Assembly (NCBI GenBank): GCA_002440965.1
Contig: DJWJ01000019.1
Coordinates: forward strand, 8,119 to 72,118
From: Candidatus Omnitrophica bacterium UBA6233
GTDB lineage: Bacteria > Omnitrophota > Gorgyraeia > Gygaellales > Profunditerraquicolaceae
Reading direction: 5' to 3'
DNA length: 64,000 nucleotides
The translations under genes and the position numbers were made by a program. Positions within the stretch are counted from its first letter, which is position 1, and each line of letters begins with the position of its first letter. Positions 1-64,000 of the stretch are shown in pieces. A model generated the notes under the pieces. That model was not told the origin of the DNA, searched no databases, and saw nothing but the letters and a program-made list of their open reading frames with translations.

Positions 1-1744
1 CTTGCCAATAATAGTTACCCCGCAGTTTAGGAGGATTATACGGATTAACCGAAACAATTTCAACACTCTTGTCCCGGTCAGCTTCTTTAAGTTTGTTAAA
101 TAACAAAGTAGCTGCATCTTTAACCTTCTCTTCGGACTTACCGCGTAACTTTACAATAATCATATGCTTATACGGAGGAAAATCCAACTGCCTTCTTTGC
201 TTCAATTCTTCTTCGTAAAATAAATTAATATCTTTTTTTAGCAGCGCCTGAAAACAATGGTGCGCAGGCGAAGCTGTCTGAATAAAGAATTTTTTCCCGG
301 TAAGCCTCATTAGCCCGGACAACAGGCCAAAAACCTTTTCCGTAGCCCGGAAATCAACCCGGTTCAAAGCGTTATCTATTCCCAAAACTCCGATAAGGTC
401 AAAATCCAGCCTCACCTGTTTAATAACAGCGCTGGTAGCTATGAATATATCCGCATTTTCCAAACTTGTATTTGCATCATCGATTATCTTAAGGCGCGCC
501 TGCGGAAATATCCTGGCAAGCTCACTCTCTATCTTTTCCGTCCCGCTCCCTGAAAACTTGATATATCCGGAATTGCATTCCGGGCAGATTTTTGGGGCCT
601 CGATTTTATAATTGCAATAATGGCAGCTGAGTAAATCGCCTTTAAAATGATACACCAAATTTATGTTGCAGCGAGGGCACTTAAGTATCTTACCGCAAGT
701 CTGACAGGCGCAGGATGTGGCAAAACCCTTGCGATTAAGAAATAACAGCGTTTTCCCTTTATTATTCAGAACAGTATAAACAGCCTCTTCTAATAATCTG
801 GACAAAACCGCTTTTTTATTCCTATCCTGAAAAGGCAGGCGGCGGGTATCGATAATTTTTATTTCGGGAAAATCTTTTCTTCGAGGGAGAACGATATAGC
901 CGGATTTATTTTTCGCGCATAAATAAAAGCTTTCCAGGGAAGGCGAACCGCTTCCTAAAATAATACTGGCCTGACTTAATTTAGCCCGCAATAAAGCGAC
1001 CTTGCGCGCGTGGTAATGGGGAACCTGATCCTGTTTATACACAAAATCATCTTCTTCGTCGATAATCACTAAACCCAAATCATCCACCGGAGCAAAAACC
1101 GCTGAGCGAGTGCCAAGAACAAGCTTTGCCCCGGATGAACTTAGCTTTAACCACTCTTTAAGCTCTTTGGGTTGCTTACGGAATAAAACTTGCGCCTCAA
1201 CTCCCAAACGCTCCCTAAGGATACCCGCCGCCTTGCTTACTTCCAAGATATCAGGCAATAAAACTATTACTGATAGTTTTTTTTCTAAAGCCCCTTTAAT
1301 CCTGGCGGCATAAATATCCCAACGCGCCTCTCCATCCAAATCATGAATTAAAAAAAGGGACGGTTCTATCTTTCCGGCAGCAGACTCATAAAAAATAGAA
1401 GCGCCCCCTTCTTTATCTGCTATTTTCCCTCTTCTTAAATCCTCAGGGATTGCCGTTTCAATCGCCTCTCCCCAAGAACAATAGTAATACTCGGCAATCT
1501 CCCGGGTAAGATTCAGCATATTCCTGGACAATATGGGAAAACTGTCGATTAACTCCAAAACTGGTTTTAAATTCTTTACTTCGCTTTTTTTAGATAAATC
1601 CACGACGTAGCCGGTTACACGCCTTGGCCCAAAACTTACCCAAACCCTTTTGCCAACCGCAATTTTGGAAACCAGGCTATCCGGAACAATATAATCGAAT
1701 GGCCCGCTAACCGGCAGGCCAACCGCGACTTTAGCGTATAACAT
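1..1744 (-). CDS. priA: Primosomal protein N' (PriA helicase), 5'-partial within window (C-terminus lies beyond position 1)
   Basis: Reverse-strand translation from ATG at 1742-1744 gives MLYAKVAVGLPVSGPFDYIVP (typical PriA N-terminus), later LVIIDEEDDFVYKQDQVPHYHAR (DExH box region) and a Cys-rich zinc-finger block (CQTCGKILKCPRCN...CHYCNYK...CPECNS) near 600-720; no stop down to position 1, hence absent from ORF track. Confidence 0.75.
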   Translation of the reverse strand, partial: MLYAKVAVGLPVSGPFDYIVPDSLVSKIAVGKRVWVSFGPRRVTGYVVDLSKKSEVKNLKPVLELIDSFPILSRNMLNLTREIAEYYYCSWGEAIETAIPEDLRRGKIADKEGGASIFYESAAGKIEPSLFLIHDLDGEARWDIYAARIKGALEKKLSVIVLLPDILEVSKAAGILRERLGVEAQVLFRKQPKELKEWLKLSSSGAKLVLGTRSAVFAPVDDLGLVIIDEEDDFVYKQDQVPHYHARKVALLRAKLSQASIILGSGSPSLESFYLCAKNKSGYIVLPRRKDFPEIKIIDTRRLPFQDRNKKAVLSRLLEEAVYTVLNNKGKTLLFLNRKGFATSCACQTCGKILKCPRCNINLVYHFKGDLLSCHYCNYKIEAPKICPECNSGYIKFSGSGTEKIESELARIFPQARLKIIDDANTSLENADIFIATSAVIKQVRLDFDLIGVLGIDNALNRVDFRATEKVFGLLSGLMRLTGKKFFIQTASPAHHCFQALLKKDINLFYEEELKQRRQLDFPPYKHMIIVKLRGKSEEKVKDAATLLFNKLKEADRDKSVEIVSVNPYNPPKLRGNYYWQ

Positions 1745-2822
1745 CGGAAATTTCCTTACAGCTGAACGGCCTCTTAATCTGCCGCATTGCGTTTCTGACT
1801 CTTTCAAGTTTATCAGGATGGGCTTTAAAATCCAAAACTATATCTTTAATTTCATAAACGTTTTGGGGAGCTAAACCAATGCCGTCCTGGGCCAAAGCTT
1901 CCACATTACCCTCTTCCTGGCCCGGTATTACCGAAATAAATACCGGAGCCAATTCCATATTGAGTATCTCGGCTATGGTAGAACCCCCGGGCTTAGTCAG
2001 GATAATATCGGAAACCGCCATCAATTCCTCGGCGTTATTCACGAATCCGAAAACTTTTGTATTCGGCAGATTTATTTTCTTCATTCTCGCAAAAAGTTTT
2101 TTGTTCGCCGCGCAAACGACCAAAACCTGGGAATCCCGATGTATCAACCTGCTAATCTTTTCAAGCGGGCCGGTGCCAAAAGAACCGGTCATAAGCAAAA
2201 CCGTAAATTTATCCGCCGATATTCCGATTTTAGCTGCCAGGCCCGCGCGATCGAATTGTTTTAAAAACTTGATATCCGACGGTAATCCGCACACCTTTAC
2301 CTTTTCATCCGGCACGCCTTCTTTAAGAAGCTTGTTTTTAGTAAAATCCGAAGCCACTATATATAAATCCGTGCCCTCCTGAATCCAAAAAGGATGCACG
2401 CCAAAATCAGTAATTATAGTCATAACAAAAGATTTTATTTTACCTTTACCTTTTAGATAAACCGCTATTTCCGAAGGCAGAAAATGCGTAGAGATAATGT
2501 AATCGGGGTTTTTACGGATTAAAAACGCGCTAAATTGACGGGTATTGACTTGATCGATTAAAAGCGCAATCATCCGGGTCAAAGGCCGGAACAAGCTGAA
2601 TTCAGTCAACCAGAACGAAAAATGCCAGAGTGAAACCGCATACCTTACAAGAAATGTGTAACCTTTGGTATAGTCGAACCTGAACAAAGCATTTGTTTTA
2701 TCCAATATATCGACTATTTCAATCTCGAGCTCCGGACGGTTCTCTTTAAGATAATTGTACACCGCTTCAGCAACCCTGCGGTGGCCTGCGCCGGCAGACG
2801 CGTAAGTAATTAGTATTTTCAT
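1731..2822 (-). CDS. Glycosyltransferase family 28 / MGDG-synthase-like (UgtP-type processive diacylglycerol glycosyltransferase)
   Basis: 363 aa ORF; N-terminal SAGAGH-type motif (YASAGAGHRR) and GT-B C-terminal domain typical of MurG/UgtP/MGDG synthase family. Confidence 0.55.
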   Translation of the reverse strand: MKILITYASAGAGHRRVAEAVYNYLKENRPELEIEIVDILDKTNALFRFDYTKGYTFLVRYAVSLWHFSFWLTEFSLFRPLTRMIALLIDQVNTRQFSAFLIRKNPDYIISTHFLPSEIAVYLKGKGKIKSFVMTIITDFGVHPFWIQEGTDLYIVASDFTKNKLLKEGVPDEKVKVCGLPSDIKFLKQFDRAGLAAKIGISADKFTVLLMTGSFGTGPLEKISRLIHRDSQVLVVCAANKKLFARMKKINLPNTKVFGFVNNAEELMAVSDIILTKPGGSTIAEILNMELAPVFISVIPGQEEGNVEALAQDGIGLAPQNVYEIKDIVLDFKAHPDKLERVRNAMRQIKRPFSCKEISDVIR

Positions 2823-2830
2823 CTTTAGTT

Positions 2831-2904
2831 AGGGACGGTTCTCAAACCAAGGCAAAACTGTCCCTACCTGGGGACACTTTTAGATTGAGTTGAGAACCGT
2901 CCCT
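2831..2904 (-). repeat. Structured hairpin of the GGGACGGTTCT family, ending 10 nt upstream of start codon of 1731..2822 and overlapping the 3' codons of gmhB
   Basis: 15-bp perfect stem AGGGACGGTTCTCAA (2831-2845)/TTGAGAACCGTCCCT (2890-2904) enclosing inner stem GTCCC(2860-2864)/GGGAC(2871-2875). Confidence 0.6.
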
Positions 2905-3463
2905 GATTTAGCATAAGGAAGTTAGCCGCGCTTTTGAGGTTTTTAAAGATAAAATCCGGCTGAACTTCCCAATTTTTTTGATTCGCAAGTTTTTCTTTTC
3001 CCGAAAGGACAAGAATGGATTTACAGCCAGCGCGATTTGCGGTAATTACATCACGAATAGTATCGCCTATAAAAAATGAACGTGTAATATCGAACTTAAA
3101 TTCCTTTGCCGCATTCTTTAACAACCCGGGCTTTGGCTTGCGGCAGGAACACCCGGCGTCTTTACGATGAATGCAATAATAAACTTTATCTATTTTACCG
3201 CCGGCTTCTTCTACTTCCAGAAGCATCTTGCGGGTAATAGCTTCAAGGGTGCGTTTGGCATATATGCCTCTTCCAACACCAGCCTGATTAGAAGCAATAA
3301 AGATTTTGAATCCGTTCTTGCTTAATTTGGCAATTGCAGATTTTGCGCCTGGCAAAAAACTAAACTTCTTAACCGAAGTAACGTATAACTTATCCCCCGG
3401 ATACCTGTTAATTACTCCGTCTCTATCCAAAAACACTACTTTTTCCATACTCTTGCGCGTCAT
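2864..3463 (-). CDS. gmhB: D,D-heptose 1,7-bisphosphate phosphatase (HAD-family, GmhB-like); true start possibly at Met6 (3448)
   Basis: 199 aa ORF with HAD motif I FLDRDGVIN and GmhB-like Cys-rich insert (CIHRKDAGCSCRKPKPG); C-terminal codons run into the 2831-2904 hairpin. Confidence 0.6.
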   Translation of the reverse strand: MTRKSMEKVVFLDRDGVINRYPGDKLYVTSVKKFSFLPGAKSAIAKLSKNGFKIFIASNQAGVGRGIYAKRTLEAITRKMLLEVEEAGGKIDKVYYCIHRKDAGCSCRKPKPGLLKNAAKEFKFDITRSFFIGDTIRDVITANRAGCKSILVLSGKEKLANQKNWEVQPDFIFKNLKSAANFLMLNQGRFSTQSKSVPR

Positions 3464-3476
3464 TGCAAAACTTTCT

Positions 3477-3522
3477 CGGACAGCGTGGCAAGCTTACCTC
3501 GGACAGCGTGGCAAGCTTATTT
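3477..3522. repeat. Perfect-to-21/23 tandem duplication of 23-bp unit CGGACAGCGTGGCAAGCTTA(CCT/TTT) between gmhB and GT2 gene
   Basis: Read directly: units at 3477-3499 and 3500-3522. Confidence 0.8.
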
Positions 3523-4264
3523 TTTGCATTTCCTTAAATTTAAGATAACTCAATATCTGATACAAAGAATCGAAATAAGCAATCACAAATCCATACATTC
3601 CATCTTTATACGCCTTCTTGCGCAGGTATCTTCTAAAGAACCTATCCACTGCGCGCCAGGCAGCCCAGATCAAAGTCATTTTTCTGCCGGTATTTATCCA
3701 TTTCTTTGCCTCTAAAGTCGATTGCCGGTTGATGCTATTCAGGAAATGTTCTAAATCCGGATAACCCTTATGGACAATGTCGTTTTTTAAATGCCCGCAT
3801 TTTCCGTCAATGATTGCCCGCGGATGGACTTCCGCTTCTTCATATTTGAATTTATCCTTTCTGAAAAGCCTTACCTTTGAAGCCGGATACCAACCTCCGT
3901 ACTTCACCCAATATTTCCCGATAAAATTACGCAGAGGAATATCGTAAGCGACAAACTCGTCGAACTTAATCGCTTCCTCAATCTCATTTTTTAATTCCGG
4001 AGCCACTTTTTCATCGGCATCCAGGCTCAATACCCACAAGTTAGACGCCTGAGCATAGGCCCAATTCCTATGCTTACCTTCTATATCCATCTTACGGTGA
4101 AAGATCTTATTGGTGTAAATTTTGACGATCTCGATGGTTTTATCCGTACTCTCATCGTCAACTACAATAATTTCATTCGCCCATTTTACCGACTCAAGGC
4201 ATTCGGCAATACAAGATTCCTCATTCTTTGTTATAATAACAACGGATAGATTAGCCATTAACAT
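3494..4264 (-). CDS. Family 2 glycosyltransferase (LPS-core type, WaaE/KdtX-like)
   Basis: 256 aa; VVIITKNEE...IIVVDDESTD...SLDADE motifs (GT2 DxD fold); C-terminal tail encoded by 23-bp tandem repeat. Confidence 0.6.
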   Translation of the reverse strand: MLMANLSVVIITKNEESCIAECLESVKWANEIIVVDDESTDKTIEIVKIYTNKIFHRKMDIEGKHRNWAYAQASNLWVLSLDADEKVAPELKNEIEEAIKFDEFVAYDIPLRNFIGKYWVKYGGWYPASKVRLFRKDKFKYEEAEVHPRAIIDGKCGHLKNDIVHKGYPDLEHFLNSINRQSTLEAKKWINTGRKMTLIWAAWRAVDRFFRRYLRKKAYKDGMYGFVIAYFDSLYQILSYLKFKEMQKISLPRCPR

Positions 4265-5369
4265 ACTCCTTTACAGATTGAATGATATAATCTTGCTCTT
4301 CCCGGGATAACTCCGGATAAATCGGTAAAGTCAAAATCTGGCGCGCCGCAATTTCGGCTTCCGGTAAATCGCCTTTTTTATATCCTAAATACTTAAAACA
4401 CTCCTGTAAATGCAGCGGGATTGGATAAAAAACCCGCGAATCAATTCCTTTCTGGCGCAAATATTCCAGTAAACCCTTGCTTTGTCCTTGGACCCGCAAA
4501 ACATATTGGTGGTAAATATGAGTCGTAAAATCCGCGACAAACGGAACCTTGATAGGTAAACTAGCCAGGTTCCGGTTATAAAATTCAGCGATTTCCATTC
4601 TCTTGTTATTCCAGCCAGCAAGGTATTTTAGCTTAACGCCTAAAACCGCAGCCTGAAGCGAATCCAGGCGGTTATTCCGGCCTAAAATCAAATGGATGTA
4701 GTTATTTCTATTTCCCTGATTACGCAAAATCTTTATTTTTTCAGCTAAACTTTTATTATTGGTAAGGATCGCTCCGGCATCCCCAAAGGCCCCTAAATTC
4801 TTACCGGGATAAAAACTAACCGCTCCGCAATCCCCCAAGGTTCCGGACTTCTTACCTTTATATTCGGCCCCGAAACTTTGCGCCGCATCCTCCACAACTT
4901 TTAGTCCGTATTTACGCGCTAATTTCAAAATTCCGGACATATTCGCGCATTGGCCATAAAGATGCACCGGGATAACCGCTTTAATCTTAACCTTGCTTTT
5001 TCTCGCCAGAATCTTTCTAACGCTTTCGACCGAAATATTATAGGTATCTTTATCAATATCGGCAAAAACCGGAACCGCGCCGATAGCCGCCGCAGCTCCT
5101 GCCGTAGCGTAATAAGTAAATGCGGGGCAAATCACTCCCTCGCCGCTCTTAATACCCAAAGCCAGCAAAGCAAGGCTCAAGGCATCTGTTCCGTTGGATA
5201 CCCCAATAGCGTATTTTACATTGCAATATTGCGCAACATGCCTTTCAAACCGCTCCACGCGTTCTCCAAGAATAAAACCGGCATGGTCAATCACCTCTTT
5301 AATCGCCGCATCCAATTCTCCCCTGATAGGAGCTATTTGCTTCTTTAAATCCAAGGCTGGTATTTTCAT
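4251..5369 (-). CDS. DegT/DnrJ/EryC1/StrS family PLP-dependent sugar aminotransferase
   Basis: 372 aa; GVSNGTDALSLAL and SFYPGKNLGAFGDAG motif retaining the PLP lysine. Confidence 0.75.
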   Translation of the reverse strand: MKIPALDLKKQIAPIRGELDAAIKEVIDHAGFILGERVERFERHVAQYCNVKYAIGVSNGTDALSLALLALGIKSGEGVICPAFTYYATAGAAAAIGAVPVFADIDKDTYNISVESVRKILARKSKVKIKAVIPVHLYGQCANMSGILKLARKYGLKVVEDAAQSFGAEYKGKKSGTLGDCGAVSFYPGKNLGAFGDAGAILTNNKSLAEKIKILRNQGNRNNYIHLILGRNNRLDSLQAAVLGVKLKYLAGWNNKRMEIAEFYNRNLASLPIKVPFVADFTTHIYHQYVLRVQGQSKGLLEYLRQKGIDSRVFYPIPLHLQECFKYLGYKKGDLPEAEIAARQILTLPIYPELSREEQDYIIQSVKEYVNG

Positions 5370-5396
5370 TGTTCCTCTTTCGTCAATGACGGAACA

Positions 5397-6488
5397 CTAC
5401 CGCAATAATCCCATTGCCGCCTCAAACACCGCGTCAACAGTTACCTGTTTTAAACACTCCTTATCCTTGCCGCAAACCGGAAGCTTGAAATCCCTGTAAC
5501 ACGGCCGGCATTCCACATCCCATTTTAATACCGGATGGTTCTTCTTATCGGGATACGGACCGTAAACCAACTCACTGACCGGGCCGAAAACCGAAACAGT
5601 TTTTACACCCAAAGCGCAAGCCATATGCATCGGGCCGCCATCATTGGATATTAAAAGATTAAGATTCCTGATTACTGCCGGAAGTATTTCTAACTTAACC
5701 TTACCGGTTAAATCTACCGGCTTATGGGCCATAGCATTAATAATTACTTCGGAAATTGGCTGCTCGGTTTCATCGCCTAAAACTATTATTTTTGCCTTAA
5801 ATTCAGCAGCGAGCCTATCCGCCACCTGCGCAAACTTCAATGCCGGCCAGTGCTTATAAACGGCATCCTTTCCCCAACTTCCTCCTGCTCCGGCGGCAAT
5901 TCCTATTACCAAATCTCCTTTTTCAATCCCCCTGGCCGCAAGCATATTTTGCGCCTTTGACTCGGCTTGGGCAGAAACCATCAGCTCCAAAGGCCTGTTT
6001 TTTGCTTCGAGCTGCAAAAAACGCAGCAAATCCAGATAGTATTCGACTACGTGTTTACCGCTATAAGAAACTAAATCTATTTTGTCCGTAAGGAATCCAC
6101 CCCTATTTTTATAATTAAACCCTACGCGCTTACGGATACCTATAATTTTCGCAAATAAACTATAGCGATAGTCCAAGGAAAAGTCAAAGCAAATATTAAA
6201 GTTACATTTTTTAATCTCCCGCCCGAGTTTTAAGGCCTCTTTCAGCCCGGCAAAAAATGACTCTTGATATATCTTCTTGAGGTCGCCGCGGTTTAAACCG
6301 AAAAGCCGGTTGATTTTAAGGCTTGCTTCCAGTAATGGCCGCACTCTTCTATTGCACCAATACCCAATAAAACAATCCGGGTATTTTTCTCTCAGAGCAC
6401 TTATTAACGGAGTGGTAAATAAAACATCCCCGATGCCAAAAGGATTAATAATCAATATCCTTTTATTTCCGCTACCTGTTGAAATCAT
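5397..6488 (-). CDS. Glycosyltransferase family 9 (ADP-heptose:LPS heptosyltransferase-like)
   Basis: 363 aa; RILIINPFGIGDVLFTTPLI N-term and GGPMHMACALGVKTVSVFGP C-term motifs characteristic of GT9. Confidence 0.7.
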   Translation of the reverse strand: MISTGSGNKRILIINPFGIGDVLFTTPLISALREKYPDCFIGYWCNRRVRPLLEASLKINRLFGLNRGDLKKIYQESFFAGLKEALKLGREIKKCNFNICFDFSLDYRYSLFAKIIGIRKRVGFNYKNRGGFLTDKIDLVSYSGKHVVEYYLDLLRFLQLEAKNRPLELMVSAQAESKAQNMLAARGIEKGDLVIGIAAGAGGSWGKDAVYKHWPALKFAQVADRLAAEFKAKIIVLGDETEQPISEVIINAMAHKPVDLTGKVKLEILPAVIRNLNLLISNDGGPMHMACALGVKTVSVFGPVSELVYGPYPDKKNHPVLKWDVECRPCYRDFKLPVCGKDKECLKQVTVDAVFEAAMGLLR

Positions 6489-7872
6489 CTTCGAATCTTT
6501 CTATATCGTCTTCACCAAGATAACTGCCGGTTTGAACTTCTACAATCTTTAAAGGCTCAGCCGAGGTATTCTGAAGCCGGTGCTTAGTCCTCTTAGGAAT
6601 GTAAATACTCTCATTGCTACGCACAATTTTAGTTTTATTCCCGGCAGTAACTTTAGCCACGCCGGAAACAACCACCCAATGCTCAGCGCGTTTTTCATGG
6701 CGCTGCAAACTCAAACGCTTTCGCGGAAATATTTCAATAAGTTTAATCTTAAAACCCGGGCTATCCCTTAAAACAGTAAAAGTCCCCCACGGCCTTTTTT
6801 CAGTAAAATGGACTAAACGTTCCTTACGGTTGGTTGACTTTAAGATATCAACCACTTTCTTAACATCCTGGGTTTTTCCCCGGTCGCAAATCAAAAGCGC
6901 ATCAGGTGTATCGGCGATAATCAGGTCTCTTACTCCGATTGCCGAAATGAGCCTATCAGCCTTACTAAAAATAGCTACTCCGCGGTTATCCAGATTACAG
7001 GTATCTGCCTGCGATATGTTCCCCGAATCATCCTTTGGGCTAACCTCAGCCAAAGCATCCCAGCTGCCTAGGTCTGTCCAGAAGAAATCAGCCGGGATTA
7101 GCGCGATTTTCCTGGAATACTCCATTATCCCGTAATCAACTGAAATTGGCTTAATCTCCGGCCATACCTTCTTAATATCTTTAACTGACCTGATAAAATT
7201 TAACTGCCTGGATAATTCCGGCAGATATTTACGCATCTCTTCCAGGAATACGCTCGCCTTCCAGATAAACATCCCGCTATTCCAGTAAAAACGCTTGTCT
7301 TTAAAATACTTTTTAGCGTTGCTTAAGGAAGGTTTCTCAAGAAAATCCTCAACCTTATAAGTCGATAGTCGATAGTCGATAGTCGATAGTCGTTCGGCAA
7401 CCCTAATATAGCCATACGCTGTTGAAGGATTGCTTGGTTTTATTCCTATTGTAACCAGGAAATTATCTTTAGCGCAAGCAATTGCTTTTTTGATAGCCTT
7501 CTTAAAATTAGAAATATTCTTAATGTAATGATCCGCCGGTAAAACCACCAAAACAGCTTTCTTATCAAACCGCGAGATTAATTCCGCGCAAAGCCCGATA
7601 GCCGGCGCGGTATTTTTACCAAGCGGCTCCAAAATTATATTCTTATCCGGAATGCCGAATTTAGCGACCTGCGCCTTAACCTCATAAAAATAAATATTAT
7701 TCGTAATGATAAAGGTATTCTTCGGGCTAACGACGCCTTTTAAACGCTGGATAGCCGACTCTAACAGGCTCGCCTCTCCGATTAAACGCATAAATTGCTT
7801 TGGCTCAAGTTCACGTGAAAACGGCCAAAACCTGCTCCCTACTCCGCCAGCCAAGATTACGGCATAGACCAT
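6472..7872 (-). CDS. manC: Mannose-1-phosphate guanylyltransferase / mannose-6-phosphate isomerase (bifunctional type II PMI, ManC/CpsB)
   Basis: 467 aa; N-terminal ILAGGVGSRFWP nucleotidyltransferase motif plus C-terminal cupin (RPWGTFTVL...EHRLQNTSAEPLKIVEVQTGSYLGEDDIERFED); ATG at 7870-7872 preceded by GGAGGG RBS (ORF track start 7875 is a TTG). Confidence 0.8.
   Translation of the reverse strand: MVYAVILAGGVGSRFWPFSRELEPKQFMRLIGEASLLESAIQRLKGVVSPKNTFIITNNIYFYEVKAQVAKFGIPDKNIILEPLGKNTAPAIGLCAELISRFDKKAVLVVLPADHYIKNISNFKKAIKKAIACAKDNFLVTIGIKPSNPSTAYGYIRVAERLSTIDYRLSTYKVEDFLEKPSLSNAKKYFKDKRFYWNSGMFIWKASVFLEEMRKYLPELSRQLNFIRSVKDIKKVWPEIKPISVDYGIMEYSRKIALIPADFFWTDLGSWDALAEVSPKDDSGNISQADTCNLDNRGVAIFSKADRLISAIGVRDLIIADTPDALLICDRGKTQDVKKVVDILKSTNRKERLVHFTEKRPWGTFTVLRDSPGFKIKLIEIFPRKRLSLQRHEKRAEHWVVVSGVAKVTAGNKTKIVRSNESIYIPKRTKHRLQNTSAEPLKIVEVQTGSYLGEDDIERFEDDFNR
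7361..7392. repeat. Heptanucleotide microsatellite (GTCGATA)x4.6 inside manC coding sequence
   Basis: gtcgatagtcgatagtcgatagtcgatagtcg; encodes RLSTIDYRLSTYK in manC. Confidence 0.8.
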
Positions 7873-8017
7873 CAAATATTACCCTCCAGAATATCTACTA
7901 AAACGATTTCATCCATCTCCTTTAGAACGCTTAGTATGCTTCTTTTTAATTTAGGAGTGAACACGCAGGAAAAGAAAAATTTTATTTTTTCCATCTCACC
8001 TTTATCAAGCAAGGCGT

Positions 8018-8572
8018 TTAAAATTCGGATTGCAGCATCTTAATCCTTAATACGCTTATCTTCGCTCTTTCTTTCTTTCTTTCTTTTGACACAATTAGTT
8101 TATGTAAAGCGAAAACTGCCGGATGGGGCAGATTAATTCTTAAACTGCCAATTTTAACATTAATAAGCTTACTTGTAAGCAAGTTAAGATATCTAAGCCT
8201 CTGGGCGTTAACACCAAGTTCGGGTAATTTAAACGGCTGGTCTAAACCTGCTCCTTTTTCCGAAACTAAAAATTCCAAAACAAGATCAGGATGCTCTAAT
8301 TTTATATATCCTTGCGGCCCCTTAAAACCAAGGATAAAACCAAGATCTTTCAATAAATCTTCCAAATCAACCTTGGCTTTTATACCTAATGGCAATGGAA
8401 CAAGCAAATCAACATCTCTAGTTGTTATAGAGGTGACATACTTTGACCCGGAGAAATATTCCTTATAGAAGGGAATGCACCAGCTTCCAACAAGAACCAG
8501 ATTTTTTAACGCCCCCACTTTATCTAATCTGCTTAAAACCTCAATGCACAAATCATACTGACTGTTTTCCAC
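8018..8572 (-). CDS. Nucleotidyltransferase-fold protein (Pol-beta-like NTase, possible toxin/Abi-type)
   Basis: 184 aa; GS-x9-DxD motif (SGSKYVTSITTRDVD) typical of minimal nucleotidyltransferases; no homology to glycan genes around it. Confidence 0.4.
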   Translation of the reverse strand: MENSQYDLCIEVLSRLDKVGALKNLVLVGSWCIPFYKEYFSGSKYVTSITTRDVDLLVPLPLGIKAKVDLEDLLKDLGFILGFKGPQGYIKLEHPDLVLEFLVSEKGAGLDQPFKLPELGVNAQRLRYLNLLTSKLINVKIGSLRINLPHPAVFALHKLIVSKERKKERAKISVLRIKMLQSEF

Positions 8573-8870
8573 GCAAAGAACTCCTCAAAAACTTGATTTG
8601 TTTTCGTAATTTGGATAAATATCCCCTGTATTTAGTTCTATAAAATTTCACATCTTTATAGCGTTTAATTTCAACAGGAGACAACTTTCCTTTATAGCGA
8701 AATTTAACTTTCCCATTCTCTCTTGAAATAACATAAAAATATTCATGCCCCTTGACCTTTTTCTTTATTAGGCTGCCTTTTGGCAGCTTAGCTAACTCCC
8801 TTAAATAATCTTTTTCCATTTGAAGGGAATTATTTAACTCTTCTCTTAACACATTCTTGATCGTACCCAT
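8553..8870 (-). CDS. Small highly basic hypothetical protein (105 aa), overlaps downstream NTase gene by 20 nt
   Basis: Lys/Arg-rich ORF (KKKVKGHEYFYVISRENGKVKFRYKGK), translationally coupled with 8018..8572; function unknown. Confidence 0.3.
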   Translation of the reverse strand: MGTIKNVLREELNNSLQMEKDYLRELAKLPKGSLIKKKVKGHEYFYVISRENGKVKFRYKGKLSPVEIKRYKDVKFYRTKYRGYLSKLRKQIKFLRSSLRGKQSV

Positions 8871-8930
8871 CGCCTTAGCCTCCTGATATGAATATCAAGA
8901 GTATTTTATAATATTCAGCCTTAAAATACA

Positions 8931-8980
8931 ACAAAAAAGTTACCATACAAAAATCAAAACTACATACTTTGTATGGTAAC
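8931..8980 (-). terminator. Rho-independent terminator downstream of heptosyltransferase gene 9088..9993
   Basis: Perfect 13-bp inverted repeat GTTACCATACAAA (8939-8951) / TTTGTATGGTAAC (8968-8980), 16-nt loop, followed on the transcribed (minus) strand by TTTTTTGTTG. Confidence 0.5.
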
Positions 8981-9087
8981 TTTAAGTGTGCCCAAATCCA
9001 CTCTCCTAATGTCCCTAACTAGAATTCTTATACAAATACAAATAATTAACAAATACGTTAACTATCTGCACTTAGCCCATATCAAAT

Positions 9088-9993
9088 CTATCGAATTAAT
9101 TTCTTATTAATTATCTCAATTATTTCTTCTGTGGCTATATCTTCCAATCTACTCTTCTCAATCACCATATGCCCCTTACCCCATGGCCCCCAGCGGCGGG
9201 CGGTTTTACCCGCTAAATCATTCCTAAAAAGCGCTAACACAGGCGTCCCTACTGCCGCGGCCAGATGCATCGGCCCGCTGTCGCAAGAGATAAGCAGCTT
9301 GCTTTGCCTTAGAATCTGCGCTAATTCAACCAAAGAAGTCTTGTTAACCAAATTAATCACATTCTTTCCTAAATTGTCAAACTCTTTTCTGTCGTCCTTT
9401 TCCCTTCCCACAACTATCAATTTAGCGCCAAAATCTTGCGCTAATCGCCTTATTAACTCCTGAAACTTCTCAACCGGCCACTGCTTCAGGCTATCGCTAG
9501 TAAAAGGATGAATAGCAATTGCTCCGGAATACTCAGGTTTATTATGCTGTGGCAGCCTGCCTAAGCGAATCGCTTTATCGACAGTCCTTGCGTCAATCAA
9601 ACCAACCAAGTCCAGATTACACTCCACCTCATGCTTAAGGCCTAAATTTTTATTATCTTGCATTTTATGGGTCAATAAAATGCCCCATTTCTTGTTATAA
9701 CCAACACGTTTGGGGATACCTGCCCAAAAACAAGCCCAGTGAGCTTCTTTCGCAGGATTCAAAACAACGCAAAGATCGAATTTCTGTTTCCTTAAGTTCT
9801 TTTTGAAATCATCATCCCAAATCGCTACTTTATCAGCGCATTCAATACACTCGGCTAATTCTTTGTTCGCAAAGCTAACTGCTAAAGTAAGCTGTGAACC
9901 GGGAAATGACTCTTTTAGCGCCCGGAAAGCCGGAATATTAAGCAAGAATTCCCCAAACCTGTCATTACGTATAACCAAGATATTTTTAATCAT
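9088..9993 (-). CDS. Glycosyltransferase family 9 (heptosyltransferase-like)
   Basis: 301 aa; C-terminal SCDSGPMHLAAAVGTPVLALF motif. Confidence 0.7.
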   Translation of the reverse strand: MIKNILVIRNDRFGEFLLNIPAFRALKESFPGSQLTLAVSFANKELAECIECADKVAIWDDDFKKNLRKQKFDLCVVLNPAKEAHWACFWAGIPKRVGYNKKWGILLTHKMQDNKNLGLKHEVECNLDLVGLIDARTVDKAIRLGRLPQHNKPEYSGAIAIHPFTSDSLKQWPVEKFQELIRRLAQDFGAKLIVVGREKDDRKEFDNLGKNVINLVNKTSLVELAQILRQSKLLISCDSGPMHLAAAVGTPVLALFRNDLAGKTARRWGPWGKGHMVIEKSRLEDIATEEIIEIINKKLIR

Positions 9994-11353
9994 TTATCTC
10001 TTCAGAAAACACTTCTTTCTGAAACAAATAAGCTGTCAAAAAAATAAAAATGCCTGCGAAATGAATCATAAACCTGGTTAACTCCTTTTCGACATGAAAA
10101 CAGAGGTCGGAGGAAGTCGTAAGGAATAGCGCGCACGAATAAAAAAGCAATGCGAGAAAAACAAAAGAAACCGCATATTTTAAAATTCCATCCGAAAACA
10201 TCTTCCTCTTCCATATAAATACTGAGATAACTATAATCCAAAGGATGTTCCATTTTTTAGGATTAAATACTTCTCTCTGTAATTCAAATAATAAAATCGG
10301 AGAATCTCTTAGGTTTTTCAGAAATTTGCCTGCTGTCAGCACCTTAAGATTAATATCGGAGTTTATCAGTCCCTTATGACACTTAAAAACCAGCCACGGA
10401 GAAACAATCAATAAAATAATCAAACAAGCCAAAATCGCCTGCCGCAACAGTATATATCTTTCCTTAGAGCAGGCTATCTTAGCGGCTAGGATTATAAAAA
10501 AAACTGCTAGAAATACAAGGGCCTCGTTTTTTATCCATACCGATACTCCGAACAATAAAGCCGAATTGACCAGAAACGCGCTTTTCTTATCCCGTAAGTA
10601 GAGAATAAAATAGATAAAGGCGCTGGTTATGCACGCCCCTAATACCAAATCCGCATAAACAATAGCAGCATACCTTGTCAGTTGAGGTATTGTCCCAAGG
10701 AAAAATACGGCGATAAGCGAATATTTCCGGCTAAAGAATTTAGTTAGCAGCGCGTAGAACAAACCGAGAAACATTATATAGACAACCGGCATAATTTTTG
10801 TAATTAAAACGTCGTTAAATCCGATAAAACGGTAGATCCAGGTCATATAAAATGGCAATAACAAAGGGTAGTCAAGATGCCAAACACTATATTCGCTCAA
10901 ATTGAAGAAATTACCCGGGATTCCTTCATTAAGGTAGAAAATTTTGGCTTTAAGCGAAAAATTTGCCACCGAGTCAAAAGCTTGCACGGGCATAGGAAGA
11001 ATATGGAGAATAATCCAAAAGACTTGGATAAATAATCCCAAGATAACCAACCTTTCAATCCAATCAAGAGGCTTGCCATCTATACTTGTCACGATTTCTT
11101 TAGCGGATTTTAAGTATAGGTAAATAAAAAGGCCTAAACCCATAGAAACTACTATTGCGATAAACTGAGCGTTGCTTCTTACGGATACAAGATAAAAAAT
11201 AAACTGGAGGTAACTTATAACGCCCAAGCCGACAAAGAAAGAGAAGGTTATAAACTCTATCCGTGAGTAGCGATATTTAAAAAGCAAACCGAGCAATAAA
11301 ACCAAATCCATACCCAATATTTCAATAGAAGCCAAGCCCAAACAAAAAATCAT
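9986..11353 (-). CDS. Polytopic membrane protein, GT-C-like (ArnT/PMT-type glycosyltransferase or polymerase)
   Basis: 455 aa, >10 predicted hydrophobic helices, no soluble catalytic motif recognisable. Confidence 0.35.
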   Translation of the reverse strand: MIFCLGLASIEILGMDLVLLLGLLFKYRYSRIEFITFSFFVGLGVISYLQFIFYLVSVRSNAQFIAIVVSMGLGLFIYLYLKSAKEIVTSIDGKPLDWIERLVILGLFIQVFWIILHILPMPVQAFDSVANFSLKAKIFYLNEGIPGNFFNLSEYSVWHLDYPLLLPFYMTWIYRFIGFNDVLITKIMPVVYIMFLGLFYALLTKFFSRKYSLIAVFFLGTIPQLTRYAAIVYADLVLGACITSAFIYFILYLRDKKSAFLVNSALLFGVSVWIKNEALVFLAVFFIILAAKIACSKERYILLRQAILACLIILLIVSPWLVFKCHKGLINSDINLKVLTAGKFLKNLRDSPILLFELQREVFNPKKWNILWIIVISVFIWKRKMFSDGILKYAVSFVFLALLFYSCALFLTTSSDLCFHVEKELTRFMIHFAGIFIFLTAYLFQKEVFSEEIND

Positions 11354-11772
11354 CCTTGCGATCCCTTCTTTTTAAAAATAACTTCCGCATCATTTACCTT
11401 TTTTAACACGCCATAGCCGCCTGGAACAACTTCATTAGACTTATAAAGCAAAACGAATTCCGGATCAAACGGATCCATTATTGCCGGCCAAAGCATATAT
11501 CTTGCCCGGACCATATCAAGTCCTTCTATCCCTACGAATTTATAAGTCTTTCCAGCAGGGATTTGCTCTTTACAATAATCAACGAAGTCATGCAAATCTT
11601 GACCCATTATGAAACGTTTTCTCTCCGCGTCATTATGGGTATAGAGAAACTTGAGCTGGATGTATTCCCCTCTCTTATTCTGCTTGATTAAAAAAACAAC
11701 CCAGAGTATCAGCCATAGAAAAACAACTAATAAATATATATTTTTTTTAACCAGGAGGTTTTTAAATTTCAT
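11350..11772 (-). CDS. Hypothetical protein with N-terminal membrane anchor
   Basis: 140 aa; single N-terminal hydrophobic helix then soluble domain; overlaps neighbours by 4 nt. Confidence 0.3.
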   Translation of the reverse strand: MKFKNLLVKKNIYLLVVFLWLILWVVFLIKQNKRGEYIQLKFLYTHNDAERKRFIMGQDLHDFVDYCKEQIPAGKTYKFVGIEGLDMVRARYMLWPAIMDPFDPEFVLLYKSNEVVPGGYGVLKKVNDAEVIFKKKGSQG

Positions 11773-11776
11773 TAAT

Positions 11777-12937
11777 TTAATCCTGCTTATTCTTAATACC
11801 CATTAAACTTATCAAAAAGGAGGAAAATACCACTTGTATCCCGATAAGAATAATCGTAAAGGCGAATAATTCCTTGCGTCCTTGCTCCAGCGGCCCCAGA
11901 AAAAACCAAGCCTTAACAATAGAAAACACTATCAAGATCCCTAAAATAATTAACAAGCTTCCAAGCAATATTCCCTTCTCCAAGTTAAAAGTTTTATAGA
12001 ATTTCAAAAAGAAACTGTTTTTTGTCAAGAATCCTTCGGTTAGAGCGTAGGTTTTAGCAAAAAATCCCAAGCTTATAAGCTGAAATCCGAATAAAACAGA
12101 CATACTAAAAAATATCATTGAGTGAAACTCGAATTTATGGTTAAACAATATAAAAGGCCCATTCAAAGATAAACACATCCCCGCAAATCCTGTCAAAAAC
12201 ACCAATCCGCCGGGAATAAAAAATAGATAATTAGGGCAATACATTAGCATAAACCTCAAGCTTCTCCAGCCATCCCTAAATGTCCTAAGCTTTGATTCTC
12301 CTTTTCTTAAATATAAATCAACGGGAACTTCCATTCTTTTCAGATTCAATCCCGATGCTTTTATAATAAGCTCTAAAGCATATTCCATACCGCAACTTAT
12401 CGGCCTTATCTTTTCATAAGCTTCTTTTGTAAATGCTTTCATACCGCAATACACGTCGGAAAAACCGGATTTAAAAAATATATTCAGAATGAAAGAAAGC
12501 ATAGGGTTTCCAAAATATCTATGTAAAAATGGCATAGCCCCATTATGTATTTTTCCCTTTGTCCGGCTCCCATTTATAAACTCATATCCTTGCCTTAAAG
12601 GTTTAACAAATTTCATAATATCCAAAAAATCATAGGTATCATCGGAATCCCCTATGATAATGTACTTACCCTTTGCCACAGAAATACCTAATTGATAGGC
12701 GCAGCCATACCCTTTCATCTTTTGCACAACCACATAGGCCCCTTCTTTTTTGGCTATCTCTACCGATTTATCTGTTGAGCCATTATCTGAAACAATAACC
12801 TCGCCTTTTATCCCGCTTTCCCGGATAGCCCTAAATGCCTTTTCAACACAAACACCTATGGTTTTCTCTTCATTCAGGCATGGCATAACAATAGAAATCT
12901 CGATAGGACTAGAATTATAATCTTTAACTGTTTGCAT
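11777..12937 (-). CDS. Polyprenol-phosphate glycosyltransferase (GT2, DPM1/ArnC/GtrB-like) with C-terminal membrane helices
   Basis: 386 aa; IVMPCLNEE...VSDNGSTD...DSDD catalytic motifs followed by ~4 TM helices. Confidence 0.65.
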   Translation of the reverse strand: MQTVKDYNSSPIEISIVMPCLNEEKTIGVCVEKAFRAIRESGIKGEVIVSDNGSTDKSVEIAKKEGAYVVVQKMKGYGCAYQLGISVAKGKYIIIGDSDDTYDFLDIMKFVKPLRQGYEFINGSRTKGKIHNGAMPFLHRYFGNPMLSFILNIFFKSGFSDVYCGMKAFTKEAYEKIRPISCGMEYALELIIKASGLNLKRMEVPVDLYLRKGESKLRTFRDGWRSLRFMLMYCPNYLFFIPGGLVFLTGFAGMCLSLNGPFILFNHKFEFHSMIFFSMSVLFGFQLISLGFFAKTYALTEGFLTKNSFFLKFYKTFNLEKGILLGSLLIILGILIVFSIVKAWFFLGPLEQGRKELFAFTIILIGIQVVFSSFLISLMGIKNKQD

Positions 12938-14162
12938 AGAATCCTCCGCGCTTTAAAGCCAAAGACAGCCCCACCAGATACCAAAACATTACTGCCACAC
13001 GGGAATAATAAAGGCTGGACTCTGTAAGGCCGTTAACCAAAAATGCGATAAAACAAGCTATCAAAGATATAGAAATGATTTTCAGGTAATCATCCTTAGA
13101 ACTCCTGTAGTATCTTATGAGCTCTCTAAAAAGCAGCCATAAAAACCATACAAAAATACCCAAACCAGCCAACCCCATCTCCCCTGCCATTTGAAAATAA
13201 TTGCTCTGCGCGTAAGCAGTATCCTGAGTATGCGCGTATTTTTCCGCTTCGGCGGTCTTATATTTAGCATAATTTTTCGCGTAAGTATTCACTCCCACTC
13301 CGATAACAGGATGATGGCTGACCATATTTGCGGCGTTCATATACATACTGAGCCTGTCCTCATTAAAAAGAAAAACTAAAGGATTATAATTCGAGTTAGC
13401 CGCCCAACTTTTGATATTTTTCGGCATAACAACCGGATAAATCAGGAAAATTGCCGCGAGAATAGTTATCAGAATTTTATGCCTGCGGACAATAGCTAAA
13501 AATAACACGCTAAAAAATAAACCTAAACCTGAACCGCGGGAAAGCGTAATATAAATACCCGCTGCCGCCAGCAAAGAAACTATACCCCAAGATACCCTTT
13601 CTCTTCCTTTATAATAATAAAGAAAAAGGCCGATTGCGATAGGCGCCAACAACCCAAGATAGATACCCATTACGTTGGGATTTGGAAAAGGCCCGGTGGG
13701 ACGGACCAGATTAATCAGGCACGATTGGATTGCCTCTCCTCTGACAAAATCCCATCCAAGCCTAAGCTGCCAAAGACCGTCAACACTGACTAAAATAATC
13801 CCCGCCACAATCCCTAGAACTATTCTCTTAATATGTTCTACTCCGCGGATCTCTTCGGCGCAAATTAGAAAGATTAATCCGCTTTTCAATAATTTGATTA
13901 TACCCTGAAAACTGGTTGAATAACTGACAGAATTCCTGAATGAAATAAACGCGATTACCAAAAATAACAAGAAGGGTAAAAGCAAAACATTATCCGTAAA
14001 TATACGCTCCCGCTTAATAATCTTTTTGGCAAAAAAAGCGAACGCCAGAAACCCCAGGAAGGTATTGGATAAACCGATAGAAATAGCCACTGAAAACGGT
14101 ATTATTACAATCGACCAATAACTAATGAATTCGAAAATGCTGACCATAAAAACTCCTCCCAA
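12924..14162 (-). CDS. O-antigen ligase (WaaL)/Wzy_C-domain family membrane protein
   Basis: 412 aa polytopic; ITLSRGSGLGLFFS loop motif typical of O-antigen ligase family. Confidence 0.55.
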   Translation of the reverse strand: MGGVFMVSIFEFISYWSIVIIPFSVAISIGLSNTFLGFLAFAFFAKKIIKRERIFTDNVLLLPFLLFLVIAFISFRNSVSYSTSFQGIIKLLKSGLIFLICAEEIRGVEHIKRIVLGIVAGIILVSVDGLWQLRLGWDFVRGEAIQSCLINLVRPTGPFPNPNVMGIYLGLLAPIAIGLFLYYYKGRERVSWGIVSLLAAAGIYITLSRGSGLGLFFSVLFLAIVRRHKILITILAAIFLIYPVVMPKNIKSWAANSNYNPLVFLFNEDRLSMYMNAANMVSHHPVIGVGVNTYAKNYAKYKTAEAEKYAHTQDTAYAQSNYFQMAGEMGLAGLGIFVWFLWLLFRELIRYYRSSKDDYLKIISISLIACFIAFLVNGLTESSLYYSRVAVMFWYLVGLSLALKRGGFYANS

Positions 14163-14163
14163 A

Positions 14164-14847
14164 TTAATTTTTCGTTAAGCGCAGCCTAACAAGACACCAC
14201 AATGCCCCTACTCCGTCTTTCCAGCCGATTTTCTTGCCTTCATTATAAGAACGGCCTTTGTAAGATATAGGAATTTCGACTATCTTATAACCTTTCTTAA
14301 GTATTTTCGCCGTGATCTCCGGCTCTATCTCAAACCTTTTCGCCTGAAGATTCAATTCTTTCGCCAAATCCAGCCTTATGAGCTTATAACAGGTCTCCAT
14401 ATCCGTCAGGGACGCTCCAAAGAGAATATTCGTGAAAGAAGTAAGGAAACTGTTAACCAAATAATGCCAAAAAGAAGTAACCTTCCAACTCTGCTTAAAA
14501 CGCGAACCATAGACTACCGGCAGGTTATTTTTCACGGCGCAATCAACCAATTTAACGCAGTCTTGCGGGTCATATTCCAAATCCGCGTCCTGCACAATCA
14601 CGTATTCTCCCGAAGCCTGCGAAAGCCCGGTTACAACCGCAGCGCCCTTACCCCTATTAGTGCTATGATGAATGACTTTAAGGTTCGGATATTGCAGGCC
14701 TCTCAAAATACTGCCGGAACCATCCGTTGAGCTATCATCAACCACAATGATTTCCTTATCGATACTTACCGAATTAATCTTATCGATAACCTGGCTTATA
14801 GTCGCCTCTTCATTGTAAACCGGAACGATCACAGAAAGCTTAGGCAT
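14164..14847 (-). CDS. Family 2 glycosyltransferase (soluble polyprenol-phosphate sugar synthase-like)
   Basis: 227 aa; LSVIVPVYNEE...VVDDSSTDGS...QDADLE motifs. Confidence 0.65.
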   Translation of the reverse strand: MPKLSVIVPVYNEEATISQVIDKINSVSIDKEIIVVDDSSTDGSGSILRGLQYPNLKVIHHSTNRGKGAAVVTGLSQASGEYVIVQDADLEYDPQDCVKLVDCAVKNNLPVVYGSRFKQSWKVTSFWHYLVNSFLTSFTNILFGASLTDMETCYKLIRLDLAKELNLQAKRFEIEPEITAKILKKGYKIVEIPISYKGRSYNEGKKIGWKDGVGALWCLVRLRLTKN

Positions 14848-14849
14848 TT

Positions 14850-16319
14850 TTATTCTCCATTTACAAGGGTATAATCATAACGCATAGATTGAGCATCCCA
14901 GGTAATACTTAAATCGAGCGGCAACGGTTTTGCTCCATTTTTACAAACATAATCCCCAGCTAGAATAAACCTAATCGCATTTTCATCAAATTTTCCTTCC
15001 TTGGGAAGATTCAGGCGCAGATCCGGGCAAAACTCTCCTCTTTCCGATAGCAATTTTATTTTGTCACCTAAATCACTGAGCATTTTATAGCTCGGGCCGT
15101 AGGCAACCGGATGGCCACCAGCCTTATCCAGAAAATGCAAAATTGCCGCTAGAAGAAAAACTGTGGCCAGAAGAGAAACAACCAAGGCCGCCCTAACTGC
15201 TTTGTATTTCCAAAGCCTAAAGGCGCAAAAGGCGGTTATTACGGCATAGGCGGGAAAAAGCACAATCAAATAATGCAGAGGCGTACGCACCTGAAAAACA
15301 AGATAACCCAAAGTAACGACACTTACCAGAAATCCGGAAACCTGAAAAGGCAGAGGATAAGCTGAATTATTTTTATCGAAAATAAGTTTTCCTCGCGTTA
15401 GGAATTTAATGTAAAAGATAAACCCGCCAGTAAACAACGCCGGAATCACAAAAGTAAGCGGATATAAAATCAATCCGGCAATACCCGAAGAATGCCACAG
15501 GACATGGAGAAAATCGCGCTTAAAATACGACCGGAAAAAATCCAGGGAAGACATCCAGATATGCGAACGAAAAATATTCCAGGGAATATCTTTGCCTTTA
15601 CCGGCATAAGCAAAAACAGCTCCTTTCTCTCCTTCAGCGAAAATATGATAGAGGTAAGGAAGGAATACCACGAAAAGCAAACCCAGGATTAAAAGAATAT
15701 GGGCTTTTTTAATTTTCTGCCGGTATTTGAATCCGACTAGCAAAAGCGCCAGGAAAAGGAAAAACCCCGACATATGTATCTGAGCTGAGATCGCGGCCAG
15801 CAAATTTAAAATAACAAAATATACCGGCTTCTCTTCTTGAATAAACTTACAAAAAATTATATTAAAGAAAATTAAAACTGCCGGCAAACTGCACTGGGCC
15901 CAAATATTAGTAGAATAGATAGTAAACGCAGGAGAAAAAGCCAAAAGAACAGCTGACAAAAGCGCATAAGTAAGCGGCATAAACGCGCAAAAGTACCCGA
16001 TTGCCACCAGCAAAACCACCAAATTCAAAACAGTAAAAAATGCGGTAAGAAAATAGAGGTTGTTTGTAAAACAAGTCAACACTCCCATTAAGTAAATAAA
16101 AAACGGCGGGTTATCGAAACCTACCCCAGAATTCATTCCGTGAGTAACCAGAAAACGCAACTGCCGGGCCTGATCACCCAAGAATATAGCGGCAAGCTGG
16201 TCATTTTTGAACTCAAAGAAAGATAAATGATAAAAACGCAATATTGCCGCTGCGGCAAAAATTACGGCTAAATAAATAATTATAAAAACTAAATTTTTCT
16301 TCATCAGGCTTTCTTGCAA
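14850..16319 (-). CDS. GT-C-like polytopic membrane glycosyltransferase (ArnT/PMT_2-like)
   Basis: 489 aa, ~11 hydrophobic helices then C-terminal soluble segment. Confidence 0.4.
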   Translation of the reverse strand: MQESLMKKNLVFIIIYLAVIFAAAAILRFYHLSFFEFKNDQLAAIFLGDQARQLRFLVTHGMNSGVGFDNPPFFIYLMGVLTCFTNNLYFLTAFFTVLNLVVLLVAIGYFCAFMPLTYALLSAVLLAFSPAFTIYSTNIWAQCSLPAVLIFFNIIFCKFIQEEKPVYFVILNLLAAISAQIHMSGFFLFLALLLVGFKYRQKIKKAHILLILGLLFVVFLPYLYHIFAEGEKGAVFAYAGKGKDIPWNIFRSHIWMSSLDFFRSYFKRDFLHVLWHSSGIAGLILYPLTFVIPALFTGGFIFYIKFLTRGKLIFDKNNSAYPLPFQVSGFLVSVVTLGYLVFQVRTPLHYLIVLFPAYAVITAFCAFRLWKYKAVRAALVVSLLATVFLLAAILHFLDKAGGHPVAYGPSYKMLSDLGDKIKLLSERGEFCPDLRLNLPKEGKFDENAIRFILAGDYVCKNGAKPLPLDLSITWDAQSMRYDYTLVNGE

Positions 16320-17023
16320 ACAAATATAAATTCCCTGGCTAGGTTAACCGGACAAACGCACTTAATCAGAGAACGTTTAAAGAATTTCCCTATCGATTTA
16401 AGTTTAAAAGTCCCTTCCTGGAACAACTCCGGCCAAAGGTTAGAACCGTAAACCCGCTCGGCCAGGAGGCCATTAGCTCCTAATAAGCTAACCCACTCTT
16501 TCCGGGTGGCTGTCTTTTCCAGAATCTGAAAATCATCCACCGGTTTATTTCCTTCTCTTCTAATATGCAGAAAGAAATCCAAGCTAAAAGAATTAGGCAG
16601 AATAATGCAAAATTTAGCATTTTCTTTAGCAACTCTGACTATCTCCCTTATCCCTAAACCCGGATCCAGATAATGCTCAAGACTACCTAAACAAGTTACA
16701 TAGTCAAATTGCTTATCCTTAAACGGTATCTTTTGCCCATCAGCTGTCATTAATCGAGCTTGCGGACAATTTTTTCTAGCTACAGAAATTGCGACATCCG
16801 AAATATCCAGGCCAAATTCTTCAATTTGCTTACTCCGTTTCAAAACTTCCCGCAAGAATATTCCTTCTCCGCAGGAGACGTCCAATATTTTCGCGCCAGA
16901 TTTAGGATTAAGTAAACGCGCCAGCCATCTGTAGTAGGCAGAATTAGTCCTAATCCCAGGACCGGAATAAATCCGATTATAGTCTGAAATAATCTCTTTG
17001 CTGCTTAATTGATTTTCATTCAT
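16304..17023 (-). CDS. Class I SAM-dependent methyltransferase
   Basis: 239 aa; SAM motif I ILDVSCGEGIFLREV. Confidence 0.65.
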   Translation of the reverse strand: MNENQLSSKEIISDYNRIYSGPGIRTNSAYYRWLARLLNPKSGAKILDVSCGEGIFLREVLKRSKQIEEFGLDISDVAISVARKNCPQARLMTADGQKIPFKDKQFDYVTCLGSLEHYLDPGLGIREIVRVAKENAKFCIILPNSFSLDFFLHIRREGNKPVDDFQILEKTATRKEWVSLLGANGLLAERVYGSNLWPELFQEGTFKLKSIGKFFKRSLIKCVCPVNLAREFIFVCKKA

Positions 17024-19101
17024 TGGATTAGCACCTTATATATGCGCGCCAAGGAATTAACATACACCAACTGAAAATCCTGCGGGCGCGCCAGCGCCCA
17101 TTCGTCTTCAATCGGAAATTTAGCAGGATCCTCCGATTCCCTATTCTCAGGAAATGGAAGAGCAATAAATAGATATCCAATTCGCTCTTTTTTTAAGTTA
17201 GTTCTCCAAGTTGCAAAGTCTTTCACCTTGCGGCATAAACCATCCGGATTATCATAAAGAGAGGTTTCCCTGGTATTCACCGAAACATATTTAACGTCAT
17301 TTTTAAGCTTAGATCCGAATAAAGGATAAAATTCCTGCCTGCCAGTATAAGTAACCCGGCTGCCGCTGCCAGTAACTTCATTAAGCTTCTGCCAAGCTCT
17401 GGCTATATCCAATTGCCAAGCCTCTTTCTTGCTAAAAGTAGAAGGATACCGGCTAAATTCATCCTTATCATATCTGCCATTGAGATAAACTAATCCTAAC
17501 GCTATAAATACCAATCCCGCAAAAACAGCCTTGCTAAACCCCTGGCTTTTATAAAACGCGGCCAGCTGTTTCCTATAAACAAACAAAGCTATAAATAACG
17601 CCAAAGAAAGTAATATGGAAAAAACCAATTCGTAGCGGTGGGCCAATTCAAAGGCCGAAAGTAAAACTGATATAAACGCGACAACGCCAAAATATTTTTC
17701 TCCTTTAGGTAACCGGGTTATAAAAATAACCGAACACACTAGCCCTACGCTAACAAAGGGAAAAATATAGCGAGTCACATAAGCATTCACCAATACTACA
17801 TACAAGGCAAACATTATCAAAGGAGTAATAGAAATAAGCAGATATTCCGCAAAATTCCGCTCTCTCTTCTTAAAAAATGTAAGCATAAACATTGGCAACA
17901 AAATACCCGGCAAGATTATGAGTATAAACTGTATCCCCAAACCTTCAGCAAAAATAATTTTCCATAGATCCAATCTATTTCCTGCGTAATATAGTTTATT
18001 ACATACAACCGTATCTATTAAACCTTTAAATATAGTTTTTCCGAACAGGGTTACCTGATTAGGGAATAAAGGGTTACCGGTAAGAATAAAGTTTTTAATA
18101 AACATATACCCGCCAAATAAAACTACCGTCACGGCAATAGATAATAATAAAATTAGGAGCTTCTTTAACCCGGGCTTTTGCGCCTTAATTGCCGTAAATA
18201 AACCATAGAAAATCAACGGAAATAAACCCGCTAACCAGACAATATTCAAAATCTTCGTTCCCACGAATATCCCTACTGTAATCCCAAATAAAAACGCATT
18301 CTTGATACTAAGCTTATCTTTAAGTATTAAGAAAGTAAAAATCACTAAGAGTAGTAAAACCGAGCAGATTACGTCTATCTGAGAGCCAGACTTAAGCTGC
18401 TTAAAAATATTAGGTATAAGCACCCAGAGAAAACCGCTTAATAAAGCAAACTTCTTGTTAACTGAATATTTTCTCAGAATCGTATAGATAGCTATTATCC
18501 CGATAATATAAAACGGAGCTTCTCCTAAATCAGCCAAAAAAGCGTTCCTTAAAGGCAACATTAGCCAAACAAAGAATAATTCAGCGTTAATCGGGAAATA
18601 AGAGATACCGCTTGTTTCCAAACGAGGATATATCGGATTGAATACCCCGCTAAAGACTACAAAAGGGTTATCCAGATTTCCGTTTCTTATCCAAACTGCC
18701 GGGAAAGAAAGGTGATACTGCAGGCTATCCGGACACCATGGCGGGTTGACTAAATTGATGAATGATTTTGCCAAGAAAAAGGCAACAAAAACCGCAAAAG
18801 CAAACAGGATTAAATTGCTTTTGATAAAAGGCTCGATATCGGGTTTGGCAGGAAATAAAACAGGCTTCTTACGGTAAACTAAGATTGTTACCGCAAGAAG
18901 CAGCATATTCGCCAAGAAAACATTCGGAAAATAAAACAGGCCCAGGCTGCCTAAAATCAGTTCCGTTAGAACTATCTGGGCAAAGAATAATATAAAAACC
19001 GTAAGCGCGCAATCACACAATCCTTTAACCCCAAAAAAATTCTTGGCAAGAATTACGGAGTTTAAAATTACCGCTAAATTAATTAAAATCAACATTAACA
19101 T
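17020..19101 (-). CDS. Large polytopic membrane protein with C-terminal soluble domain (GT-C/oligosaccharyltransferase-like architecture)
   Basis: 693 aa; ~13 hydrophobic helices in first 510 aa, then ~180-aa hydrophilic C-terminus. Confidence 0.35.
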   Translation of the reverse strand: MLMLILINLAVILNSVILAKNFFGVKGLCDCALTVFILFFAQIVLTELILGSLGLFYFPNVFLANMLLLAVTILVYRKKPVLFPAKPDIEPFIKSNLILFAFAVFVAFFLAKSFINLVNPPWCPDSLQYHLSFPAVWIRNGNLDNPFVVFSGVFNPIYPRLETSGISYFPINAELFFVWLMLPLRNAFLADLGEAPFYIIGIIAIYTILRKYSVNKKFALLSGFLWVLIPNIFKQLKSGSQIDVICSVLLLLVIFTFLILKDKLSIKNAFLFGITVGIFVGTKILNIVWLAGLFPLIFYGLFTAIKAQKPGLKKLLILLLSIAVTVVLFGGYMFIKNFILTGNPLFPNQVTLFGKTIFKGLIDTVVCNKLYYAGNRLDLWKIIFAEGLGIQFILIILPGILLPMFMLTFFKKRERNFAEYLLISITPLIMFALYVVLVNAYVTRYIFPFVSVGLVCSVIFITRLPKGEKYFGVVAFISVLLSAFELAHRYELVFSILLSLALFIALFVYRKQLAAFYKSQGFSKAVFAGLVFIALGLVYLNGRYDKDEFSRYPSTFSKKEAWQLDIARAWQKLNEVTGSGSRVTYTGRQEFYPLFGSKLKNDVKYVSVNTRETSLYDNPDGLCRKVKDFATWRTNLKKERIGYLFIALPFPENRESEDPAKFPIEDEWALARPQDFQLVYVNSLARIYKVLIQ

Positions 19102-19805
19102 TTATTCACCTTACCAAAAAACTTCACCCTCAAAATAGCCAAAATCGCAGGAATAATATCGAACATTCTGATGGTTTTACCCTCTTTATGCGTACGGGGC
19201 TTATAGCTTATCGGAACCTCTCCGATTTTATAATCCCTTTTACAAAGCATACTAACCAATTCAAACGCGAGAGCCTGTCCATTAGACTGACAATCTATTT
19301 TCTTTAAAACCTCCGTTTTAATTAAATTAGTCCCTATAATATCTGTAAAATTCTTCCGGTATAACAAATTTATCATAGAAGTCGCTATAATCGTGCCCAG
19401 CCAAAAAGGCCTTTCTCTAATCAATGCCCGGATAGAAACCCCCTTTCTATCCGCTAAACGCGAACCAAAAACAACATCCAAACCTTCATTCTCTATTTTT
19501 TCCATCATTTTCAGGACATCTTCCATCTTGTATTCCAAATCCGCTCCAGGCCCATAAACATAATCACCTTGCGCCAGGCACATTCCTTCCCAACCAGAAT
19601 ATCCGGCGCCCATATTCTTAGAATGGAGAATTATTTTAAGCTCCTTATCGCCTTTTAAACTCTCCAATATTTCTTTTGTGCCATCAGTCGAGCAATTATC
19701 TATAACGATAATCTCTTTATCAATCTTTAAAGCCTTAGCTTCTTCTATAGCTTTTAAAATCGTTGGTTTTTCATTAAAACAACTTATAACAATTGTTAGT
19801 CTCAT
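19095..19805 (-). CDS. Family 2 glycosyltransferase (polyprenol-phosphate sugar synthase-like)
   Basis: 236 aa; LTIVISCFNE...VIDNCSTDGT...GADLE motifs. Confidence 0.65.
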   Translation of the reverse strand: MRLTIVISCFNEKPTILKAIEEAKALKIDKEIIVIDNCSTDGTKEILESLKGDKELKIILHSKNMGAGYSGWEGMCLAQGDYVYGPGADLEYKMEDVLKMMEKIENEGLDVVFGSRLADRKGVSIRALIRERPFWLGTIIATSMINLLYRKNFTDIIGTNLIKTEVLKKIDCQSNGQALAFELVSMLCKRDYKIGEVPISYKPRTHKEGKTIRMFDIIPAILAILRVKFFGKVNKC

Positions 19806-21115
19806 ATTGCCTTTCTGAAGAAATTATGTAAAACCATCTCCACATAAGATAACATTGACTTGGTGAGGCCCGGATAAACTCCGAGCCAAAAAAGATTGTT
19901 CATCACCAAATCAGTATTTTTTAAATTCCCCGCCACCCTATACTTTATATTCTTATAAGCTGGCTGCTTAAGCAAGTTCCCTCCGAATAACATCCGCGTA
20001 GCTATTTTTTTATTCTCTAAATAACTGACAATATCCGTTCGATTAAATGGAGCTGTATCTCTTACTAAAACCGGAAAACCGAACCAGCTCGGATCAGAAT
20101 GTTCTTCTGCCTGCGGCAATATAAAATAATCGCCGTATTTTTCAAAAACTTTATAAAGGAATCTAAAATTATTTTTCCTCGCTTCGATAAACCGGGGCAA
20201 TTTTTCTAACTGCGCGCACCCGATAGCCGCTTGCATATCGGTAACCCTTAAATTATATCCTATATGCGAATACACATATTTATGGTCATAACCATATGGC
20301 AAATCACCAAATTTCTGAGAGAATCTCTTTCCGCAAGCGTTATCGCGCCCGGTTTCACAATGACAATCCCGTCCCCAATCACGAAAAGACATAACGATTT
20401 TCTTAAGAAGCGGATTCTCCGTTAAAACCGCTCCTCCCTCTCCCATAGTCATATGATGACTCGGGAAAAAACTACAAGTAGAGATATCGCCGAATGTTCC
20501 GGCATATTTTCCTCTATATCTAGACCCGAGGCTATCGCAATTGTCCTCGATCCACCACAATTTATGCTTTTTAACTATTTTTTTAACCTTGTCTATGTTT
20601 ATCGGATTACCCAGGGTATGCGCGGTAAAAATTGCTTTCGTCTTTCTAGTAATAGCTTTTTCTATTTTTTCTGCCTGAATATTATAAGTCCCTGACTCCA
20701 CATCGATAAATACCGGAACAAGATTGTTCTGGATTACCGGGTTAAGCGTAGTCGGAAAACCGCAGGCAGTAGTAATCACCTCGTCTCCCGGCCTTAAGCG
20801 CCTTTCTTTTAATAATGGCGAGGTTAACGCGCTTAAAGCCAAAAGGTTTGCCGAAGAGCCGGAGTTTACCAGCAGACAATACTTTATACCCAGGAAATCC
20901 GCCAGCCTGGATTCAAATTCTTTAGCGTATCTTCCGGCGGTAATCCAGAAATCCAAAGAAGCATCCACGAGATTAACCATCTCGCTTGCGTCAAAAACCC
21001 TTCCCGCGTAATTAATATAGCTTGCTGAAGGAACGAAGCTCCTTATAAATGATTGCTTATGGTATTTTCTAACCTTGGCAAAAATCTCTTTTCTCAATCT
21101 CTTCTCTCTATCCAT
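19802..21115 (-). CDS. ddhC: CDP-6-deoxy-D-xylo-4-hexulose 3-dehydrase (E1, DdhC/RfbH/AscC), PMP-dependent with [2Fe-2S] motif
   Basis: 437 aa DegT-fold; PLP-Lys replaced by His (SFFPSHHMTMGEGG); cysteines arranged C-X57-C-X1-C-X7-C (NCDSLG...DCHCETGRDNAC), the E1 iron-sulfur signature. Confidence 0.75.
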   Translation of the reverse strand: MDREKRLRKEIFAKVRKYHKQSFIRSFVPSASYINYAGRVFDASEMVNLVDASLDFWITAGRYAKEFESRLADFLGIKYCLLVNSGSSANLLALSALTSPLLKERRLRPGDEVITTACGFPTTLNPVIQNNLVPVFIDVESGTYNIQAEKIEKAITRKTKAIFTAHTLGNPINIDKVKKIVKKHKLWWIEDNCDSLGSRYRGKYAGTFGDISTCSFFPSHHMTMGEGGAVLTENPLLKKIVMSFRDWGRDCHCETGRDNACGKRFSQKFGDLPYGYDHKYVYSHIGYNLRVTDMQAAIGCAQLEKLPRFIEARKNNFRFLYKVFEKYGDYFILPQAEEHSDPSWFGFPVLVRDTAPFNRTDIVSYLENKKIATRMLFGGNLLKQPAYKNIKYRVAGNLKNTDLVMNNLFWLGVYPGLTKSMLSYVEMVLHNFFRKAI

Positions 21116-21116
21116 A

Positions 21117-22283
21117 TTATTGATAAATACTTATTATTTCATTCTTTAATTTAAGCACCCGCCTGATCTGCCGGATTATCTCCTCCTGATAACCGTATGT
21201 TGATACCAATATAGGCAAACTTTCACCGCGTATTTCTGCCGGCGGTTTTATACTTATACCGCGCAGCTTCTTTCCGGCGTACCTCAGGTTTGAATCGACG
21301 AAAAATGATATTTTTGATAAGTCAAGGGCTGAACCAATCAATCTCTGGGTATGAGTGCCTGCGCCCCAAACAATAATTTTATTCCTGCCGGACAGTTTAC
21401 TATGAATGGCTCTTCTAACCTTTAGATCAAGTTTTGAACAGCCGGCAATATAGCTTTTTATCTTTCTTGCGCTGATATTATCCTTAACGGTTTTCATATC
21501 GCTCTTGCCTGTTTTTTTCAAAAGGACAAAAAGCACAGGATCAATGTTCTTTCTCGCCTTATTTTCATTCCTCTTTACCGCTGCTATCGAAAATGAGAAT
21601 CTCGAAGCCAAATTCCCGATTGAATACCTGGAAAAATAATTGATATGTTCGATACTAAACTGCTGGAATGGCGGGTATATGTATTTGTCAAACCGCTCTG
21701 TATCAGGCACCTCTAAAAATACTAATCCGTTTTCATCTAATAAACTATGTATTTTTCGCATCGGCGCCTTGAGATCTACCAAATGCTCAAACACAGAGGA
21801 TAAAATCACTAACCCGAATTTTTCCTTGCCCTTATAGCTTGTTATGTTGTTAGAGGTAACATTAATATCGTATATCTTTTTAGCCGCTTTTGCGCATGAA
21901 GGCGACGGATCAATACCCTCTAAATCGCGATACCCGCGTGTTTTAAGCACCGATAGCAGGGCGCCTGTCGAACAACCGATATCCAATATTTTTGCGCATG
22001 GATGCTTTATATGAGGAATCAAAAAATTCACTATTTTCCTAAAATGGGCCATGTTCCCGGCTGGCACAGCGCCAGAATTATTATTGAATTCATATTTAGA
22101 CATCCGCGCATAGTAATTATCGAATTCCGCCTGCGGAGGGATATTGTCAGCGTAAATGAAACCGCATTTTTTGCATACGGCGACATTATATTTTTCCATC
22201 AGCGAGATTTCATTATTACGGAAATTCTGCACATAAAGCTGCCTTTTTTGAGCACAGCCGCAAACCGGACAATCTCTGGACAC
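21117..22283 (-). CDS. SAM-dependent methyltransferase with N-terminal zinc-ribbon (NDP-hexose C-methyltransferase-like, TylC3 family architecture)
   Basis: 388 aa; CPVCG...(28 aa)...CKKCG zinc ribbon, then SAM motif ILDIGCSTGALLSVL, then ~150-aa C-terminal domain. Confidence 0.5.
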   Translation of the reverse strand: MSRDCPVCGCAQKRQLYVQNFRNNEISLMEKYNVAVCKKCGFIYADNIPPQAEFDNYYARMSKYEFNNNSGAVPAGNMAHFRKIVNFLIPHIKHPCAKILDIGCSTGALLSVLKTRGYRDLEGIDPSPSCAKAAKKIYDINVTSNNITSYKGKEKFGLVILSSVFEHLVDLKAPMRKIHSLLDENGLVFLEVPDTERFDKYIYPPFQQFSIEHINYFSRYSIGNLASRFSFSIAAVKRNENKARKNIDPVLFVLLKKTGKSDMKTVKDNISARKIKSYIAGCSKLDLKVRRAIHSKLSGRNKIIVWGAGTHTQRLIGSALDLSKISFFVDSNLRYAGKKLRGISIKPPAEIRGESLPILVSTYGYQEEIIRQIRRVLKLKNEIISIYQ

Positions 22284-22285
22284 CT

Positions 22286-24079
22286 CTAATTGCCCTCCTG
22301 TATAAATATATTTTCTTTAAATTCTTTTCTATCCAGAAAAGGGGACATATCCTCAAGCCGGCTTGAAACTATCTTGCCGTTATCCAGCTTACTGGAGGAA
22401 AGCCGGGGAGCGAATTTATAATTCGTTTCAAGCATAACTTCGCACAAAATCGCGCCTTCCGAATTTATTATCTTAAGGATCTTTTCAGGCATGCCCTTAT
22501 GGGTTGTAATTTTTGCGGCCTTGATCCCAAAAGCGCCGGCCACTTTCACAAAAGAAGGGAAACTGACCCCTGATTTTTTATCGCATCCCACATACGGCGG
22601 GCCAAAAAAATTCTCCTGCGTCTGCCTTATCGAACTGTATCCGCCATTATTCAACACGAATATCTTAATCGGCAGTTTATTATATTTTATGGTCTGTAAT
22701 TCCTGTATATTCATCTGGATACTGCCATCTCCGGCTATGCAGATTATATCCCTATTCCCATTGCCTATGCATGCCCCTATGGAAGCCGGCAAATCATACC
22801 CCATTGCAGCACAACCTGAGTTCCATATTACCCGCTGTTTGTCTTTAACTATACCTGCCTGGAATAGAACTACGGATGGAGTCGCGTTTGCGGTAACAAT
22901 CGTCTCTCCGGGCCTGGCTAATTCGGTAAGAACCCGCATAAAATAATAAGGATTGACCGAAGCAGACCTGCTGTATTCCGGAAGCACTACCGGATACTTA
23001 TCCCTCCTCTTGCTGCACCACAACAACCAATCCTTGCAGTCAAAGCCGGAAATTTTATATTGCAAAAATTTGCTTAAGAAAAGCCCGGCATCGCAGTTAA
23101 TGGCAATATCCGGTTTAATTGTCGGTTTTTTTAGCTCTGCCGAATCTATATCCACAACAACTTTCTTTGCAGCATGCGCGAACGACTGCCAATTATAGCT
23201 AACCTGCCTTATATTATTCCTTGTCCCCAGGCATAAAACGAGGTCGGAATTCTGCAAAGCGAAATTTCCCGCACGGCTGCCTAATGTTCCTATCCTGCCG
23301 ATAAAATACGGATTATCGGAAGGCACTAAATCAAAACCGTTAAAAGTAGATAAAACGGGAACCTTTAATTTGCGGATTAGAGCCAGTAAAAATTCCTTCG
23401 CCCCTGCTATCCGTATTCCATTACCGGCAACTATGACCGGCCTTTTTGATTTCTCAAGCAATTCGAGAAAATGCCGTATTTTACCGTCAATATTATCTGG
23501 TTCCCGCCTGAGGATAATACCGGATCCGATTAGATTATTTTCTTCTATAACTGCTCCCTGAATATCCAAGGGAATATCCAACCACACCGGCCCCGGCCTT
23601 CCGGTAGCCGCTAGGTTAATTGCCTTATCCAATAATTTCCTTATATCTTCGGCTTTCCTGACCGTAGCGGCGAATTTTGTCAATGGCCTGACAACACTTA
23701 CTATATCCACTTCCTGGTCGCCTAACTGTCTTAATCTAATATTTGGACAGGAAGCAATCGTGGTTTCGGATTTTACCTGTCCGGATATATATAACACCGG
23801 AACTGAATCCGTCCATTGCCCCATAACGCCGGTTAACGTATTCAATCCCCCCGGGCCCGTAGTTACATTGACAACGGCGAGTTTGCCGCTTACCCTGGCA
23901 TAGCCTTCCGCGGCTATAGCGCAAGCCTGCTCATGATGCATAAAAATACACTTGAGAAGTTTATTCTTCCCGAATGAATTATTTAAATGCATTGCGCCGC
24001 CGCCGGTAACCATAAAAACGCGCCTAACTCCGTATTTCGTCAGGTACCTGGCGATATAATCGGAAACCTTGATTTTCAT
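22286..24079 (-). CDS. Thiamine-diphosphate-dependent enzyme of the acetolactate-synthase family (YerE-like C-C bond forming enzyme candidate)
   Basis: 597 aa, three-domain ALS architecture: N-terminal Pyr domain (VFMVTGGGAMHLNNSF), central domain, C-terminal PP domain with GDGSIQMNIQELQT. Confidence 0.75.
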   Translation of the reverse strand: MKIKVSDYIARYLTKYGVRRVFMVTGGGAMHLNNSFGKNKLLKCIFMHHEQACAIAAEGYARVSGKLAVVNVTTGPGGLNTLTGVMGQWTDSVPVLYISGQVKSETTIASCPNIRLRQLGDQEVDIVSVVRPLTKFAATVRKAEDIRKLLDKAINLAATGRPGPVWLDIPLDIQGAVIEENNLIGSGIILRREPDNIDGKIRHFLELLEKSKRPVIVAGNGIRIAGAKEFLLALIRKLKVPVLSTFNGFDLVPSDNPYFIGRIGTLGSRAGNFALQNSDLVLCLGTRNNIRQVSYNWQSFAHAAKKVVVDIDSAELKKPTIKPDIAINCDAGLFLSKFLQYKISGFDCKDWLLWCSKRRDKYPVVLPEYSRSASVNPYYFMRVLTELARPGETIVTANATPSVVLFQAGIVKDKQRVIWNSGCAAMGYDLPASIGACIGNGNRDIICIAGDGSIQMNIQELQTIKYNKLPIKIFVLNNGGYSSIRQTQENFFGPPYVGCDKKSGVSFPSFVKVAGAFGIKAAKITTHKGMPEKILKIINSEGAILCEVMLETNYKFAPRLSSSKLDNGKIVSSRLEDMSPFLDRKEFKENIFIQEGN

Positions 24080-24087
24080 TCTTCCTG

Positions 24088-25179
24088 CTATAATCCTCGG
24101 CTGTATATTGTATTCTTCAAACCTTCATTGTTGGCATAGGGGCTGTCGATCATATCAATCTTTATCGGTTCATCCTTCTTGCAGGGCTTTAACAAAACTT
24201 CTCCGCTCATCAATTCCCTGCAGGAAATCTGGCCTTTTTGCAAAGGTATAGCCAGATACACATCCTGCTCCATATCTTCATGATGGAAAATATGCCCCTT
24301 TGGTAAATCCCTTTTTGCATAGACTCCCCTGACAAGAGCGTCAAGATATGTAATTTCTTTCTCGGAAGGGAACCTTTTTGAAGCTCCGGAGGCGCCGCAC
24401 ATCTCTTTCGCTTTTTTAAAAGCCTTAAACCAGGCATCTATCTGATGAGGAAGAGAACAATAGGCAGAAACGGGGTGTTTACCGTCTTCTATATCTATGT
24501 GCCTTTCAAAAGTCCTTGCCCCTTTTGCGTAAGCTATCATTATGGAAGAAGACCAATCATGGTATTCATGGGTAGATAATCCGATGGTATGGTTAGGATA
24601 CCTATTTTTCAAGAAATCTATCTGATTTAGCTCCAGCTCGTGGTCTTCGGAAGGATATAACGCAACACAGTGATTTAAAGCAAGCGGGATATTCCTGTTT
24701 TCAAAAAAAACAACCAGATCATCAAGGTCCTTAAGAGACGAACCCCCGGTAGAAACAATAACCGGTTTCTTGGTCCGGGCAATCCTCTCTATCAATACCC
24801 AATCATTTAAATCGGAACTGGCAATTTTCAATATTTGAATCCCTATTTCCTCACAAAAACCTACAGAATGCTCGTCAAACGGCGTTGCCGAGGAGATCGC
24901 CCCTCCTTTTCTAATAGCATCCACCATAACCGTAAAATCCTCCGGAACCAACCGGGTATCTAGCGTTTTTTTAATATACCGCAGGTCTGCCCTATCGCGA
25001 AAATCCTTATGTATAAAATTGCTTACGTCCCTTATCTGAAGCTTGATGGAAGCTCTTACATTGTTAAACCTGATTATCCTGGAGAATTCACTTATAATCC
25101 TCAAGCCTCTTTCCAGATTGCCGTAATGGTTATTGGCTAATTCTAAAACAAACAAATCTTCAAATATATCCTTATTCAT
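24088..25179 (-). CDS. NeuB-family sugar-PEP aldolase (sialic/legionaminic/pseudaminic acid synthase paralog) with C-terminal SAF domain
   Basis: 363 aa; N-terminal LELANNHYGNLERG (NeuB TIM-barrel signature) and C-terminal SAF-like region. Confidence 0.65.
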   Translation of the reverse strand: MNKDIFEDLFVLELANNHYGNLERGLRIISEFSRIIRFNNVRASIKLQIRDVSNFIHKDFRDRADLRYIKKTLDTRLVPEDFTVMVDAIRKGGAISSATPFDEHSVGFCEEIGIQILKIASSDLNDWVLIERIARTKKPVIVSTGGSSLKDLDDLVVFFENRNIPLALNHCVALYPSEDHELELNQIDFLKNRYPNHTIGLSTHEYHDWSSSIMIAYAKGARTFERHIDIEDGKHPVSAYCSLPHQIDAWFKAFKKAKEMCGASGASKRFPSEKEITYLDALVRGVYAKRDLPKGHIFHHEDMEQDVYLAIPLQKGQISCRELMSGEVLLKPCKKDEPIKIDMIDSPYANNEGLKNTIYSRGL

Positions 25180-25206
25180 AACAATACTACCTCCTCTTAA
25201 GATAGA

Positions 25207-26085
25207 TTACTTGTCGGACAACAATGATTCTCTATTAATTGCCGCTTTGTTTTCCGAATACCACGAATAAAGTCCGCCTATCGATTTCTCCATCGGGCTG
25301 AAATTGAAATCAAGTATCTGGCTGCGGAGCCTTGCATTATCCCCGCTATACTCATAGCACATTCCTTCCTTAGCAACTTTAATCGGAAGCTTTTTGCCGG
25401 ATATTTCGATTACTTTTTCGGCTAACTTATATAATTCCACCGAGGCATCCGGCGTAATATTATAGCAGTTATACTTTGCCTCATTCTCTATGAAATGCGG
25501 AATAATCCTCACAAAATCCTCGATGTAAACATAATCGAATTTTCTATTCTGTTTTGCGGTAATCGGCAGATCGAAAATGGCCTTGCAAATTGCGTTAGAG
25601 ATGAACCTTATGGCATAATCTTCATATTTACCGAAAATACCGAAAATACGCAGTTCTACGATATTTTCGAGCTTCTCTATCTGTTTAGCTATAATATACT
25701 TGGAAAATCCATGCTCATCCTCGGGGACATACGTATCAAAAAAATCTTCGCTTACCTTTACCAACGGCTTGGACACATCGTATACCGCACCCGAACTTAA
25801 AAATACCATCTTGCCGAAATACCCTCTATTCCGGATTATGTTAAAGAACATACGTAAATTATTATAAAGCTGCCTGGACGGATCCTTGGCATTACGGTTC
25901 CCGGGGCGCACGGCGCTGTGGATTATCACATCCGGCTTATGAACCTGAAGATAACTTCTTACCGCATTTCCATCCAAAAGCTCCAGTTCTTTATGCCCTG
26001 GGGCAAATAATTCATACTTTTGCTTCAGGTATTCTGCCAGATTCCTGCCGATAAAGCCGCTGCCGCCGGTGAGAAATATTTTCAT
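25207..26085 (-). CDS. NAD(P)-dependent epimerase/dehydratase-family protein (candidate NDP-4-keto-sugar reductase)
   Basis: 292 aa; Rossmann motif IFLTGGSGFIGRNL. Confidence 0.6.
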   Translation of the reverse strand: MKIFLTGGSGFIGRNLAEYLKQKYELFAPGHKELELLDGNAVRSYLQVHKPDVIIHSAVRPGNRNAKDPSRQLYNNLRMFFNIIRNRGYFGKMVFLSSGAVYDVSKPLVKVSEDFFDTYVPEDEHGFSKYIIAKQIEKLENIVELRIFGIFGKYEDYAIRFISNAICKAIFDLPITAKQNRKFDYVYIEDFVRIIPHFIENEAKYNCYNITPDASVELYKLAEKVIEISGKKLPIKVAKEGMCYEYSGDNARLRSQILDFNFSPMEKSIGGLYSWYSENKAAINRESLLSDK

Positions 26086-26822
26086 AATTTATAAATCAGG
26101 CCGTCCCTGGCGGCTATGGTGTTCTTAAAAATCTTCCGGGCGGATTCTTTAGCTAATCTTATATCGCTTTCTTTCAAATAATCGCCGGCATCGAAATGCA
26201 CCAAAACCAATTTTTTTACTTTCGCGGCCCTAGCCGCCCTAGCCGCCTGTTCAGGATTTAAATGCGGCCACCCCCTATCGATAACTCCAGGAAGCAAGGA
26301 TGACTCTGCTATTAATAAATCTGCGTTTTTTGCCAAGGCCAGCATTCCTTTACATTCTCCGGTATCGGTGCAAAAAACCAATGTTTTACCGCCGGCGGAT
26401 AAACGGTATCCGTAACAAACAGTCGTATGCAAAAGTTTTTCATATTCGATATCAAAAGGGAACTTCAGGCCGCGGCTGATATCTTTAACCAGGATTTTTG
26501 ACTTAAGCTTACGGATAGGTTTAGAATACGGAGTATTAATGACAAGATTAAACATTTTCCGCGTTCCCTTTGGCCCAAAAACTTTGATGCCCTGCGGAAA
26601 AACGAATTTATTCAAAGCGTGCAACCCGATAATATGGTCCAAATGAAAATGGCTCAAAAAAAGATAAACGGGACGCTTGTCTTTTATGTAATGGTCAATC
26701 TTGGAAAAACCCGTCCCGGCGTCAAAAATAACATACTCCCTGCCGGTATCCACCAAGACGCAAAGGGTGTTACCGAGCCGGCCGTCATACCAACCCATAG
26801 TCCCCAAGAATATAACCCGCAT
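26082..26822 (-). CDS. MBL-fold metallo-hydrolase
   Basis: 246 aa; HFHLDH metal-binding motif. Confidence 0.6.
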   Translation of the reverse strand: MRVIFLGTMGWYDGRLGNTLCVLVDTGREYVIFDAGTGFSKIDHYIKDKRPVYLFLSHFHLDHIIGLHALNKFVFPQGIKVFGPKGTRKMFNLVINTPYSKPIRKLKSKILVKDISRGLKFPFDIEYEKLLHTTVCYGYRLSAGGKTLVFCTDTGECKGMLALAKNADLLIAESSLLPGVIDRGWPHLNPEQAARAARAAKVKKLVLVHFDAGDYLKESDIRLAKESARKIFKNTIAARDGLIYKL

Positions 26823-26836
26823 AAAATTAGACAGGA

Positions 26837-27769
26837 TTAATCAAAATTAATCCGTTCCCTCTCGATAACTAAAGGCCTTTTCCTGACTTGAGTATAAATT
26901 GCCCCGATATATTCCCCCAATACCCCGATAAAAACCAGCTGGACGGAGAAGAAGAAAAACACACCGACAACCAGAGGGGCGACTCCTAACTGGAAATTAT
27001 TCCAGAAAATTAATTTATATATTAAATATATCACCCCGATTATAAAGAATATGAAGGAAAATATCATCCCGAAAAAAATCGCCATCCTCAAAGGCACCTT
27101 GGAATTATTCACGATGCCTAACATCGCCATATCAAACAAGGTATAGAAATTATTTTTAGTAATTCCCGCGGCCCTATTTGGCTGGACATACTCTACAAGC
27201 GCAACATCGGAACTTATCTCAAGTATTAATCCCCTCAAGTATGGATACGGATCCTTGATGCCCCTTAAAGCTTCGACAACCTTCTTGTCAAAAAGGCCAA
27301 ACCCGGAATAATTCTCTATCTGTTTCTCTTCTGAAAGGGAATTTAATAACTTATAGAACAGCTTCCTTACGGTAAACATAAGAGAATTTTCCTTGCTCCC
27401 GGTTTTTACCCCCACAACAACTTCATGGCCGGCTTCCCACTGCCTTATGAAATCGTTTATCAATCCCGGAGGATCTTGCAAGTCGGAAGCGATATTGATA
27501 ACCGCGTCTCCTTTGGCTTGCAATAAACCGTAATAAGGCGAACGGATATGGCCAAAATTCCGGGCGTTCACAATTATTTTTAAATTTTTGTCCTTAGCGG
27601 CAATACTTTTAAGAATCTCAACGGTTTTATCCGTCGAGGCATTATCGATAAAGATATGTTCGTAAGTGTAGCCGCCCAAGGCGCCGAAGATTTCTTTTAC
27701 CTGCCGGTATAGCTCATAAACATTCTCTTCTTCGTTATAGCAGCCGGTTACGACGCTTATTTTCTTCAT
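26837..27769 (-). CDS. Polyprenol-phosphate glycosyltransferase (GT2, DPM1/ArnC-like) with C-terminal TM helices
   Basis: 310 aa; ISVVTGCYNEE...IDNASTDKT...ASDLQD then two hydrophobic helices. Confidence 0.65.
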   Translation of the reverse strand: MKKISVVTGCYNEEENVYELYRQVKEIFGALGGYTYEHIFIDNASTDKTVEILKSIAAKDKNLKIIVNARNFGHIRSPYYGLLQAKGDAVINIASDLQDPPGLINDFIRQWEAGHEVVVGVKTGSKENSLMFTVRKLFYKLLNSLSEEKQIENYSGFGLFDKKVVEALRGIKDPYPYLRGLILEISSDVALVEYVQPNRAAGITKNNFYTLFDMAMLGIVNNSKVPLRMAIFFGMIFSFIFFIIGVIYLIYKLIFWNNFQLGVAPLVVGVFFFFSVQLVFIGVLGEYIGAIYTQVRKRPLVIERERINFD

Positions 27770-27779
27770 CTTAATAAAA

Positions 27780-27833
27780 GGGGACGGTTCTATTTTTCTT
27801 AAATACCTAAACCGGAAAAATAGAACCGTCCCC
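27780..27833 (-). repeat. 19-bp-stem hairpin of the GGGACGGTTCT family, 10 nt upstream of start codon of 26837..27769; T-run follows on the minus strand
   Basis: GGGGACGGTTCTATTTTTC (27780-27798) pairs perfectly with GAAAAATAGAACCGTCCCC (27815-27833); 16-nt loop. Confidence 0.6.
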
Positions 27834-28808
27834 TTTAGCTCCCCTTTTAACCCTATAGCTTTCTATTGTTTGGATTAAACCCGCTAAAACAGAGAACTTA
27901 GGCTTCCAACCGAGTTTAGCCCTGGCTTTGCGGGAAGACAAATACTGATGTTTTATTTCATACTTCGCCTGATTCAATATTTTATAATCAACTGGTTTGC
28001 CAACGGATTTAGCAATCATTTTAACCAGTTCGATGACCGTAAGCGGATTTTCACAGCTAAAATTAAAAGCTTCACCGGCAAGGTTAAGCTTCCGCATTTT
28101 TTCCGCTAAAAGGATATAGCCGTTCACTATGTCCTCCACGAACACATAATCGCGGGTAAACAGACCGTCGCTGCGGATTAAAAGTTTTTTTCCGGCAAGC
28201 GCGCATTTAACCGCATCAGGAACAAGACGGCTGGAATTAAAATCTCCGGGGCCGTAGATGTTACCGCAACGAGTAACACATACAGGCAGGCCATAGGTAT
28301 GGGCGTAGGTATTGGCGATTAAATCCGCGCAGCTTTTGGAAACATCATACGGATGGCTGCCTTGTAACGGAGCCTTTTCCGTATAGGGAAGTTTTTCATG
28401 GATTCCATAGGCCTTATCGCTAGAGGCGAGAATAACTGCTTCGATGTTTTTTGCGTTCCGGCAGGCCTCCAAAACATTCCAGGTTCCCCGGATATTCGCA
28501 GAAAAAGCTGACAAGGGGCGGTTATGGCATTTCCCTACAATGGCCTCTGCCGCTAAATGGAATACCAGATTAATCTTATTTTCCCTTATTATTTTTTCTA
28601 ACAGTTTATAGTTCGCCACGCTGCCTTTAACAACGGATATCCTCTTATAGTCATCCGGAGCAAGAAGCGTGGCTTTTCTTTCAGTCTTAATATCTAATCC
28701 GATTATCCTGGCTCCGGAAGGAATCAACGCCCTGGTAAGATTAGAACCCAAGAACCCTTCAAATCCGGTAATCAGCACATTTTTTCCCGCCCAAAATTTC
28801 TTATTCAT
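27807..28808 (-). CDS. ddhB: CDP-glucose 4,6-dehydratase
   Basis: 333 aa; N-terminus KKFWAGKNVLITGFEGFLGSNL matches RfbG/DdhB signature (FW.GK.V..TGhTGFkGsWL). Confidence 0.7.
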   Translation of the reverse strand: MNKKFWAGKNVLITGFEGFLGSNLTRALIPSGARIIGLDIKTERKATLLAPDDYKRISVVKGSVANYKLLEKIIRENKINLVFHLAAEAIVGKCHNRPLSAFSANIRGTWNVLEACRNAKNIEAVILASSDKAYGIHEKLPYTEKAPLQGSHPYDVSKSCADLIANTYAHTYGLPVCVTRCGNIYGPGDFNSSRLVPDAVKCALAGKKLLIRSDGLFTRDYVFVEDIVNGYILLAEKMRKLNLAGEAFNFSCENPLTVIELVKMIAKSVGKPVDYKILNQAKYEIKHQYLSSRKARAKLGWKPKFSVLAGLIQTIESYRVKRGAKGDGSIFPV

Positions 28809-28817
28809 TGACCTATC

Positions 28818-29594
28818 TTAATCCTTCCATTTTTTCCAGGGAGCCTTGCCGCTATCCCAAAGCGCTTCCAACTCGCACCTATCCCGTAACGTATCCATAC
28901 ATTTCCAAAAACCATTGTGTTTAAACCCAACCAACTGATTATCCAAGGCCATACTTTTTAGAGAATCGAATTCCCATATAGAGCGGTCTCCGCTGATATA
29001 GTCGAAAACTTCCGGCTCAAGCACAAAGAATCCGCCGTTAATCCACGAGCCATCCCCTTTTGGTTTTTCGAGGAAAGAATTGACTGTTCCCGAATCTTTC
29101 ATTCTTAGGGCGCCAAACCTGCCGGCAAGCTGAACCGCGGTAACTGTCGCGCTTTTACCGGAACGCTTATGAAATTTAAGCAGCTGCCGGATATCCACGT
29201 CGCTAACTCCATCGCCATAAGTCATCATAAATGTTTTATTGCCTACGTATTTCTGAACGCGCTTCAGGCGGCCGCCGGTCATTGTGTCAAGGCCGGTATC
29301 GACAAGAGTAATCTTCCACGGTTCGGAAGACGTCGCGCGGACTTCCACAGCGTTTTTCTTCAAATCAATGGTAATATCGCTCATATGCATAAAATAATGG
29401 GAGAAATACTCCTTGATTATGTAGCCCTTATAGCCTAAACAGATAATAAAATCGTTGAATCCGAAATGAGAATACAGCTTCATAATATGCCAGATGATAG
29501 GCTTGCCGCCGATTTCGACCATCGGCTTGGGAATATTGGTCGTCTCTTCGCTGATTCTCGTTCCTCTGCCGCCAGCTAATATGACTACTTTCAT
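28818..29594 (-). CDS. ddhA: Glucose-1-phosphate cytidylyltransferase
   Basis: MKVVILAGGRGTRISEET...PKPMVEIGGKPIIWHIM; start at Met14 of track ORF (ATG 29592-29594) preceded by AAGGAGAG RBS. Confidence 0.8.
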   Translation of the reverse strand: MKVVILAGGRGTRISEETTNIPKPMVEIGGKPIIWHIMKLYSHFGFNDFIICLGYKGYIIKEYFSHYFMHMSDITIDLKKNAVEVRATSSEPWKITLVDTGLDTMTGGRLKRVQKYVGNKTFMMTYGDGVSDVDIRQLLKFHKRSGKSATVTAVQLAGRFGALRMKDSGTVNSFLEKPKGDGSWINGGFFVLEPEVFDYISGDRSIWEFDSLKSMALDNQLVGFKHNGFWKCMDTLRDRCELEALWDSGKAPWKKWKD

Positions 29595-29604
29595 ACGCTC
29601 TCCT

Positions 29605-30816
29605 TTATGGCTTAAAAACCGGTTCTTGCTCAAGCTTAGAGCTTAAGGCAACCGTCAAGCCTAATACCGTCCAAAAAAGAAAACTTAACTGAAAAGAATA
29701 CAGGTGAACCTCAAAAAAACTATGGACTAAAAACCCCAATAACCCCGCAGTCAGGCCCAATAAAGCAAAACTACCCAGAGATCCGGGCGCGCTTAAACTT
29801 ATCCTGATACTCCTGTAGAAAATATAGCCCATAAACAGAAGAAAACACAATAAGGAAAAAACTCCCGATTCCGCCCAAATTTGAAGGAAACAATTATGCG
29901 CGTAAAAAATACCCGGGCTATTGGTATAGGAAGCGCAATAATCCATAAAAGTGCCGATACCCTTACCCAAAAAAGGGTGCTCCCTAATCATCCGGCCGGC
30001 GCCGCGGAAAAGAGTGAACCTGTAACTATCCCGCCTGTTCTGGAAGAAAAATAAAAGCAATCCCAATAACGGCACAAAAAAAAGATAGCAAACCAAAAAC
30101 AGGGGCCAAAATACTTTTTTTAGCCGGAGACGGTTAGTGACTAAAACTATAAGAATTAAACCGGAAACAACGCCTAACCACCCGCCCCGGGAAAGAGCCC
30201 AAAGAGAAGACAGGATAAGCATAATGGTAATCAGAAAAAGGCACAATCTTACAGCCGCTTTTTTCCATTTCCACAGGCTAAGGCTCAAGGCAAGGGGAAT
30301 AACGCAGGTCAAATAAGCTGCCAAGGCATTTGGATTTTTAAAAGGGCCTATGCTGGGCAACGAATGGCCCCATGAACCCCTTCCTCTTAAGAATTCAAAC
30401 CCAAAAAACTTTTGCGTAAAAACCGTAAGCCCTACCAGCGCCGCGCTAAACAAGAGGACATAAACCGCCTTAACAATGCGCTTGGTATCCTTAAACGTAT
30501 CGATAATTGCCCAAAGAAGCAAAGGAAACCTGCCCCATTTCAAGATAAGCACCTTTAAGCTTTTAGCCAATAATGGCCCGCTGTTAAACAGGGACAAACC
30601 CATAAAGACAAAAAATAACAGCAGGAATAAAAACAAAACTTTATTGGCCTTGATACTGGAAAAATCGGGGAATAAAATTTTTTTAAGCAAAAAGAAGGCA
30701 AGGACAAAACCGGCAAAAGAACCGATCATCGCTATAGAGATGGGGATAAAGAATATCAACCCGTAAACAGAATATTCCACCGCCGCGTCCAAAAATCTTA
30801 ATATTTTTAATTTCAT
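29605..30816 (-). CDS. O-antigen ligase/Wzy_C-family membrane protein (second paralog)
   Basis: 403 aa polytopic; WALSRGGWLGVVSGL loop motif. Confidence 0.5.
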   Translation of the reverse strand: MKLKILRFLDAAVEYSVYGLIFFIPISIAMIGSFAGFVLAFFLLKKILFPDFSSIKANKVLFLFLLLFFVFMGLSLFNSGPLLAKSLKVLILKWGRFPLLLWAIIDTFKDTKRIVKAVYVLLFSAALVGLTVFTQKFFGFEFLRGRGSWGHSLPSIGPFKNPNALAAYLTCVIPLALSLSLWKWKKAAVRLCLFLITIMLILSSLWALSRGGWLGVVSGLILIVLVTNRLRLKKVFWPLFLVCYLFFVPLLGLLLFFFQNRRDSYRFTLFRGAGRMIREHPFLGKGIGTFMDYCASYTNSPGIFYAHNCFLQIWAESGVFSLLCFLLFMGYIFYRSIRISLSAPGSLGSFALLGLTAGLLGFLVHSFFEVHLYSFQLSFLFWTVLGLTVALSSKLEQEPVFKP

Positions 30817-32639
30817 AGAGGTATTATTTCGCGCAATTTCTTAACCGTTGCCGCCCCGTCCATTACGCCTGCCGTTCTTTCCAGCTCCTTGATTTTGCGC
30901 CTTAAGACGCGCGGGTCAAAAGAATCCGACTGGGCAATATAAATCTTATCCGCCTTGGTAGCTTTGTCTTTTTCGCTATTTAACAAGGTCTCCTCAAAAA
31001 GCTTTTCTCCCGGGCGCAAGCCGATAAACTTTATCTTTATGTCTTCTTCGGGCTTTAAGCCATAAAGAGCAATCAACTCTTTGGCTAAATCCAATATCTT
31101 AATCTGCTCGCCCATATCCAAAATAAATATTTCTCCCGCTTTAGCCATAGCTCCGGCCTGCAAAACAAGCTGGCTGGCTTCATTAATGCTCATAAAATAC
31201 CTTTTGACTTCGGGATGAGTCAGGGTTACCGGGCCGCCTTCTTCGATTTGTTTCTTGAATAACGGAACAACGCTTCCGTCAGAACCCAAAACATTCCCAA
31301 ACCTAACCGCCATAAATTTAGTTTTGCTCATCCTAGCCTTAGACTGCAAAACCATCTCCGCTACCCTTTTAGTAATACCCATAACACTCTTGGGGTTTAC
31401 CGCCTTATCCGTAGAAATAAAGATAAACCTTTCCACTTTGTAATGATCCGAGGCATAAATAAGGTTCCGGCTTCCGATAATATTATTTTTTACCGCTGCC
31501 GCGGGATTCTCCTCCATAAGAGGAACATGCTTATGGGCTGCCGCGTGGAATACAACTTGCGGCTTGTAAAGCGAAAACACCTTCTTTAACAAACCAATGT
31601 CTCTGATATCCCCAATGATGGTCTTAAACTTAATCTTCGGGTATTTTGTCAGAAATTCAATACCCAAATAATAGACATTGTTCTCATTGTGGTCGAATAA
31701 CAAGATTTCCCTAGGGCTAAAATTCATTATCTGCCTGCAAAGAGACGAACCGATTGAGCCGCCAGCGCCGGTAACTAAAACCACTTTATCAAATAAATAA
31801 TCCTTAATCTCTTTTTCATCGATATTTACCGTTTCTCTGCCCAAAAGGTCTTCCGGTTTAATATCCCGGGGCTTAACTTCCAAATCGCCATTAAGTATCT
31901 TTTGCAAACCCGGGACTATCCGGATTTTCACAGAAGGTATCTGGCAACGCGAAATGATATTCCTGATTACTTCGCCTTTGGCAGAAGGAATGGCTATGAT
32001 GATTTCGTCAATTCCGTATTTTTCGACAATCGAAGCGATATCGTTACAGGCTCCCAAAATACCCACGCCTTGAATACGCAAATTCTTTTTGTTCCTATCA
32101 TCGTCAATAAAACCGATAATCTCCATATTTGTGTTGGGATTAATCCTGGCCTCTCTTAACACCATTACACCGGCTTCTCCCGCCCCGATAATGATAGCCC
32201 TCTTCCGTTTGCTTTCCAGAACAGGACGGAACTTTTCCCGGAATAACCGCGTAACGAAACGGATCCCGGCGACAAAACAAAAACTTATGACACCATCCAA
32301 GATAAAGACCGAGCGCGGGAAACCATTAAAATAAGGGATGAAAACAACCACGGCGGTAAAACAGAATATGGCTAGAATATGCGCTTTGATTATTCTCCAG
32401 ATATCATCTATACTGGCGTATCTCCATAAACCGGAATAAAGGCCAAAATACCCGAAAATAATCATTTTGATAGCGGCAAAAACCGGGAGGGTTTTGATAA
32501 TTACCTGCCAAGAGCTGTTGTCAATTTTAAAATCCAACCGCAGGTAAAAAGCGAGGATATAGGCGCAAATCACCAAGGCCAAATGAATGGTTATGATAAT
32601 CAGGCGCCGGGATTTAAAGATTAATTCCTTTAGGTTCAT
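30813..32639 (-). CDS. Membrane-anchored NDP-sugar 4,6-dehydratase (CapD/WbpM/PglF family)
   Basis: 608 aa; 4 N-terminal TM helices, two Rossmann domains (AIIIGAGEAG; VLVTGAGGSIGSSL), YxxxK region. Confidence 0.8.
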   Translation of the reverse strand: MNLKELIFKSRRLIIITIHLALVICAYILAFYLRLDFKIDNSSWQVIIKTLPVFAAIKMIIFGYFGLYSGLWRYASIDDIWRIIKAHILAIFCFTAVVVFIPYFNGFPRSVFILDGVISFCFVAGIRFVTRLFREKFRPVLESKRKRAIIIGAGEAGVMVLREARINPNTNMEIIGFIDDDRNKKNLRIQGVGILGACNDIASIVEKYGIDEIIIAIPSAKGEVIRNIISRCQIPSVKIRIVPGLQKILNGDLEVKPRDIKPEDLLGRETVNIDEKEIKDYLFDKVVLVTGAGGSIGSSLCRQIMNFSPREILLFDHNENNVYYLGIEFLTKYPKIKFKTIIGDIRDIGLLKKVFSLYKPQVVFHAAAHKHVPLMEENPAAAVKNNIIGSRNLIYASDHYKVERFIFISTDKAVNPKSVMGITKRVAEMVLQSKARMSKTKFMAVRFGNVLGSDGSVVPLFKKQIEEGGPVTLTHPEVKRYFMSINEASQLVLQAGAMAKAGEIFILDMGEQIKILDLAKELIALYGLKPEEDIKIKFIGLRPGEKLFEETLLNSEKDKATKADKIYIAQSDSFDPRVLRRKIKELERTAGVMDGAATVKKLREIIPL

Positions 32640-33005
32640 AACCAGATATTATATATCAAAATACAGCTTTAGCAATTAGTTATGCGATTTTTTTACATTG
32701 TCATTATGGTTGGCACAGGGCCAATTAGGTTATAATGAGCTTAAAAAACAAAGTGGATTTATATGTCAAGGCTATTTAAGAAATGCAATGACCGCGATAT
32801 TTTTTAAGTACAATAGCACCAAACATCTCGGACTAGGCTCTTTTATAATGGCTTCTATATAAGGCAATTTAGGCGATAATTTTTAAAGTATAGTCGCAAT
32901 AAATTGGCATTATATAGGAATTGAGGCTTTTGCAGAAACAGATAAAGCACGCGTCTACCGTAAAAGAGATAATATGCGGTATGTTGTTAGGAAATTTTGC
33001 TGTAG

Positions 33006-33533
33006 TTAATTCAGGGGGGTTTTTATCTTTAGCGTTTTCTCAATATCTTTTAAAAGAAGATACAGGTGGAATTGGTCAATTGGTGAGCGCTCAAAACCAA
33101 AATGCTCATAAAAAGATCTGGCTGGTTCATCTTTGGCATGCACTACAATAGCTCTTCCACCGATGCTATCGGCTGCATAGGTAACCCGCAGCAAAGCCTC
33201 TCGCAACAAAGCCTTTCCTATGCCGACGCCTTGTTCGGTTTTATCAACAGCAAGCCGCGCGAGAATGATAACTGGAATAGGGTAATCAGCCAGCCCTTTT
33301 CCTACGCGTAGAGGGGCCTCCTGCTTGCCTACAGAACCAATGGTTAGCGTATAATATCCTACGACTTTATTATTTCTGATTGTTACGTATGTTTTTGAGG
33401 AACCATTTTGGTTATTAATAATTGCGTATTTTTTAAGATACGAATTGAGGGCTTCGTTACGGCAGTCAAATTCACTAATGGAATGTGATCTTTGGAGTAA
33501 AGTGGGAGTGCTTAAAGAAAGCTTCCTACTCAT
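33006..33533 (-). CDS. GNAT-family acetyltransferase toxin (TacT/AtaT/KacT-like, partner of DUF1778 antitoxin)
   Basis: 175 aa; LARLAVDKTEQGVGIGKALL acetyl-CoA motif; 8-nt overlap with upstream antitoxin. Confidence 0.7.
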   Translation of the reverse strand: MSRKLSLSTPTLLQRSHSISEFDCRNEALNSYLKKYAIINNQNGSSKTYVTIRNNKVVGYYTLTIGSVGKQEAPLRVGKGLADYPIPVIILARLAVDKTEQGVGIGKALLREALLRVTYAADSIGGRAIVVHAKDEPARSFYEHFGFERSPIDQFHLYLLLKDIEKTLKIKTPLN

Positions 33534-33801
33534 TAAAAATATCCGGCCCCTTAAAGAGGTTTTTTAGCTTTGGAATTTCGCGAGCCGGACTATCCAATGC
33601 CTCGCAGAAAGCCTTCCACTGTGGTTCAGGCAGTTGGAAATTGTTCCTATCAGCCATTAATTCTTCCGCTTCTTTCATTGCGCTTTCAAGAATAAATGCA
33701 GATAGCTTTTTTTGGCGTAGCGAAGCCACATACATAAGGAATCTTTTTTTCCTGCTGTCGATACGGAAGTCAATCCGTGTATTTTTCTGTATTGTTGCCA
33801 T
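33526..33801 (-). CDS. DUF1778/TacA-family antitoxin (RHH-like)
   Basis: Start at Met16 of track ORF (MATIQKNTRIDFRIDSRKKRFL...): ATG 33799-33801 preceded by AAGGAGGT RBS. Confidence 0.65.
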   Translation of the reverse strand: MATIQKNTRIDFRIDSRKKRFLMYVASLRQKKLSAFILESAMKEAEELMADRNNFQLPEPQWKAFCEALDSPAREIPKLKNLFKGPDIFNE

Positions 33802-33827
33802 ATTTCTTACCTCCTTTACCCAATAAA

Positions 33828-33855
33828 AATATAACATATTGTACACACATTGTCA
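33828..33855 (-). promoter_or_regulatory. Sigma70-type promoter of GNAT TA operon with TGTGTACA palindrome (putative autoregulatory operator)
   Basis: On minus strand TTGACA-16 nt-TATATT, ~30 nt upstream of antitoxin ATG. Confidence 0.5.
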
Positions 33856-33882
33856 ACACAAAGTTTTTACATTGCGATTTTT

Positions 33883-34446
33883 TTAATGCCGGACGCCTTC
33901 TTTGCGGATAACTTTTATTGCGGTCAAGAAAAGAATACGGAGATCGAAGGCAAAGGAGAGATGATTTAGATAATATTCATCGAAGGAAACCTTTACGGGA
34001 ATCGGCAGGTCATCCCTGCCGTTGACCTGGGCCCAACCGGTGATACCGGGAGTAAGCTTATAGACCCCATTATCCGTCCTTAAGGCGACAAGGTCATCCT
34101 GATTAAACAAAGCCGGGCGCGGCCCGACAAAACTCATATCTCCCTTTAAAATATTGAACAACTGCGGAAGTTCATCGAGGCTGGATTTACGCAAAAACCC
34201 GGAGCCGGGAATCAAATACTTTTCAGGATTTTCCATCAAATGCGTGGCTACCTGGGGCGTATTTAATTTCATTGTCCTGAACTTAGCCATTTTAAAAATG
34301 GTATTGTTTGCGCCAACGCGATCCGTCCAAAAAATAGCCGGCCCCTTAGACATTAGCTTAATGAATAAGGCGATAACTAACATCGGAACGCTCAATAGAA
34401 TTATTAATGCTAAAGCCAAGATTAAATCAAAAATTCGTTTCATCAT
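33883..34446 (-). CDS. Initiating undecaprenyl-phosphate sugar phosphotransferase, small type (PglC/WbaP-C-terminal family)
   Basis: MKRIFDLILALALIILL... single TM then FRTM...DELPQLFNILKGDMSFVGPRP catalytic motif. Confidence 0.8.
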   Translation of the reverse strand: MMKRIFDLILALALIILLSVPMLVIALFIKLMSKGPAIFWTDRVGANNTIFKMAKFRTMKLNTPQVATHLMENPEKYLIPGSGFLRKSSLDELPQLFNILKGDMSFVGPRPALFNQDDLVALRTDNGVYKLTPGITGWAQVNGRDDLPIPVKVSFDEYYLNHLSFAFDLRILFLTAIKVIRKEGVRH

Positions 34447-34481
34447 ATCACTAATACATTCCAAGATATTAGCTACGCTGT

Positions 34482-35297
34482 CTATCTTACTTTAATTCTT
34501 TTAGTTTGCCCTAAGAAATTGTCTCTTGAAACAATAGGCCTTCTTATCCTTTTTTCCAACTGTTTTCTGGCATTACCGGCGATATCTCCTCCTGCTTTGG
34601 CATCGGATTTAAGCTTCGGCACGCCTTGCGAATCTTCAACGCGATGGATTTCGGTAGTTGATCTTTCTCCAAGCATTGTAAAAATAAGCTCAAAATCGTC
34701 CATATGGTCGCGTAGATTTTCACGTTTTAACCGTTTTATCTTTTTATACTGGCTAGGCGTAATTCCAAAAGTGGCTTTAGAGATTTCTGCCGTTAAAATT
34801 TCATAATCCTTTTGTTCTTGCGCCCCGCGTTTCTGCCATTCATCCGTAAGTTCTTCCCGAATGGCAATGCCCCGTATCCGTTTTTCAATCCAGCTATCGG
34901 GATATCCTTTGAGCTTATAGAGCATCCTTGTTCGCTTGGTTGCCAATTCCGGGTCTTCTATCTCTTTAATACGTTCATAACCAACTTTAGCCAACCACCG
35001 CTTAAATGGCTCGGCTTTAGGAGATGGAATTGACTGAACAATACGAAAAATGCCTTCGGTATTGGCGCAATTCAGCTTTTGAGGCCCTCCTGCCGTCTTA
35101 ATCAAAAGGGGGGTGGCAAATTGCCCCCACCCTTTGGACAACTCCGGATCCCTTCTACGCATATCCTTTATGTACCCATCAGGCTGCACCGAATCCGTAA
35201 GTACCGCCACTACATCATTAATCACAAACCACCATTCATTATTATGAATGGTTTTACGCACCTTTTGCCCCTTAAATACTGCTATTTTTGTTTCCAT
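34482..35297 (-). CDS. Bro-N domain protein (phage antirepressor/DinD-like)
   Basis: 271 aa; N-terminal IAVFKGQKVRKTIHNNEWWFVINDVVAVL resembles Bro-N/DinD family. Confidence 0.55.
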   Translation of the reverse strand: METKIAVFKGQKVRKTIHNNEWWFVINDVVAVLTDSVQPDGYIKDMRRRDPELSKGWGQFATPLLIKTAGGPQKLNCANTEGIFRIVQSIPSPKAEPFKRWLAKVGYERIKEIEDPELATKRTRMLYKLKGYPDSWIEKRIRGIAIREELTDEWQKRGAQEQKDYEILTAEISKATFGITPSQYKKIKRLKRENLRDHMDDFELIFTMLGERSTTEIHRVEDSQGVPKLKSDAKAGGDIAGNARKQLEKRIRRPIVSRDNFLGQTKRIKVR

Positions 35298-35413
35298 ATC
35301 GCCCTTCTCCTTTCTCGCGTTATTATTATTTACCCTCTACTATAATTGACGCAAGAAAAGGCCAAATCTAACATTTATTTCTCAATACTAAACCCCTTTA
35401 ACCATCCCCTGAT

Positions 35414-35462
35414 CCCATCCTTGCAGGGTGAAGGGCGGGGGGAGCAGCCAAACAGCTTACCT
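35414..35462. repeat. Copy A of recurring GC-rich intergenic motif (CCATCCTTGCAGGGTGAAGGGCGGGG + AGCCAAACAGCTTACC tail)
   Basis: Direct comparison with copies B-D. Confidence 0.7.
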
Positions 35463-36634
35463 TATAATATCTTTCCCGACCATAGTTGCTGCAAAAAAAT
35501 CTCCCATGGTGATATTTCTATTTTACCGTGCAGCCTTTTCTCCTTTTCATTACAGACTACTATGCTTTTTTTTGGAGAACACGATTGGATAAAAGCCTCT
35601 AGCCCATTCATATCTTTTCCGTCAATCCGAGCAGATCCTTTTACCTCTATAGCAACCTCCCCCTGGCCCAGGACAAAATCAACCTCAAGCCCCGACTTGG
35701 TCCTCCAGAAATTTATCGCAAAGTCCTTACCCGCGTAAGATCTATAAGCAATCATCTCCATAAGCAAGAAATGTTCGAACGCCTTACCAAATTCCGCTCC
35801 TTTTTGTTCGGCTAAATGCCTCTTTGTCAGGTAACCGGCGACACCAACATCAAACATATAATATTTCGAGGCTTTTGTTATAACCTGCCGGGATTGCCTT
35901 TTCTTAAAAGGCTCTACCCTTACAGCCAACAGCGTATCTATAAGTATCTGGTAATACTCTTTGACCGTCTTGGAATCGACACCGCATTCGCGGGCAATAT
36001 TACAATAATTCGTTATCTCGCCATGCGAGTAGCCGAAAGCGTCAAAAAATCTTGAAAACGCGGGAATATTACGTGTCAGGCCTTCAGCAAAAACCTCTTC
36101 ACGTAAATAATCCTGCACATAAGCCTCTAAAGATTTTTTACAATCTATGCCGCTTTGCAAATAATGAAACGGAATCAGGCCATGATTTAAAGCGCGCAAC
36201 AAATCAAATTTTGTAATCTCCCGGCTGACAAGCGGAAAAAGCTCATAACGCCATGCCCTGCCTCCCAGCAGATTCGCGTGGCCTTTTTTTAATTTTCTTG
36301 CGCTTGAACCGCAAAGCACAAAACTCAAACCCTTATTTTCTATCAACCAGTGCACTTCGTCGAGCACTTGCGGAACTTTTTGCACTTCATCGAGTATTAC
36401 CGGTTCTTTAAGCACAACCTCGTCTTTTGCGAGTAACTGTTCGCGCAAAAGCGAGGGATTTTTTGATATTTCAAAAAATAAATCCGTTTTTAGAAAATCA
36501 TACACCACGCTATTGGGAAATCTTTCTTTCAGATATGTGGATTTGCCTGTCTTTCTGGCTCCCCATAAAAACGCGGATTGGCGATGCGGAAGCCGCATAA
36601 CCAGTTTTCTTGGGATATTTTTCATTTGTATCAT
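35462..36634 (-). CDS. COG1373-type AAA+ ATPase (AAA_14 + DUF4143)
   Basis: 390 aa; Walker A GARKTGKST, Walker B ILDEVQ. Confidence 0.65.
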   Translation of the reverse strand: MIQMKNIPRKLVMRLPHRQSAFLWGARKTGKSTYLKERFPNSVVYDFLKTDLFFEISKNPSLLREQLLAKDEVVLKEPVILDEVQKVPQVLDEVHWLIENKGLSFVLCGSSARKLKKGHANLLGGRAWRYELFPLVSREITKFDLLRALNHGLIPFHYLQSGIDCKKSLEAYVQDYLREEVFAEGLTRNIPAFSRFFDAFGYSHGEITNYCNIARECGVDSKTVKEYYQILIDTLLAVRVEPFKKRQSRQVITKASKYYMFDVGVAGYLTKRHLAEQKGAEFGKAFEHFLLMEMIAYRSYAGKDFAINFWRTKSGLEVDFVLGQGEVAIEVKGSARIDGKDMNGLEAFIQSCSPKKSIVVCNEKEKRLHGKIEISPWEIFLQQLWSGKIL

Positions 36635-36660
36635 CCTCCGGATTAGTATTACTAATTAGG

Positions 36661-36689
36661 AGTATATACCATTTTAGTTAGAGCGTCAA
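36661..36689 (-). promoter_or_regulatory. Near-consensus sigma70 promoter for ATPase gene 35462..36634
   Basis: Minus strand TTGACG-17 nt-TATACT (contains palindrome GTATATAC), 27 nt upstream of ATG. Confidence 0.5.
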
Positions 36690-36696
36690 GGCTTTT

Positions 36697-36750
36697 CCCC
36701 CATCTTGCAGAGTCAAGGGCGGGGTAAGAGCCTTTCTTTAACCTTACCTA
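36697..36750. repeat. Copy B of recurring GC-rich motif (CCCCATCTTGCAGAGTCAAGGGCGGGG + ...AACCTTACC)
   Basis: Alignment to copies A, C, D. Confidence 0.7.
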
Positions 36751-37934
36751 TTGAGGAGTCCGGCAAGAAATAGCGGCCGCTTTATACCAACCATATTATA
36801 GCCATCAGCAAAGATAATTTTTGTTTTGATACCCATACCCTTGAACTGGCTTCTCCCCTTGCCCTTACCGCCAACTTCAAAGACGATATCTTGCGAATCA
36901 CGAATAAGATAATCCGGCGTTTTTGCCCCGCGCATAGACTTAAGATAAAAAACTTCTTTGCCTAAGGCCCTAAACGCTTCCACAAAAAAATCCTCCCGCA
37001 AGCCACCGATAGCCTCATCAAACGGTTTATACAAAAGACGATACGGCAAAGCCATGACAACCTTAGGCTCCTTCATCACATTGCTCCCCATTGGGAAAAT
37101 CCGATGCAAAACAAAAGCCCGTTCCAAAAGCGTAATATACTGTTCAGCTTTATACTTGGTAATATGAACATTCTGTGACACCGAGGAATAGTTGATTCCG
37201 TCAACCCCTGAGCGCCCAATAAAACGGACAAGCTGTTCTATCTTTTCCAGCTCACCGGTCAGGAGCCTGGCGATATGAGGGATATCTTTACGAATAATCG
37301 TTTTGAGGATGTTTTCTAAAAGCGCCAGGGGCTGCGGTTCCCGCAAAGCGAATGGCATAAGGCCACCCTGGATATACGATAAAAAATGTTCTCCCGCCCT
37401 AAAAACATCCGCGGGGATCTTTCCCTCAACAATATTCTGGATGGTTAAGACGGTAAACTCCTGCCCATATTTGAATTTCGCGTACTCCCGCAACGAAAAA
37501 GGATAAAGGGTTTTGAGCAGGACACGCCGCGATAAATCGTAACCCGATTCATACATCCCTAATGCCGTAGAACTGGTGAAGATCACCCTGATGTCAAAAA
37601 CATCGTAGAGTTTCTTGAGGTCGGCTTCAAAACGGGGATAAACATGCACTTCATCCAACAAAAACAACCTTATCCGCATCGTTTCATGCAAAGCCTTAAC
37701 GAGATCAAAAAGATCACCCTCCATAGCATCCAGGGATACATAAAAAGACCCTTCATTTGCCAGGGCCAGTTGTTTAAGCATGATCGTCTTGCCTGCTCCG
37801 CGCGGCCCAACGATTCCAATAAAATGAGCTCCGGCATCCCGAGTAATGTCGTCATAAAGCTCACGCTTTTTATCGTATTTCTGTCCATCTTTCTTGGCCA
37901 GACGGTCAAATTCAAGCAATTGATTGATATTCAT
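36744..37934 (-). CDS. COG1373-type AAA+ ATPase (AAA_14 + DUF4143), divergent paralog
   Basis: 396 aa; Walker A GPRGAGKT, Walker B LLDEVH. Confidence 0.55.
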   Translation of the reverse strand: MNINQLLEFDRLAKKDGQKYDKKRELYDDITRDAGAHFIGIVGPRGAGKTIMLKQLALANEGSFYVSLDAMEGDLFDLVKALHETMRIRLFLLDEVHVYPRFEADLKKLYDVFDIRVIFTSSTALGMYESGYDLSRRVLLKTLYPFSLREYAKFKYGQEFTVLTIQNIVEGKIPADVFRAGEHFLSYIQGGLMPFALREPQPLALLENILKTIIRKDIPHIARLLTGELEKIEQLVRFIGRSGVDGINYSSVSQNVHITKYKAEQYITLLERAFVLHRIFPMGSNVMKEPKVVMALPYRLLYKPFDEAIGGLREDFFVEAFRALGKEVFYLKSMRGAKTPDYLIRDSQDIVFEVGGKGKGRSQFKGMGIKTKIIFADGYNMVGIKRPLFLAGLLNR

Positions 37935-37969
37935 CTTATCTTTCTATTTTACTGTTACAAGTATATCAC

Positions 37970-37997
37970 AAATATACATTCTGTCAAATTGTTTTAT
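37970..37997 (-). promoter_or_regulatory. Near-consensus sigma70 promoter with GTATAT-N5-ATATAC palindrome for ATPase gene 36744..37934
   Basis: Minus strand TTGACA-16 nt-TATACT; palindrome GTATATCACAAATATAC overlaps spacer/-10; near-identical module at 39034-39062. Confidence 0.5.
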
Positions 37998-38083
37998 GGA
38001 ATGCTTATCATTACAGATAATTCCTATCGCTAATGCAGCTAATTTTTATTTTACGCTTTCATGCCCCCTAGCCATCTCCCTAA

Positions 38084-38130
38084 TCCCCTCTTGCAGGATG
38101 AAGGGCGGGGGACAGCCAAGAAAACGCTAT
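38084..38130. repeat. Copy C of recurring GC-rich motif (CCCTCTTGCAGGATGAAGGGCGGGGG + ACAGCCAAG)
   Basis: Alignment to copies A, B, D. Confidence 0.7.
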
Positions 38131-38133
38131 CTG

Positions 38134-38493
38134 TTATTCCGCTAATTCTTTTTCTTTTAATATTTTGTAATTTGTTTTAAAGTAGGTATTGAATATTACC
38201 CGGAAACTATTGTAGGGAGATATCGCAGGCCAGACAACTTCGCAACTTTTACCCGGCAGGTAATAAGCATTAAGGATGGATAATTTGGTGTTTTCGCTAT
38301 ATTTACCACGCCTATATCCATGGTCGCCTTGAAGAACAATAATCGGTTTTTTTACAGATTTAAGAAGAATCTCGTCAATAACTTCTAATATCAGCTTATT
38401 AGTTCCTAACACCTGTTCTATATAAGCGGAACTATCCATCATCCCCTTTCGTTTCCACAAAGGTATAACATTGGCATCCCGGTCAAAAATCAA
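38134..38493 (-). pseudogene. C-terminal remnant of an alkaline-phosphatase-superfamily sulfatase/phosphoethanolamine- or phosphoglycerol-transferase
   Basis: 119-aa ORF containing IIVLQGDHGYRRG, which matches the conserved C-terminal metal-site motif (xxGDHG) of sulfatase/LtaS/EptA enzymes; N-terminal ~400 aa catalytic and membrane parts absent. Confidence 0.4.
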
Positions 38494-38515
38494 TGGTTCA
38501 TGAGGAGTATACTGC

Positions 38516-38788
38516 CTAATTTATGTTTCTATATACCGAGGCTCGAGAGGCAATCAAAGTAACAAAAACTTTATTCTTCTCTTTGTCAATCCCGTAAATC
38601 GCGCGGTAATCACCTACCCGGTATCTATAACGCCTCTTCTCACCCTTTAGCACCTTTATATTCGGGCCCCAGAAAGGATTACTTTCAAGCTCCTCAAAAC
38701 ACTTATTTAACCTTTTTGCCAGCTCTTCCGGGCAAGACTTATAGGACTTAAGCGCAGCCGGCATCAAAAGGACTTCAAAATTACCCAC
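38516..38788 (-). CDS. RelE/ParE-family type II toxin
   Basis: 90 aa; RYRVGDYRAIYGIDKEKNKVFVTLI typical RelE/ParE fold signature; overlaps antitoxin by 8 nt. Confidence 0.6.
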   Translation of the reverse strand: MGNFEVLLMPAALKSYKSCPEELAKRLNKCFEELESNPFWGPNIKVLKGEKRRYRYRVGDYRAIYGIDKEKNKVFVTLIASRASVYRNIN

Positions 38789-39014
38789 GCTTTACTTTTC
38801 TCCATCTGGTGCCTTTGCCTTTCAGGTATTGTCTTTCGCCCTCGGCAACAATCTTTTGCTCTGCCGAAGTAAGAGAGCCCTCTATCTGCTCAACAATCAA
38901 TTCCCGGACAAATGAGGACATTGACATATACCTCTTTTTGCAGATCTTAACTGTTTCGTTATAAAGCGAGGATGGCATTCTTATCAAAAGCTCTTTATTC
39001 ATAGTTACAGACAT
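38781..39014 (-). CDS. Ribbon-helix-helix (CopG-like) antitoxin
   Basis: Start at Met32 of track ORF (MSVTMNKELLIRMPSSLYNETVKI...), ATG 39012-39014 preceded by GGAGGTGA RBS. Confidence 0.5.
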   Translation of the reverse strand: MSVTMNKELLIRMPSSLYNETVKICKKRYMSMSSFVRELIVEQIEGSLTSAEQKIVAEGERQYLKGKGTRWRKVKRG

Positions 39015-39033
39015 TTTTATCACCTCCGAAGAA

Positions 39034-39062
39034 AGTATATCATAGTGATATACTTTTGTCAA
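39034..39062 (-). promoter_or_regulatory. Consensus sigma70 promoter with GTATATCACTATGATATAC palindromic operator for RelE/RHH operon
   Basis: Minus strand TTGACA-17 nt-TATACT; perfect 8/8 palindrome arms spanning spacer and -10. Confidence 0.6.
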
Positions 39063-39154
39063 GCGGCATCCGTTACCCTCTCCATAGTCCGTATACAAGG
39101 TGCCCAACGGCCAGACGAAGAGCCCAAGCTGCGCGGCAATCCGTTAGCTTTTAA

Positions 39155-39200
39155 TGGTTCCTCTAATCCCCTCTTCCAGCGTAAACGGCGGCTTCCAGCC
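39155..39200. repeat. Copy D (degenerate) of recurring motif (TAATCCCCTCTTCCAGCGTAAACGGCGGCTTCCAGCCAAG)
   Basis: Shares TAATCCCCTCTT-CAG and AGCCAAG blocks with copy C. Confidence 0.5.
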
Positions 39201-39286
39201 AAGCAAATTCCTGATTTTTTTGCTATCAACGACAGAATTCCTGTCCCACGAGAATCCACATGTTATGATGTACCTCTCTCCTAATG

Positions 39287-40438
39287 CTACTCATGACTCA
39301 CCCGCTGCTGGAGCAAACTCTTTGCCGCACTAATGACAGAACTAACCTCTATAGCCATCATGCAAAGGCTTACGAACTCATTTCCGAGTGGCGACAAATA
39401 AGGACAATCAGGTACTATTGCTCTTTCAATATCTATACAAGGGCTACAAGATGCTCCTTTATAGAGTACGACCGCACTCTTGGAAAACGGCCGATACCGA
39501 TTGGGAGAGTTTGGGCCAAAAAGCCCAATTACCCCTGCCCCTTGGGCGGCTGCCAAATGCATTGGCCCTGTATCATTGGCCACCACTAGCTTAACAACCG
39601 AAAACAATGAAATTAGCTGCCTGATATTTGTCTTCCCCGCTAGGTTGTTTACTTTTAACCGATATCTTGGCTCGACACTATTGACCAGATCATCGCAAAG
39701 TTTAACTTCGGCCTTACTTCCAGTTATACTAACGTTTAGCCCTTGCTCATCAATAATCCACTTAGCCAATTTAGCAAAGCAACTGACAGGCCATCTTCGG
39801 CCCAACCCGGTGTTACCCGACCCAGGATGCAAAACTACCTGAACATTTAACGACCTTGCCCATTCAACATTTTCAGCATCACATGGCAATGATACTAATC
39901 CATCTAGATCCTGCTCTATTCCACAAGGTTTAAGCAATTGAACGAAATTAAGTGCCGCATGTATGGAAGAATTGAATAAAACTGAAGTTGTTGAACCTAT
40001 ATGTTTACACTGTCGGTCTGAATGAAACGCGACGCGATGGGGCGCATTTGTCGCTCGCGCGCATAATGCTGAAATCCTGGCAAACTGTTCAAAATCAACA
40101 CACATTTCATAGCGAGACCTCCACAGCATCGCAACTAGAGAGCAAAAACGCCAGATTTCACTTTCTTTAAAAAGAATTACATTATCAACCCACGAAGCAG
40201 AAGCTGCGATTTCATATCCTTCCCCCGTTGTAAGAAAATCAATCTGATAGTCTGGGAATTTTTCCTTGAACAACTTAACTCCCGACATGATTAGGACAAC
40301 ATCACCCATACCATACAATTTAATAAACAAAACCCTTCGGCTGTGGATCTTTCGTGGTGGCATAAACCGCAGGACGCTGCATATCAGAAAAAGCAACGGC
40401 ACTCCCACCCAGTAATCCAGTAACTTACGTAATTTCAT
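39287..40438 (-). CDS. Glycosyltransferase family 9 (heptosyltransferase-like)
   Basis: 383 aa; NDTGPMHLAAAQGAGVIGLFGPN motif. Confidence 0.65.
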   Translation of the reverse strand: MKLRKLLDYWVGVPLLFLICSVLRFMPPRKIHSRRVLFIKLYGMGDVVLIMSGVKLFKEKFPDYQIDFLTTGEGYEIAASASWVDNVILFKESEIWRFCSLVAMLWRSRYEMCVDFEQFARISALCARATNAPHRVAFHSDRQCKHIGSTTSVLFNSSIHAALNFVQLLKPCGIEQDLDGLVSLPCDAENVEWARSLNVQVVLHPGSGNTGLGRRWPVSCFAKLAKWIIDEQGLNVSITGSKAEVKLCDDLVNSVEPRYRLKVNNLAGKTNIRQLISLFSVVKLVVANDTGPMHLAAAQGAGVIGLFGPNSPNRYRPFSKSAVVLYKGASCSPCIDIERAIVPDCPYLSPLGNEFVSLCMMAIEVSSVISAAKSLLQQRVSHE

Positions 40439-40503
40439 TTGATTGCGACATTAAGTATCTTACTAAAAGCATTTTTAATTAAAGCCTTGCCCACCCGTTC
40501 TTC

Positions 40504-41265
40504 TCAATTTTCTGAGTGTCCAGTAAAATAGTTCGTTTCAAGCGAAGCATATTTAGACCACTCTAAAAATTCAGTTTTATATTCGTTAACTTTTCGAATA
40601 CAATAAAATGATGCGACAGACATGGTTGGAAATAGTTTTGACAACAATCTTGAAATTATTTTAGGGAATGGATAAAATTGTGCGCCATAAAAATGCTCTA
40701 ATTTACAGAAACCCACTCCTATATTTCTATAAAATAGGACAACGTCTCTTTTAGAAAATACACGGACATGTGCTGACATTAGTTGATTGCACGTTGGATG
40801 ATACCCTAGCATCATAAGAATACGGTTATGTAAGGACAAAATATTAGGAACACCCATAAAAAAAATCCCGTTTTTTTTCAAACACCTAAACACCTCATGG
40901 TTTATCCAGAATATTTCTTTTGTATGTTCCAAGAATTGATTAGATATTATAAAATCAACAGATTCATCTTCAAATGGTAATTTATCATTTTCAATATTTA
41001 TTACAATCGGTTTGATACCAAGTGATCTCAATTTATCCGCATTCCATGAACCAAAATCTACTCCGTAAAGTTCAGCGCCGGGGTAATATTGTTTTACAAT
41101 AGACAAATCGTATCCGAGACCACATCCAATATCTATGACCTTCCCCAGCTTAGAAACGTTAATCTTCTTAACAATGTTTTCAAGAATGTGTCTACCACTT
41201 GTCTCTGTATGGTCCACGACTTTTAATCTACTTGTAGAACCTGGGATAACATTTTTAAAGAACAT
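40504..41265 (-). CDS. Class I SAM-dependent methyltransferase (type 11)
   Basis: 253 aa; VIDIGCGLGYDL motif I, FDFIISNQFLEH motif. Confidence 0.6.
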   Translation of the reverse strand: MFFKNVIPGSTSRLKVVDHTETSGRHILENIVKKINVSKLGKVIDIGCGLGYDLSIVKQYYPGAELYGVDFGSWNADKLRSLGIKPIVINIENDKLPFEDESVDFIISNQFLEHTKEIFWINHEVFRCLKKNGIFFMGVPNILSLHNRILMMLGYHPTCNQLMSAHVRVFSKRDVVLFYRNIGVGFCKLEHFYGAQFYPFPKIISRLLSKLFPTMSVASFYCIRKVNEYKTEFLEWSKYASLETNYFTGHSEN

Positions 41266-41295
41266 ATTTCTTTATCTCCTTAATGTTTATTGATA

Positions 41296-42480
41296 TCATT
41301 CTCGTATCGCCTTTAAATAGATATCTTCGATTTGTGTTGTTGTTACCTTATTACAAAAAAGAGATTTAATTCTATCGGATGCCGCAATCCCCATTTCTTT
41401 TCGAAGATTCTCATCAAAAAGAACCTTTATTGCACGAGACAAAGCTTGAATATCTCCCAATGGGACCAATATTCCCGTTTTGTTTTCTACAATCATCTCC
41501 GGAATTCCTCCGACCTTTGTGGCAATTACTGGAATCTGCATTGCTCCAGCTTCGAGCACTACCCGTGACGACGCCTCCGTGTGCGATGGTGCAACTAGGA
41601 TATCCATACATTTCATAACGGCAGGAACGCTCTTCACAAAACCCGTAAAAATAACTTCGCTGGCAATTCCTAACTCAAAAGCCAAATCCTTTAGAGAATT
41701 AAGCTCCGGACCGTCACCTACAACCAAACAGCAGAAGACAGATACACCTTCCTGCTTCAGTATGGCTAGCGCTTCAAATAACTCCCGATGCCCCTTCAGC
41801 TGAATTAACCGTCCGACGATACCAATAACTAACACGCCATCCTTAATTCCAAATTCTTCACAAAGGCCAGAATCAGGCATGCTACAATTATAATAGCCTA
41901 AATCGATCCCAGTATAAACGGTAATAACCTTCTCATTATTCTTACCAGATTTCCGAAAAAAAGACGCAGCCTTATCCGAAACGGGAAGAACATAATCCAT
42001 AGTATTAAGAATTATTGTTCGCAGAATTCTGCTCGTCGTATTTACCTCAAAATCGTCCATTATCTGGCAAACAGCGGGCCTACGCGTTATTTTTGCGGCA
42101 ATTCCTCCAACAATTCTCATAATGTTGTCACCTGGATGTAACAAATCAATCTGATTAATATTTATATATCGAATTAGTCTTTTCAAGAGCACAACAACAT
42201 GCCAACAATAATAAACCAAATGGTATGGATCATATTTGACAGAATTACGTCCCAGTGAAGCAATTTTTTTAGGAAAAGAGATGACTTCAACGTGAACGCC
42301 ACACGCTCGTGCTTCAGACGTAAAAGCATTCTCTTGAGTGCTCACAATAAACGGAGTAAAAAGATCTTTGTCCAAACCTTTAATCAATGACAGGGTATTA
42401 ACCTGACCCCCTCCGAGCGGCTTTACCCCGTGCTCCAAGAACAGTATGTTGTATTTACGTCTTACGGCTCTTTTATCCAT
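41296..42480 (-). CDS. Glycosyltransferase family 4 (GT-B, group 1)
   Basis: 394 aa; EASSRVVLEAGAMQIPVIATKVGGIPE (E-x7-E region). Confidence 0.7.
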   Translation of the reverse strand: MDKRAVRRKYNILFLEHGVKPLGGGQVNTLSLIKGLDKDLFTPFIVSTQENAFTSEARACGVHVEVISFPKKIASLGRNSVKYDPYHLVYYCWHVVVLLKRLIRYININQIDLLHPGDNIMRIVGGIAAKITRRPAVCQIMDDFEVNTTSRILRTIILNTMDYVLPVSDKAASFFRKSGKNNEKVITVYTGIDLGYYNCSMPDSGLCEEFGIKDGVLVIGIVGRLIQLKGHRELFEALAILKQEGVSVFCCLVVGDGPELNSLKDLAFELGIASEVIFTGFVKSVPAVMKCMDILVAPSHTEASSRVVLEAGAMQIPVIATKVGGIPEMIVENKTGILVPLGDIQALSRAIKVLFDENLRKEMGIAASDRIKSLFCNKVTTTQIEDIYLKAIRE

Positions 42481-42509
42481 CTACTCTCCAGTGATCCAAT
42501 TTTACCAGT

Positions 42510-43733
42510 CTACTGCAAGTAACGATTTATATGCGGAACGTGAAAGTGAAGGTCCTTTAAATAATAAAAGATAAAGAAAAAAGGAATAAAATCAAATCGA
42601 TTAAAAAAAATAAACAAATCACTCGAGGCCCGCAGAATTAGAGCCAACAATAAAAAGAAAAAGACTTTATTTGTCCTATAAAACTTAAAAAGGGCAAAAA
42701 TAATTAGTATCAGAGTCATTAATCCCATAAAGCCAGTTTGTAAATGAAGATTAATAAACGAATTATGATAATTATATTCGTTAATTTCCCCTTCAGGCCA
42801 TAGGTCTTTAACTACATTAACACCGAATATAACCCGTGATGTATCTAAATTATTAAAATAGTTGGTCCACATAGCCCAACGCACAGGATCCTTCTTCACT
42901 TCCTCTCCCACTATAAAACTATCCCTCGCATTCCTAAAAAAAGAATAATCCATAGCAAACTTAGACCAAGCAAAATATGCAATAAACAAACAAATAATTG
43001 CATAATAAATAAATTTTAGTTTAGCTCGAAAACTGATGAATAAAAGCCCAAGAAAAAGCACAAGACTTGAAACGATCCCGGAACGACCGATCCCCCAGAT
43101 TGAAATAACCAAAGTAAGAAATGCCGGCTTCAAATCAATCTTTTTCTTCTCCATACTCAATATAATATATAAGGAGACACAAGCGACCAATATCACCATC
43201 GAGATACCGTTACGGCTGCAATATTTCAAAGCGGCGTATCCTGGAACTCCAGTAAACATTAACATCAGAAAATAGCTCGCGAGGCCATAAAACACAATAT
43301 ATCCACCCCAATTATAGACATACCTCCTAACCAGAATCAGGGCAGCTCCGAAACTAGATGTGATAAAAACGTAAGGTTGAAATGATCTCCAGCCTGTTCG
43401 CCCTACAAAAAGCGATGAAACCAAAAAAGATATAACAAGAAACCCTACAAATATATATATCGAAACATACTCTCTGCGAATCCTGGTGCTTAAAAGTATG
43501 ATAGCGAGCATACCAAGCAACATGTTTACTTTAATTAATACATCAATGTTCCAAATAAAGGAGATTAATGATAAAGCGAGGCATAAAGAATAAAGAATAG
43601 TGAAAAATAATTTTTTTACTTTATAACTTTCTGGCAAAATAGAGTTTGAGAGCTCTGCACAACTCTGTTGATTATAATTTTTAATGTTCATGTATTCATC
43701 TAAGATCGTTGAGCAACCAGCGTCCAATGCCAA
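42510..43733 (-). CDS. Polytopic membrane protein, putative O-unit polymerase (Wzy-like)
   Basis: 407 aa, ~11 hydrophobic helices with one large loop; no soluble catalytic domain. Confidence 0.3.
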   Translation of the reverse strand: MALDAGCSTILDEYMNIKNYNQQSCAELSNSILPESYKVKKLFFTILYSLCLALSLISFIWNIDVLIKVNMLLGMLAIILLSTRIRREYVSIYIFVGFLVISFLVSSLFVGRTGWRSFQPYVFITSSFGAALILVRRYVYNWGGYIVFYGLASYFLMLMFTGVPGYAALKYCSRNGISMVILVACVSLYIILSMEKKKIDLKPAFLTLVISIWGIGRSGIVSSLVLFLGLLFISFRAKLKFIYYAIICLFIAYFAWSKFAMDYSFFRNARDSFIVGEEVKKDPVRWAMWTNYFNNLDTSRVIFGVNVVKDLWPEGEINEYNYHNSFINLHLQTGFMGLMTLILIIFALFKFYRTNKVFFFLLLALILRASSDLFIFFNRFDFIPFFFIFYYLKDLHFHVPHINRYLQ

Positions 43734-44671
43734 CAGAATTTGCGTAATAAAGGGACTCGTGACAGAAAATCATCAAATGCAACAAGCGCCCGCTGCAGAG
43801 TAATCGGAAGGTCAATCATCCGTTCTGCCGGACGCTTTGAATTTATATATAGTACGACATAATGAACAAAACCGCCGAGATACCAGATGCGCTGTAAACT
43901 CACCTTTTTCAGCCCCTCCGCCCTAAGGAAATGCTCAAAATCTGCTTCGGCAAACCCTTTAGTTTCCATATCCCCAATTGAAGTTTCTCCTGGATTAATA
44001 TTCCGGTTCGGGTGCAGCATTCTGCTAAGAAACCTCATCACTGGCATAACCGTATAATAAGGCCACCGGTTAGGCTCAAAACCAATTACTAGTTGACCAC
44101 CCGGCTTAAGAGCACGGTTGGCTGCTGCGAAAAAACTTCCAGGAGATGGTAAATGGTGAAGCGCTGCTACAATCAATACTGCATCCAAGCTATTATCCGG
44201 ACATGGCAATTGCTCGGCATCACAAACAACAAATACTGTGTGAGCGTTCTGTCCATTATCGAATGCACGCCTGCGTGCTCTCTTTACCATACCGACAGCA
44301 ACATCACTCTCAATTACTGTAATCCCCATATTTTTTAGCCGGCAAGCTTCTAAACCGCCGCCTCCACCGACCACAAGAACAACAGCCCCCTCTTGATAAT
44401 TACCGAAACAAACCAAGTAGTCATCATGATAACGAGACACGCGGTATGAGAACCTATGGGCGCGCTCTGCAAAGTAATCTGCATTATTTGAGTGAAATTT
44501 AGCTTCAAGAATTTTAAACTCCTCCAATTGCGGAGGCAACAGGATAGGAATGCCATCGTCCACAGGATAGGTCGCTTTGCAAGATAAACATTCCATCTGA
44601 TTAACGCCGACTCTCTTCAAGCTCCCCTTACATAATGGACATGCCAAAAATGGCATCAGATCATCCGACAT
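43700..44671 (-). CDS. SAM-dependent methyltransferase with N-terminal Trm112-like zinc ribbon
   Basis: 323 aa; CPLCKG...CLSCKATYPVDDGIPILL then VVLVVGGGGGLE and LKPGGQLVIGF. Confidence 0.55.
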   Translation of the reverse strand: MSDDLMPFLACPLCKGSLKRVGVNQMECLSCKATYPVDDGIPILLPPQLEEFKILEAKFHSNNADYFAERAHRFSYRVSRYHDDYLVCFGNYQEGAVVLVVGGGGGLEACRLKNMGITVIESDVAVGMVKRARRRAFDNGQNAHTVFVVCDAEQLPCPDNSLDAVLIVAALHHLPSPGSFFAAANRALKPGGQLVIGFEPNRWPYYTVMPVMRFLSRMLHPNRNINPGETSIGDMETKGFAEADFEHFLRAEGLKKVSLQRIWYLGGFVHYVVLYINSKRPAERMIDLPITLQRALVAFDDFLSRVPLLRKFCWHWTLVAQRS

Positions 44672-44689
44672 AAAAGATCCCCCCTCATT

Positions 44690-45736
44690 CTAAACTTCAG
44701 TGACCAGCCTTTTCCTCGTGATAGCTTGCAATTTTCTTATAGCCCATATAGCCGAAGTTATAATTTGTAAATTAATTAAAGCCATTTTTTTAGTTTTTCG
44801 ATTCTTTATTAAATAACCTAACCATATAAAAGGACTATATAAAATTCGTAAAGGGAAACATAAGAGAATCATCAGCACATAAGATAAAGCTGCCTGACTG
44901 CCTCCACCATACTCTAGAAAATAAAGATAATCCCCTTCACAATATAACTTTGCTGTATCTACTATCCATTTCGGTTCTGCTTTTGAACGACTTATTCCTA
45001 CAAAATGTACTATTTCAACATCTGCCAAATAATAAATTCTAAATCCAGCCTTCCTTATTCTACAACAATATTCTACATCCTCATAAAACATCGGTAATTT
45101 TTCATCTAATCCACCCAGCTTTCTGTAAATAGATCCCGGAAACATCATATAGCCACCGTGAAGCAAATCTACGTCGCAGCTATTATTATGATCCCAATAT
45201 CCCATTTCTGATGGTTTAAGAAACTTCCATTTCGGAAATATTGTATCAATAAAGAAGATTTGCCAAAACTTGCTCCAAATCGACGGAAACGATCTAGCGC
45301 ATGAAAATAAAATTTCACCGTTGCCCTTGAGTGTTTTAACGCCAATGCACCCAATAGAATCTTCATTTTTTAAAACATGCAGGGATTGCTGAAGAGCGTT
45401 ATTCTTGATTAAAGTGTCCGGATTAAGCATCAGAAAATACTTTCCTCGAGCAATAGTGAAAGCCTGATTATTTGCGGCAGGAAAACCGACATTTTTTTTA
45501 TTTTTAATTAGGATTACCTCTGGAAAACTCGCAGCAATATTTATTACAGAATTATCAGATGAACAATTATCCACAACGATTATTTCATATCTTAATCCAT
45601 CGGCATTTTCCTTTATAGACATAATACACTTTTGCAAATAACCCCATGAATTCCAATTTACAATAATAATAGATAAATCAATTAGTTCATTATTCGATTT
45701 TGAGTAAAATACGCTCATTAAAATTCCTGGCTCCAA
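44690..45736 (-). CDS. Family 2 glycosyltransferase
   Basis: 348 aa; LSIIIVNWNS...IIVVDNCSSDNS...LNPDT motifs. Confidence 0.65.
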   Translation of the reverse strand: MEPGILMSVFYSKSNNELIDLSIIIVNWNSWGYLQKCIMSIKENADGLRYEIIVVDNCSSDNSVINIAASFPEVILIKNKKNVGFPAANNQAFTIARGKYFLMLNPDTLIKNNALQQSLHVLKNEDSIGCIGVKTLKGNGEILFSCARSFPSIWSKFWQIFFIDTIFPKWKFLKPSEMGYWDHNNSCDVDLLHGGYMMFPGSIYRKLGGLDEKLPMFYEDVEYCCRIRKAGFRIYYLADVEIVHFVGISRSKAEPKWIVDTAKLYCEGDYLYFLEYGGGSQAALSYVLMILLCFPLRILYSPFIWLGYLIKNRKTKKMALINLQIITSAIWAIRKLQAITRKRLVTEV

Positions 45737-45799
45737 TACATATTTTTAGATTGCCCTATTTCCTGTCTACAATTTCCAGCGACCGGCCGATAGAAAAGT

Positions 45800-46756
45800 T
45801 TAATTAATTCTGATTCTACCTCTCCACCACTCTAAAAGATCTATCAAAGAATTTTCTATCGTATATTGAGGTATCCAGCCCAAACTGCTTAGTTTTATAT
45901 TATCTCCAACGAAGTCAGGAACATCAGACGGCCTGAGCTTATTTTTATCTATTTCTAGCAGAATATCTTTCCCAGAAAATGTGATTAGTTTATTCAATAT
46001 TTCTTGAATTTTAATAGACTTCCCCGTGCATACATTATAGACTTCACCAGCCTTGCCACTATTGATGATTCTCCAATAAGCGCTAACTACATCCCTTATA
46101 TCTGTAAAATCTCTCTTCGCCTCAAGATTCCCGACTTTTATACACGTTTTCTTACCGGTTTCAACATCAACGATTTGCTTTACAATATCTGAACATACAA
46201 AGCCTAAAGGCTGTCTCGGTCCAGTATAATGAAATGTCCTCGTAAAATAAATATTTAATCCAAAGTTTTTAAGATAATAAAATCCAATTTCTTCTTGTAC
46301 TTTCTTGCTAATTGCATAAGGATTAATAGAATTCAAGGGATAGGTTTCTTTTATGGGCATCTTATCTTCTGGAACTTTTCCATACTCTTCAGCTGATCCC
46401 GGAATAAGAATCTTGGCTTGCGGTACAATTTTCCTTATACCCTCCATCAAGTTTGTTGTCCCAATTATATTTGTTTGGAAGGTTGGAATTGGATTATTTA
46501 AAGAATCGAAAACTGAAACATATGATGCAAAATGAAAGATGACATCAGGTTGAGTCGTACTTAATGCTCTTTCGATTGAGTAAACATCATTGATATCGCA
46601 TTCAAAAAGAGTTGCTTCACTAAAATTATCCGTGATGTTTCTGTTTCCCGTAGAATGCCTGAATGTTCCATACAAATTATTATCATCTATATGTTTCAAA
46701 AAATGGTACATGGAAGTCCCCGCAAACCCTGTGATACCCAAAACTAGTATTTTCAT
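45800..46756 (-). CDS. NAD-dependent epimerase/dehydratase-family protein (NDP-4-keto-6-deoxyhexose reductase-like)
   Basis: 318 aa; ILVLGITGFAGTSM Rossmann, YAISK catalytic dyad. Confidence 0.55.
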   Translation of the reverse strand: MKILVLGITGFAGTSMYHFLKHIDDNNLYGTFRHSTGNRNITDNFSEATLFECDINDVYSIERALSTTQPDVIFHFASYVSVFDSLNNPIPTFQTNIIGTTNLMEGIRKIVPQAKILIPGSAEEYGKVPEDKMPIKETYPLNSINPYAISKKVQEEIGFYYLKNFGLNIYFTRTFHYTGPRQPLGFVCSDIVKQIVDVETGKKTCIKVGNLEAKRDFTDIRDVVSAYWRIINSGKAGEVYNVCTGKSIKIQEILNKLITFSGKDILLEIDKNKLRPSDVPDFVGDNIKLSSLGWIPQYTIENSLIDLLEWWRGRIRIN

Positions 46757-46769
46757 ACAGCCTCCCGCT

Positions 46770-47837
46770 CTAACGTCTGATTTTCAGGCTAATATATTTT
46801 ACCATTATTGATGTAACATAACGCTTATAATAATAAGTACTGTTCTCTAAATCTACGAGGTAAATTTCTGCATTGGTATAATAAAAACGAAAAATCGTAA
46901 AATACGCATATAATCCGAGATTAAGAAAAACTCCGGGCAATTGCGCTATGAGCCGTGTAAAAAAACGATCTATAGTGGAATCCAACCGTTTCATAAGAAA
47001 TTCTTTATATTCTCTCAACGTATATGCGCCTCTTGCCCGATAAATCAGCAATGTCTTAAAGCGACGCCAGGGTTCACGCGGACAAACCCGATGCCTGGCA
47101 GATTCCGAAAAGTCAGAAAATGACCATATTAAATTTGGCCAAATAAGTAGAGAGACCTCAAAACATTTATTCGTCCACAAAGAATTCCCATATCTAATCG
47201 AGATCATCGGATTTGCGAGAACTACAATCTTTCCAGCAATAGGGCTCTGAAAAATAACAGCAACGTGAACAAAGAGAGTCCCAAAATATGTTTTTTTCTC
47301 TCTCGCATTCCATAGCGATCGCTTGAATACAATACAACCAATGAACGAAAGATAGCTAGCAACATCAATAAATAACTGCTCTGAATCTTCTCTCTGATAT
47401 ATTCGGTTATCTACAAAATTAAGGTAGCGTTTTTTTAGCACCTTAGAAAGATTGACATTCTTTATTTCAGCATTTACAAGAATCAACTCATAGTTGTGCT
47501 GAAACTCATCTAAAACAGCCTTAATCGCACCTGGCTTTAAAATATCATCATCAGAAAACAACCAACAATACTTACCTTCAGCTAATTCAACAGCACGACA
47601 GCAATCCTGATCAAACCCTCCCTTAGCAGCAAGGCGAATATAGCGAATAAGCGGAAATTTTTGTTGATAATTCTTTACAATTTCTCCCGTATTGTCAGTT
47701 GAGGCTCCATCCACAATAATAATTTCAACTTCATTTGTCGCTTGTGAAACAATACTATCTAATGCTTCCCCAATCAACATTGCACGATTAAATGTGGCGA
47801 TACAAATTGATAAAACAATATTATTACTCATATTCAC
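46770..47837 (-). CDS. Family 2 glycosyltransferase
   Basis: 355 aa; LSICIATFNR...IIIVDGASTDNT. Confidence 0.6.
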   Translation of the reverse strand: MNMSNNIVLSICIATFNRAMLIGEALDSIVSQATNEVEIIIVDGASTDNTGEIVKNYQQKFPLIRYIRLAAKGGFDQDCCRAVELAEGKYCWLFSDDDILKPGAIKAVLDEFQHNYELILVNAEIKNVNLSKVLKKRYLNFVDNRIYQREDSEQLFIDVASYLSFIGCIVFKRSLWNAREKKTYFGTLFVHVAVIFQSPIAGKIVVLANPMISIRYGNSLWTNKCFEVSLLIWPNLIWSFSDFSESARHRVCPREPWRRFKTLLIYRARGAYTLREYKEFLMKRLDSTIDRFFTRLIAQLPGVFLNLGLYAYFTIFRFYYTNAEIYLVDLENSTYYYKRYVTSIMVKYISLKIRR

Positions 47838-49420
47838 TTCCCTGATCCTGCCATCTTTAATGCCAACGCTTCGACGCGGGCAGCAGCCATACCGTCTGCT
47901 TGATATGCATAACGCTTTAAAAAATCTTGGCGCGCAGATTCAAGTTTTACCTTTGTATTAGCCTCTGAACCATCCGCAATCATTCTAAATATATTTATGA
48001 TCTCCTGACATGATTCAGGAATAAGGACTGCGCCAGAATCTTTAAAAATATCGCTGAAAACCCAACCTGGAAAAACAGGACAAATGGTAAGTTTACCAGC
48101 GATAAGCGCATCTATGGTCGCTGTGGAACCAAAAGAAATAAAAGCGTCGCAAATCCGGATTAACTCCCTAATGTCTGACTTCTGAGAAACAAAAATAATA
48201 TTTTTATATTTTTTAGCCAAAGCACGCGTTTGGCGCACATTTTCAACCGGATGAGGTTTAACTACAAGACTTATTCCCGGCGTCTTATCAGCAGCCTGAA
48301 ATATAGCACACTTCATAGAACGTAAGAATTCCGGATTTGAGTATTTATCATGGGTCTTCAAATGGTAAGTAGAAGCCAACACGACCATCGCGTTTTCTTC
48401 CGGTACACGTAACATGGCGCGCTTCGATTTAACCTCTGAATTAGACAGATTAACAAGAAAATCATGACGTGGCGAACCTGTTATAATAATTCTCTCTGAG
48501 GAAACTTTCTGTTTCAGCATTGCCTCTTTCGAAACATCCCCCCAGACAGCAACGCGATCTGCAGTAAGAAAACGCCACTCGATCCCTTCATCCCCAGCTA
48601 AACCAAACTGGATATCCATACAAGGAATACCCATAAGCCGGCAAAGTAGCGTATAAATTCGCGTCCGAGGATCAGCTGTATCAGAATTAATTACCATTGC
48701 AGGACGATGCTTCTCTAAAATATGCCGAGCTACAACAGCATGCGGGATAATAAGAGGCAAATAAACCCGAAAAAACCGATTAAATAAATTTTTAAAATTC
48801 CTTACCAGATGACGGTCATTATCAGGCACTGCGTTTAATAATGCATTTGATAATCGTAAATTTATTTCAATTTGGTAAATTGATTTCTGTAGTTTAGAAA
48901 CCTGCCCCCCTATTTGTTCACCCCAATGCTGCCACAATGTTTGATATCTACAATTTTCAAAGGAAGATAGTTTCTTATCAAAACGATTCTGATCGCCCAA
49001 TACTACTATGTTACAATCTTTATGCATAACTAATCGGCTAACTACCGGCCGGAGAACATCTCTGTACATCTGATTAGTAAAACCAAGACAAAGAAGAGTT
49101 TTCCCGATTGGCCATGATGAACATCCATGCGTATTGTGGCGGTGACGAATTAAATTACGCAAGCCGTGTTTAAATCGAATCAGACCTGGCCTTATTCGCT
49201 GCATCATGTCTTTAGATGAAATATCGGATGCTAATACGGTTGGTATATGACTGTGTGCAAATTCAGCAGAGAACACATCCCAGAATTGTATGCCCTCCAC
49301 AGTAAGTGTTGTCGACAATGTTTTCCCGTTAGAAAGATTAAATTTACCGAACTCTTCAACTAAGGATGCGGAATAATTCAGCGTATCTATAACATTTAAC
49401 ATAGATTTATCTTTAGTCAT
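47834..49420 (-). CDS. GT-B-fold transferase with HP motif (KpsS/KpsC ulosonic-acid transferase or TagF glycerophosphotransferase-like)
   Basis: 528 aa; C-terminal LVVKPHPVE...FISFGSTATIDALIAGK pattern shared by Capsule_synth and Glyphos_transf families. Confidence 0.35.
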   Translation of the reverse strand: MTKDKSMLNVIDTLNYSASLVEEFGKFNLSNGKTLSTTLTVEGIQFWDVFSAEFAHSHIPTVLASDISSKDMMQRIRPGLIRFKHGLRNLIRHRHNTHGCSSWPIGKTLLCLGFTNQMYRDVLRPVVSRLVMHKDCNIVVLGDQNRFDKKLSSFENCRYQTLWQHWGEQIGGQVSKLQKSIYQIEINLRLSNALLNAVPDNDRHLVRNFKNLFNRFFRVYLPLIIPHAVVARHILEKHRPAMVINSDTADPRTRIYTLLCRLMGIPCMDIQFGLAGDEGIEWRFLTADRVAVWGDVSKEAMLKQKVSSERIIITGSPRHDFLVNLSNSEVKSKRAMLRVPEENAMVVLASTYHLKTHDKYSNPEFLRSMKCAIFQAADKTPGISLVVKPHPVENVRQTRALAKKYKNIIFVSQKSDIRELIRICDAFISFGSTATIDALIAGKLTICPVFPGWVFSDIFKDSGAVLIPESCQEIINIFRMIADGSEANTKVKLESARQDFLKRYAYQADGMAAARVEALALKMAGSGK

Positions 49421-49476
49421 ATATTTAAATCAAGTTGTGCCATATATTCCATATTTACTCCCAAGCTGATAATCAC

Positions 49477-50982
49477 CTAACGCGTGATACCAAAACGTTC
49501 CAAACTTGCTCGTGAAAAATCCAGTTTCAATACTCGAGCTACAATGTAAATAAGCGGTAGATAACCAAGCAAATATAGAATGACTTTAGCGCCTGCGATT
49601 ATTAAAGAATCTGTGAATAAATGGGCGGAAATAAAATAACTTACTGCACTTTCAACTGACCACAGTAATATTAACATATAGATAAACGGCGCCCAAAGTC
49701 GGGAAAAAAACCGAATCCAATCCTTATATTGCCTTGTGTAATGGGATAGCGCATACCCAATAACAATACATGAATAAAAAAAATAGGTAAGCAGCGTACC
49801 GCCAACTGCTATCCCTTCAATTCCATAACCCATACGTATGAATAGGAAATCCAGAATTATATTAAAGACGAGCGCAATACAGCCGAAAAAGGCGTATTGT
49901 TTCAATTTACCGGTAGTCACTAAAAAATAATCAGTCAGACCAAGGATGCCATAAAAGAAAATCCCAACAGCAACAATTCTGGCAGCAACAATGCCAGGAG
50001 CATAAGCCGGAAGAAAAGTCTTAACAACAAACGGCAGGACTAGATATAACGGACCTATTAACAATGGTAACAAGAAACTCAAGACCATGGGTGGTATAAA
50101 AACATATGACCGTAGCGCCTCAATACTTCTTCCTGTATTTCCAAAGTGATAACTGATCCGAGGATATAATACCTGGCTTGCCATTGACGGTATCAGGGAT
50201 ATTACACTAACTAACAAGAGTGCCAACCCCAAGTATCCTAATTGTGTCTCTCCCAGAAAAGCGATGACCATGAGACGGTCAATAGATGTCAACATTGTTA
50301 TTATAAAACCGGAAACTAAAATAGGTATGCCCACGCGCATTAATGACCATGCAAAAGACAAGTTGAATTTTGGCACTGGTTGCCAAGGATTACGGTATAA
50401 AGCGTACATTACAATTGCTGCCTGCGCCAGAATTGCGGCAATTAACCGTCCTTTTAGCCCACTAAAAATTACAAATAATATTGCTAGTCCTGCGGTAGCT
50501 ATAGCAAGCAAAACTTGCTGTTGGCTTAATTCCTTGAAGTGATTATGGGAACGCAACAAGATTCGATGATAAGTGTAAATTTGCTGCAGAATCAAAACAA
50601 CCGCCATAGCCTGCATTCCAAAAGATATTTCAGATGAATGCCCTGGTAAAAAAGAGATTACAAACACAACCATGGATGCAAGAATAGCTCCATAAATTGT
50701 AGTATACCTAGCCGCGCCATCAACATCCGCAACTCTTTGAGAATCACCTTGCCCTAAATAAATAGGCAGATCGCGCCCCATCGCAGAAAGTACACCAAAT
50801 TCCACATAAGCCCCATATGATAAAACTAATAAAACTGCATTCCAAACCCCATAATCATGAGGACCAAGCAAACGGGCGACCCAAAAACCCGAAACCAAAC
50901 CTATAGCCTGCGACGCAAATGCACTAACACTGTAATAAAATGCATCTTTAATTATATGAAATCGATTATGCAGCTGCCTCAT
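49477..50982 (-). CDS. Oligosaccharide flippase (Wzx, MOP superfamily)
   Basis: 501 aa, 12-14 TM helices, Wzx-like N-terminal amphipathic start. Confidence 0.6.
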   Translation of the reverse strand: MRQLHNRFHIIKDAFYYSVSAFASQAIGLVSGFWVARLLGPHDYGVWNAVLLVLSYGAYVEFGVLSAMGRDLPIYLGQGDSQRVADVDGAARYTTIYGAILASMVVFVISFLPGHSSEISFGMQAMAVVLILQQIYTYHRILLRSHNHFKELSQQQVLLAIATAGLAILFVIFSGLKGRLIAAILAQAAIVMYALYRNPWQPVPKFNLSFAWSLMRVGIPILVSGFIITMLTSIDRLMVIAFLGETQLGYLGLALLLVSVISLIPSMASQVLYPRISYHFGNTGRSIEALRSYVFIPPMVLSFLLPLLIGPLYLVLPFVVKTFLPAYAPGIVAARIVAVGIFFYGILGLTDYFLVTTGKLKQYAFFGCIALVFNIILDFLFIRMGYGIEGIAVGGTLLTYFFYSCIVIGYALSHYTRQYKDWIRFFSRLWAPFIYMLILLWSVESAVSYFISAHLFTDSLIIAGAKVILYLLGYLPLIYIVARVLKLDFSRASLERFGITR

Positions 50983-51923
50983 TTATTTTTTTTCGATAAA
51001 GCCCTTATCCTATATTCTTCTATCGTTTTCTTTATTCCATCTTCTAATAACATCTTCGGGGCGTAGCCCAAAGCATTAAGTCGTGAAACATCCATACATT
51101 TACGCGGCATACCATCAGACTTTGCGGTATCCCAATTTATAAAACCTTTATAGCCTGTTTTTTGAGCAATTAGTTTTACTAAATCCCGAATTGAAATATC
51201 AATACCCCAACCAATATTGATAAATGCAGATTCGTTGTAATTATCTATCAGGAAAAGAATGGCTTCGGCGGCGTCATCTACATGCATGAACTCCCGCCTT
51301 GCTGAACCCGTCCCCCAGACAGTAACACTATCTATCTCTGAGCCTACAGCATCAACAAATTTCTTAACAAGGGCGGCTAGCACATGTGAGCGCGAAGGAT
51401 CAAAGCTATCATTAGTCCCATACAAATTGCACGGCATCACGCTGATACCCCCAAACCCATATTGCTTACGGTAATATTCAACCATTTTAAGGCCCGCAAT
51501 TTTCGCTAAGGCATAACTTTCATTTGTCGGCTCTAATGGTCCAGTGAGTAAATACTCCTCTCTCATAGGTTGAAGGCATTCGCGCGGATAAATACAAGAG
51601 CTACCCAGGAAACAAAACTTTTTAACTCCACTCAAAAATGATTGATGTATTACATTATTCTGAATTGCGAGATTATCAAAAAGAAATTCGGCAGGATGCT
51701 CAAGGTTAGCCTGAATACCTCCAACGCGGGCAGCAGCAAAGATAACTATTTCCGGCTTCTGCATCGCGAAAAAATTCTTAACAGCGAGAGAATCTCTCAA
51801 GTCGAGTTCCCGATGATTACTCAAAACAAGATTTTCAAATCCCTTTTTTTTGAGCAAACGTACTATTGCTGATCCCAACATCCCGCTGTGTCCGGCAACA
51901 TATATACGATTATTTTTATCCAT
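50979..51923 (-). CDS. fcl: GDP-L-fucose synthase family (GDP-4-keto-6-deoxymannose 3,5-epimerase/4-reductase; could equally be a ColC-type GDP-colitose synthase)
   Basis: 314 aa; RIYVAGHSGMLGSAIVRLL, canonical Fcl N-terminus. Confidence 0.75.
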   Translation of the reverse strand: MDKNNRIYVAGHSGMLGSAIVRLLKKKGFENLVLSNHRELDLRDSLAVKNFFAMQKPEIVIFAAARVGGIQANLEHPAEFLFDNLAIQNNVIHQSFLSGVKKFCFLGSSCIYPRECLQPMREEYLLTGPLEPTNESYALAKIAGLKMVEYYRKQYGFGGISVMPCNLYGTNDSFDPSRSHVLAALVKKFVDAVGSEIDSVTVWGTGSARREFMHVDDAAEAILFLIDNYNESAFINIGWGIDISIRDLVKLIAQKTGYKGFINWDTAKSDGMPRKCMDVSRLNALGYAPKMLLEDGIKKTIEEYRIRALSKKNK

Positions 51924-51972
51924 TTGAATTCATCTATTAATAAACTATCCTTAAAAACATATGCCTAACATG

Positions 51973-52779
51973 TTATACTTTGCTCCATAATTCCGGAACT
52001 AAATCTCTCGGACTACTCCTGGCTTTTTCAGTAAACCATTTTTGTGGTGCAAATACCTTCTTGTTCGGATTTTTATTCAGCCATGCTCCCCACCAGCTAA
52101 AAGTACTATTAGCAATAATGTTATGCTTACACAAACTCATTAAACGCATGTCTTCATAATTTTTATCTGCCCCGTTGTGATCAACAAATGTAACCGGATA
52201 CGGAAGTTTAAAATTATCACGTACCCAAAGGATATCATCGGCAAATATAAAAAAATGCGGTTTCTTAAGATCGCGAACAATGCGTTTAGCGGAATCCAAG
52301 TAATAATCAAAACTGCAACTTTCTAATATCTGCTCCTTATAAGTATTAGGCAGGTAATCTGACCTACGTATATGCACACTTACCGAATCACAACACATAA
52401 TTTGCCCAACGACTTCTTTATCTCTACCCGATAATGGCAACTTTACAGATAGTTCGCACCTAATAATATCAGCAATACTTTTAAAATATTTCTCGCTTTG
52501 CCAATAACCGAGCAAGTAAACTTTATCAGGAAGTTGCAATATTTCGGGATCAAAATGAAAGTGTTTTTCCCGTACATGTTTTACTTCTGCTAATTCATCC
52601 GGTGTAGCAAAATTTTCTACAATATTTAAATGGTTTAAGGAATACGCGTGTATCTTATAAAACTCGAATTCCGATATATCAATTTTTAATTCCGCATGAC
52701 AAATTTCGGACAGATGCCGCCCAACAGCATATTGAAAACACTGATTCCCAAGTCCACCGATTAATCTAGTAATAATCAT
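51973..52779 (-). CDS. Glycosyltransferase family 11 (alpha-1,2-fucosyltransferase-like)
   Basis: 268 aa; ITRLIGGLGNQCFQYAVG = GT11 signature motif I. Confidence 0.8.
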   Translation of the reverse strand: MIITRLIGGLGNQCFQYAVGRHLSEICHAELKIDISEFEFYKIHAYSLNHLNIVENFATPDELAEVKHVREKHFHFDPEILQLPDKVYLLGYWQSEKYFKSIADIIRCELSVKLPLSGRDKEVVGQIMCCDSVSVHIRRSDYLPNTYKEQILESCSFDYYLDSAKRIVRDLKKPHFFIFADDILWVRDNFKLPYPVTFVDHNGADKNYEDMRLMSLCKHNIIANSTFSWWGAWLNKNPNKKVFAPQKWFTEKARSSPRDLVPELWSKV

Positions 52780-53957
52780 GCCTCATGCCTCTTAAGACAA
52801 TCGGTTAAAGTTTTAATATCTTTCTTATTTAATTCCGGATAGTTCCCGCAATAAAACCCCCGATCATGGACAAAATCAACATCAGGGAGTTCATATGAAT
52901 AAAGAATATATTTTTTGTAAAAAGGTTGTCTCTGAATGTTGCCGGCAATTATGGGACGGGTCTCAATGCCGGCGTTAGAGAAAAGTTTCATATATCTGCA
53001 TTTGAGCTGCGGAGTTTTGCATAAAACCGGAAATGCGAAATTAGAAAGCACCGAAATATGCGACCTATCAAGCGTTTGCAGGTCAGGATTATCTTTTACT
53101 ATAGACTCCAGCAATAAGTAATTTCTTTGTCTTATAGCTATATTCTCCTTTAAGAATTTTAATTGATATCGTCCCAGAAAGCCTGTTATCTCAGTCGGGC
53201 GAATATTATAACCCAGATCATAAAAAGTGTATTTCGCTTCGAATTCGGAATTAATATTGTATTTCTTCCGCCACCTATGTTGTTTAGGCGCACTTAAATT
53301 ACGGTCCCACCCATTTGCACGGACAATTCTAAGCATTTCATCTATCTCTCCGTCGTTTGTGCAAATCATCCCACCCTCGACAGTAGACATATGGTGTGCA
53401 ACAAAAAATGAAAACGAAGACATTATTCCGAAATTTCCAGTTTTACCAGAAGGTAATTCTGTTCCTAATGCTTCACAATTATCTTCAATTAGAATAATCT
53501 GGGCTTCATTACAAACTTTACGAATAACATCAAGATCTCCCGCAAAACCAAGCGCGTTAGTAACAAAAAATGCCCGGAGATCTGTCTGGTTCAGCCGTTT
53601 TTTAAGATTGGATGCCATAACGTTCAGAGTCCTTTGATCGCAATCAATTGGAACTGGTTGCATACCAAGCTGCAGAATAGGCATAACATTTGTAGACCAG
53701 GTTAACGCTGAAAAACCAATTTTATCCCCATCTTTCAATCTGCCAAGGTTTTTAAGCGCTTGAAGCATAGCAAGATTAGCGCTCCCTCCGCTATTCACAA
53801 GAGTCGCATTCTTTACACCTTGAAATACGGCAAATTCTTTTTCAAAGGCTACAACCTGTTCCCCCATACTTAACTTCTTGGCTTTTAAAATAAACTTTAC
53901 TAAGGCATCTTTCGTATCAAGTTCATTTAAAAAAGCACTTTTCATTAAGGGAATCAT
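52776..53957 (-). CDS. DegT-fold sugar 3-dehydratase of the ColD type (GDP-4-keto-6-deoxymannose-3-dehydratase-like), not a transaminase
   Basis: 393 aa; PLP-lysine position occupied by His (SFSFFVAHHMSTVEGG); no Cys cluster. Confidence 0.55.
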   Translation of the reverse strand: MIPLMKSAFLNELDTKDALVKFILKAKKLSMGEQVVAFEKEFAVFQGVKNATLVNSGGSANLAMLQALKNLGRLKDGDKIGFSALTWSTNVMPILQLGMQPVPIDCDQRTLNVMASNLKKRLNQTDLRAFFVTNALGFAGDLDVIRKVCNEAQIILIEDNCEALGTELPSGKTGNFGIMSSFSFFVAHHMSTVEGGMICTNDGEIDEMLRIVRANGWDRNLSAPKQHRWRKKYNINSEFEAKYTFYDLGYNIRPTEITGFLGRYQLKFLKENIAIRQRNYLLLESIVKDNPDLQTLDRSHISVLSNFAFPVLCKTPQLKCRYMKLFSNAGIETRPIIAGNIQRQPFYKKYILYSYELPDVDFVHDRGFYCGNYPELNKKDIKTLTDCLKRHEA

Positions 53958-53978
53958 AAAATAAACCTCACAATCTTT

Positions 53979-54887
53979 TTAAACAGTAAATCTAAAATGA
54001 TTTATTTTCTCTTTTTCCTGGAGTTGATATGCCTCAAGTCCAACAGTCGTTTCTCCCGGACGCGGAATCATATAAGCAACAACTTTATCTAAAAAACCCA
54101 TTCTGACATCTGCATGATAAATTCTTTGAGATAAATCAATGTCATTAACTCGATTCCAACTCTTCCGCCAGCAATTGATATTATACTTAATAAATTTAAG
54201 ATACGAGCGATACAACCATGTCTGCGTACCTCCTAATCTCGGGCAATCATTTGGCACGAGTCCATTTTTTCTTGTATAATACGGATCCAACGCTTTAACT
54301 CCTGTATCCACTCTTTTTACCCCATGACGCTCTTCTACATACTGTGCGGATACAAATTCATAGTTCCCATGTTGAGCAAATCGCAAAAGAACCTCGATAT
54401 GATCTGATATCCAAGTATCATCATCATCAATCCTAGCTATCCATTTACCCTTAATCATGCTCAATCCAGTATTCGCGGCAACCACAGGACCTGCCAGCCA
54501 ATGGTTTTCAGCGGTTTCGGGATACCGACAGACTCTTTGGGGTATATTGTAAAACCTGACTCGCGGATCTTTAATTTTAGAAATACGATGTTCAGTATCA
54601 TCAGTACAATGATCGCCTATAATAATAAGTTCCAGGTTCTTATAGGTCTGTCCCAAAACAGAAGGAACAGCCCTTTCCATTAAAATTTCCCCTCTGTTAT
54701 AAGTAGGAATATAGACCGATACCAATGAATTTTCATTAGGATTATTATACTGATGCTCATATTTCAAACGGACAACTTTAAGCATCAACGGTTCCGTAAC
54801 GGCATAACGTACAGAATTAAAACCACTTATCAATTTATCTTGAAAAGTACGCTTAGTAATTTTACTTTTATAAATTATATCTACCAT
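53979..54887 (-). CDS. Family 2 glycosyltransferase
   Basis: 302 aa; VSVYIPTYNR...IIIGDHCTDDT...DDDD. Confidence 0.6.
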   Translation of the reverse strand: MVDIIYKSKITKRTFQDKLISGFNSVRYAVTEPLMLKVVRLKYEHQYNNPNENSLVSVYIPTYNRGEILMERAVPSVLGQTYKNLELIIIGDHCTDDTEHRISKIKDPRVRFYNIPQRVCRYPETAENHWLAGPVVAANTGLSMIKGKWIARIDDDDTWISDHIEVLLRFAQHGNYEFVSAQYVEERHGVKRVDTGVKALDPYYTRKNGLVPNDCPRLGGTQTWLYRSYLKFIKYNINCWRKSWNRVNDIDLSQRIYHADVRMGFLDKVVAYMIPRPGETTVGLEAYQLQEKEKINHFRFTV

Positions 54888-54943
54888 AAAAAATCACCTT
54901 AGGTATTTCATTTATATTTTTTCCGGAATGCCTCTTTAAAGAA

Positions 54944-56212
54944 TTAATCATCCACACCGCCGCCCCATATTGTGTGCCTCAATCTCCATTGGCCATTAAT
55001 TTTTGACCAAAGATGAGGTGAACGGAAATGATCACAAAGTTCCATAAATCTCTCTGGTTTAATTTCTAAATAATTCATAATTTCTTTAAAGTATTTGTCC
55101 GGAAACTCACCATCGAATTTTTTCACTAGGGCAACACCTTCTTCCCGTGTCAAATGGTTATTCCTTATCTCCTGGGAAGCATCATAAGTAGCCCGTCCGA
55201 TCCCAAATTTAATAAATGTTGTATAATAATGGAGATCATCAATCTTATCATCAATACTATTGTATTTGCTATAAGTCCCCTGAGTCCTAAACGGTCTGGC
55301 CTTAAATCCCGTATTTTCAACCGCATAATAATACACTTCTTCCGGTGTCCACTTGAGGTAATATCCGAGATAATGCACCTCAATAGCTGCTTTTTCCAGC
55401 TCAACCGGGCTGCAAGGTAAAAAAGGCATCAGATCATTAAGTGAAACGTTATATTTATCTGTTAACTCCCTGATAGATATTCCTCCTAAGTAAATTTCAT
55501 CTAAATCTTTAAACATATAATATGATTTGTCGCGCAATGACTTGGTATTATCGGCAAGAGGATTGCCGTATTCAGCCTCATTTTCTCCGTAAAAAACAAG
55601 AGGTATCCCGAATTTCGCAGCAAGCTTGGGCCCTAAATTCTTTTGGCCCAAAATAAAAGTTTGAAAAGGATGGAACAAGTTTTCTATACTCAGCCTTGTT
55701 AAAAGCTTCATAATCTGTCCATTATGATTAAAGCTTAGATTGTCAAAACCTCCGATATCCAGCCAATTCTTAAAATTCTTGTAACCGTAATCCGTATATA
55801 AAATCGGGGACCAGGTCACTGTCAATGGATGCATTCCATACTTATACTTCAAAATATGCGCCTGATAAGCGCTGTCTTTACCGCCGCTGCCGGGAACTAT
55901 GCAATCATATTCACCGTCGTTGCGCCGGTATTTTTCCAGAAGCTTCAATAATTCATCTTCGCGTTTTTTCCAATCAATGCGCGTTTTTTCCTCGGCATGC
56001 AAACAGGCATCGCAAACACCCTCTTCATTAATATTTAAGGTGACCTTTTTACTTTGGATCGTATGCTTAAACTCGATAGCTGAGGCCGGCCTTTGATTAG
56101 ACATAACGCATCTTTTACAGAAAATCACTTTTTCCGGTAACCCGTATTTTACTTCAATATTTTCGCTCATTTTTTCATCAACTCCGAGTGCGCAGATACA
56201 ATCTGAGCCCAA
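54944..56212 (-). CDS. N-acetyl sugar amidotransferase (PP-loop ATPase; WbuX/WbpG/PseA family)
   Basis: 422 aa; SGGKDS PP-loop (CIVPGSGGKDSAYQ), N-terminal Cys-rich segment. Confidence 0.8.
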   Translation of the reverse strand: MGSDCICALGVDEKMSENIEVKYGLPEKVIFCKRCVMSNQRPASAIEFKHTIQSKKVTLNINEEGVCDACLHAEEKTRIDWKKREDELLKLLEKYRRNDGEYDCIVPGSGGKDSAYQAHILKYKYGMHPLTVTWSPILYTDYGYKNFKNWLDIGGFDNLSFNHNGQIMKLLTRLSIENLFHPFQTFILGQKNLGPKLAAKFGIPLVFYGENEAEYGNPLADNTKSLRDKSYYMFKDLDEIYLGGISIRELTDKYNVSLNDLMPFLPCSPVELEKAAIEVHYLGYYLKWTPEEVYYYAVENTGFKARPFRTQGTYSKYNSIDDKIDDLHYYTTFIKFGIGRATYDASQEIRNNHLTREEGVALVKKFDGEFPDKYFKEIMNYLEIKPERFMELCDHFRSPHLWSKINGQWRLRHTIWGGGVDD

Positions 56213-56901
56213 TTCTTAAAAACTCTCAATCCTTTTAACCCGCTCTTTTCAGGATGAAACTGTGTAGCACAGATGGAATCTTTTAAAAGAGCAGAGCAGT
56301 ATTCCGTATCCTCATAGTTTGTTTTCGTAAGAACAAAACTGGTATCATCTAAAACTGCATAATATGAATGCACAAAATACATATACTCGCCATCAGGTAT
56401 GTTTTGTAAAATAGGGGCACCCTGAAAGGCGGGATGAATTTTATTAAAAAACACCCGGTTCCATCCAACCTGCGGAACCTTGATCTTCCGCCCCGCTTTA
56501 TCTATACTATTGAATTTGATAACCCTGCCTTTGATAACATCCAGGCCTTTGTGCCCGCCGAATTCTTCACTTTCAGTCAAAAGAAGCTGCATCCCCAAAC
56601 AAATTCCCAAAAAAGGCTTACTTAATCCGATACGATCCTTTATTGCTCCGACTAAATCCATTTTTTTTAAATTATTCATTGCATCCCCAAAAGCTCCTAC
56701 GCCGGGAAGAATAACGCCCCCTGCCTGTAAAATAATATCTTTATCCGCAGTAATAACGCTGCGCAAACCTACACTGGCACACGCACGCTGGACATTAAAC
56801 AAATTACCCATGCCATAATCGATAATCGCTACCTGATGTTTATTTAGGTCCGGCATAGGTATCCTGTTCATTATACAGACGGCACTGAACCCCTTCATCA
56901 A
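56167..56901 (-). CDS. HisH-like glutamine amidotransferase subunit (WbuY-type)
   Basis: 244 aa; class I GATase triad region LGICLGMQLL...H.. Confidence 0.8.
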   Translation of the reverse strand: MMKGFSAVCIMNRIPMPDLNKHQVAIIDYGMGNLFNVQRACASVGLRSVITADKDIILQAGGVILPGVGAFGDAMNNLKKMDLVGAIKDRIGLSKPFLGICLGMQLLLTESEEFGGHKGLDVIKGRVIKFNSIDKAGRKIKVPQVGWNRVFFNKIHPAFQGAPILQNIPDGEYMYFVHSYYAVLDDTSFVLTKTNYEDTEYCSALLKDSICATQFHPEKSGLKGLRVFKNWAQIVSAHSELMKK

Positions 56902-57730
56902 TTAAATATTTTTTTATCAAAGGAAGCGGCTCGGATTTAAAATTTGTAAAAACCCGGCCGCTCTTTAAAAATTCAACATTGCCTTCGCTAAATAGTCCTG
57001 AATCAAATTCTGCTTCTTTAATAACATGATAATGCAGCATAGAGGCAATGGCCACGGCATCCGCTCCGCCCTGAATAATGGCATCTTTAACATCTTCCAG
57101 CTTCCCGGGACCACCGGAAGCAATCACGGGAATAGCAACAGAATCCGATACGGTTTTTATCAGCTCCAGGTCATAGCCTGACCCGGTTCCATCGCGGTCA
57201 ACAGAGGTTAATAATATCTCGCCGGCGCCCAGCTCTTCTGCCCGCTTTGCCCAGGCAAGAACCTCCACTCCCGTATATTCTCTGCCGTTATCAATATATG
57301 CCAGGTACTTTCCATCTGCTTGCCTGATCACCTCAATAGTAATGACAATCGTAGAAGATCCGAAGATCCGTGAAGCCTCATAAATAAAATTGGGATTCTT
57401 AATCGCGGCAGTATTCAAAGAAACTTTATCCGCTCCGGCCCTTAAAACACTCCGGATGTCCTCGATAGTCCTGAGCCCTCCCCCAACCGTCAAAGGAATA
57501 AAAATTTCTTGCGCTGTTTTATTAATTATATTATGCAGGCTATTGCGGTTATACAAGCTGGCAACCACATCGATGTAAATAAGCTCATCAGCGCCATGCT
57601 CATAATAAAACCGGGCAAAATCTTCCGGTTTACCCAAAACACGCAAGCCCTCTAAATGAATACCTTTAACAAGATTCGGACCTTTGATATCAAGCCTAGG
57701 GATAATGCGAATGTTCTTAGCCATTTTCAA
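56840..57730 (-). CDS. HisF-like cyclase/ammonia-channel subunit (WbuZ-type)
   Basis: 296 aa; (beta/alpha)8 HisF motifs [10 protein letters not shown]...DGTGSGYDL. Confidence 0.8.
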
Positions 57731-57744
57731 ATTAAATATTTTAA

Positions 57745-58602
57745 TTATTTAACTTTAAAAATTGAATTAACGGAATTTAATCTTATAATATGCGAATAAA
57801 AACTTGTTTTATTCTTAGCATCTGCGGTAATCGCTGTAGGCTCTTTAATAATAAAATAGGCTTCGTAGCTATTATTATAAGCTACAAATGCGATGTTAAA
57901 CCGTTCAATCATAGCTTTATTCTCCGATGAGGAAAAATCAGGTAAAAGTATAGGCCCGGTATCTACCTGATATAGTTCATTTTCTTTACTCACATTCAAT
58001 GTTTTTATAGGAAATTCCAAAATAGCGCGGTATCGCCCCGATTGATCGCTAATTTCTATGCGGCCATTAATAATAACGCTGCCCTCCGTAATCATCGCAA
58101 TTTTTATTTTATCTGATAATTGCTCGATTCTAGCCATTTTTATGTAGAAATCAATATCTCCAAACGCTTCTTTCCAAAAACCAGGCTGAACATTATCAAA
58201 CAGCGTATTAGCAAAGTTGCGTATGATCAGAAATTCCTTATCTGCAATAATCATGGAAAAATCGTAAGGCGGATCAAGGAATAGCCTGCCCTTAGAATAA
58301 GTGTCCTCCCCTTTACAGCTGGCTAATAAATAGTAATTTTTCGTTTGACCTGTAAGCGTATCATGGATTTCACACCGAGCCTCAACTTTAATCCTGGTAT
58401 TAGACTTACTGCTTCTTCCGCATAAAGTGATAAATGATTTGCTAAAATCACAACCTCTAGTTTCTTGTTTTTTAGCTACTTGCGCACCTATCCTCCGTAA
58501 CTGCGCGTCCTTTGAAATAATTCTATATCCAAAAACTAAGATAATAACAACAAAAAGCAGTCCTACGGTCTTAAAAACAATCTGAAAATATTTAATTACC
58601 AT
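57745..58602 (-). CDS. Hypothetical membrane-anchored protein (no recognisable family)
   Basis: Start taken at Met32 (MVIKYFQIVFKTVGLLFVVIILVF: signal-anchor), ~285 aa. Confidence 0.3.
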   Translation of the reverse strand: MVIKYFQIVFKTVGLLFVVIILVFGYRIISKDAQLRRIGAQVAKKQETRGCDFSKSFITLCGRSSKSNTRIKVEARCEIHDTLTGQTKNYYLLASCKGEDTYSKGRLFLDPPYDFSMIIADKEFLIIRNFANTLFDNVQPGFWKEAFGDIDFYIKMARIEQLSDKIKIAMITEGSVIINGRIEISDQSGRYRAILEFPIKTLNVSKENELYQVDTGPILLPDFSSSENKAMIERFNIAFVAYNNSYEAYFIIKEPTAITADAKNKTSFYSHIIRLNSVNSIFKVK

Positions 58603-58660
58603 TTCTTCCCCTTTCAATATTTTAAAGATAATAGAACAAAATTTAATCCCCCTATACGCA

Positions 58661-59377
58661 TCAGAAAGCACATCCTTTATTCTTATTTCCTTCAACCATC
58701 ATGATTTCGGCTATTTTAAAATCCATATAATCATCAATATCAATTGAACGGATTTTGGGCATAACATATACTTTACTATTTTTTAGGAATATTCCCTTTT
58801 TTTCGTCCAAAACATCTTTCCACCAAACGTATATCGAAGCATTCATGTCATACACTTTAGGCGCTTGCTGCCTTGAGCTGAAACGCCCCTCTTTAACCAG
58901 TTTGACCTTGCCCCTGACCACCTCCACCATATTAAAATACGGATTCCTGTTCGCTTCAGTAACCGAAAAAACATTATCCGCCTTCTGATTAACGAGCAAC
59001 TTAATGCAATTATTAATATCTTGAACTGATCTCAACGGAGCTGTCGCATGCAACAATACCAGGATATCAAACGGATAACCTTCCCCTTGGAGCCACCCCA
59101 TAGCGTGCAATAAAACATCTATGGTGCTGCTTTTATCTTGGGCTAAAAACTTTGGCCTGATAAAAGGAACCTCAGCTCCATACTTCTTCGATATATCCGC
59201 GATCTTTTTATCATCCGTAGAAACAATGATCCTGTCAATTAACCCGGAGTCCTTTGCCTGTTTGATACTGCGGGCGATCAACGGCTTGCCCAGAAACATT
59301 TTAATATTTTTGCCAGGCAACCCTTTTGACCCACCTCTGACCGGAATAATACATACTACTCTTTTATTTTTATACAT
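58661..59377 (-). CDS. CMP-nonulosonic acid synthetase (acylneuraminate cytidylyltransferase family)
   Basis: CIIPVRGGSKGLPGKN signature; start at Met5 (ATG 59375-59377) with GAGG RBS. Confidence 0.8.
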   Translation of the reverse strand: MYKNKRVVCIIPVRGGSKGLPGKNIKMFLGKPLIARSIKQAKDSGLIDRIIVSTDDKKIADISKKYGAEVPFIRPKFLAQDKSSTIDVLLHAMGWLQGEGYPFDILVLLHATAPLRSVQDINNCIKLLVNQKADNVFSVTEANRNPYFNMVEVVRGKVKLVKEGRFSSRQQAPKVYDMNASIYVWWKDVLDEKKGIFLKNSKVYVMPKIRSIDIDDYMDFKIAEIMMVEGNKNKGCAF

Positions 59378-59378
59378 T

Positions 59379-60317
59379 TTAAGCCTCAATAAGCTTGAGC
59401 ACCTTTACTCCGTCTTCGAATGTAACTTCCGGCTGACGGTTAAACTTTACTGATTTTATAAAACTCCGGATTTCATCCGTGTAGCTCTTATCCAAATTAA
59501 AAAGTTTTTTATCAGAAACGACTGTTTTTCTTCCCAGAGTATCAATTATTATCCTTTTGTTGATTAAATCGCAGGTAAGTGCCCCTTTTTCACCTTCTAT
59601 GCAGATAACTCTTTTCTTATTTTTCTGCAAGTAATCCAGATGCACGCTGCAGATAAAATTATCATAAACATATATTCCTTCAAAAACATCATCCGCATTG
59701 ATCTTTAGGTTACTGACCTTAGCCTTAACCACTTTGCTTGAGTAAGGATCGCCAAAGAGAAAGCGCATATAATCTATTTCGTGGGATAAATCTAAGGCAA
59801 CGCCTCCGCCGCGTTTTTTTGAAGCGCTGTAAGAAACGCGGTAATCGCGCCCTTTCCTCCAGAACGGTAGATACTGCCCAGCTTCAATCTTGGCAAAGTA
59901 GATGCTGCCGATCAAATTATGAGAAAGCTTGGTTTTAATAAACTTAAGCGCTCCCAAAAACCTTAAGTTATATCCAACGCCAACTTTTATTTTGTTTAGC
60001 CGGACAATTCTTTTTAATTTCTCCAGATCCCCGCTCAAATTATGCGCAATCGGTTTTTCAATGAACAGATGAATTCCTTTTTTTGCTAAAATTAACGCCG
60101 TATTCAGGTGTTGATAAGTTTCATTGGCGATCACTGCTAAATCCGCCTGAACAGTATGCAAAGACTTTACCATTGAAACTTTACGTTTATCTTTTAAACC
60201 GTCCAGGCAATGCTTAACTTTAGAATAGACAAATATCTGGCTAACTTCAGCCAGCTTATTTAAATTTCCCAAATGCCTTTTTCCTATGGATCCGCACCCA
60301 ACCAGCAATACTTTCAT
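59379..60317 (-). CDS. Gfo/Idh/MocA-family oxidoreductase
   Basis: MKVLLVGCGSIGKRHLGNL Rossmann; start ATG overlaps SDR stop (TAATG). Confidence 0.7.
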   Translation of the reverse strand: MKVLLVGCGSIGKRHLGNLNKLAEVSQIFVYSKVKHCLDGLKDKRKVSMVKSLHTVQADLAVIANETYQHLNTALILAKKGIHLFIEKPIAHNLSGDLEKLKRIVRLNKIKVGVGYNLRFLGALKFIKTKLSHNLIGSIYFAKIEAGQYLPFWRKGRDYRVSYSASKKRGGGVALDLSHEIDYMRFLFGDPYSSKVVKAKVSNLKINADDVFEGIYVYDNFICSVHLDYLQKNKKRVICIEGEKGALTCDLINKRIIIDTLGRKTVVSDKKLFNLDKSYTDEIRSFIKSVKFNRQPEVTFEDGVKVLKLIEA

Positions 60318-61087
60318 TACCAGACACTCCATCCGCCATCAACTAAAAGATTCTGGCCGGTAATATAAGCAGCGGCTTCTGAAGAAAGGTAGATTACTGC
60401 CCCGACCATATCAAGCGGTTTAGCCATCCGCTTAAGCGGAGTCTTATCGGCGTATCTCTTCACAAATAAAGGATCTTGCCGGTTAAAAACCCCTCCAGGA
60501 GATATAACATTAGCCCGGATGTTGTATTTTGCATAATAGGTAGCCAAATATTTAGTAAAATTAATGATACCGCCCTTGATTGCAGAGTAAGCTGCCGGCA
60601 TGGTTATTTTAGTGCCTCGATATATACTGAAATCCGGGGCCACTACCCCGTAAATAGAAGCAAAATTTATAATGACCCCTCCTGATTTTTTCTTCATCAA
60701 CTCTGCGGCCACCTTAGAGCAGATAAAATACCCGCCCAAGTGGTTATTCACATTCTCTTTCCAGGAATCAAAGGTAACTTTTTCCAATCCTAAACCCCAA
60801 TCATCGGTCCGGGGATAGGCACAATTGATCAAAATATCAATTCCTTTAGCTTCTTCGCAAACTGCATTTAAAGCCCGGTAAATCGAATCTTCTGAAGCTA
60901 TATCTAAATAAATAAACTTAATACCCCTAGTTTTAATCTTTCCTGCGGCTTGCTTATCAATATCGGCAATATACACCTTTGCCCCAAAATCGCTCAAGCC
61001 TTTTACGATTTCACTGCCGATCAAACCCGCTCCGCCTACCACAACCGCTACTTTATTTTTTAAATCAAAAATAGAATTATATCTCAT
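60317..61087 (-). CDS. Short-chain dehydrogenase/reductase (SDR)
   Basis: 256 aa; VAVVVGGAGLIGSEIV, YSAIKGG catalytic Y-x3-K. Confidence 0.75.
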   Translation of the reverse strand: MRYNSIFDLKNKVAVVVGGAGLIGSEIVKGLSDFGAKVYIADIDKQAAGKIKTRGIKFIYLDIASEDSIYRALNAVCEEAKGIDILINCAYPRTDDWGLGLEKVTFDSWKENVNNHLGGYFICSKVAAELMKKKSGGVIINFASIYGVVAPDFSIYRGTKITMPAAYSAIKGGIINFTKYLATYYAKYNIRANVISPGGVFNRQDPLFVKRYADKTPLKRMAKPLDMVGAVIYLSSEAAAYITGQNLLVDGGWSVW

Positions 61088-62253
61088 TTCTCTCCTATCG
61101 CATAAAAAGTTTTTTTAATATCTTTTAGGCTTGAAATATTCTTCTTGATTAGTCGATAAATTTTCCCCACTGTCCCACCTTTACCATATGGATTAGACAC
61201 GCCTTTGCAGAATTTCGAGAATTCAGGAGACAGCGCTTTTTGAATAGCTTTTGAAATTTGCCCTGATTCCGGTTTAACATCAATTACGCTCATCGCCCTT
61301 ATTCTGCCTTTTTGCCGATCACCGATATTAACCGTGGGAATCTTCAGGGACGGCGCTTCTATTATCCCGCTACTGGAATTCCCGATTACTAAGTTCACAT
61401 TTTTTAAACACGACAGATACCTTAACTGGCCTAAAGATGAAAAGGCTGCCGCTTTATTCGGTGATCGCCTGACGTATGCATCTATCAATTTAATAATGAT
61501 ACGCCCGCCCGGATCGGCGTTCGGCTTAGTAAAAATAATTTTAAGCCCCGGGCAAGCATCAAGGGCTTTAAGTAGTTCTGTAACCTGGTATTTAGCCGTA
61601 TTATCCTCTAAGGTAACCGGATGAAAAGTTACCAATGCCGACTTTTCGCCCAAACTAAAATCCAGCGATCGTTCTAATTCCGGTCTCGTCAATAATTTCA
61701 TTTCCAGGATATTATCTATTCCTATCGCACCGACGTTAAATACCCTACACGGAGACTCTCCCAATTGCACCACTCTTTGACGGTATTCTTCCGTAGAGGT
61801 AAAATGCAATAAACTCATCTTCGTAATAGAGTGCCTGATTGCTTCATCAATCAGCCCGTAAGTCGCTTCGCCTCCGCCGATATGAACTATGGGTATCCTG
61901 GCAATAAGGGCGGCAATAGCTGCCGCTAAGGCTTCAAATCTATCACCGAAGATAATGATTAAATCCGGCCTCAATCTGCTTAACGCTTGGCTATAACCAC
62001 CGATCCCCGTGCCGATCGATTTTGATATACCTGCTATTGAATCCGAGTTCGTAATTATTTTTACTTTTTTCGATATTTTAAACCCATCCTTTTCAATCTC
62101 TTTATAAGTCAACCCGAATTCCGCAGATAAATGCATCCCAGATACTAATATCTGAAAGTTCCAATCCCTGTCTTTATTTATCCTATCCATCAAGGGCTTC
62201 AGAAGGCCATACTCAGCCCGTGTTCCTGTAAATACACATATTGTCTTTTTCAT
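61084..62253 (-). CDS. neuC: Hydrolysing NDP-GlcNAc-family 2-epimerase (NeuC/LegG type)
   Basis: 389 aa; KKTICVFTGTRAEYGLLKPL N-terminus typical of NeuC. Confidence 0.8.
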   Translation of the reverse strand: MKKTICVFTGTRAEYGLLKPLMDRINKDRDWNFQILVSGMHLSAEFGLTYKEIEKDGFKISKKVKIITNSDSIAGISKSIGTGIGGYSQALSRLRPDLIIIFGDRFEALAAAIAALIARIPIVHIGGGEATYGLIDEAIRHSITKMSLLHFTSTEEYRQRVVQLGESPCRVFNVGAIGIDNILEMKLLTRPELERSLDFSLGEKSALVTFHPVTLEDNTAKYQVTELLKALDACPGLKIIFTKPNADPGGRIIIKLIDAYVRRSPNKAAAFSSLGQLRYLSCLKNVNLVIGNSSSGIIEAPSLKIPTVNIGDRQKGRIRAMSVIDVKPESGQISKAIQKALSPEFSKFCKGVSNPYGKGGTVGKIYRLIKKNISSLKDIKKTFYAIGEK

Positions 62254-62918
62254 ACAATCCCCTTAAGGAGCATAAAACTTTCCGCGTAAAAACAATTAGC
62301 CATGGCTCCTCTAAAAATAGCAAGAGCTTCAATATTCTTTTTACTCCTAGGAAACGGATGCTTTTGTATTTCATTTTTGTAGACAGCCATTATTTCAAGC
62401 TTGGTTTTAAAGTAACGGCTGATATCAACAAAATAATTCGGGATAAAGGTATTTTCCTCTAAAGTTAAGGCAAATTCTGTTTCGCTTATAGTTTCCATCA
62501 TTAATACAGTTTTTATGAATGGATTTCTGAATGTTTTAAGGCAGCTATAAGCCGCATTAAAAAAATACCTGTGGTCGGAATGGACATCTCCCTGGAATGG
62601 CAGGTAAACAGTCTCCGGTTTAACTTTCTCAATTACGGCAGATATTTTTGTTATCAACTCTGCAACTGGTATTATATCTATACTCTTAGCCGGTAGGCAC
62701 AGCCTGAAAGTATCAGTAAAACCGTAAGCTGCCGCCACTCTCTCTATTTCCTTTTGGCGGCGCTTCACCGCCGGTGTGCCAGGCCCATATTCTTTTGCAG
62801 TATCGGTAGCAATCAACCAAAACAAATCATCCCCCGCCGCCTTATGCTTCAGCAGTGTTCCGCCGCATCCGAGAGTCTCATCATCAGGATGCACTGCCAT
62901 TACCAGTACTTTTTTCAT
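62250..62918 (-). CDS. PIG-L/LmbE-family N-deacetylase
   Basis: 222 aa; AVHPDDETLGCGGTL zinc-binding signature. Confidence 0.7.
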   Translation of the reverse strand: MKKVLVMAVHPDDETLGCGGTLLKHKAAGDDLFWLIATDTAKEYGPGTPAVKRRQKEIERVAAAYGFTDTFRLCLPAKSIDIIPVAELITKISAVIEKVKPETVYLPFQGDVHSDHRYFFNAAYSCLKTFRNPFIKTVLMMETISETEFALTLEENTFIPNYFVDISRYFKTKLEIMAVYKNEIQKHPFPRSKKNIEALAIFRGAMANCFYAESFMLLKGIV

Positions 62919-63799
62919 AGTAAATATTCCCCTGTTTGTGGTAAAACCTTAAATTCATGTACCGTTAAAAGAATAGCTCCCGCATAGCATTTTACTAAAA
63001 CCTGCCTGCCTGAAATTCCTAGCACTTTACCGCATTCGATATTCGCGATATTATATTTTTTTTCAACCACCTGCCATATTTTAACTTCTTCGCCGCGCCA
63101 TATTAGATGCGCTCCAGGATAAGGCTTAGTCAATGCCCTCACCAGATTATAGATCGCCCTGCTTGTCATTCTAAAATCTATTCGCCCGTCTTCTTTAATT
63201 CTTTTCCGCCAACAGCTTGACTTTGAATGATCCTGAGGTATCCGGCTGTAATTATTCTTCTGTAATTTAGGTAAAAAACCCTCCATTTGCCGCAAGGCAA
63301 TATTCGTTACTTTCCGGTATAGACTCCCTGCATCATCGCTATATTCAATTAAAATATTTCTCTGGGACAATATATCTCCACTGTCACAACTTTCATCCAT
63401 AAAGAAAAAAGTAGAAGCGGTTTTGCCCAATCCGAGCGCTAACGCCCAAATCAAAGGATGCCTTCCCCTGTTTATAGGAAGTTTGGCTGGATGATATCCA
63501 ACTATACCTAAAGACGGAATTTTTAATATCGCTTTTTTTATTATTTGCGAGAATCCAAAACAAAAAATAATATCCGGGCGTTTATTTCTAATCCATTCCT
63601 GATTTTCTTTAATGTTAATATCTGTAACGTATTTATACGGTATTTTATTCTTAACGCATATACTGGACAAGTCGGCAAAATCCGCATTCAGTCCCGAGCT
63701 TTTCCGGGTAAGCACTCCAACAACATCAGCTTTTAGTTCTATCAATTTTTGTAACGCCGCTTTACTGAATTCTACCGTTCCGATGTAAACAATTTTCAT
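62915..63799 (-). CDS. Formyltransferase (Fmt/ArnA-N-terminal-domain family), probable sugar N-formyltransferase
   Basis: 294 aa; N10-formyl-THF binding region ILNIHPSLLP-like (VGYHPAKLPINRGRHPLIWA) and C-terminal Fmt-like domain. Confidence 0.6.
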   Translation of the reverse strand: MKIVYIGTVEFSKAALQKLIELKADVVGVLTRKSSGLNADFADLSSICVKNKIPYKYVTDINIKENQEWIRNKRPDIIFCFGFSQIIKKAILKIPSLGIVGYHPAKLPINRGRHPLIWALALGLGKTASTFFFMDESCDSGDILSQRNILIEYSDDAGSLYRKVTNIALRQMEGFLPKLQKNNYSRIPQDHSKSSCWRKRIKEDGRIDFRMTSRAIYNLVRALTKPYPGAHLIWRGEEVKIWQVVEKKYNIANIECGKVLGISGRQVLVKCYAGAILLTVHEFKVLPQTGEYLL

Positions 63800-64000
63800 A
63801 TTGAAATCTTTTCATCCTTTAAAAAATCACGTTTTGCCGTTTTTCCTATAACTTTATCCCAAAGCATGGGACTTAATCCTATACCCGGTCTCTTAACCGT
63901 TAGATTAGCTCCTGAAAAAATTTCCTGCTTTTTTATATCCCGCAAAGCCACAATGCTTTTTCTAACAATTGAGATATTTTTAGCTTCCGAATCCGATAAT
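63796..64000 (-). CDS. neuB: NeuB-family nonulosonic acid synthase, 3'-terminal 68 codons only (gene continues beyond window end); stop TGA overlaps downstream ATG (ATGA)
   Basis: Reverse translation gives ...ISIVRKSIVALRDIKKQEIFSGANLTVKRPGIGLSPMLWDKVIGKTAKRDFLKDEKISI*, a SAF (antifreeze-like) C-terminal domain as in NeuB/LegI/PseI. Confidence 0.55.
   Translation of the reverse strand, partial: LSDSEAKNISIVRKSIVALRDIKKQEIFSGANLTVKRPGIGLSPMLWDKVIGKTAKRDFLKDEKISI

Follow-up and report, generated by a model that had tools for sequence, protein, structure and literature searches.

The locus described here raises the question of which sugar is built by an operon that combines nonulosonic acid genes with an amidotransferase trio, a deacetylase and a formyltransferase-like protein, and of which nitrogen of that sugar would carry each acyl modification. 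Positions 54944-64000 of the window (the whole 64,000-nucleotide stretch of DNA that was analysed) cover the distal two-thirds of an operon that opens a Wzx/Wzy-type O-antigen locus in a Ca. Omnitrophota bacterium; the type of cluster is recognisable and a few of its parts are uncharacterised. Taken as a whole, the best explanation, to which we assign a probability of roughly 0.75, is a legionaminic acid (Leg)-type O-antigen operon that uses a GDP-sugar route and adds acetimidoyl and formyl tailoring of N-acyl groups.

Extent and gene content of the operon

All genes named in the initial annotation were found at their places, densely packed on the minus strand, on which all operon coordinates below are given. 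Neighbouring genes overlap by 1 to 17 nt or are separated by no more than about 60 nt; no prominent terminator-like site was seen between the genes, and the counts of promoter-like and terminator-like sites were not above those of shuffled sequences. Judged by gene spacing, the stretch from wzz to wbuX is compatible with a single operon, whose order would be wzz-gmd-legB-legC-ptmE-legH-neuB beyond the window edge (apart from the 3' end of neuB) and fmt-pigL-neuC-ptmA-ptmF-legF-unk-wbuZ-hisH-wbuX inside it. The same contig extends 7 kb past position 64000, with 0 mismatches over 10 kb in comparison to the window; the window edge cuts the biosynthetic module, and the true start lies about 4.7 kb (LegB) to 6.8 kb (Wzz) past 64000. 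The continuation also encodes Gmd and Wzz, while downstream in the O-antigen locus are found Wzx, Wzy_C proteins, GT2, GT4, GT9 and GT11 glycosyltransferases, and a candidate nonulosonate transferase of 528 aa (47834..49420, minus strand; PF04464). The assignment of the last is tentative: with the BFO_1060-family glycosyltransferase model it reached 85 of the 200 bits required, and with TIGR04396 76 of 125 bits, both weak matches that fall short of the cut-off.

The 3' end of neuB/legI, the nonulosonic acid synthase gene (67 codons plus stop; 63796..64000), continues past the window, and its translated product matches exactly the C-terminal residues of a 334-aa NeuB encoded at 6253-7257 of the same contig (L001). 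This full-length protein passes TIGR03569 (491.6 bits, cut-off 399.65) and fails the PseI model (297 bits, cut-off 340). The NeuC/LegG-type hydrolysing NDP-sugar 2-epimerase (389 aa; 61084..62253) scored 484.7 bits with TIGR03568 (cut-off 235.9) in comparison to only 83 bits with the non-hydrolysing WecB model. It is followed by a PtmA-like short-chain dehydrogenase (SDR; 256 aa; 60317..61087; adh_short_C2, 131 bits), a PtmF-like Gfo/Idh/MocA oxidoreductase (312 to 317 aa, 312 aa in the contig gene call; 59379..60332; PF01408 and PF02894) and a LegF/NeuA-like CMP-nonulosonic acid synthetase (238 to 242 aa; 58661..59389; PF02348), which scored 187 bits with the PseF model (cut-off 205.7) and whose best solved relatives are CMP-Neu5Ac synthetases (4e-33). 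Past position 64000, where the initial annotation had suggested looking for LegB/LegC-type and acetyltransferase genes, LegB (TIGR04180, 487 bits, cut-off 475) and LegC (TIGR04181, 482 bits, cut-off 420) were both found above their NCBIfam cut-offs, together with a LegH-type acetyltransferase, which is a NeuD/PglD-type N-acetyltransferase, and a PtmE-like protein of PtmE size with CBS and nucleotidyltransferase domains.

The resemblance to the Campylobacter ptm/leg gene set proposed earlier stands as far as the presence of the genes is concerned, but the likeness of the SDR to PtmA is at family level only, since the PtmA model NF050062 gives it 162 bits with a cut-off of 350; its size is that of PtmA in the Plesiomonas Leg cluster (PMC4481668). 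The LegF, PtmA, PtmE and WbuZ candidates all fall under their equivalog cut-offs. Together, LegB, LegC, the PtmE-like and LegH-type proteins and the full-length NeuB on the contig point to a GDP-linked legionaminic acid pathway rather than to plain Neu5Ac or pseudaminic acid, so that of the legionaminic/neuraminic-type product first anticipated, the legionaminic type is favoured. As a prediction from sequence this assignment is supported at the level of the type, Leg and its 4-epi and 8-epi isomers looking alike to these tools.

Between the synthetase and the amidotransferase genes lies the uncharacterised membrane-anchored protein that had been noted in mid-cluster (57745..58695; 285 aa if translation starts at the ATG at 58602, and as many as 316 aa if it starts at the TTG at 58695). 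Its N-terminal transmembrane helix is strongly hydrophobic (Kyte-Doolittle peak 2.56) and is followed by an all-beta domain of about 240 aa (AF2 model pLDDT 83.6). No Pfam or NCBIfam match was obtained, and a Foldseek search of the model against the PDB gave nothing at E<=0.001. A profile search gathered 1002 cluster representatives in a family without annotation, three of which are fused to BNR_2 sialidase-like propellers. The protein is taken to be an accessory confined to this lineage, and its all-beta domain may putatively recognise nonulosonic acids.

Proposed route and the deacetylase-formyltransferase pair

The product of the operon would be a CMP-activated 5,7-diamino-3,5,7,9-tetradeoxynonulosonic acid of the legionaminic type, a proposal which applies established pathway knowledge of the GDP-sugar route to genes passing family cut-offs. 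The PtmE-like guanylyltransferase would supply a GDP-hexosamine, LegB would carry out 4,6-dehydration, LegC would install the C4 amine, and LegH would acetylate this amine (the future N7), after which the NeuC-type enzyme would take off GDP and epimerise C2, NeuB would condense the sugar with PEP, and the LegF-like enzyme would attach CMP. Two tailoring modules would then alter the N-acyl groups. WbuX, using ATP and ammonia from the HisH/WbuZ pair, would convert an acetamido to an acetamidino group, most likely the 5-N-acetyl group given its orthology to the Legionella enzyme. PIG-L would strip one N-acetyl group, most likely that on the future N5 because PIG-L family members deacetylate GlcNAc-type sugars at the 2-acetamido group, and the Fmt-like enzyme would place a new acyl group, most likely formyl, on the exposed amine; both may act on the GDP-sugar, the free sugar or the CMP-sugar. 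If N5 is the target of both modules, the WbuX trio and the PIG-L/Fmt-like pair would compete, and one of them may instead act on N7. The expected output would be a 7-acetamido legionaminic acid with 5-acetamidino and/or 5-formamido substitution, or one that is tailored twice, and the finished sugar would then be transferred into the O-unit.

The Fmt/ArnA-like protein of the formyltransferase fold (294 aa; 62915..63799; PF00551, Formyl_trans_N, and PF02911, Formyl_trans_C), for which Met-tRNA formyltransferase and ArnA are the closest proteins of solved structure, is proposed to be an N-formyltransferase acting on the deacetylated amine. Next to it lies a PIG-L/LmbE-type zinc de-N-acetylase (222 aa; 62250..62918; PF02585, 75 bits, cut-off 28), the nearest solved relatives of which are diacetylchitobiose and GlcNAc-malate deacetylases, and whose zinc/catalytic motifs HPDDE and HxDH are intact and conserved in 78 to 80 of 80 homologues. 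The two genes were directly adjacent in every one of 80 homologous loci, whose genomes span about 13 phyla, and these loci contain NeuC in 67 cases, NeuB in 65, PtmE in 63 and LegC in 57. They are a fixed pair, biochemically uncharacterised, which occurs nearly always within Leg-type clusters.

It is unlikely, though deserving of serious weight, that the formyl acceptor of the Fmt-like protein is the 4-amino intermediate (the future N7), the protein competing with LegH or standing in for it, while PIG-L only strips the 5-N-acetyl group, leaving N5 free or otherwise acylated as in Leg5N7Fo, or giving Leg5Am7Fo if WbuX precedes PIG-L. ArnA and other characterised sugar formyltransferases act on NDP-4-amino sugars, the 5-N-acetyl group would stay open to a Legionella-type WbuX, and the CMP-nonulosonates of Ca. 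Kuenenia have one free amine and one formyl group with no legH listed in the cluster (10.64898/2026.04.20.719630). However, such a scheme would leave unexplained both the invariant pairing with the deacetylase and the retention of LegH in 41 of the 51 complete loci (those having both LegC and NeuB), which suggests that the Fmt-like enzyme adds to LegH and does not replace it, and in the one structurally defined N-formyl legionaminic acid the formyl group is at N5 (PMC6137143).

The gene order bears on a different timing, which we judge decidedly unlikely, whereby the pair acts at pathway entry: PIG-L would provide the PtmE-like enzyme with a glucosamine phosphate or nucleotide, and the Fmt-like protein would N-acylate GDP-GlcN in place of GlmU. 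Most of the loci have the order fmt-pigL-ptmE, PtmE beginning about 1.5 kb after the Fmt-like gene, and a passage of PMC4481668 citing Schoenhofen 2009 indicates that the Campylobacter GDP route requires a separate N-acylation of GDP-GlcN. In the operon of the window, however, PtmE is upstream of the pair and not next to it; housekeeping GlmM already supplies GlcN-1-P, which makes a deacetylase superfluous at this step, and the free-amine species in the Kuenenia preprint is at the CMP-sugar level (10.64898/2026.04.20.719630). The end product (5-N-formyl) would be the same as with tailoring of N5 after the core pathway, with a difference in timing only.

Somewhat less probable again is that the Fmt-like protein is no formyltransferase and transfers another group or is non-catalytic, the product then lacking N-formyl. 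The protein scored below all curated formyltransferase cut-offs, those of the fmt and ArnA models included, and the Asn of the catalytic Asn-His-Asp triad, found in every characterised formyltransferase of the fold, is replaced by Gly101 in all 80 homologues, so that formyl transfer is not assured; Asn110, Arg113 and His114 are further invariant residues of the family. On the other side, the catalytic residues His103 and Asp139 and both Fmt domains are conserved, the 50% to 77% identity of the family across phyla argues for a conserved enzymatic role, and the anammox bacterium Ca. Brocadia (L092) has the same Fmt-like and PIG-L families in a module like that of the window, and N-formyl nonulosonates are reported from a related anammox bacterium (10.64898/2026.04.20.719630). 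Exchange of an N-acetyl for an N-formyl group by the deacetylase and the formyltransferase, as the initial annotation had suggested, gains independent support from the fixed Leg-linked pair, from Kuenenia and from the sugar of Halorubrum, and it remains our preferred reading.

The amidotransferase trio and its substrate

The WbuX-type N-acetyl sugar amidotransferase (54944..56212; TIGR03573, 359 bits, cut-off 203) has 422 aa from a TTG and probably starts at the ATG at 56170, giving 408 aa; it carries the SGGKDS PP-loop and a CxxC...CxxC motif. The HisH/WbuY-type glutaminase subunit (229 to 244 aa; 56167..56901; TIGR01855, 208 bits, cut-off 105) has GICLGMQ (Cys) and FHPEKS (His and Glu), and the WbuZ/HisF-like cyclase-type subunit (294 to 296 aa; 56840..57730; PF00977, 218 bits) falls slightly under both the WbuZ model TIGR03572 (284.8 bits, cut-off 299.7) and the HisF model (279 bits, cut-off 294.6). 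WbuX is 59% identical (237/399; 542 bits) to the L. pneumophila NASAT (PDB 8WEX), and homologues 49% to 67% identical to the window protein were found inside Leg clusters in five other genomes. The O-chain of L. pneumophila serogroup 1 is a homopolymer of 5-acetamidino-7-acetamido-8-O-acetyl-legionaminic acid, and legionaminic acid is the only acetamidino sugar reported in L. pneumophila LPS (PMC7867332). The trio therefore most likely acts on the nonulosonic acid, supporting the N-acetimidoyl group that had been placed there.

Ordinary Neu5Ac made via NeuC, NeuB and NeuA, with the trio modifying an unrelated O-unit hexosamine such as FucNAc as in E. coli O145, a scenario which the initial annotation had set against its own reading, is very improbable: although the operon does encode NeuC, NeuB and a NeuA-like synthetase that match Neu models, and a PglF/WbpM-type UDP-GlcNAc dehydratase encoded in the locus (30813-32639) could provide another N-acetylated amino sugar, the LegB and LegC equivalogs and the LegH-type and PtmE-like genes directly upstream do not serve Neu5Ac synthesis, WbuX and its close homologues are tied to Leg as above, and FnlABC-type genes were not found in the vicinity of the trio.

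Comparison with known systems

The ptm-leg flagellin glycosylation genes of Campylobacter jejuni and C. coli (LegB, C, H, G, I and F; PtmE, A and F; the amidotransferase PtmG) represent the same GDP-linked CMP-Leg enzyme set as the window, and the equivalent Leg cluster of Plesiomonas shigelloides is similar in gene set and protein sizes (PMC4481668), a WbuX-family amidotransferase making the acetamidino form. Unlike in Campylobacter, the operon of the window heads a Wzz/Wzx/Wzy O-antigen locus and not a flagellar island, its amidotransferase has its own HisH and HisF-like subunits, and it adds the PIG-L/Fmt-like pair and the uncharacterised membrane protein, while neither Maf-type transferases nor a PtmH methyltransferase turned up in the locus.

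In the LPS locus of L. pneumophila serogroup 1 legionaminic acid is an O-antigen component, as is likewise proposed for the window. Legionella proceeds via UDP-GlcNAc and assembles its homopolymer by an ABC-transporter (Wzm/Wzt) pathway, whereas the locus of the window has LegB, LegC, PtmE, Wzx and Wzy together with the deacetylase/formyltransferase-like pair. WbuX and LpNASAT have the PP-loop, the tetracysteine motif and the 55-69 segment in common over 399 residues, the segment being termed unique by the authors of the LpNASAT work (PMC10607449).

For the pair, the cluster of Ca. Kuenenia stuttgartiensis (SugarBase 2026 preprint), likened by its reported gene content, has a deacetylase and a formyltransferase among legB, legC, neuB, legG and legF homologues and was linked by mass spectrometry to its free-amine, N-formyl CMP-nonulosonates (10.64898/2026.04.20.719630); it differs in gene order, and legH and the amidotransferase trio are not reported for it. 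In the archaeon Halorubrum sp. PV6, likened by description, the clustered Leg genes (HrrPV6_1046-1053) are co-transcribed with a predicted formyltransferase gene and the product is 5-N-formyl-legionaminic acid (PMC6137143), but the sugar terminates an N-glycan on the S-layer protein, a deacetylase is not mentioned and an amidotransferase is absent.

WbuX/WbuY/WbuZ of E. coli O145 and WbpG with HisH2/HisF2 of P. aeruginosa have the same architecture of PP-loop enzyme, glutaminase and HisF-like subunit, and the TIGR03573 and TIGR03572 families in common with the window. Those trios modify hexosamines or hexosaminuronic acids, whereas for the trio in the window a nonulosonic acid substrate is suggested both by the genomic context and by the nearest characterised relative.

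Gene content of the cluster and its continuation past the window edge

All of the genes named in the initial annotation were found on the minus strand at 54944-64000, and throughout the 64-kb window every ORF of at least 150 aa with gene-like packing lies on that strand. Eleven genes fall within the interval, namely the 3' end of neuB (63796-64000) followed by genes for a formyltransferase-fold (Fmt-like) protein (62915-63799), a PIG-L deacetylase (62250-62918), a NeuC-type hydrolysing 2-epimerase (61084-62253), an SDR (60317-61087), a Gfo/Idh/MocA oxidoreductase (59379-60332), a CMP-sugar cytidylyltransferase (58661-59389), a protein without family match (57745-58602, up to 58695), a HisF/WbuZ-like protein (56840-57730), HisH (56167-56901) and WbuX (54944-56212). 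At four junctions in a row the genes overlap by 4 nt (ATGA), and the remaining junctions overlap by 1-17 nt or leave gaps of at most about 60 nt; judged from this layout, a single operon is plausible. Promoter-like and terminator-like sites were not more numerous in a consensus scan than in shuffled sequence, and the scan is uninformative on transcription.

The continuation of the contig was retrieved by exact-protein look-up (ENA ERZ27315056 k141_410360, 79 kb; JGI 3300001592; Logan runs). The continuing contig used here, L001, shows 0 mismatches to the last 10 kb of the window, with window position 64000 corresponding to L001 position 7053, and carries upstream, in the same orientation, genes for Wzz, Gmd, LegB, LegC, a CBS plus nucleotidyltransferase protein, an acetyltransferase and NeuB. 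The dehydratase, aminotransferase and acetyltransferase of LegB/LegC type which the initial annotation had proposed to look for past 64000 are thus all present. LegB, the NAD-dependent NDP-GlcNAc 4,6-dehydratase (L001 2376-3362, about 4.7 kb past the window end), scored 487 bits with TIGR04180 (cut-off 475), the LegC aminotransferase (L001 3368-4540) scored 481.8 bits with TIGR04181 (cut-off 420), and the GDP-mannose 4,6-dehydratase Gmd (L001 1303-2373) scored 512 bits (cut-off 415). The LegH-type 4-N-acetyltransferase (L001 5613-6260), composed of PglD_N and hexapeptide repeats, scored 226 bits with TIGR03570 (cut-off 161), a model of the NeuD/PglB/VioB subfamily, and its assignment is at the subfamily level only. 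The full-length NeuB of 334 aa (TIGR03569, 491.6 bits, cut-off 400) and the 2-epimerase (TIGR03568, 484.7 bits, cut-off 236) both passed models which do not tell Leg and Neu enzymes apart.

The remaining candidates have the expected domains and sizes and passed no specific model: the LegF-like synthetase (PF02348, 238-242 aa), the PtmE-like protein (CBS and NTP_transferase, 352 aa), the PtmA-like SDR (256 aa; PtmA model 162 bits, cut-off 350) and the PtmF-like Gfo protein (312-317 aa). In gene content and in protein sizes the cluster agrees with the experimentally supported legionaminic acid cluster of Plesiomonas shigelloides, in which PtmA has 254, LegF 229, PtmF 326, PtmE 352, LegH 217, LegI 359 and LegG 382 aa (PMC4481668). 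The LegB and LegC scores above their cut-offs, the failure of the pseudaminic acid models and this Plesiomonas-like set together argue for a predicted pathway of the GDP-linked legionaminic type, in which legionaminic acid and its 4-epi and 8-epi isomers are not separable here.

Two other nonulosonic acids were considered. A plain Neu5Ac pathway would agree with the NeuB and NeuC scores equally well, and to our knowledge LegB, LegC and LegH have no role in Neu5Ac synthesis. A pseudaminic pathway was rejected, with PseB at 84 bits on the LegB gene (cut-off 408), PseC at 239 on the LegC gene (423.5), PseI at 297 on NeuB (340) and PseF at 187 on the synthetase (205.7), and with the NeuC-type 2-epimerase in the place of PseG.

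The two proposed N-acyl tailoring modules

Nonulosonic acids cap bacterial surfaces, where their N-acyl groups determine charge, hydrophobicity, antigenicity and recognition by phages or lectins. The first of the two modules which may modify these groups is the amidotransferase trio, whose WbuX, HisH and HisF-like genes are contiguous. WbuX scored 359 bits with TIGR03573 (cut-off 203) and contains an SGGKDS PP-loop of the SGGxDS ATP-pyrophosphatase type and a CxxC...CxxC tetracysteine motif; HisH scored 208 bits with TIGR01855 (cut-off 105), and the HisF-like protein reached 284.8 bits with the WbuZ model, just short of the cut-off of 299.7. In the PDB search with WbuX a single relative stood out strongly, at 542 bits: 8WEX, the N-acetyl sugar amidotransferase of Legionella pneumophila. 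The two proteins share 59% identity (237/399), and the PP-loop, the tetracysteine motif and the segment 55-69, which is absent from other family members according to the structure paper (PMC10607449), were all aligned. The O-chain of L. pneumophila is a homopolymer of 5-acetamidino-7-acetamido-8-O-acetyl-legionaminic acid and no sugars other than Rha, Man, QuiNAc and GlcNAc occur in its LPS core (PMC7867332), so the substrate of the Legionella enzyme is presumably the 5-N-acetyl group of legionaminic acid.

The same trio stands beside Leg genes in six comparison loci (L013, L014, L016, L025, L039 and L082), and trio homologues with 49-67% identity were found within Leg clusters of other Omnitrophota and of Planctomycetales, Leptospira and Desulfobacterales MAGs. 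The initial annotation had given as the contrary case a trio acting on a hexosamine unrelated to the nonulosonic acid; the occurrence of WbuX homologues inside other Leg clusters argues against this. The combination with the second module also recurs, amidotransferase genes being present with it in 15 of the 80 loci (the best 80 of 146) described next.

This second module is the pair of Fmt-like protein and PIG-L deacetylase. The Fmt-like protein matched PF00551 (73.8 bits) and PF02911 (68.2 bits), its solved relatives are Fmt (8.7e-31) and ArnA (9e-27), and it has many close relatives of 293-294 aa with 58-77% identity. In a survey with one genome per species, 146 relatives were obtained and the best 80 kept. 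Among these best 80 loci a PIG-L gene adjoins the Fmt-like gene in 80/80, nearly always directly downstream, and other pathway genes recur around the pair: NeuC (67 loci), NeuB (65), the PtmE-like gene (63), LegC (57), the CMP-synthetase (54) and LegB (46). The hosts in the same set belong to about 13 phyla and include Campylobacter concisus, Sulfurimonas, Pelagibacteraceae (SAR11), Prochlorococcus, Capnocytophaga, Flavobacteriia, Leptospira, Thermoanaerobacterium, Ca. Brocadia and Omnitrophota. LegH is kept in 41/51 of those loci which have both LegC and NeuB, suggesting that the Fmt-like enzyme adds to the 4-N-acetyltransferase and does not substitute for it.

The PIG-L protein scored 75 bits with PF02585 (cut-off 28) and contains VHPDDE and HSDH; the metal-binding and catalytic motifs HPDD(E) and HxDH are conserved in 78-80 of 80 homologues. 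All of its relatives of solved structure take off the 2-N-acetyl group of GlcNAc-type sugars, and the N2 of such a sugar is the future N5 of the nonulosonic acid, so that the simplest reading of the pair, by analogy, would be an acetyl-to-formyl exchange at N5. In Ca. Kuenenia, CMP-nonulosonic acids with one free and one formylated amine were described, and a Leg-like cluster with a deacetylase and a formyltransferase was pointed to (10.64898/2026.04.20.719630); the N5 exchange is compatible with this preprint.

With the ArnA triad N102, H104 and D140 (Asn-His-Asp) as reference, H103 and D139 of the Fmt-like protein align with the catalytic His and Asp in the alignment to Fmt and ArnA. At the position of the catalytic Asn the window protein has Gly101, as do 80/80 homologues in about 13 phyla (L014-L093), and N110, R113 and H114 are invariant in 80/80 as well. 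With Gly in place of the catalytic Asn the protein falls outside the canonical formyltransferases, though it may work like one. We know of no enzymatic characterisation of the deacetylase/Fmt-like pair. The N-acyl swap which had been read from the deacetylase and formyltransferase genes gains support from a pair that is fixed in 80/80 loci and mostly accompanied by Leg genes. Such a fixed cross-phylum Leg module suggests that legionaminic acids with N-formyl or free amine groups are far commoner than the two reported cases.

Should both the Legionella-type WbuX and the PIG-L/Fmt-like pair act on N5, they would compete. The product might then be a mixture of sugars with 5-acetamidino and with 5-formamido groups, one of the modules might target N7 and a doubly tailored sugar result, or the 4-amino intermediate might be formylated by the Fmt-like enzyme.

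The 285-aa membrane-anchored protein

The protein at 57745-58602 has a strongly hydrophobic N-terminal helix, and in its AF2 model (pLDDT 83.6) an all-beta domain comes after a single long helix. Neither Pfam nor NCBIfam matched the protein or any of its 26 aligned homologues at E<=5, and Foldseek of the model against PDB gave no match at E<=0.001; weak hints of a LolA-like or DUF1329 fold had TM-scores of about 0.2 and were not relied on. A word-indexed search returned 43 relatives and a profile search 1002 cluster representatives, most of which are about 240 aa long, stand alone and lack the N-terminal anchor. One protein clustering with it carries an NCBI annotation to a Candidatus Omnitrophota MAG (MFA4934074.1).

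The gene adjoins HisF, HisH and WbuX genes in the window and in the comparison loci L094 (79% identical) and L013 (53% identical), and in L094 the HisF-like and HisH parts are fused into one protein of 519 aa (1384-2943) adjoining it. None of the 80 Fmt-family loci (the best 80 of 146) carries it, and no nonulosonic acid synthesis genes stand beside family members in 83 other family loci examined; the protein is therefore a lineage-specific accessory. A role as core pathway enzyme was rejected, the neighbourhoods of its homologues being mostly unrelated to nonulosonic acid synthesis.

In three cluster representatives (P0182, P0204 and P0225) the domain is fused to a BNR_2 propeller, with both possible orders represented; for P0204, the one fusion checked, the solved relatives are almost all sialidases. 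A separate BNR_2 gene is near the domain in three loci, directly downstream in L165. Recurrent neighbours are Gfo/Idh/MocA oxidoreductases (15 loci), ROK kinases (8 loci, immediately upstream on the same strand) and Kelch proteins passing the NANM model (6 loci). Because of the BNR_2 fusions in both orders and the ROK kinase and NanM-like Kelch neighbours, there are hints that the 240-aa domain may bind or process sialic-acid-like sugars, which would turn the protein into a member of an unannotated domain family with sialidase links. The loci with BNR_2, ROK or Kelch context are L130, L164, L165 and L146-L161, and in marine metagenome loci the 240-aa domain directly follows a ROK kinase near a NanM-like Kelch protein. 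In a TetR fusion (P0234) the domain is missing its first part; this fusion may be an artefact and was set aside.

We consider it rather unlikely that the PIG-L/Fmt-like pair is a dedicated N5 acyl exchange and the 285-aa family a domain for sialic-acid-like sugars, both being new biochemistry. If this were true, 5-N-formyl-legionaminic acid would be a widespread bacterial surface sugar in about 13 phyla and, together with the Legionella-type amidotransferase, a doubly tailored formyl/acetimidoyl legionaminic acid would result, of which we know no prior description.

The surrounding O-antigen locus and comparison with known systems

Downstream of wbuX the window encodes GT2, GT11, GT4 and GT9 glycosyltransferases, methyltransferases, a PF04464 protein and a Wzx flippase (49477-50982), and three Wzy_C proteins of the O-antigen polymerase/ligase family lie at 12924-14162, 29605-30816 and 42510-43733, all on the minus strand. 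With Wzx, Wzy_C and glycosyltransferases downstream, the region is the head of an O-antigen/LPS locus and not a flagellar island; PriA is encoded on the same contig just past the other end of the window. The PF04464 protein (47834-49420, 528 aa) weakly matches the BFO_1060 (Tannerella) glycosyltransferase family and TIGR04396, and is a tentative candidate for the nonulosonic acid transferase. Three Wzy_C proteins and several GT9 heptosyltransferases occur in this one-directional 64-kb locus, and the arrangement suggests a concatenation of the core with more than one system for O-unit assembly.

A second sugar module (19802-29633, minus strand) comprises a glucose-1-phosphate cytidylyltransferase (28818-29633, 420 bits), a CDP-glucose 4,6-dehydratase-like protein (27807-28808), a divergent NeuB-like protein without SAF domain (24088-25179), an acetolactate-synthase-like TPP enzyme (22286-24079), RfbH (19802-21115, 717 bits), a reductase, an MBL-fold hydrolase and a methyltransferase, and presumably resembles a branched 3,6-dideoxyhexose (yersiniose-type) pathway. 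Its NeuB-like gene was rejected as a sign of a second nonulosonic acid pathway, scoring only 112-117 bits and lying within the CDP-hexose module. Gmd on L001, an RfbH/ColD-like PLP enzyme (52776-53957), an epimerase/reductase (50979-51923), a GT11 fucosyltransferase-family protein (51973-52779) and ManC (6472-7875), the last four on the minus strand, look like a GDP-6-deoxy or 3,6-dideoxyhexose (fucose/colitose-type) branch of the same O-antigen. Mobile or defence-like genes break up the polysaccharide locus at about 33000-39300, as seen from the matching contigs L006 and L008; they comprise a TacA1 antitoxin and GNAT, a Bro-N protein, two AAA_14 ATPases (35462-37934) and a ParE-type toxin. 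The exact look-up gave no match for the protein at 44690-45736.

Overall, the results support a Leg-type O-antigen operon with a Legionella-type acetamidino system and a deacetylase/formyltransferase-like module, by which the initial proposal of a tailored legionaminic-type nonulosonic acid is upheld and sharpened to the GDP-linked route. The locus, from a candidate phylum that has been little studied, is a complete and compact genetic blueprint for legionaminic acid with N-acyl tailoring of two kinds, and the survey supplies concrete enzymes, among them one of formyltransferase fold whose active site is non-canonical. In comparison to known systems, the kind of system is already known, and what is new is the combination of both tailoring modules, the general occurrence of PIG-L and the Fmt-like protein as a fixed pair, the non-canonical active site of the latter, and an unannotated domain family linked to sialidases.
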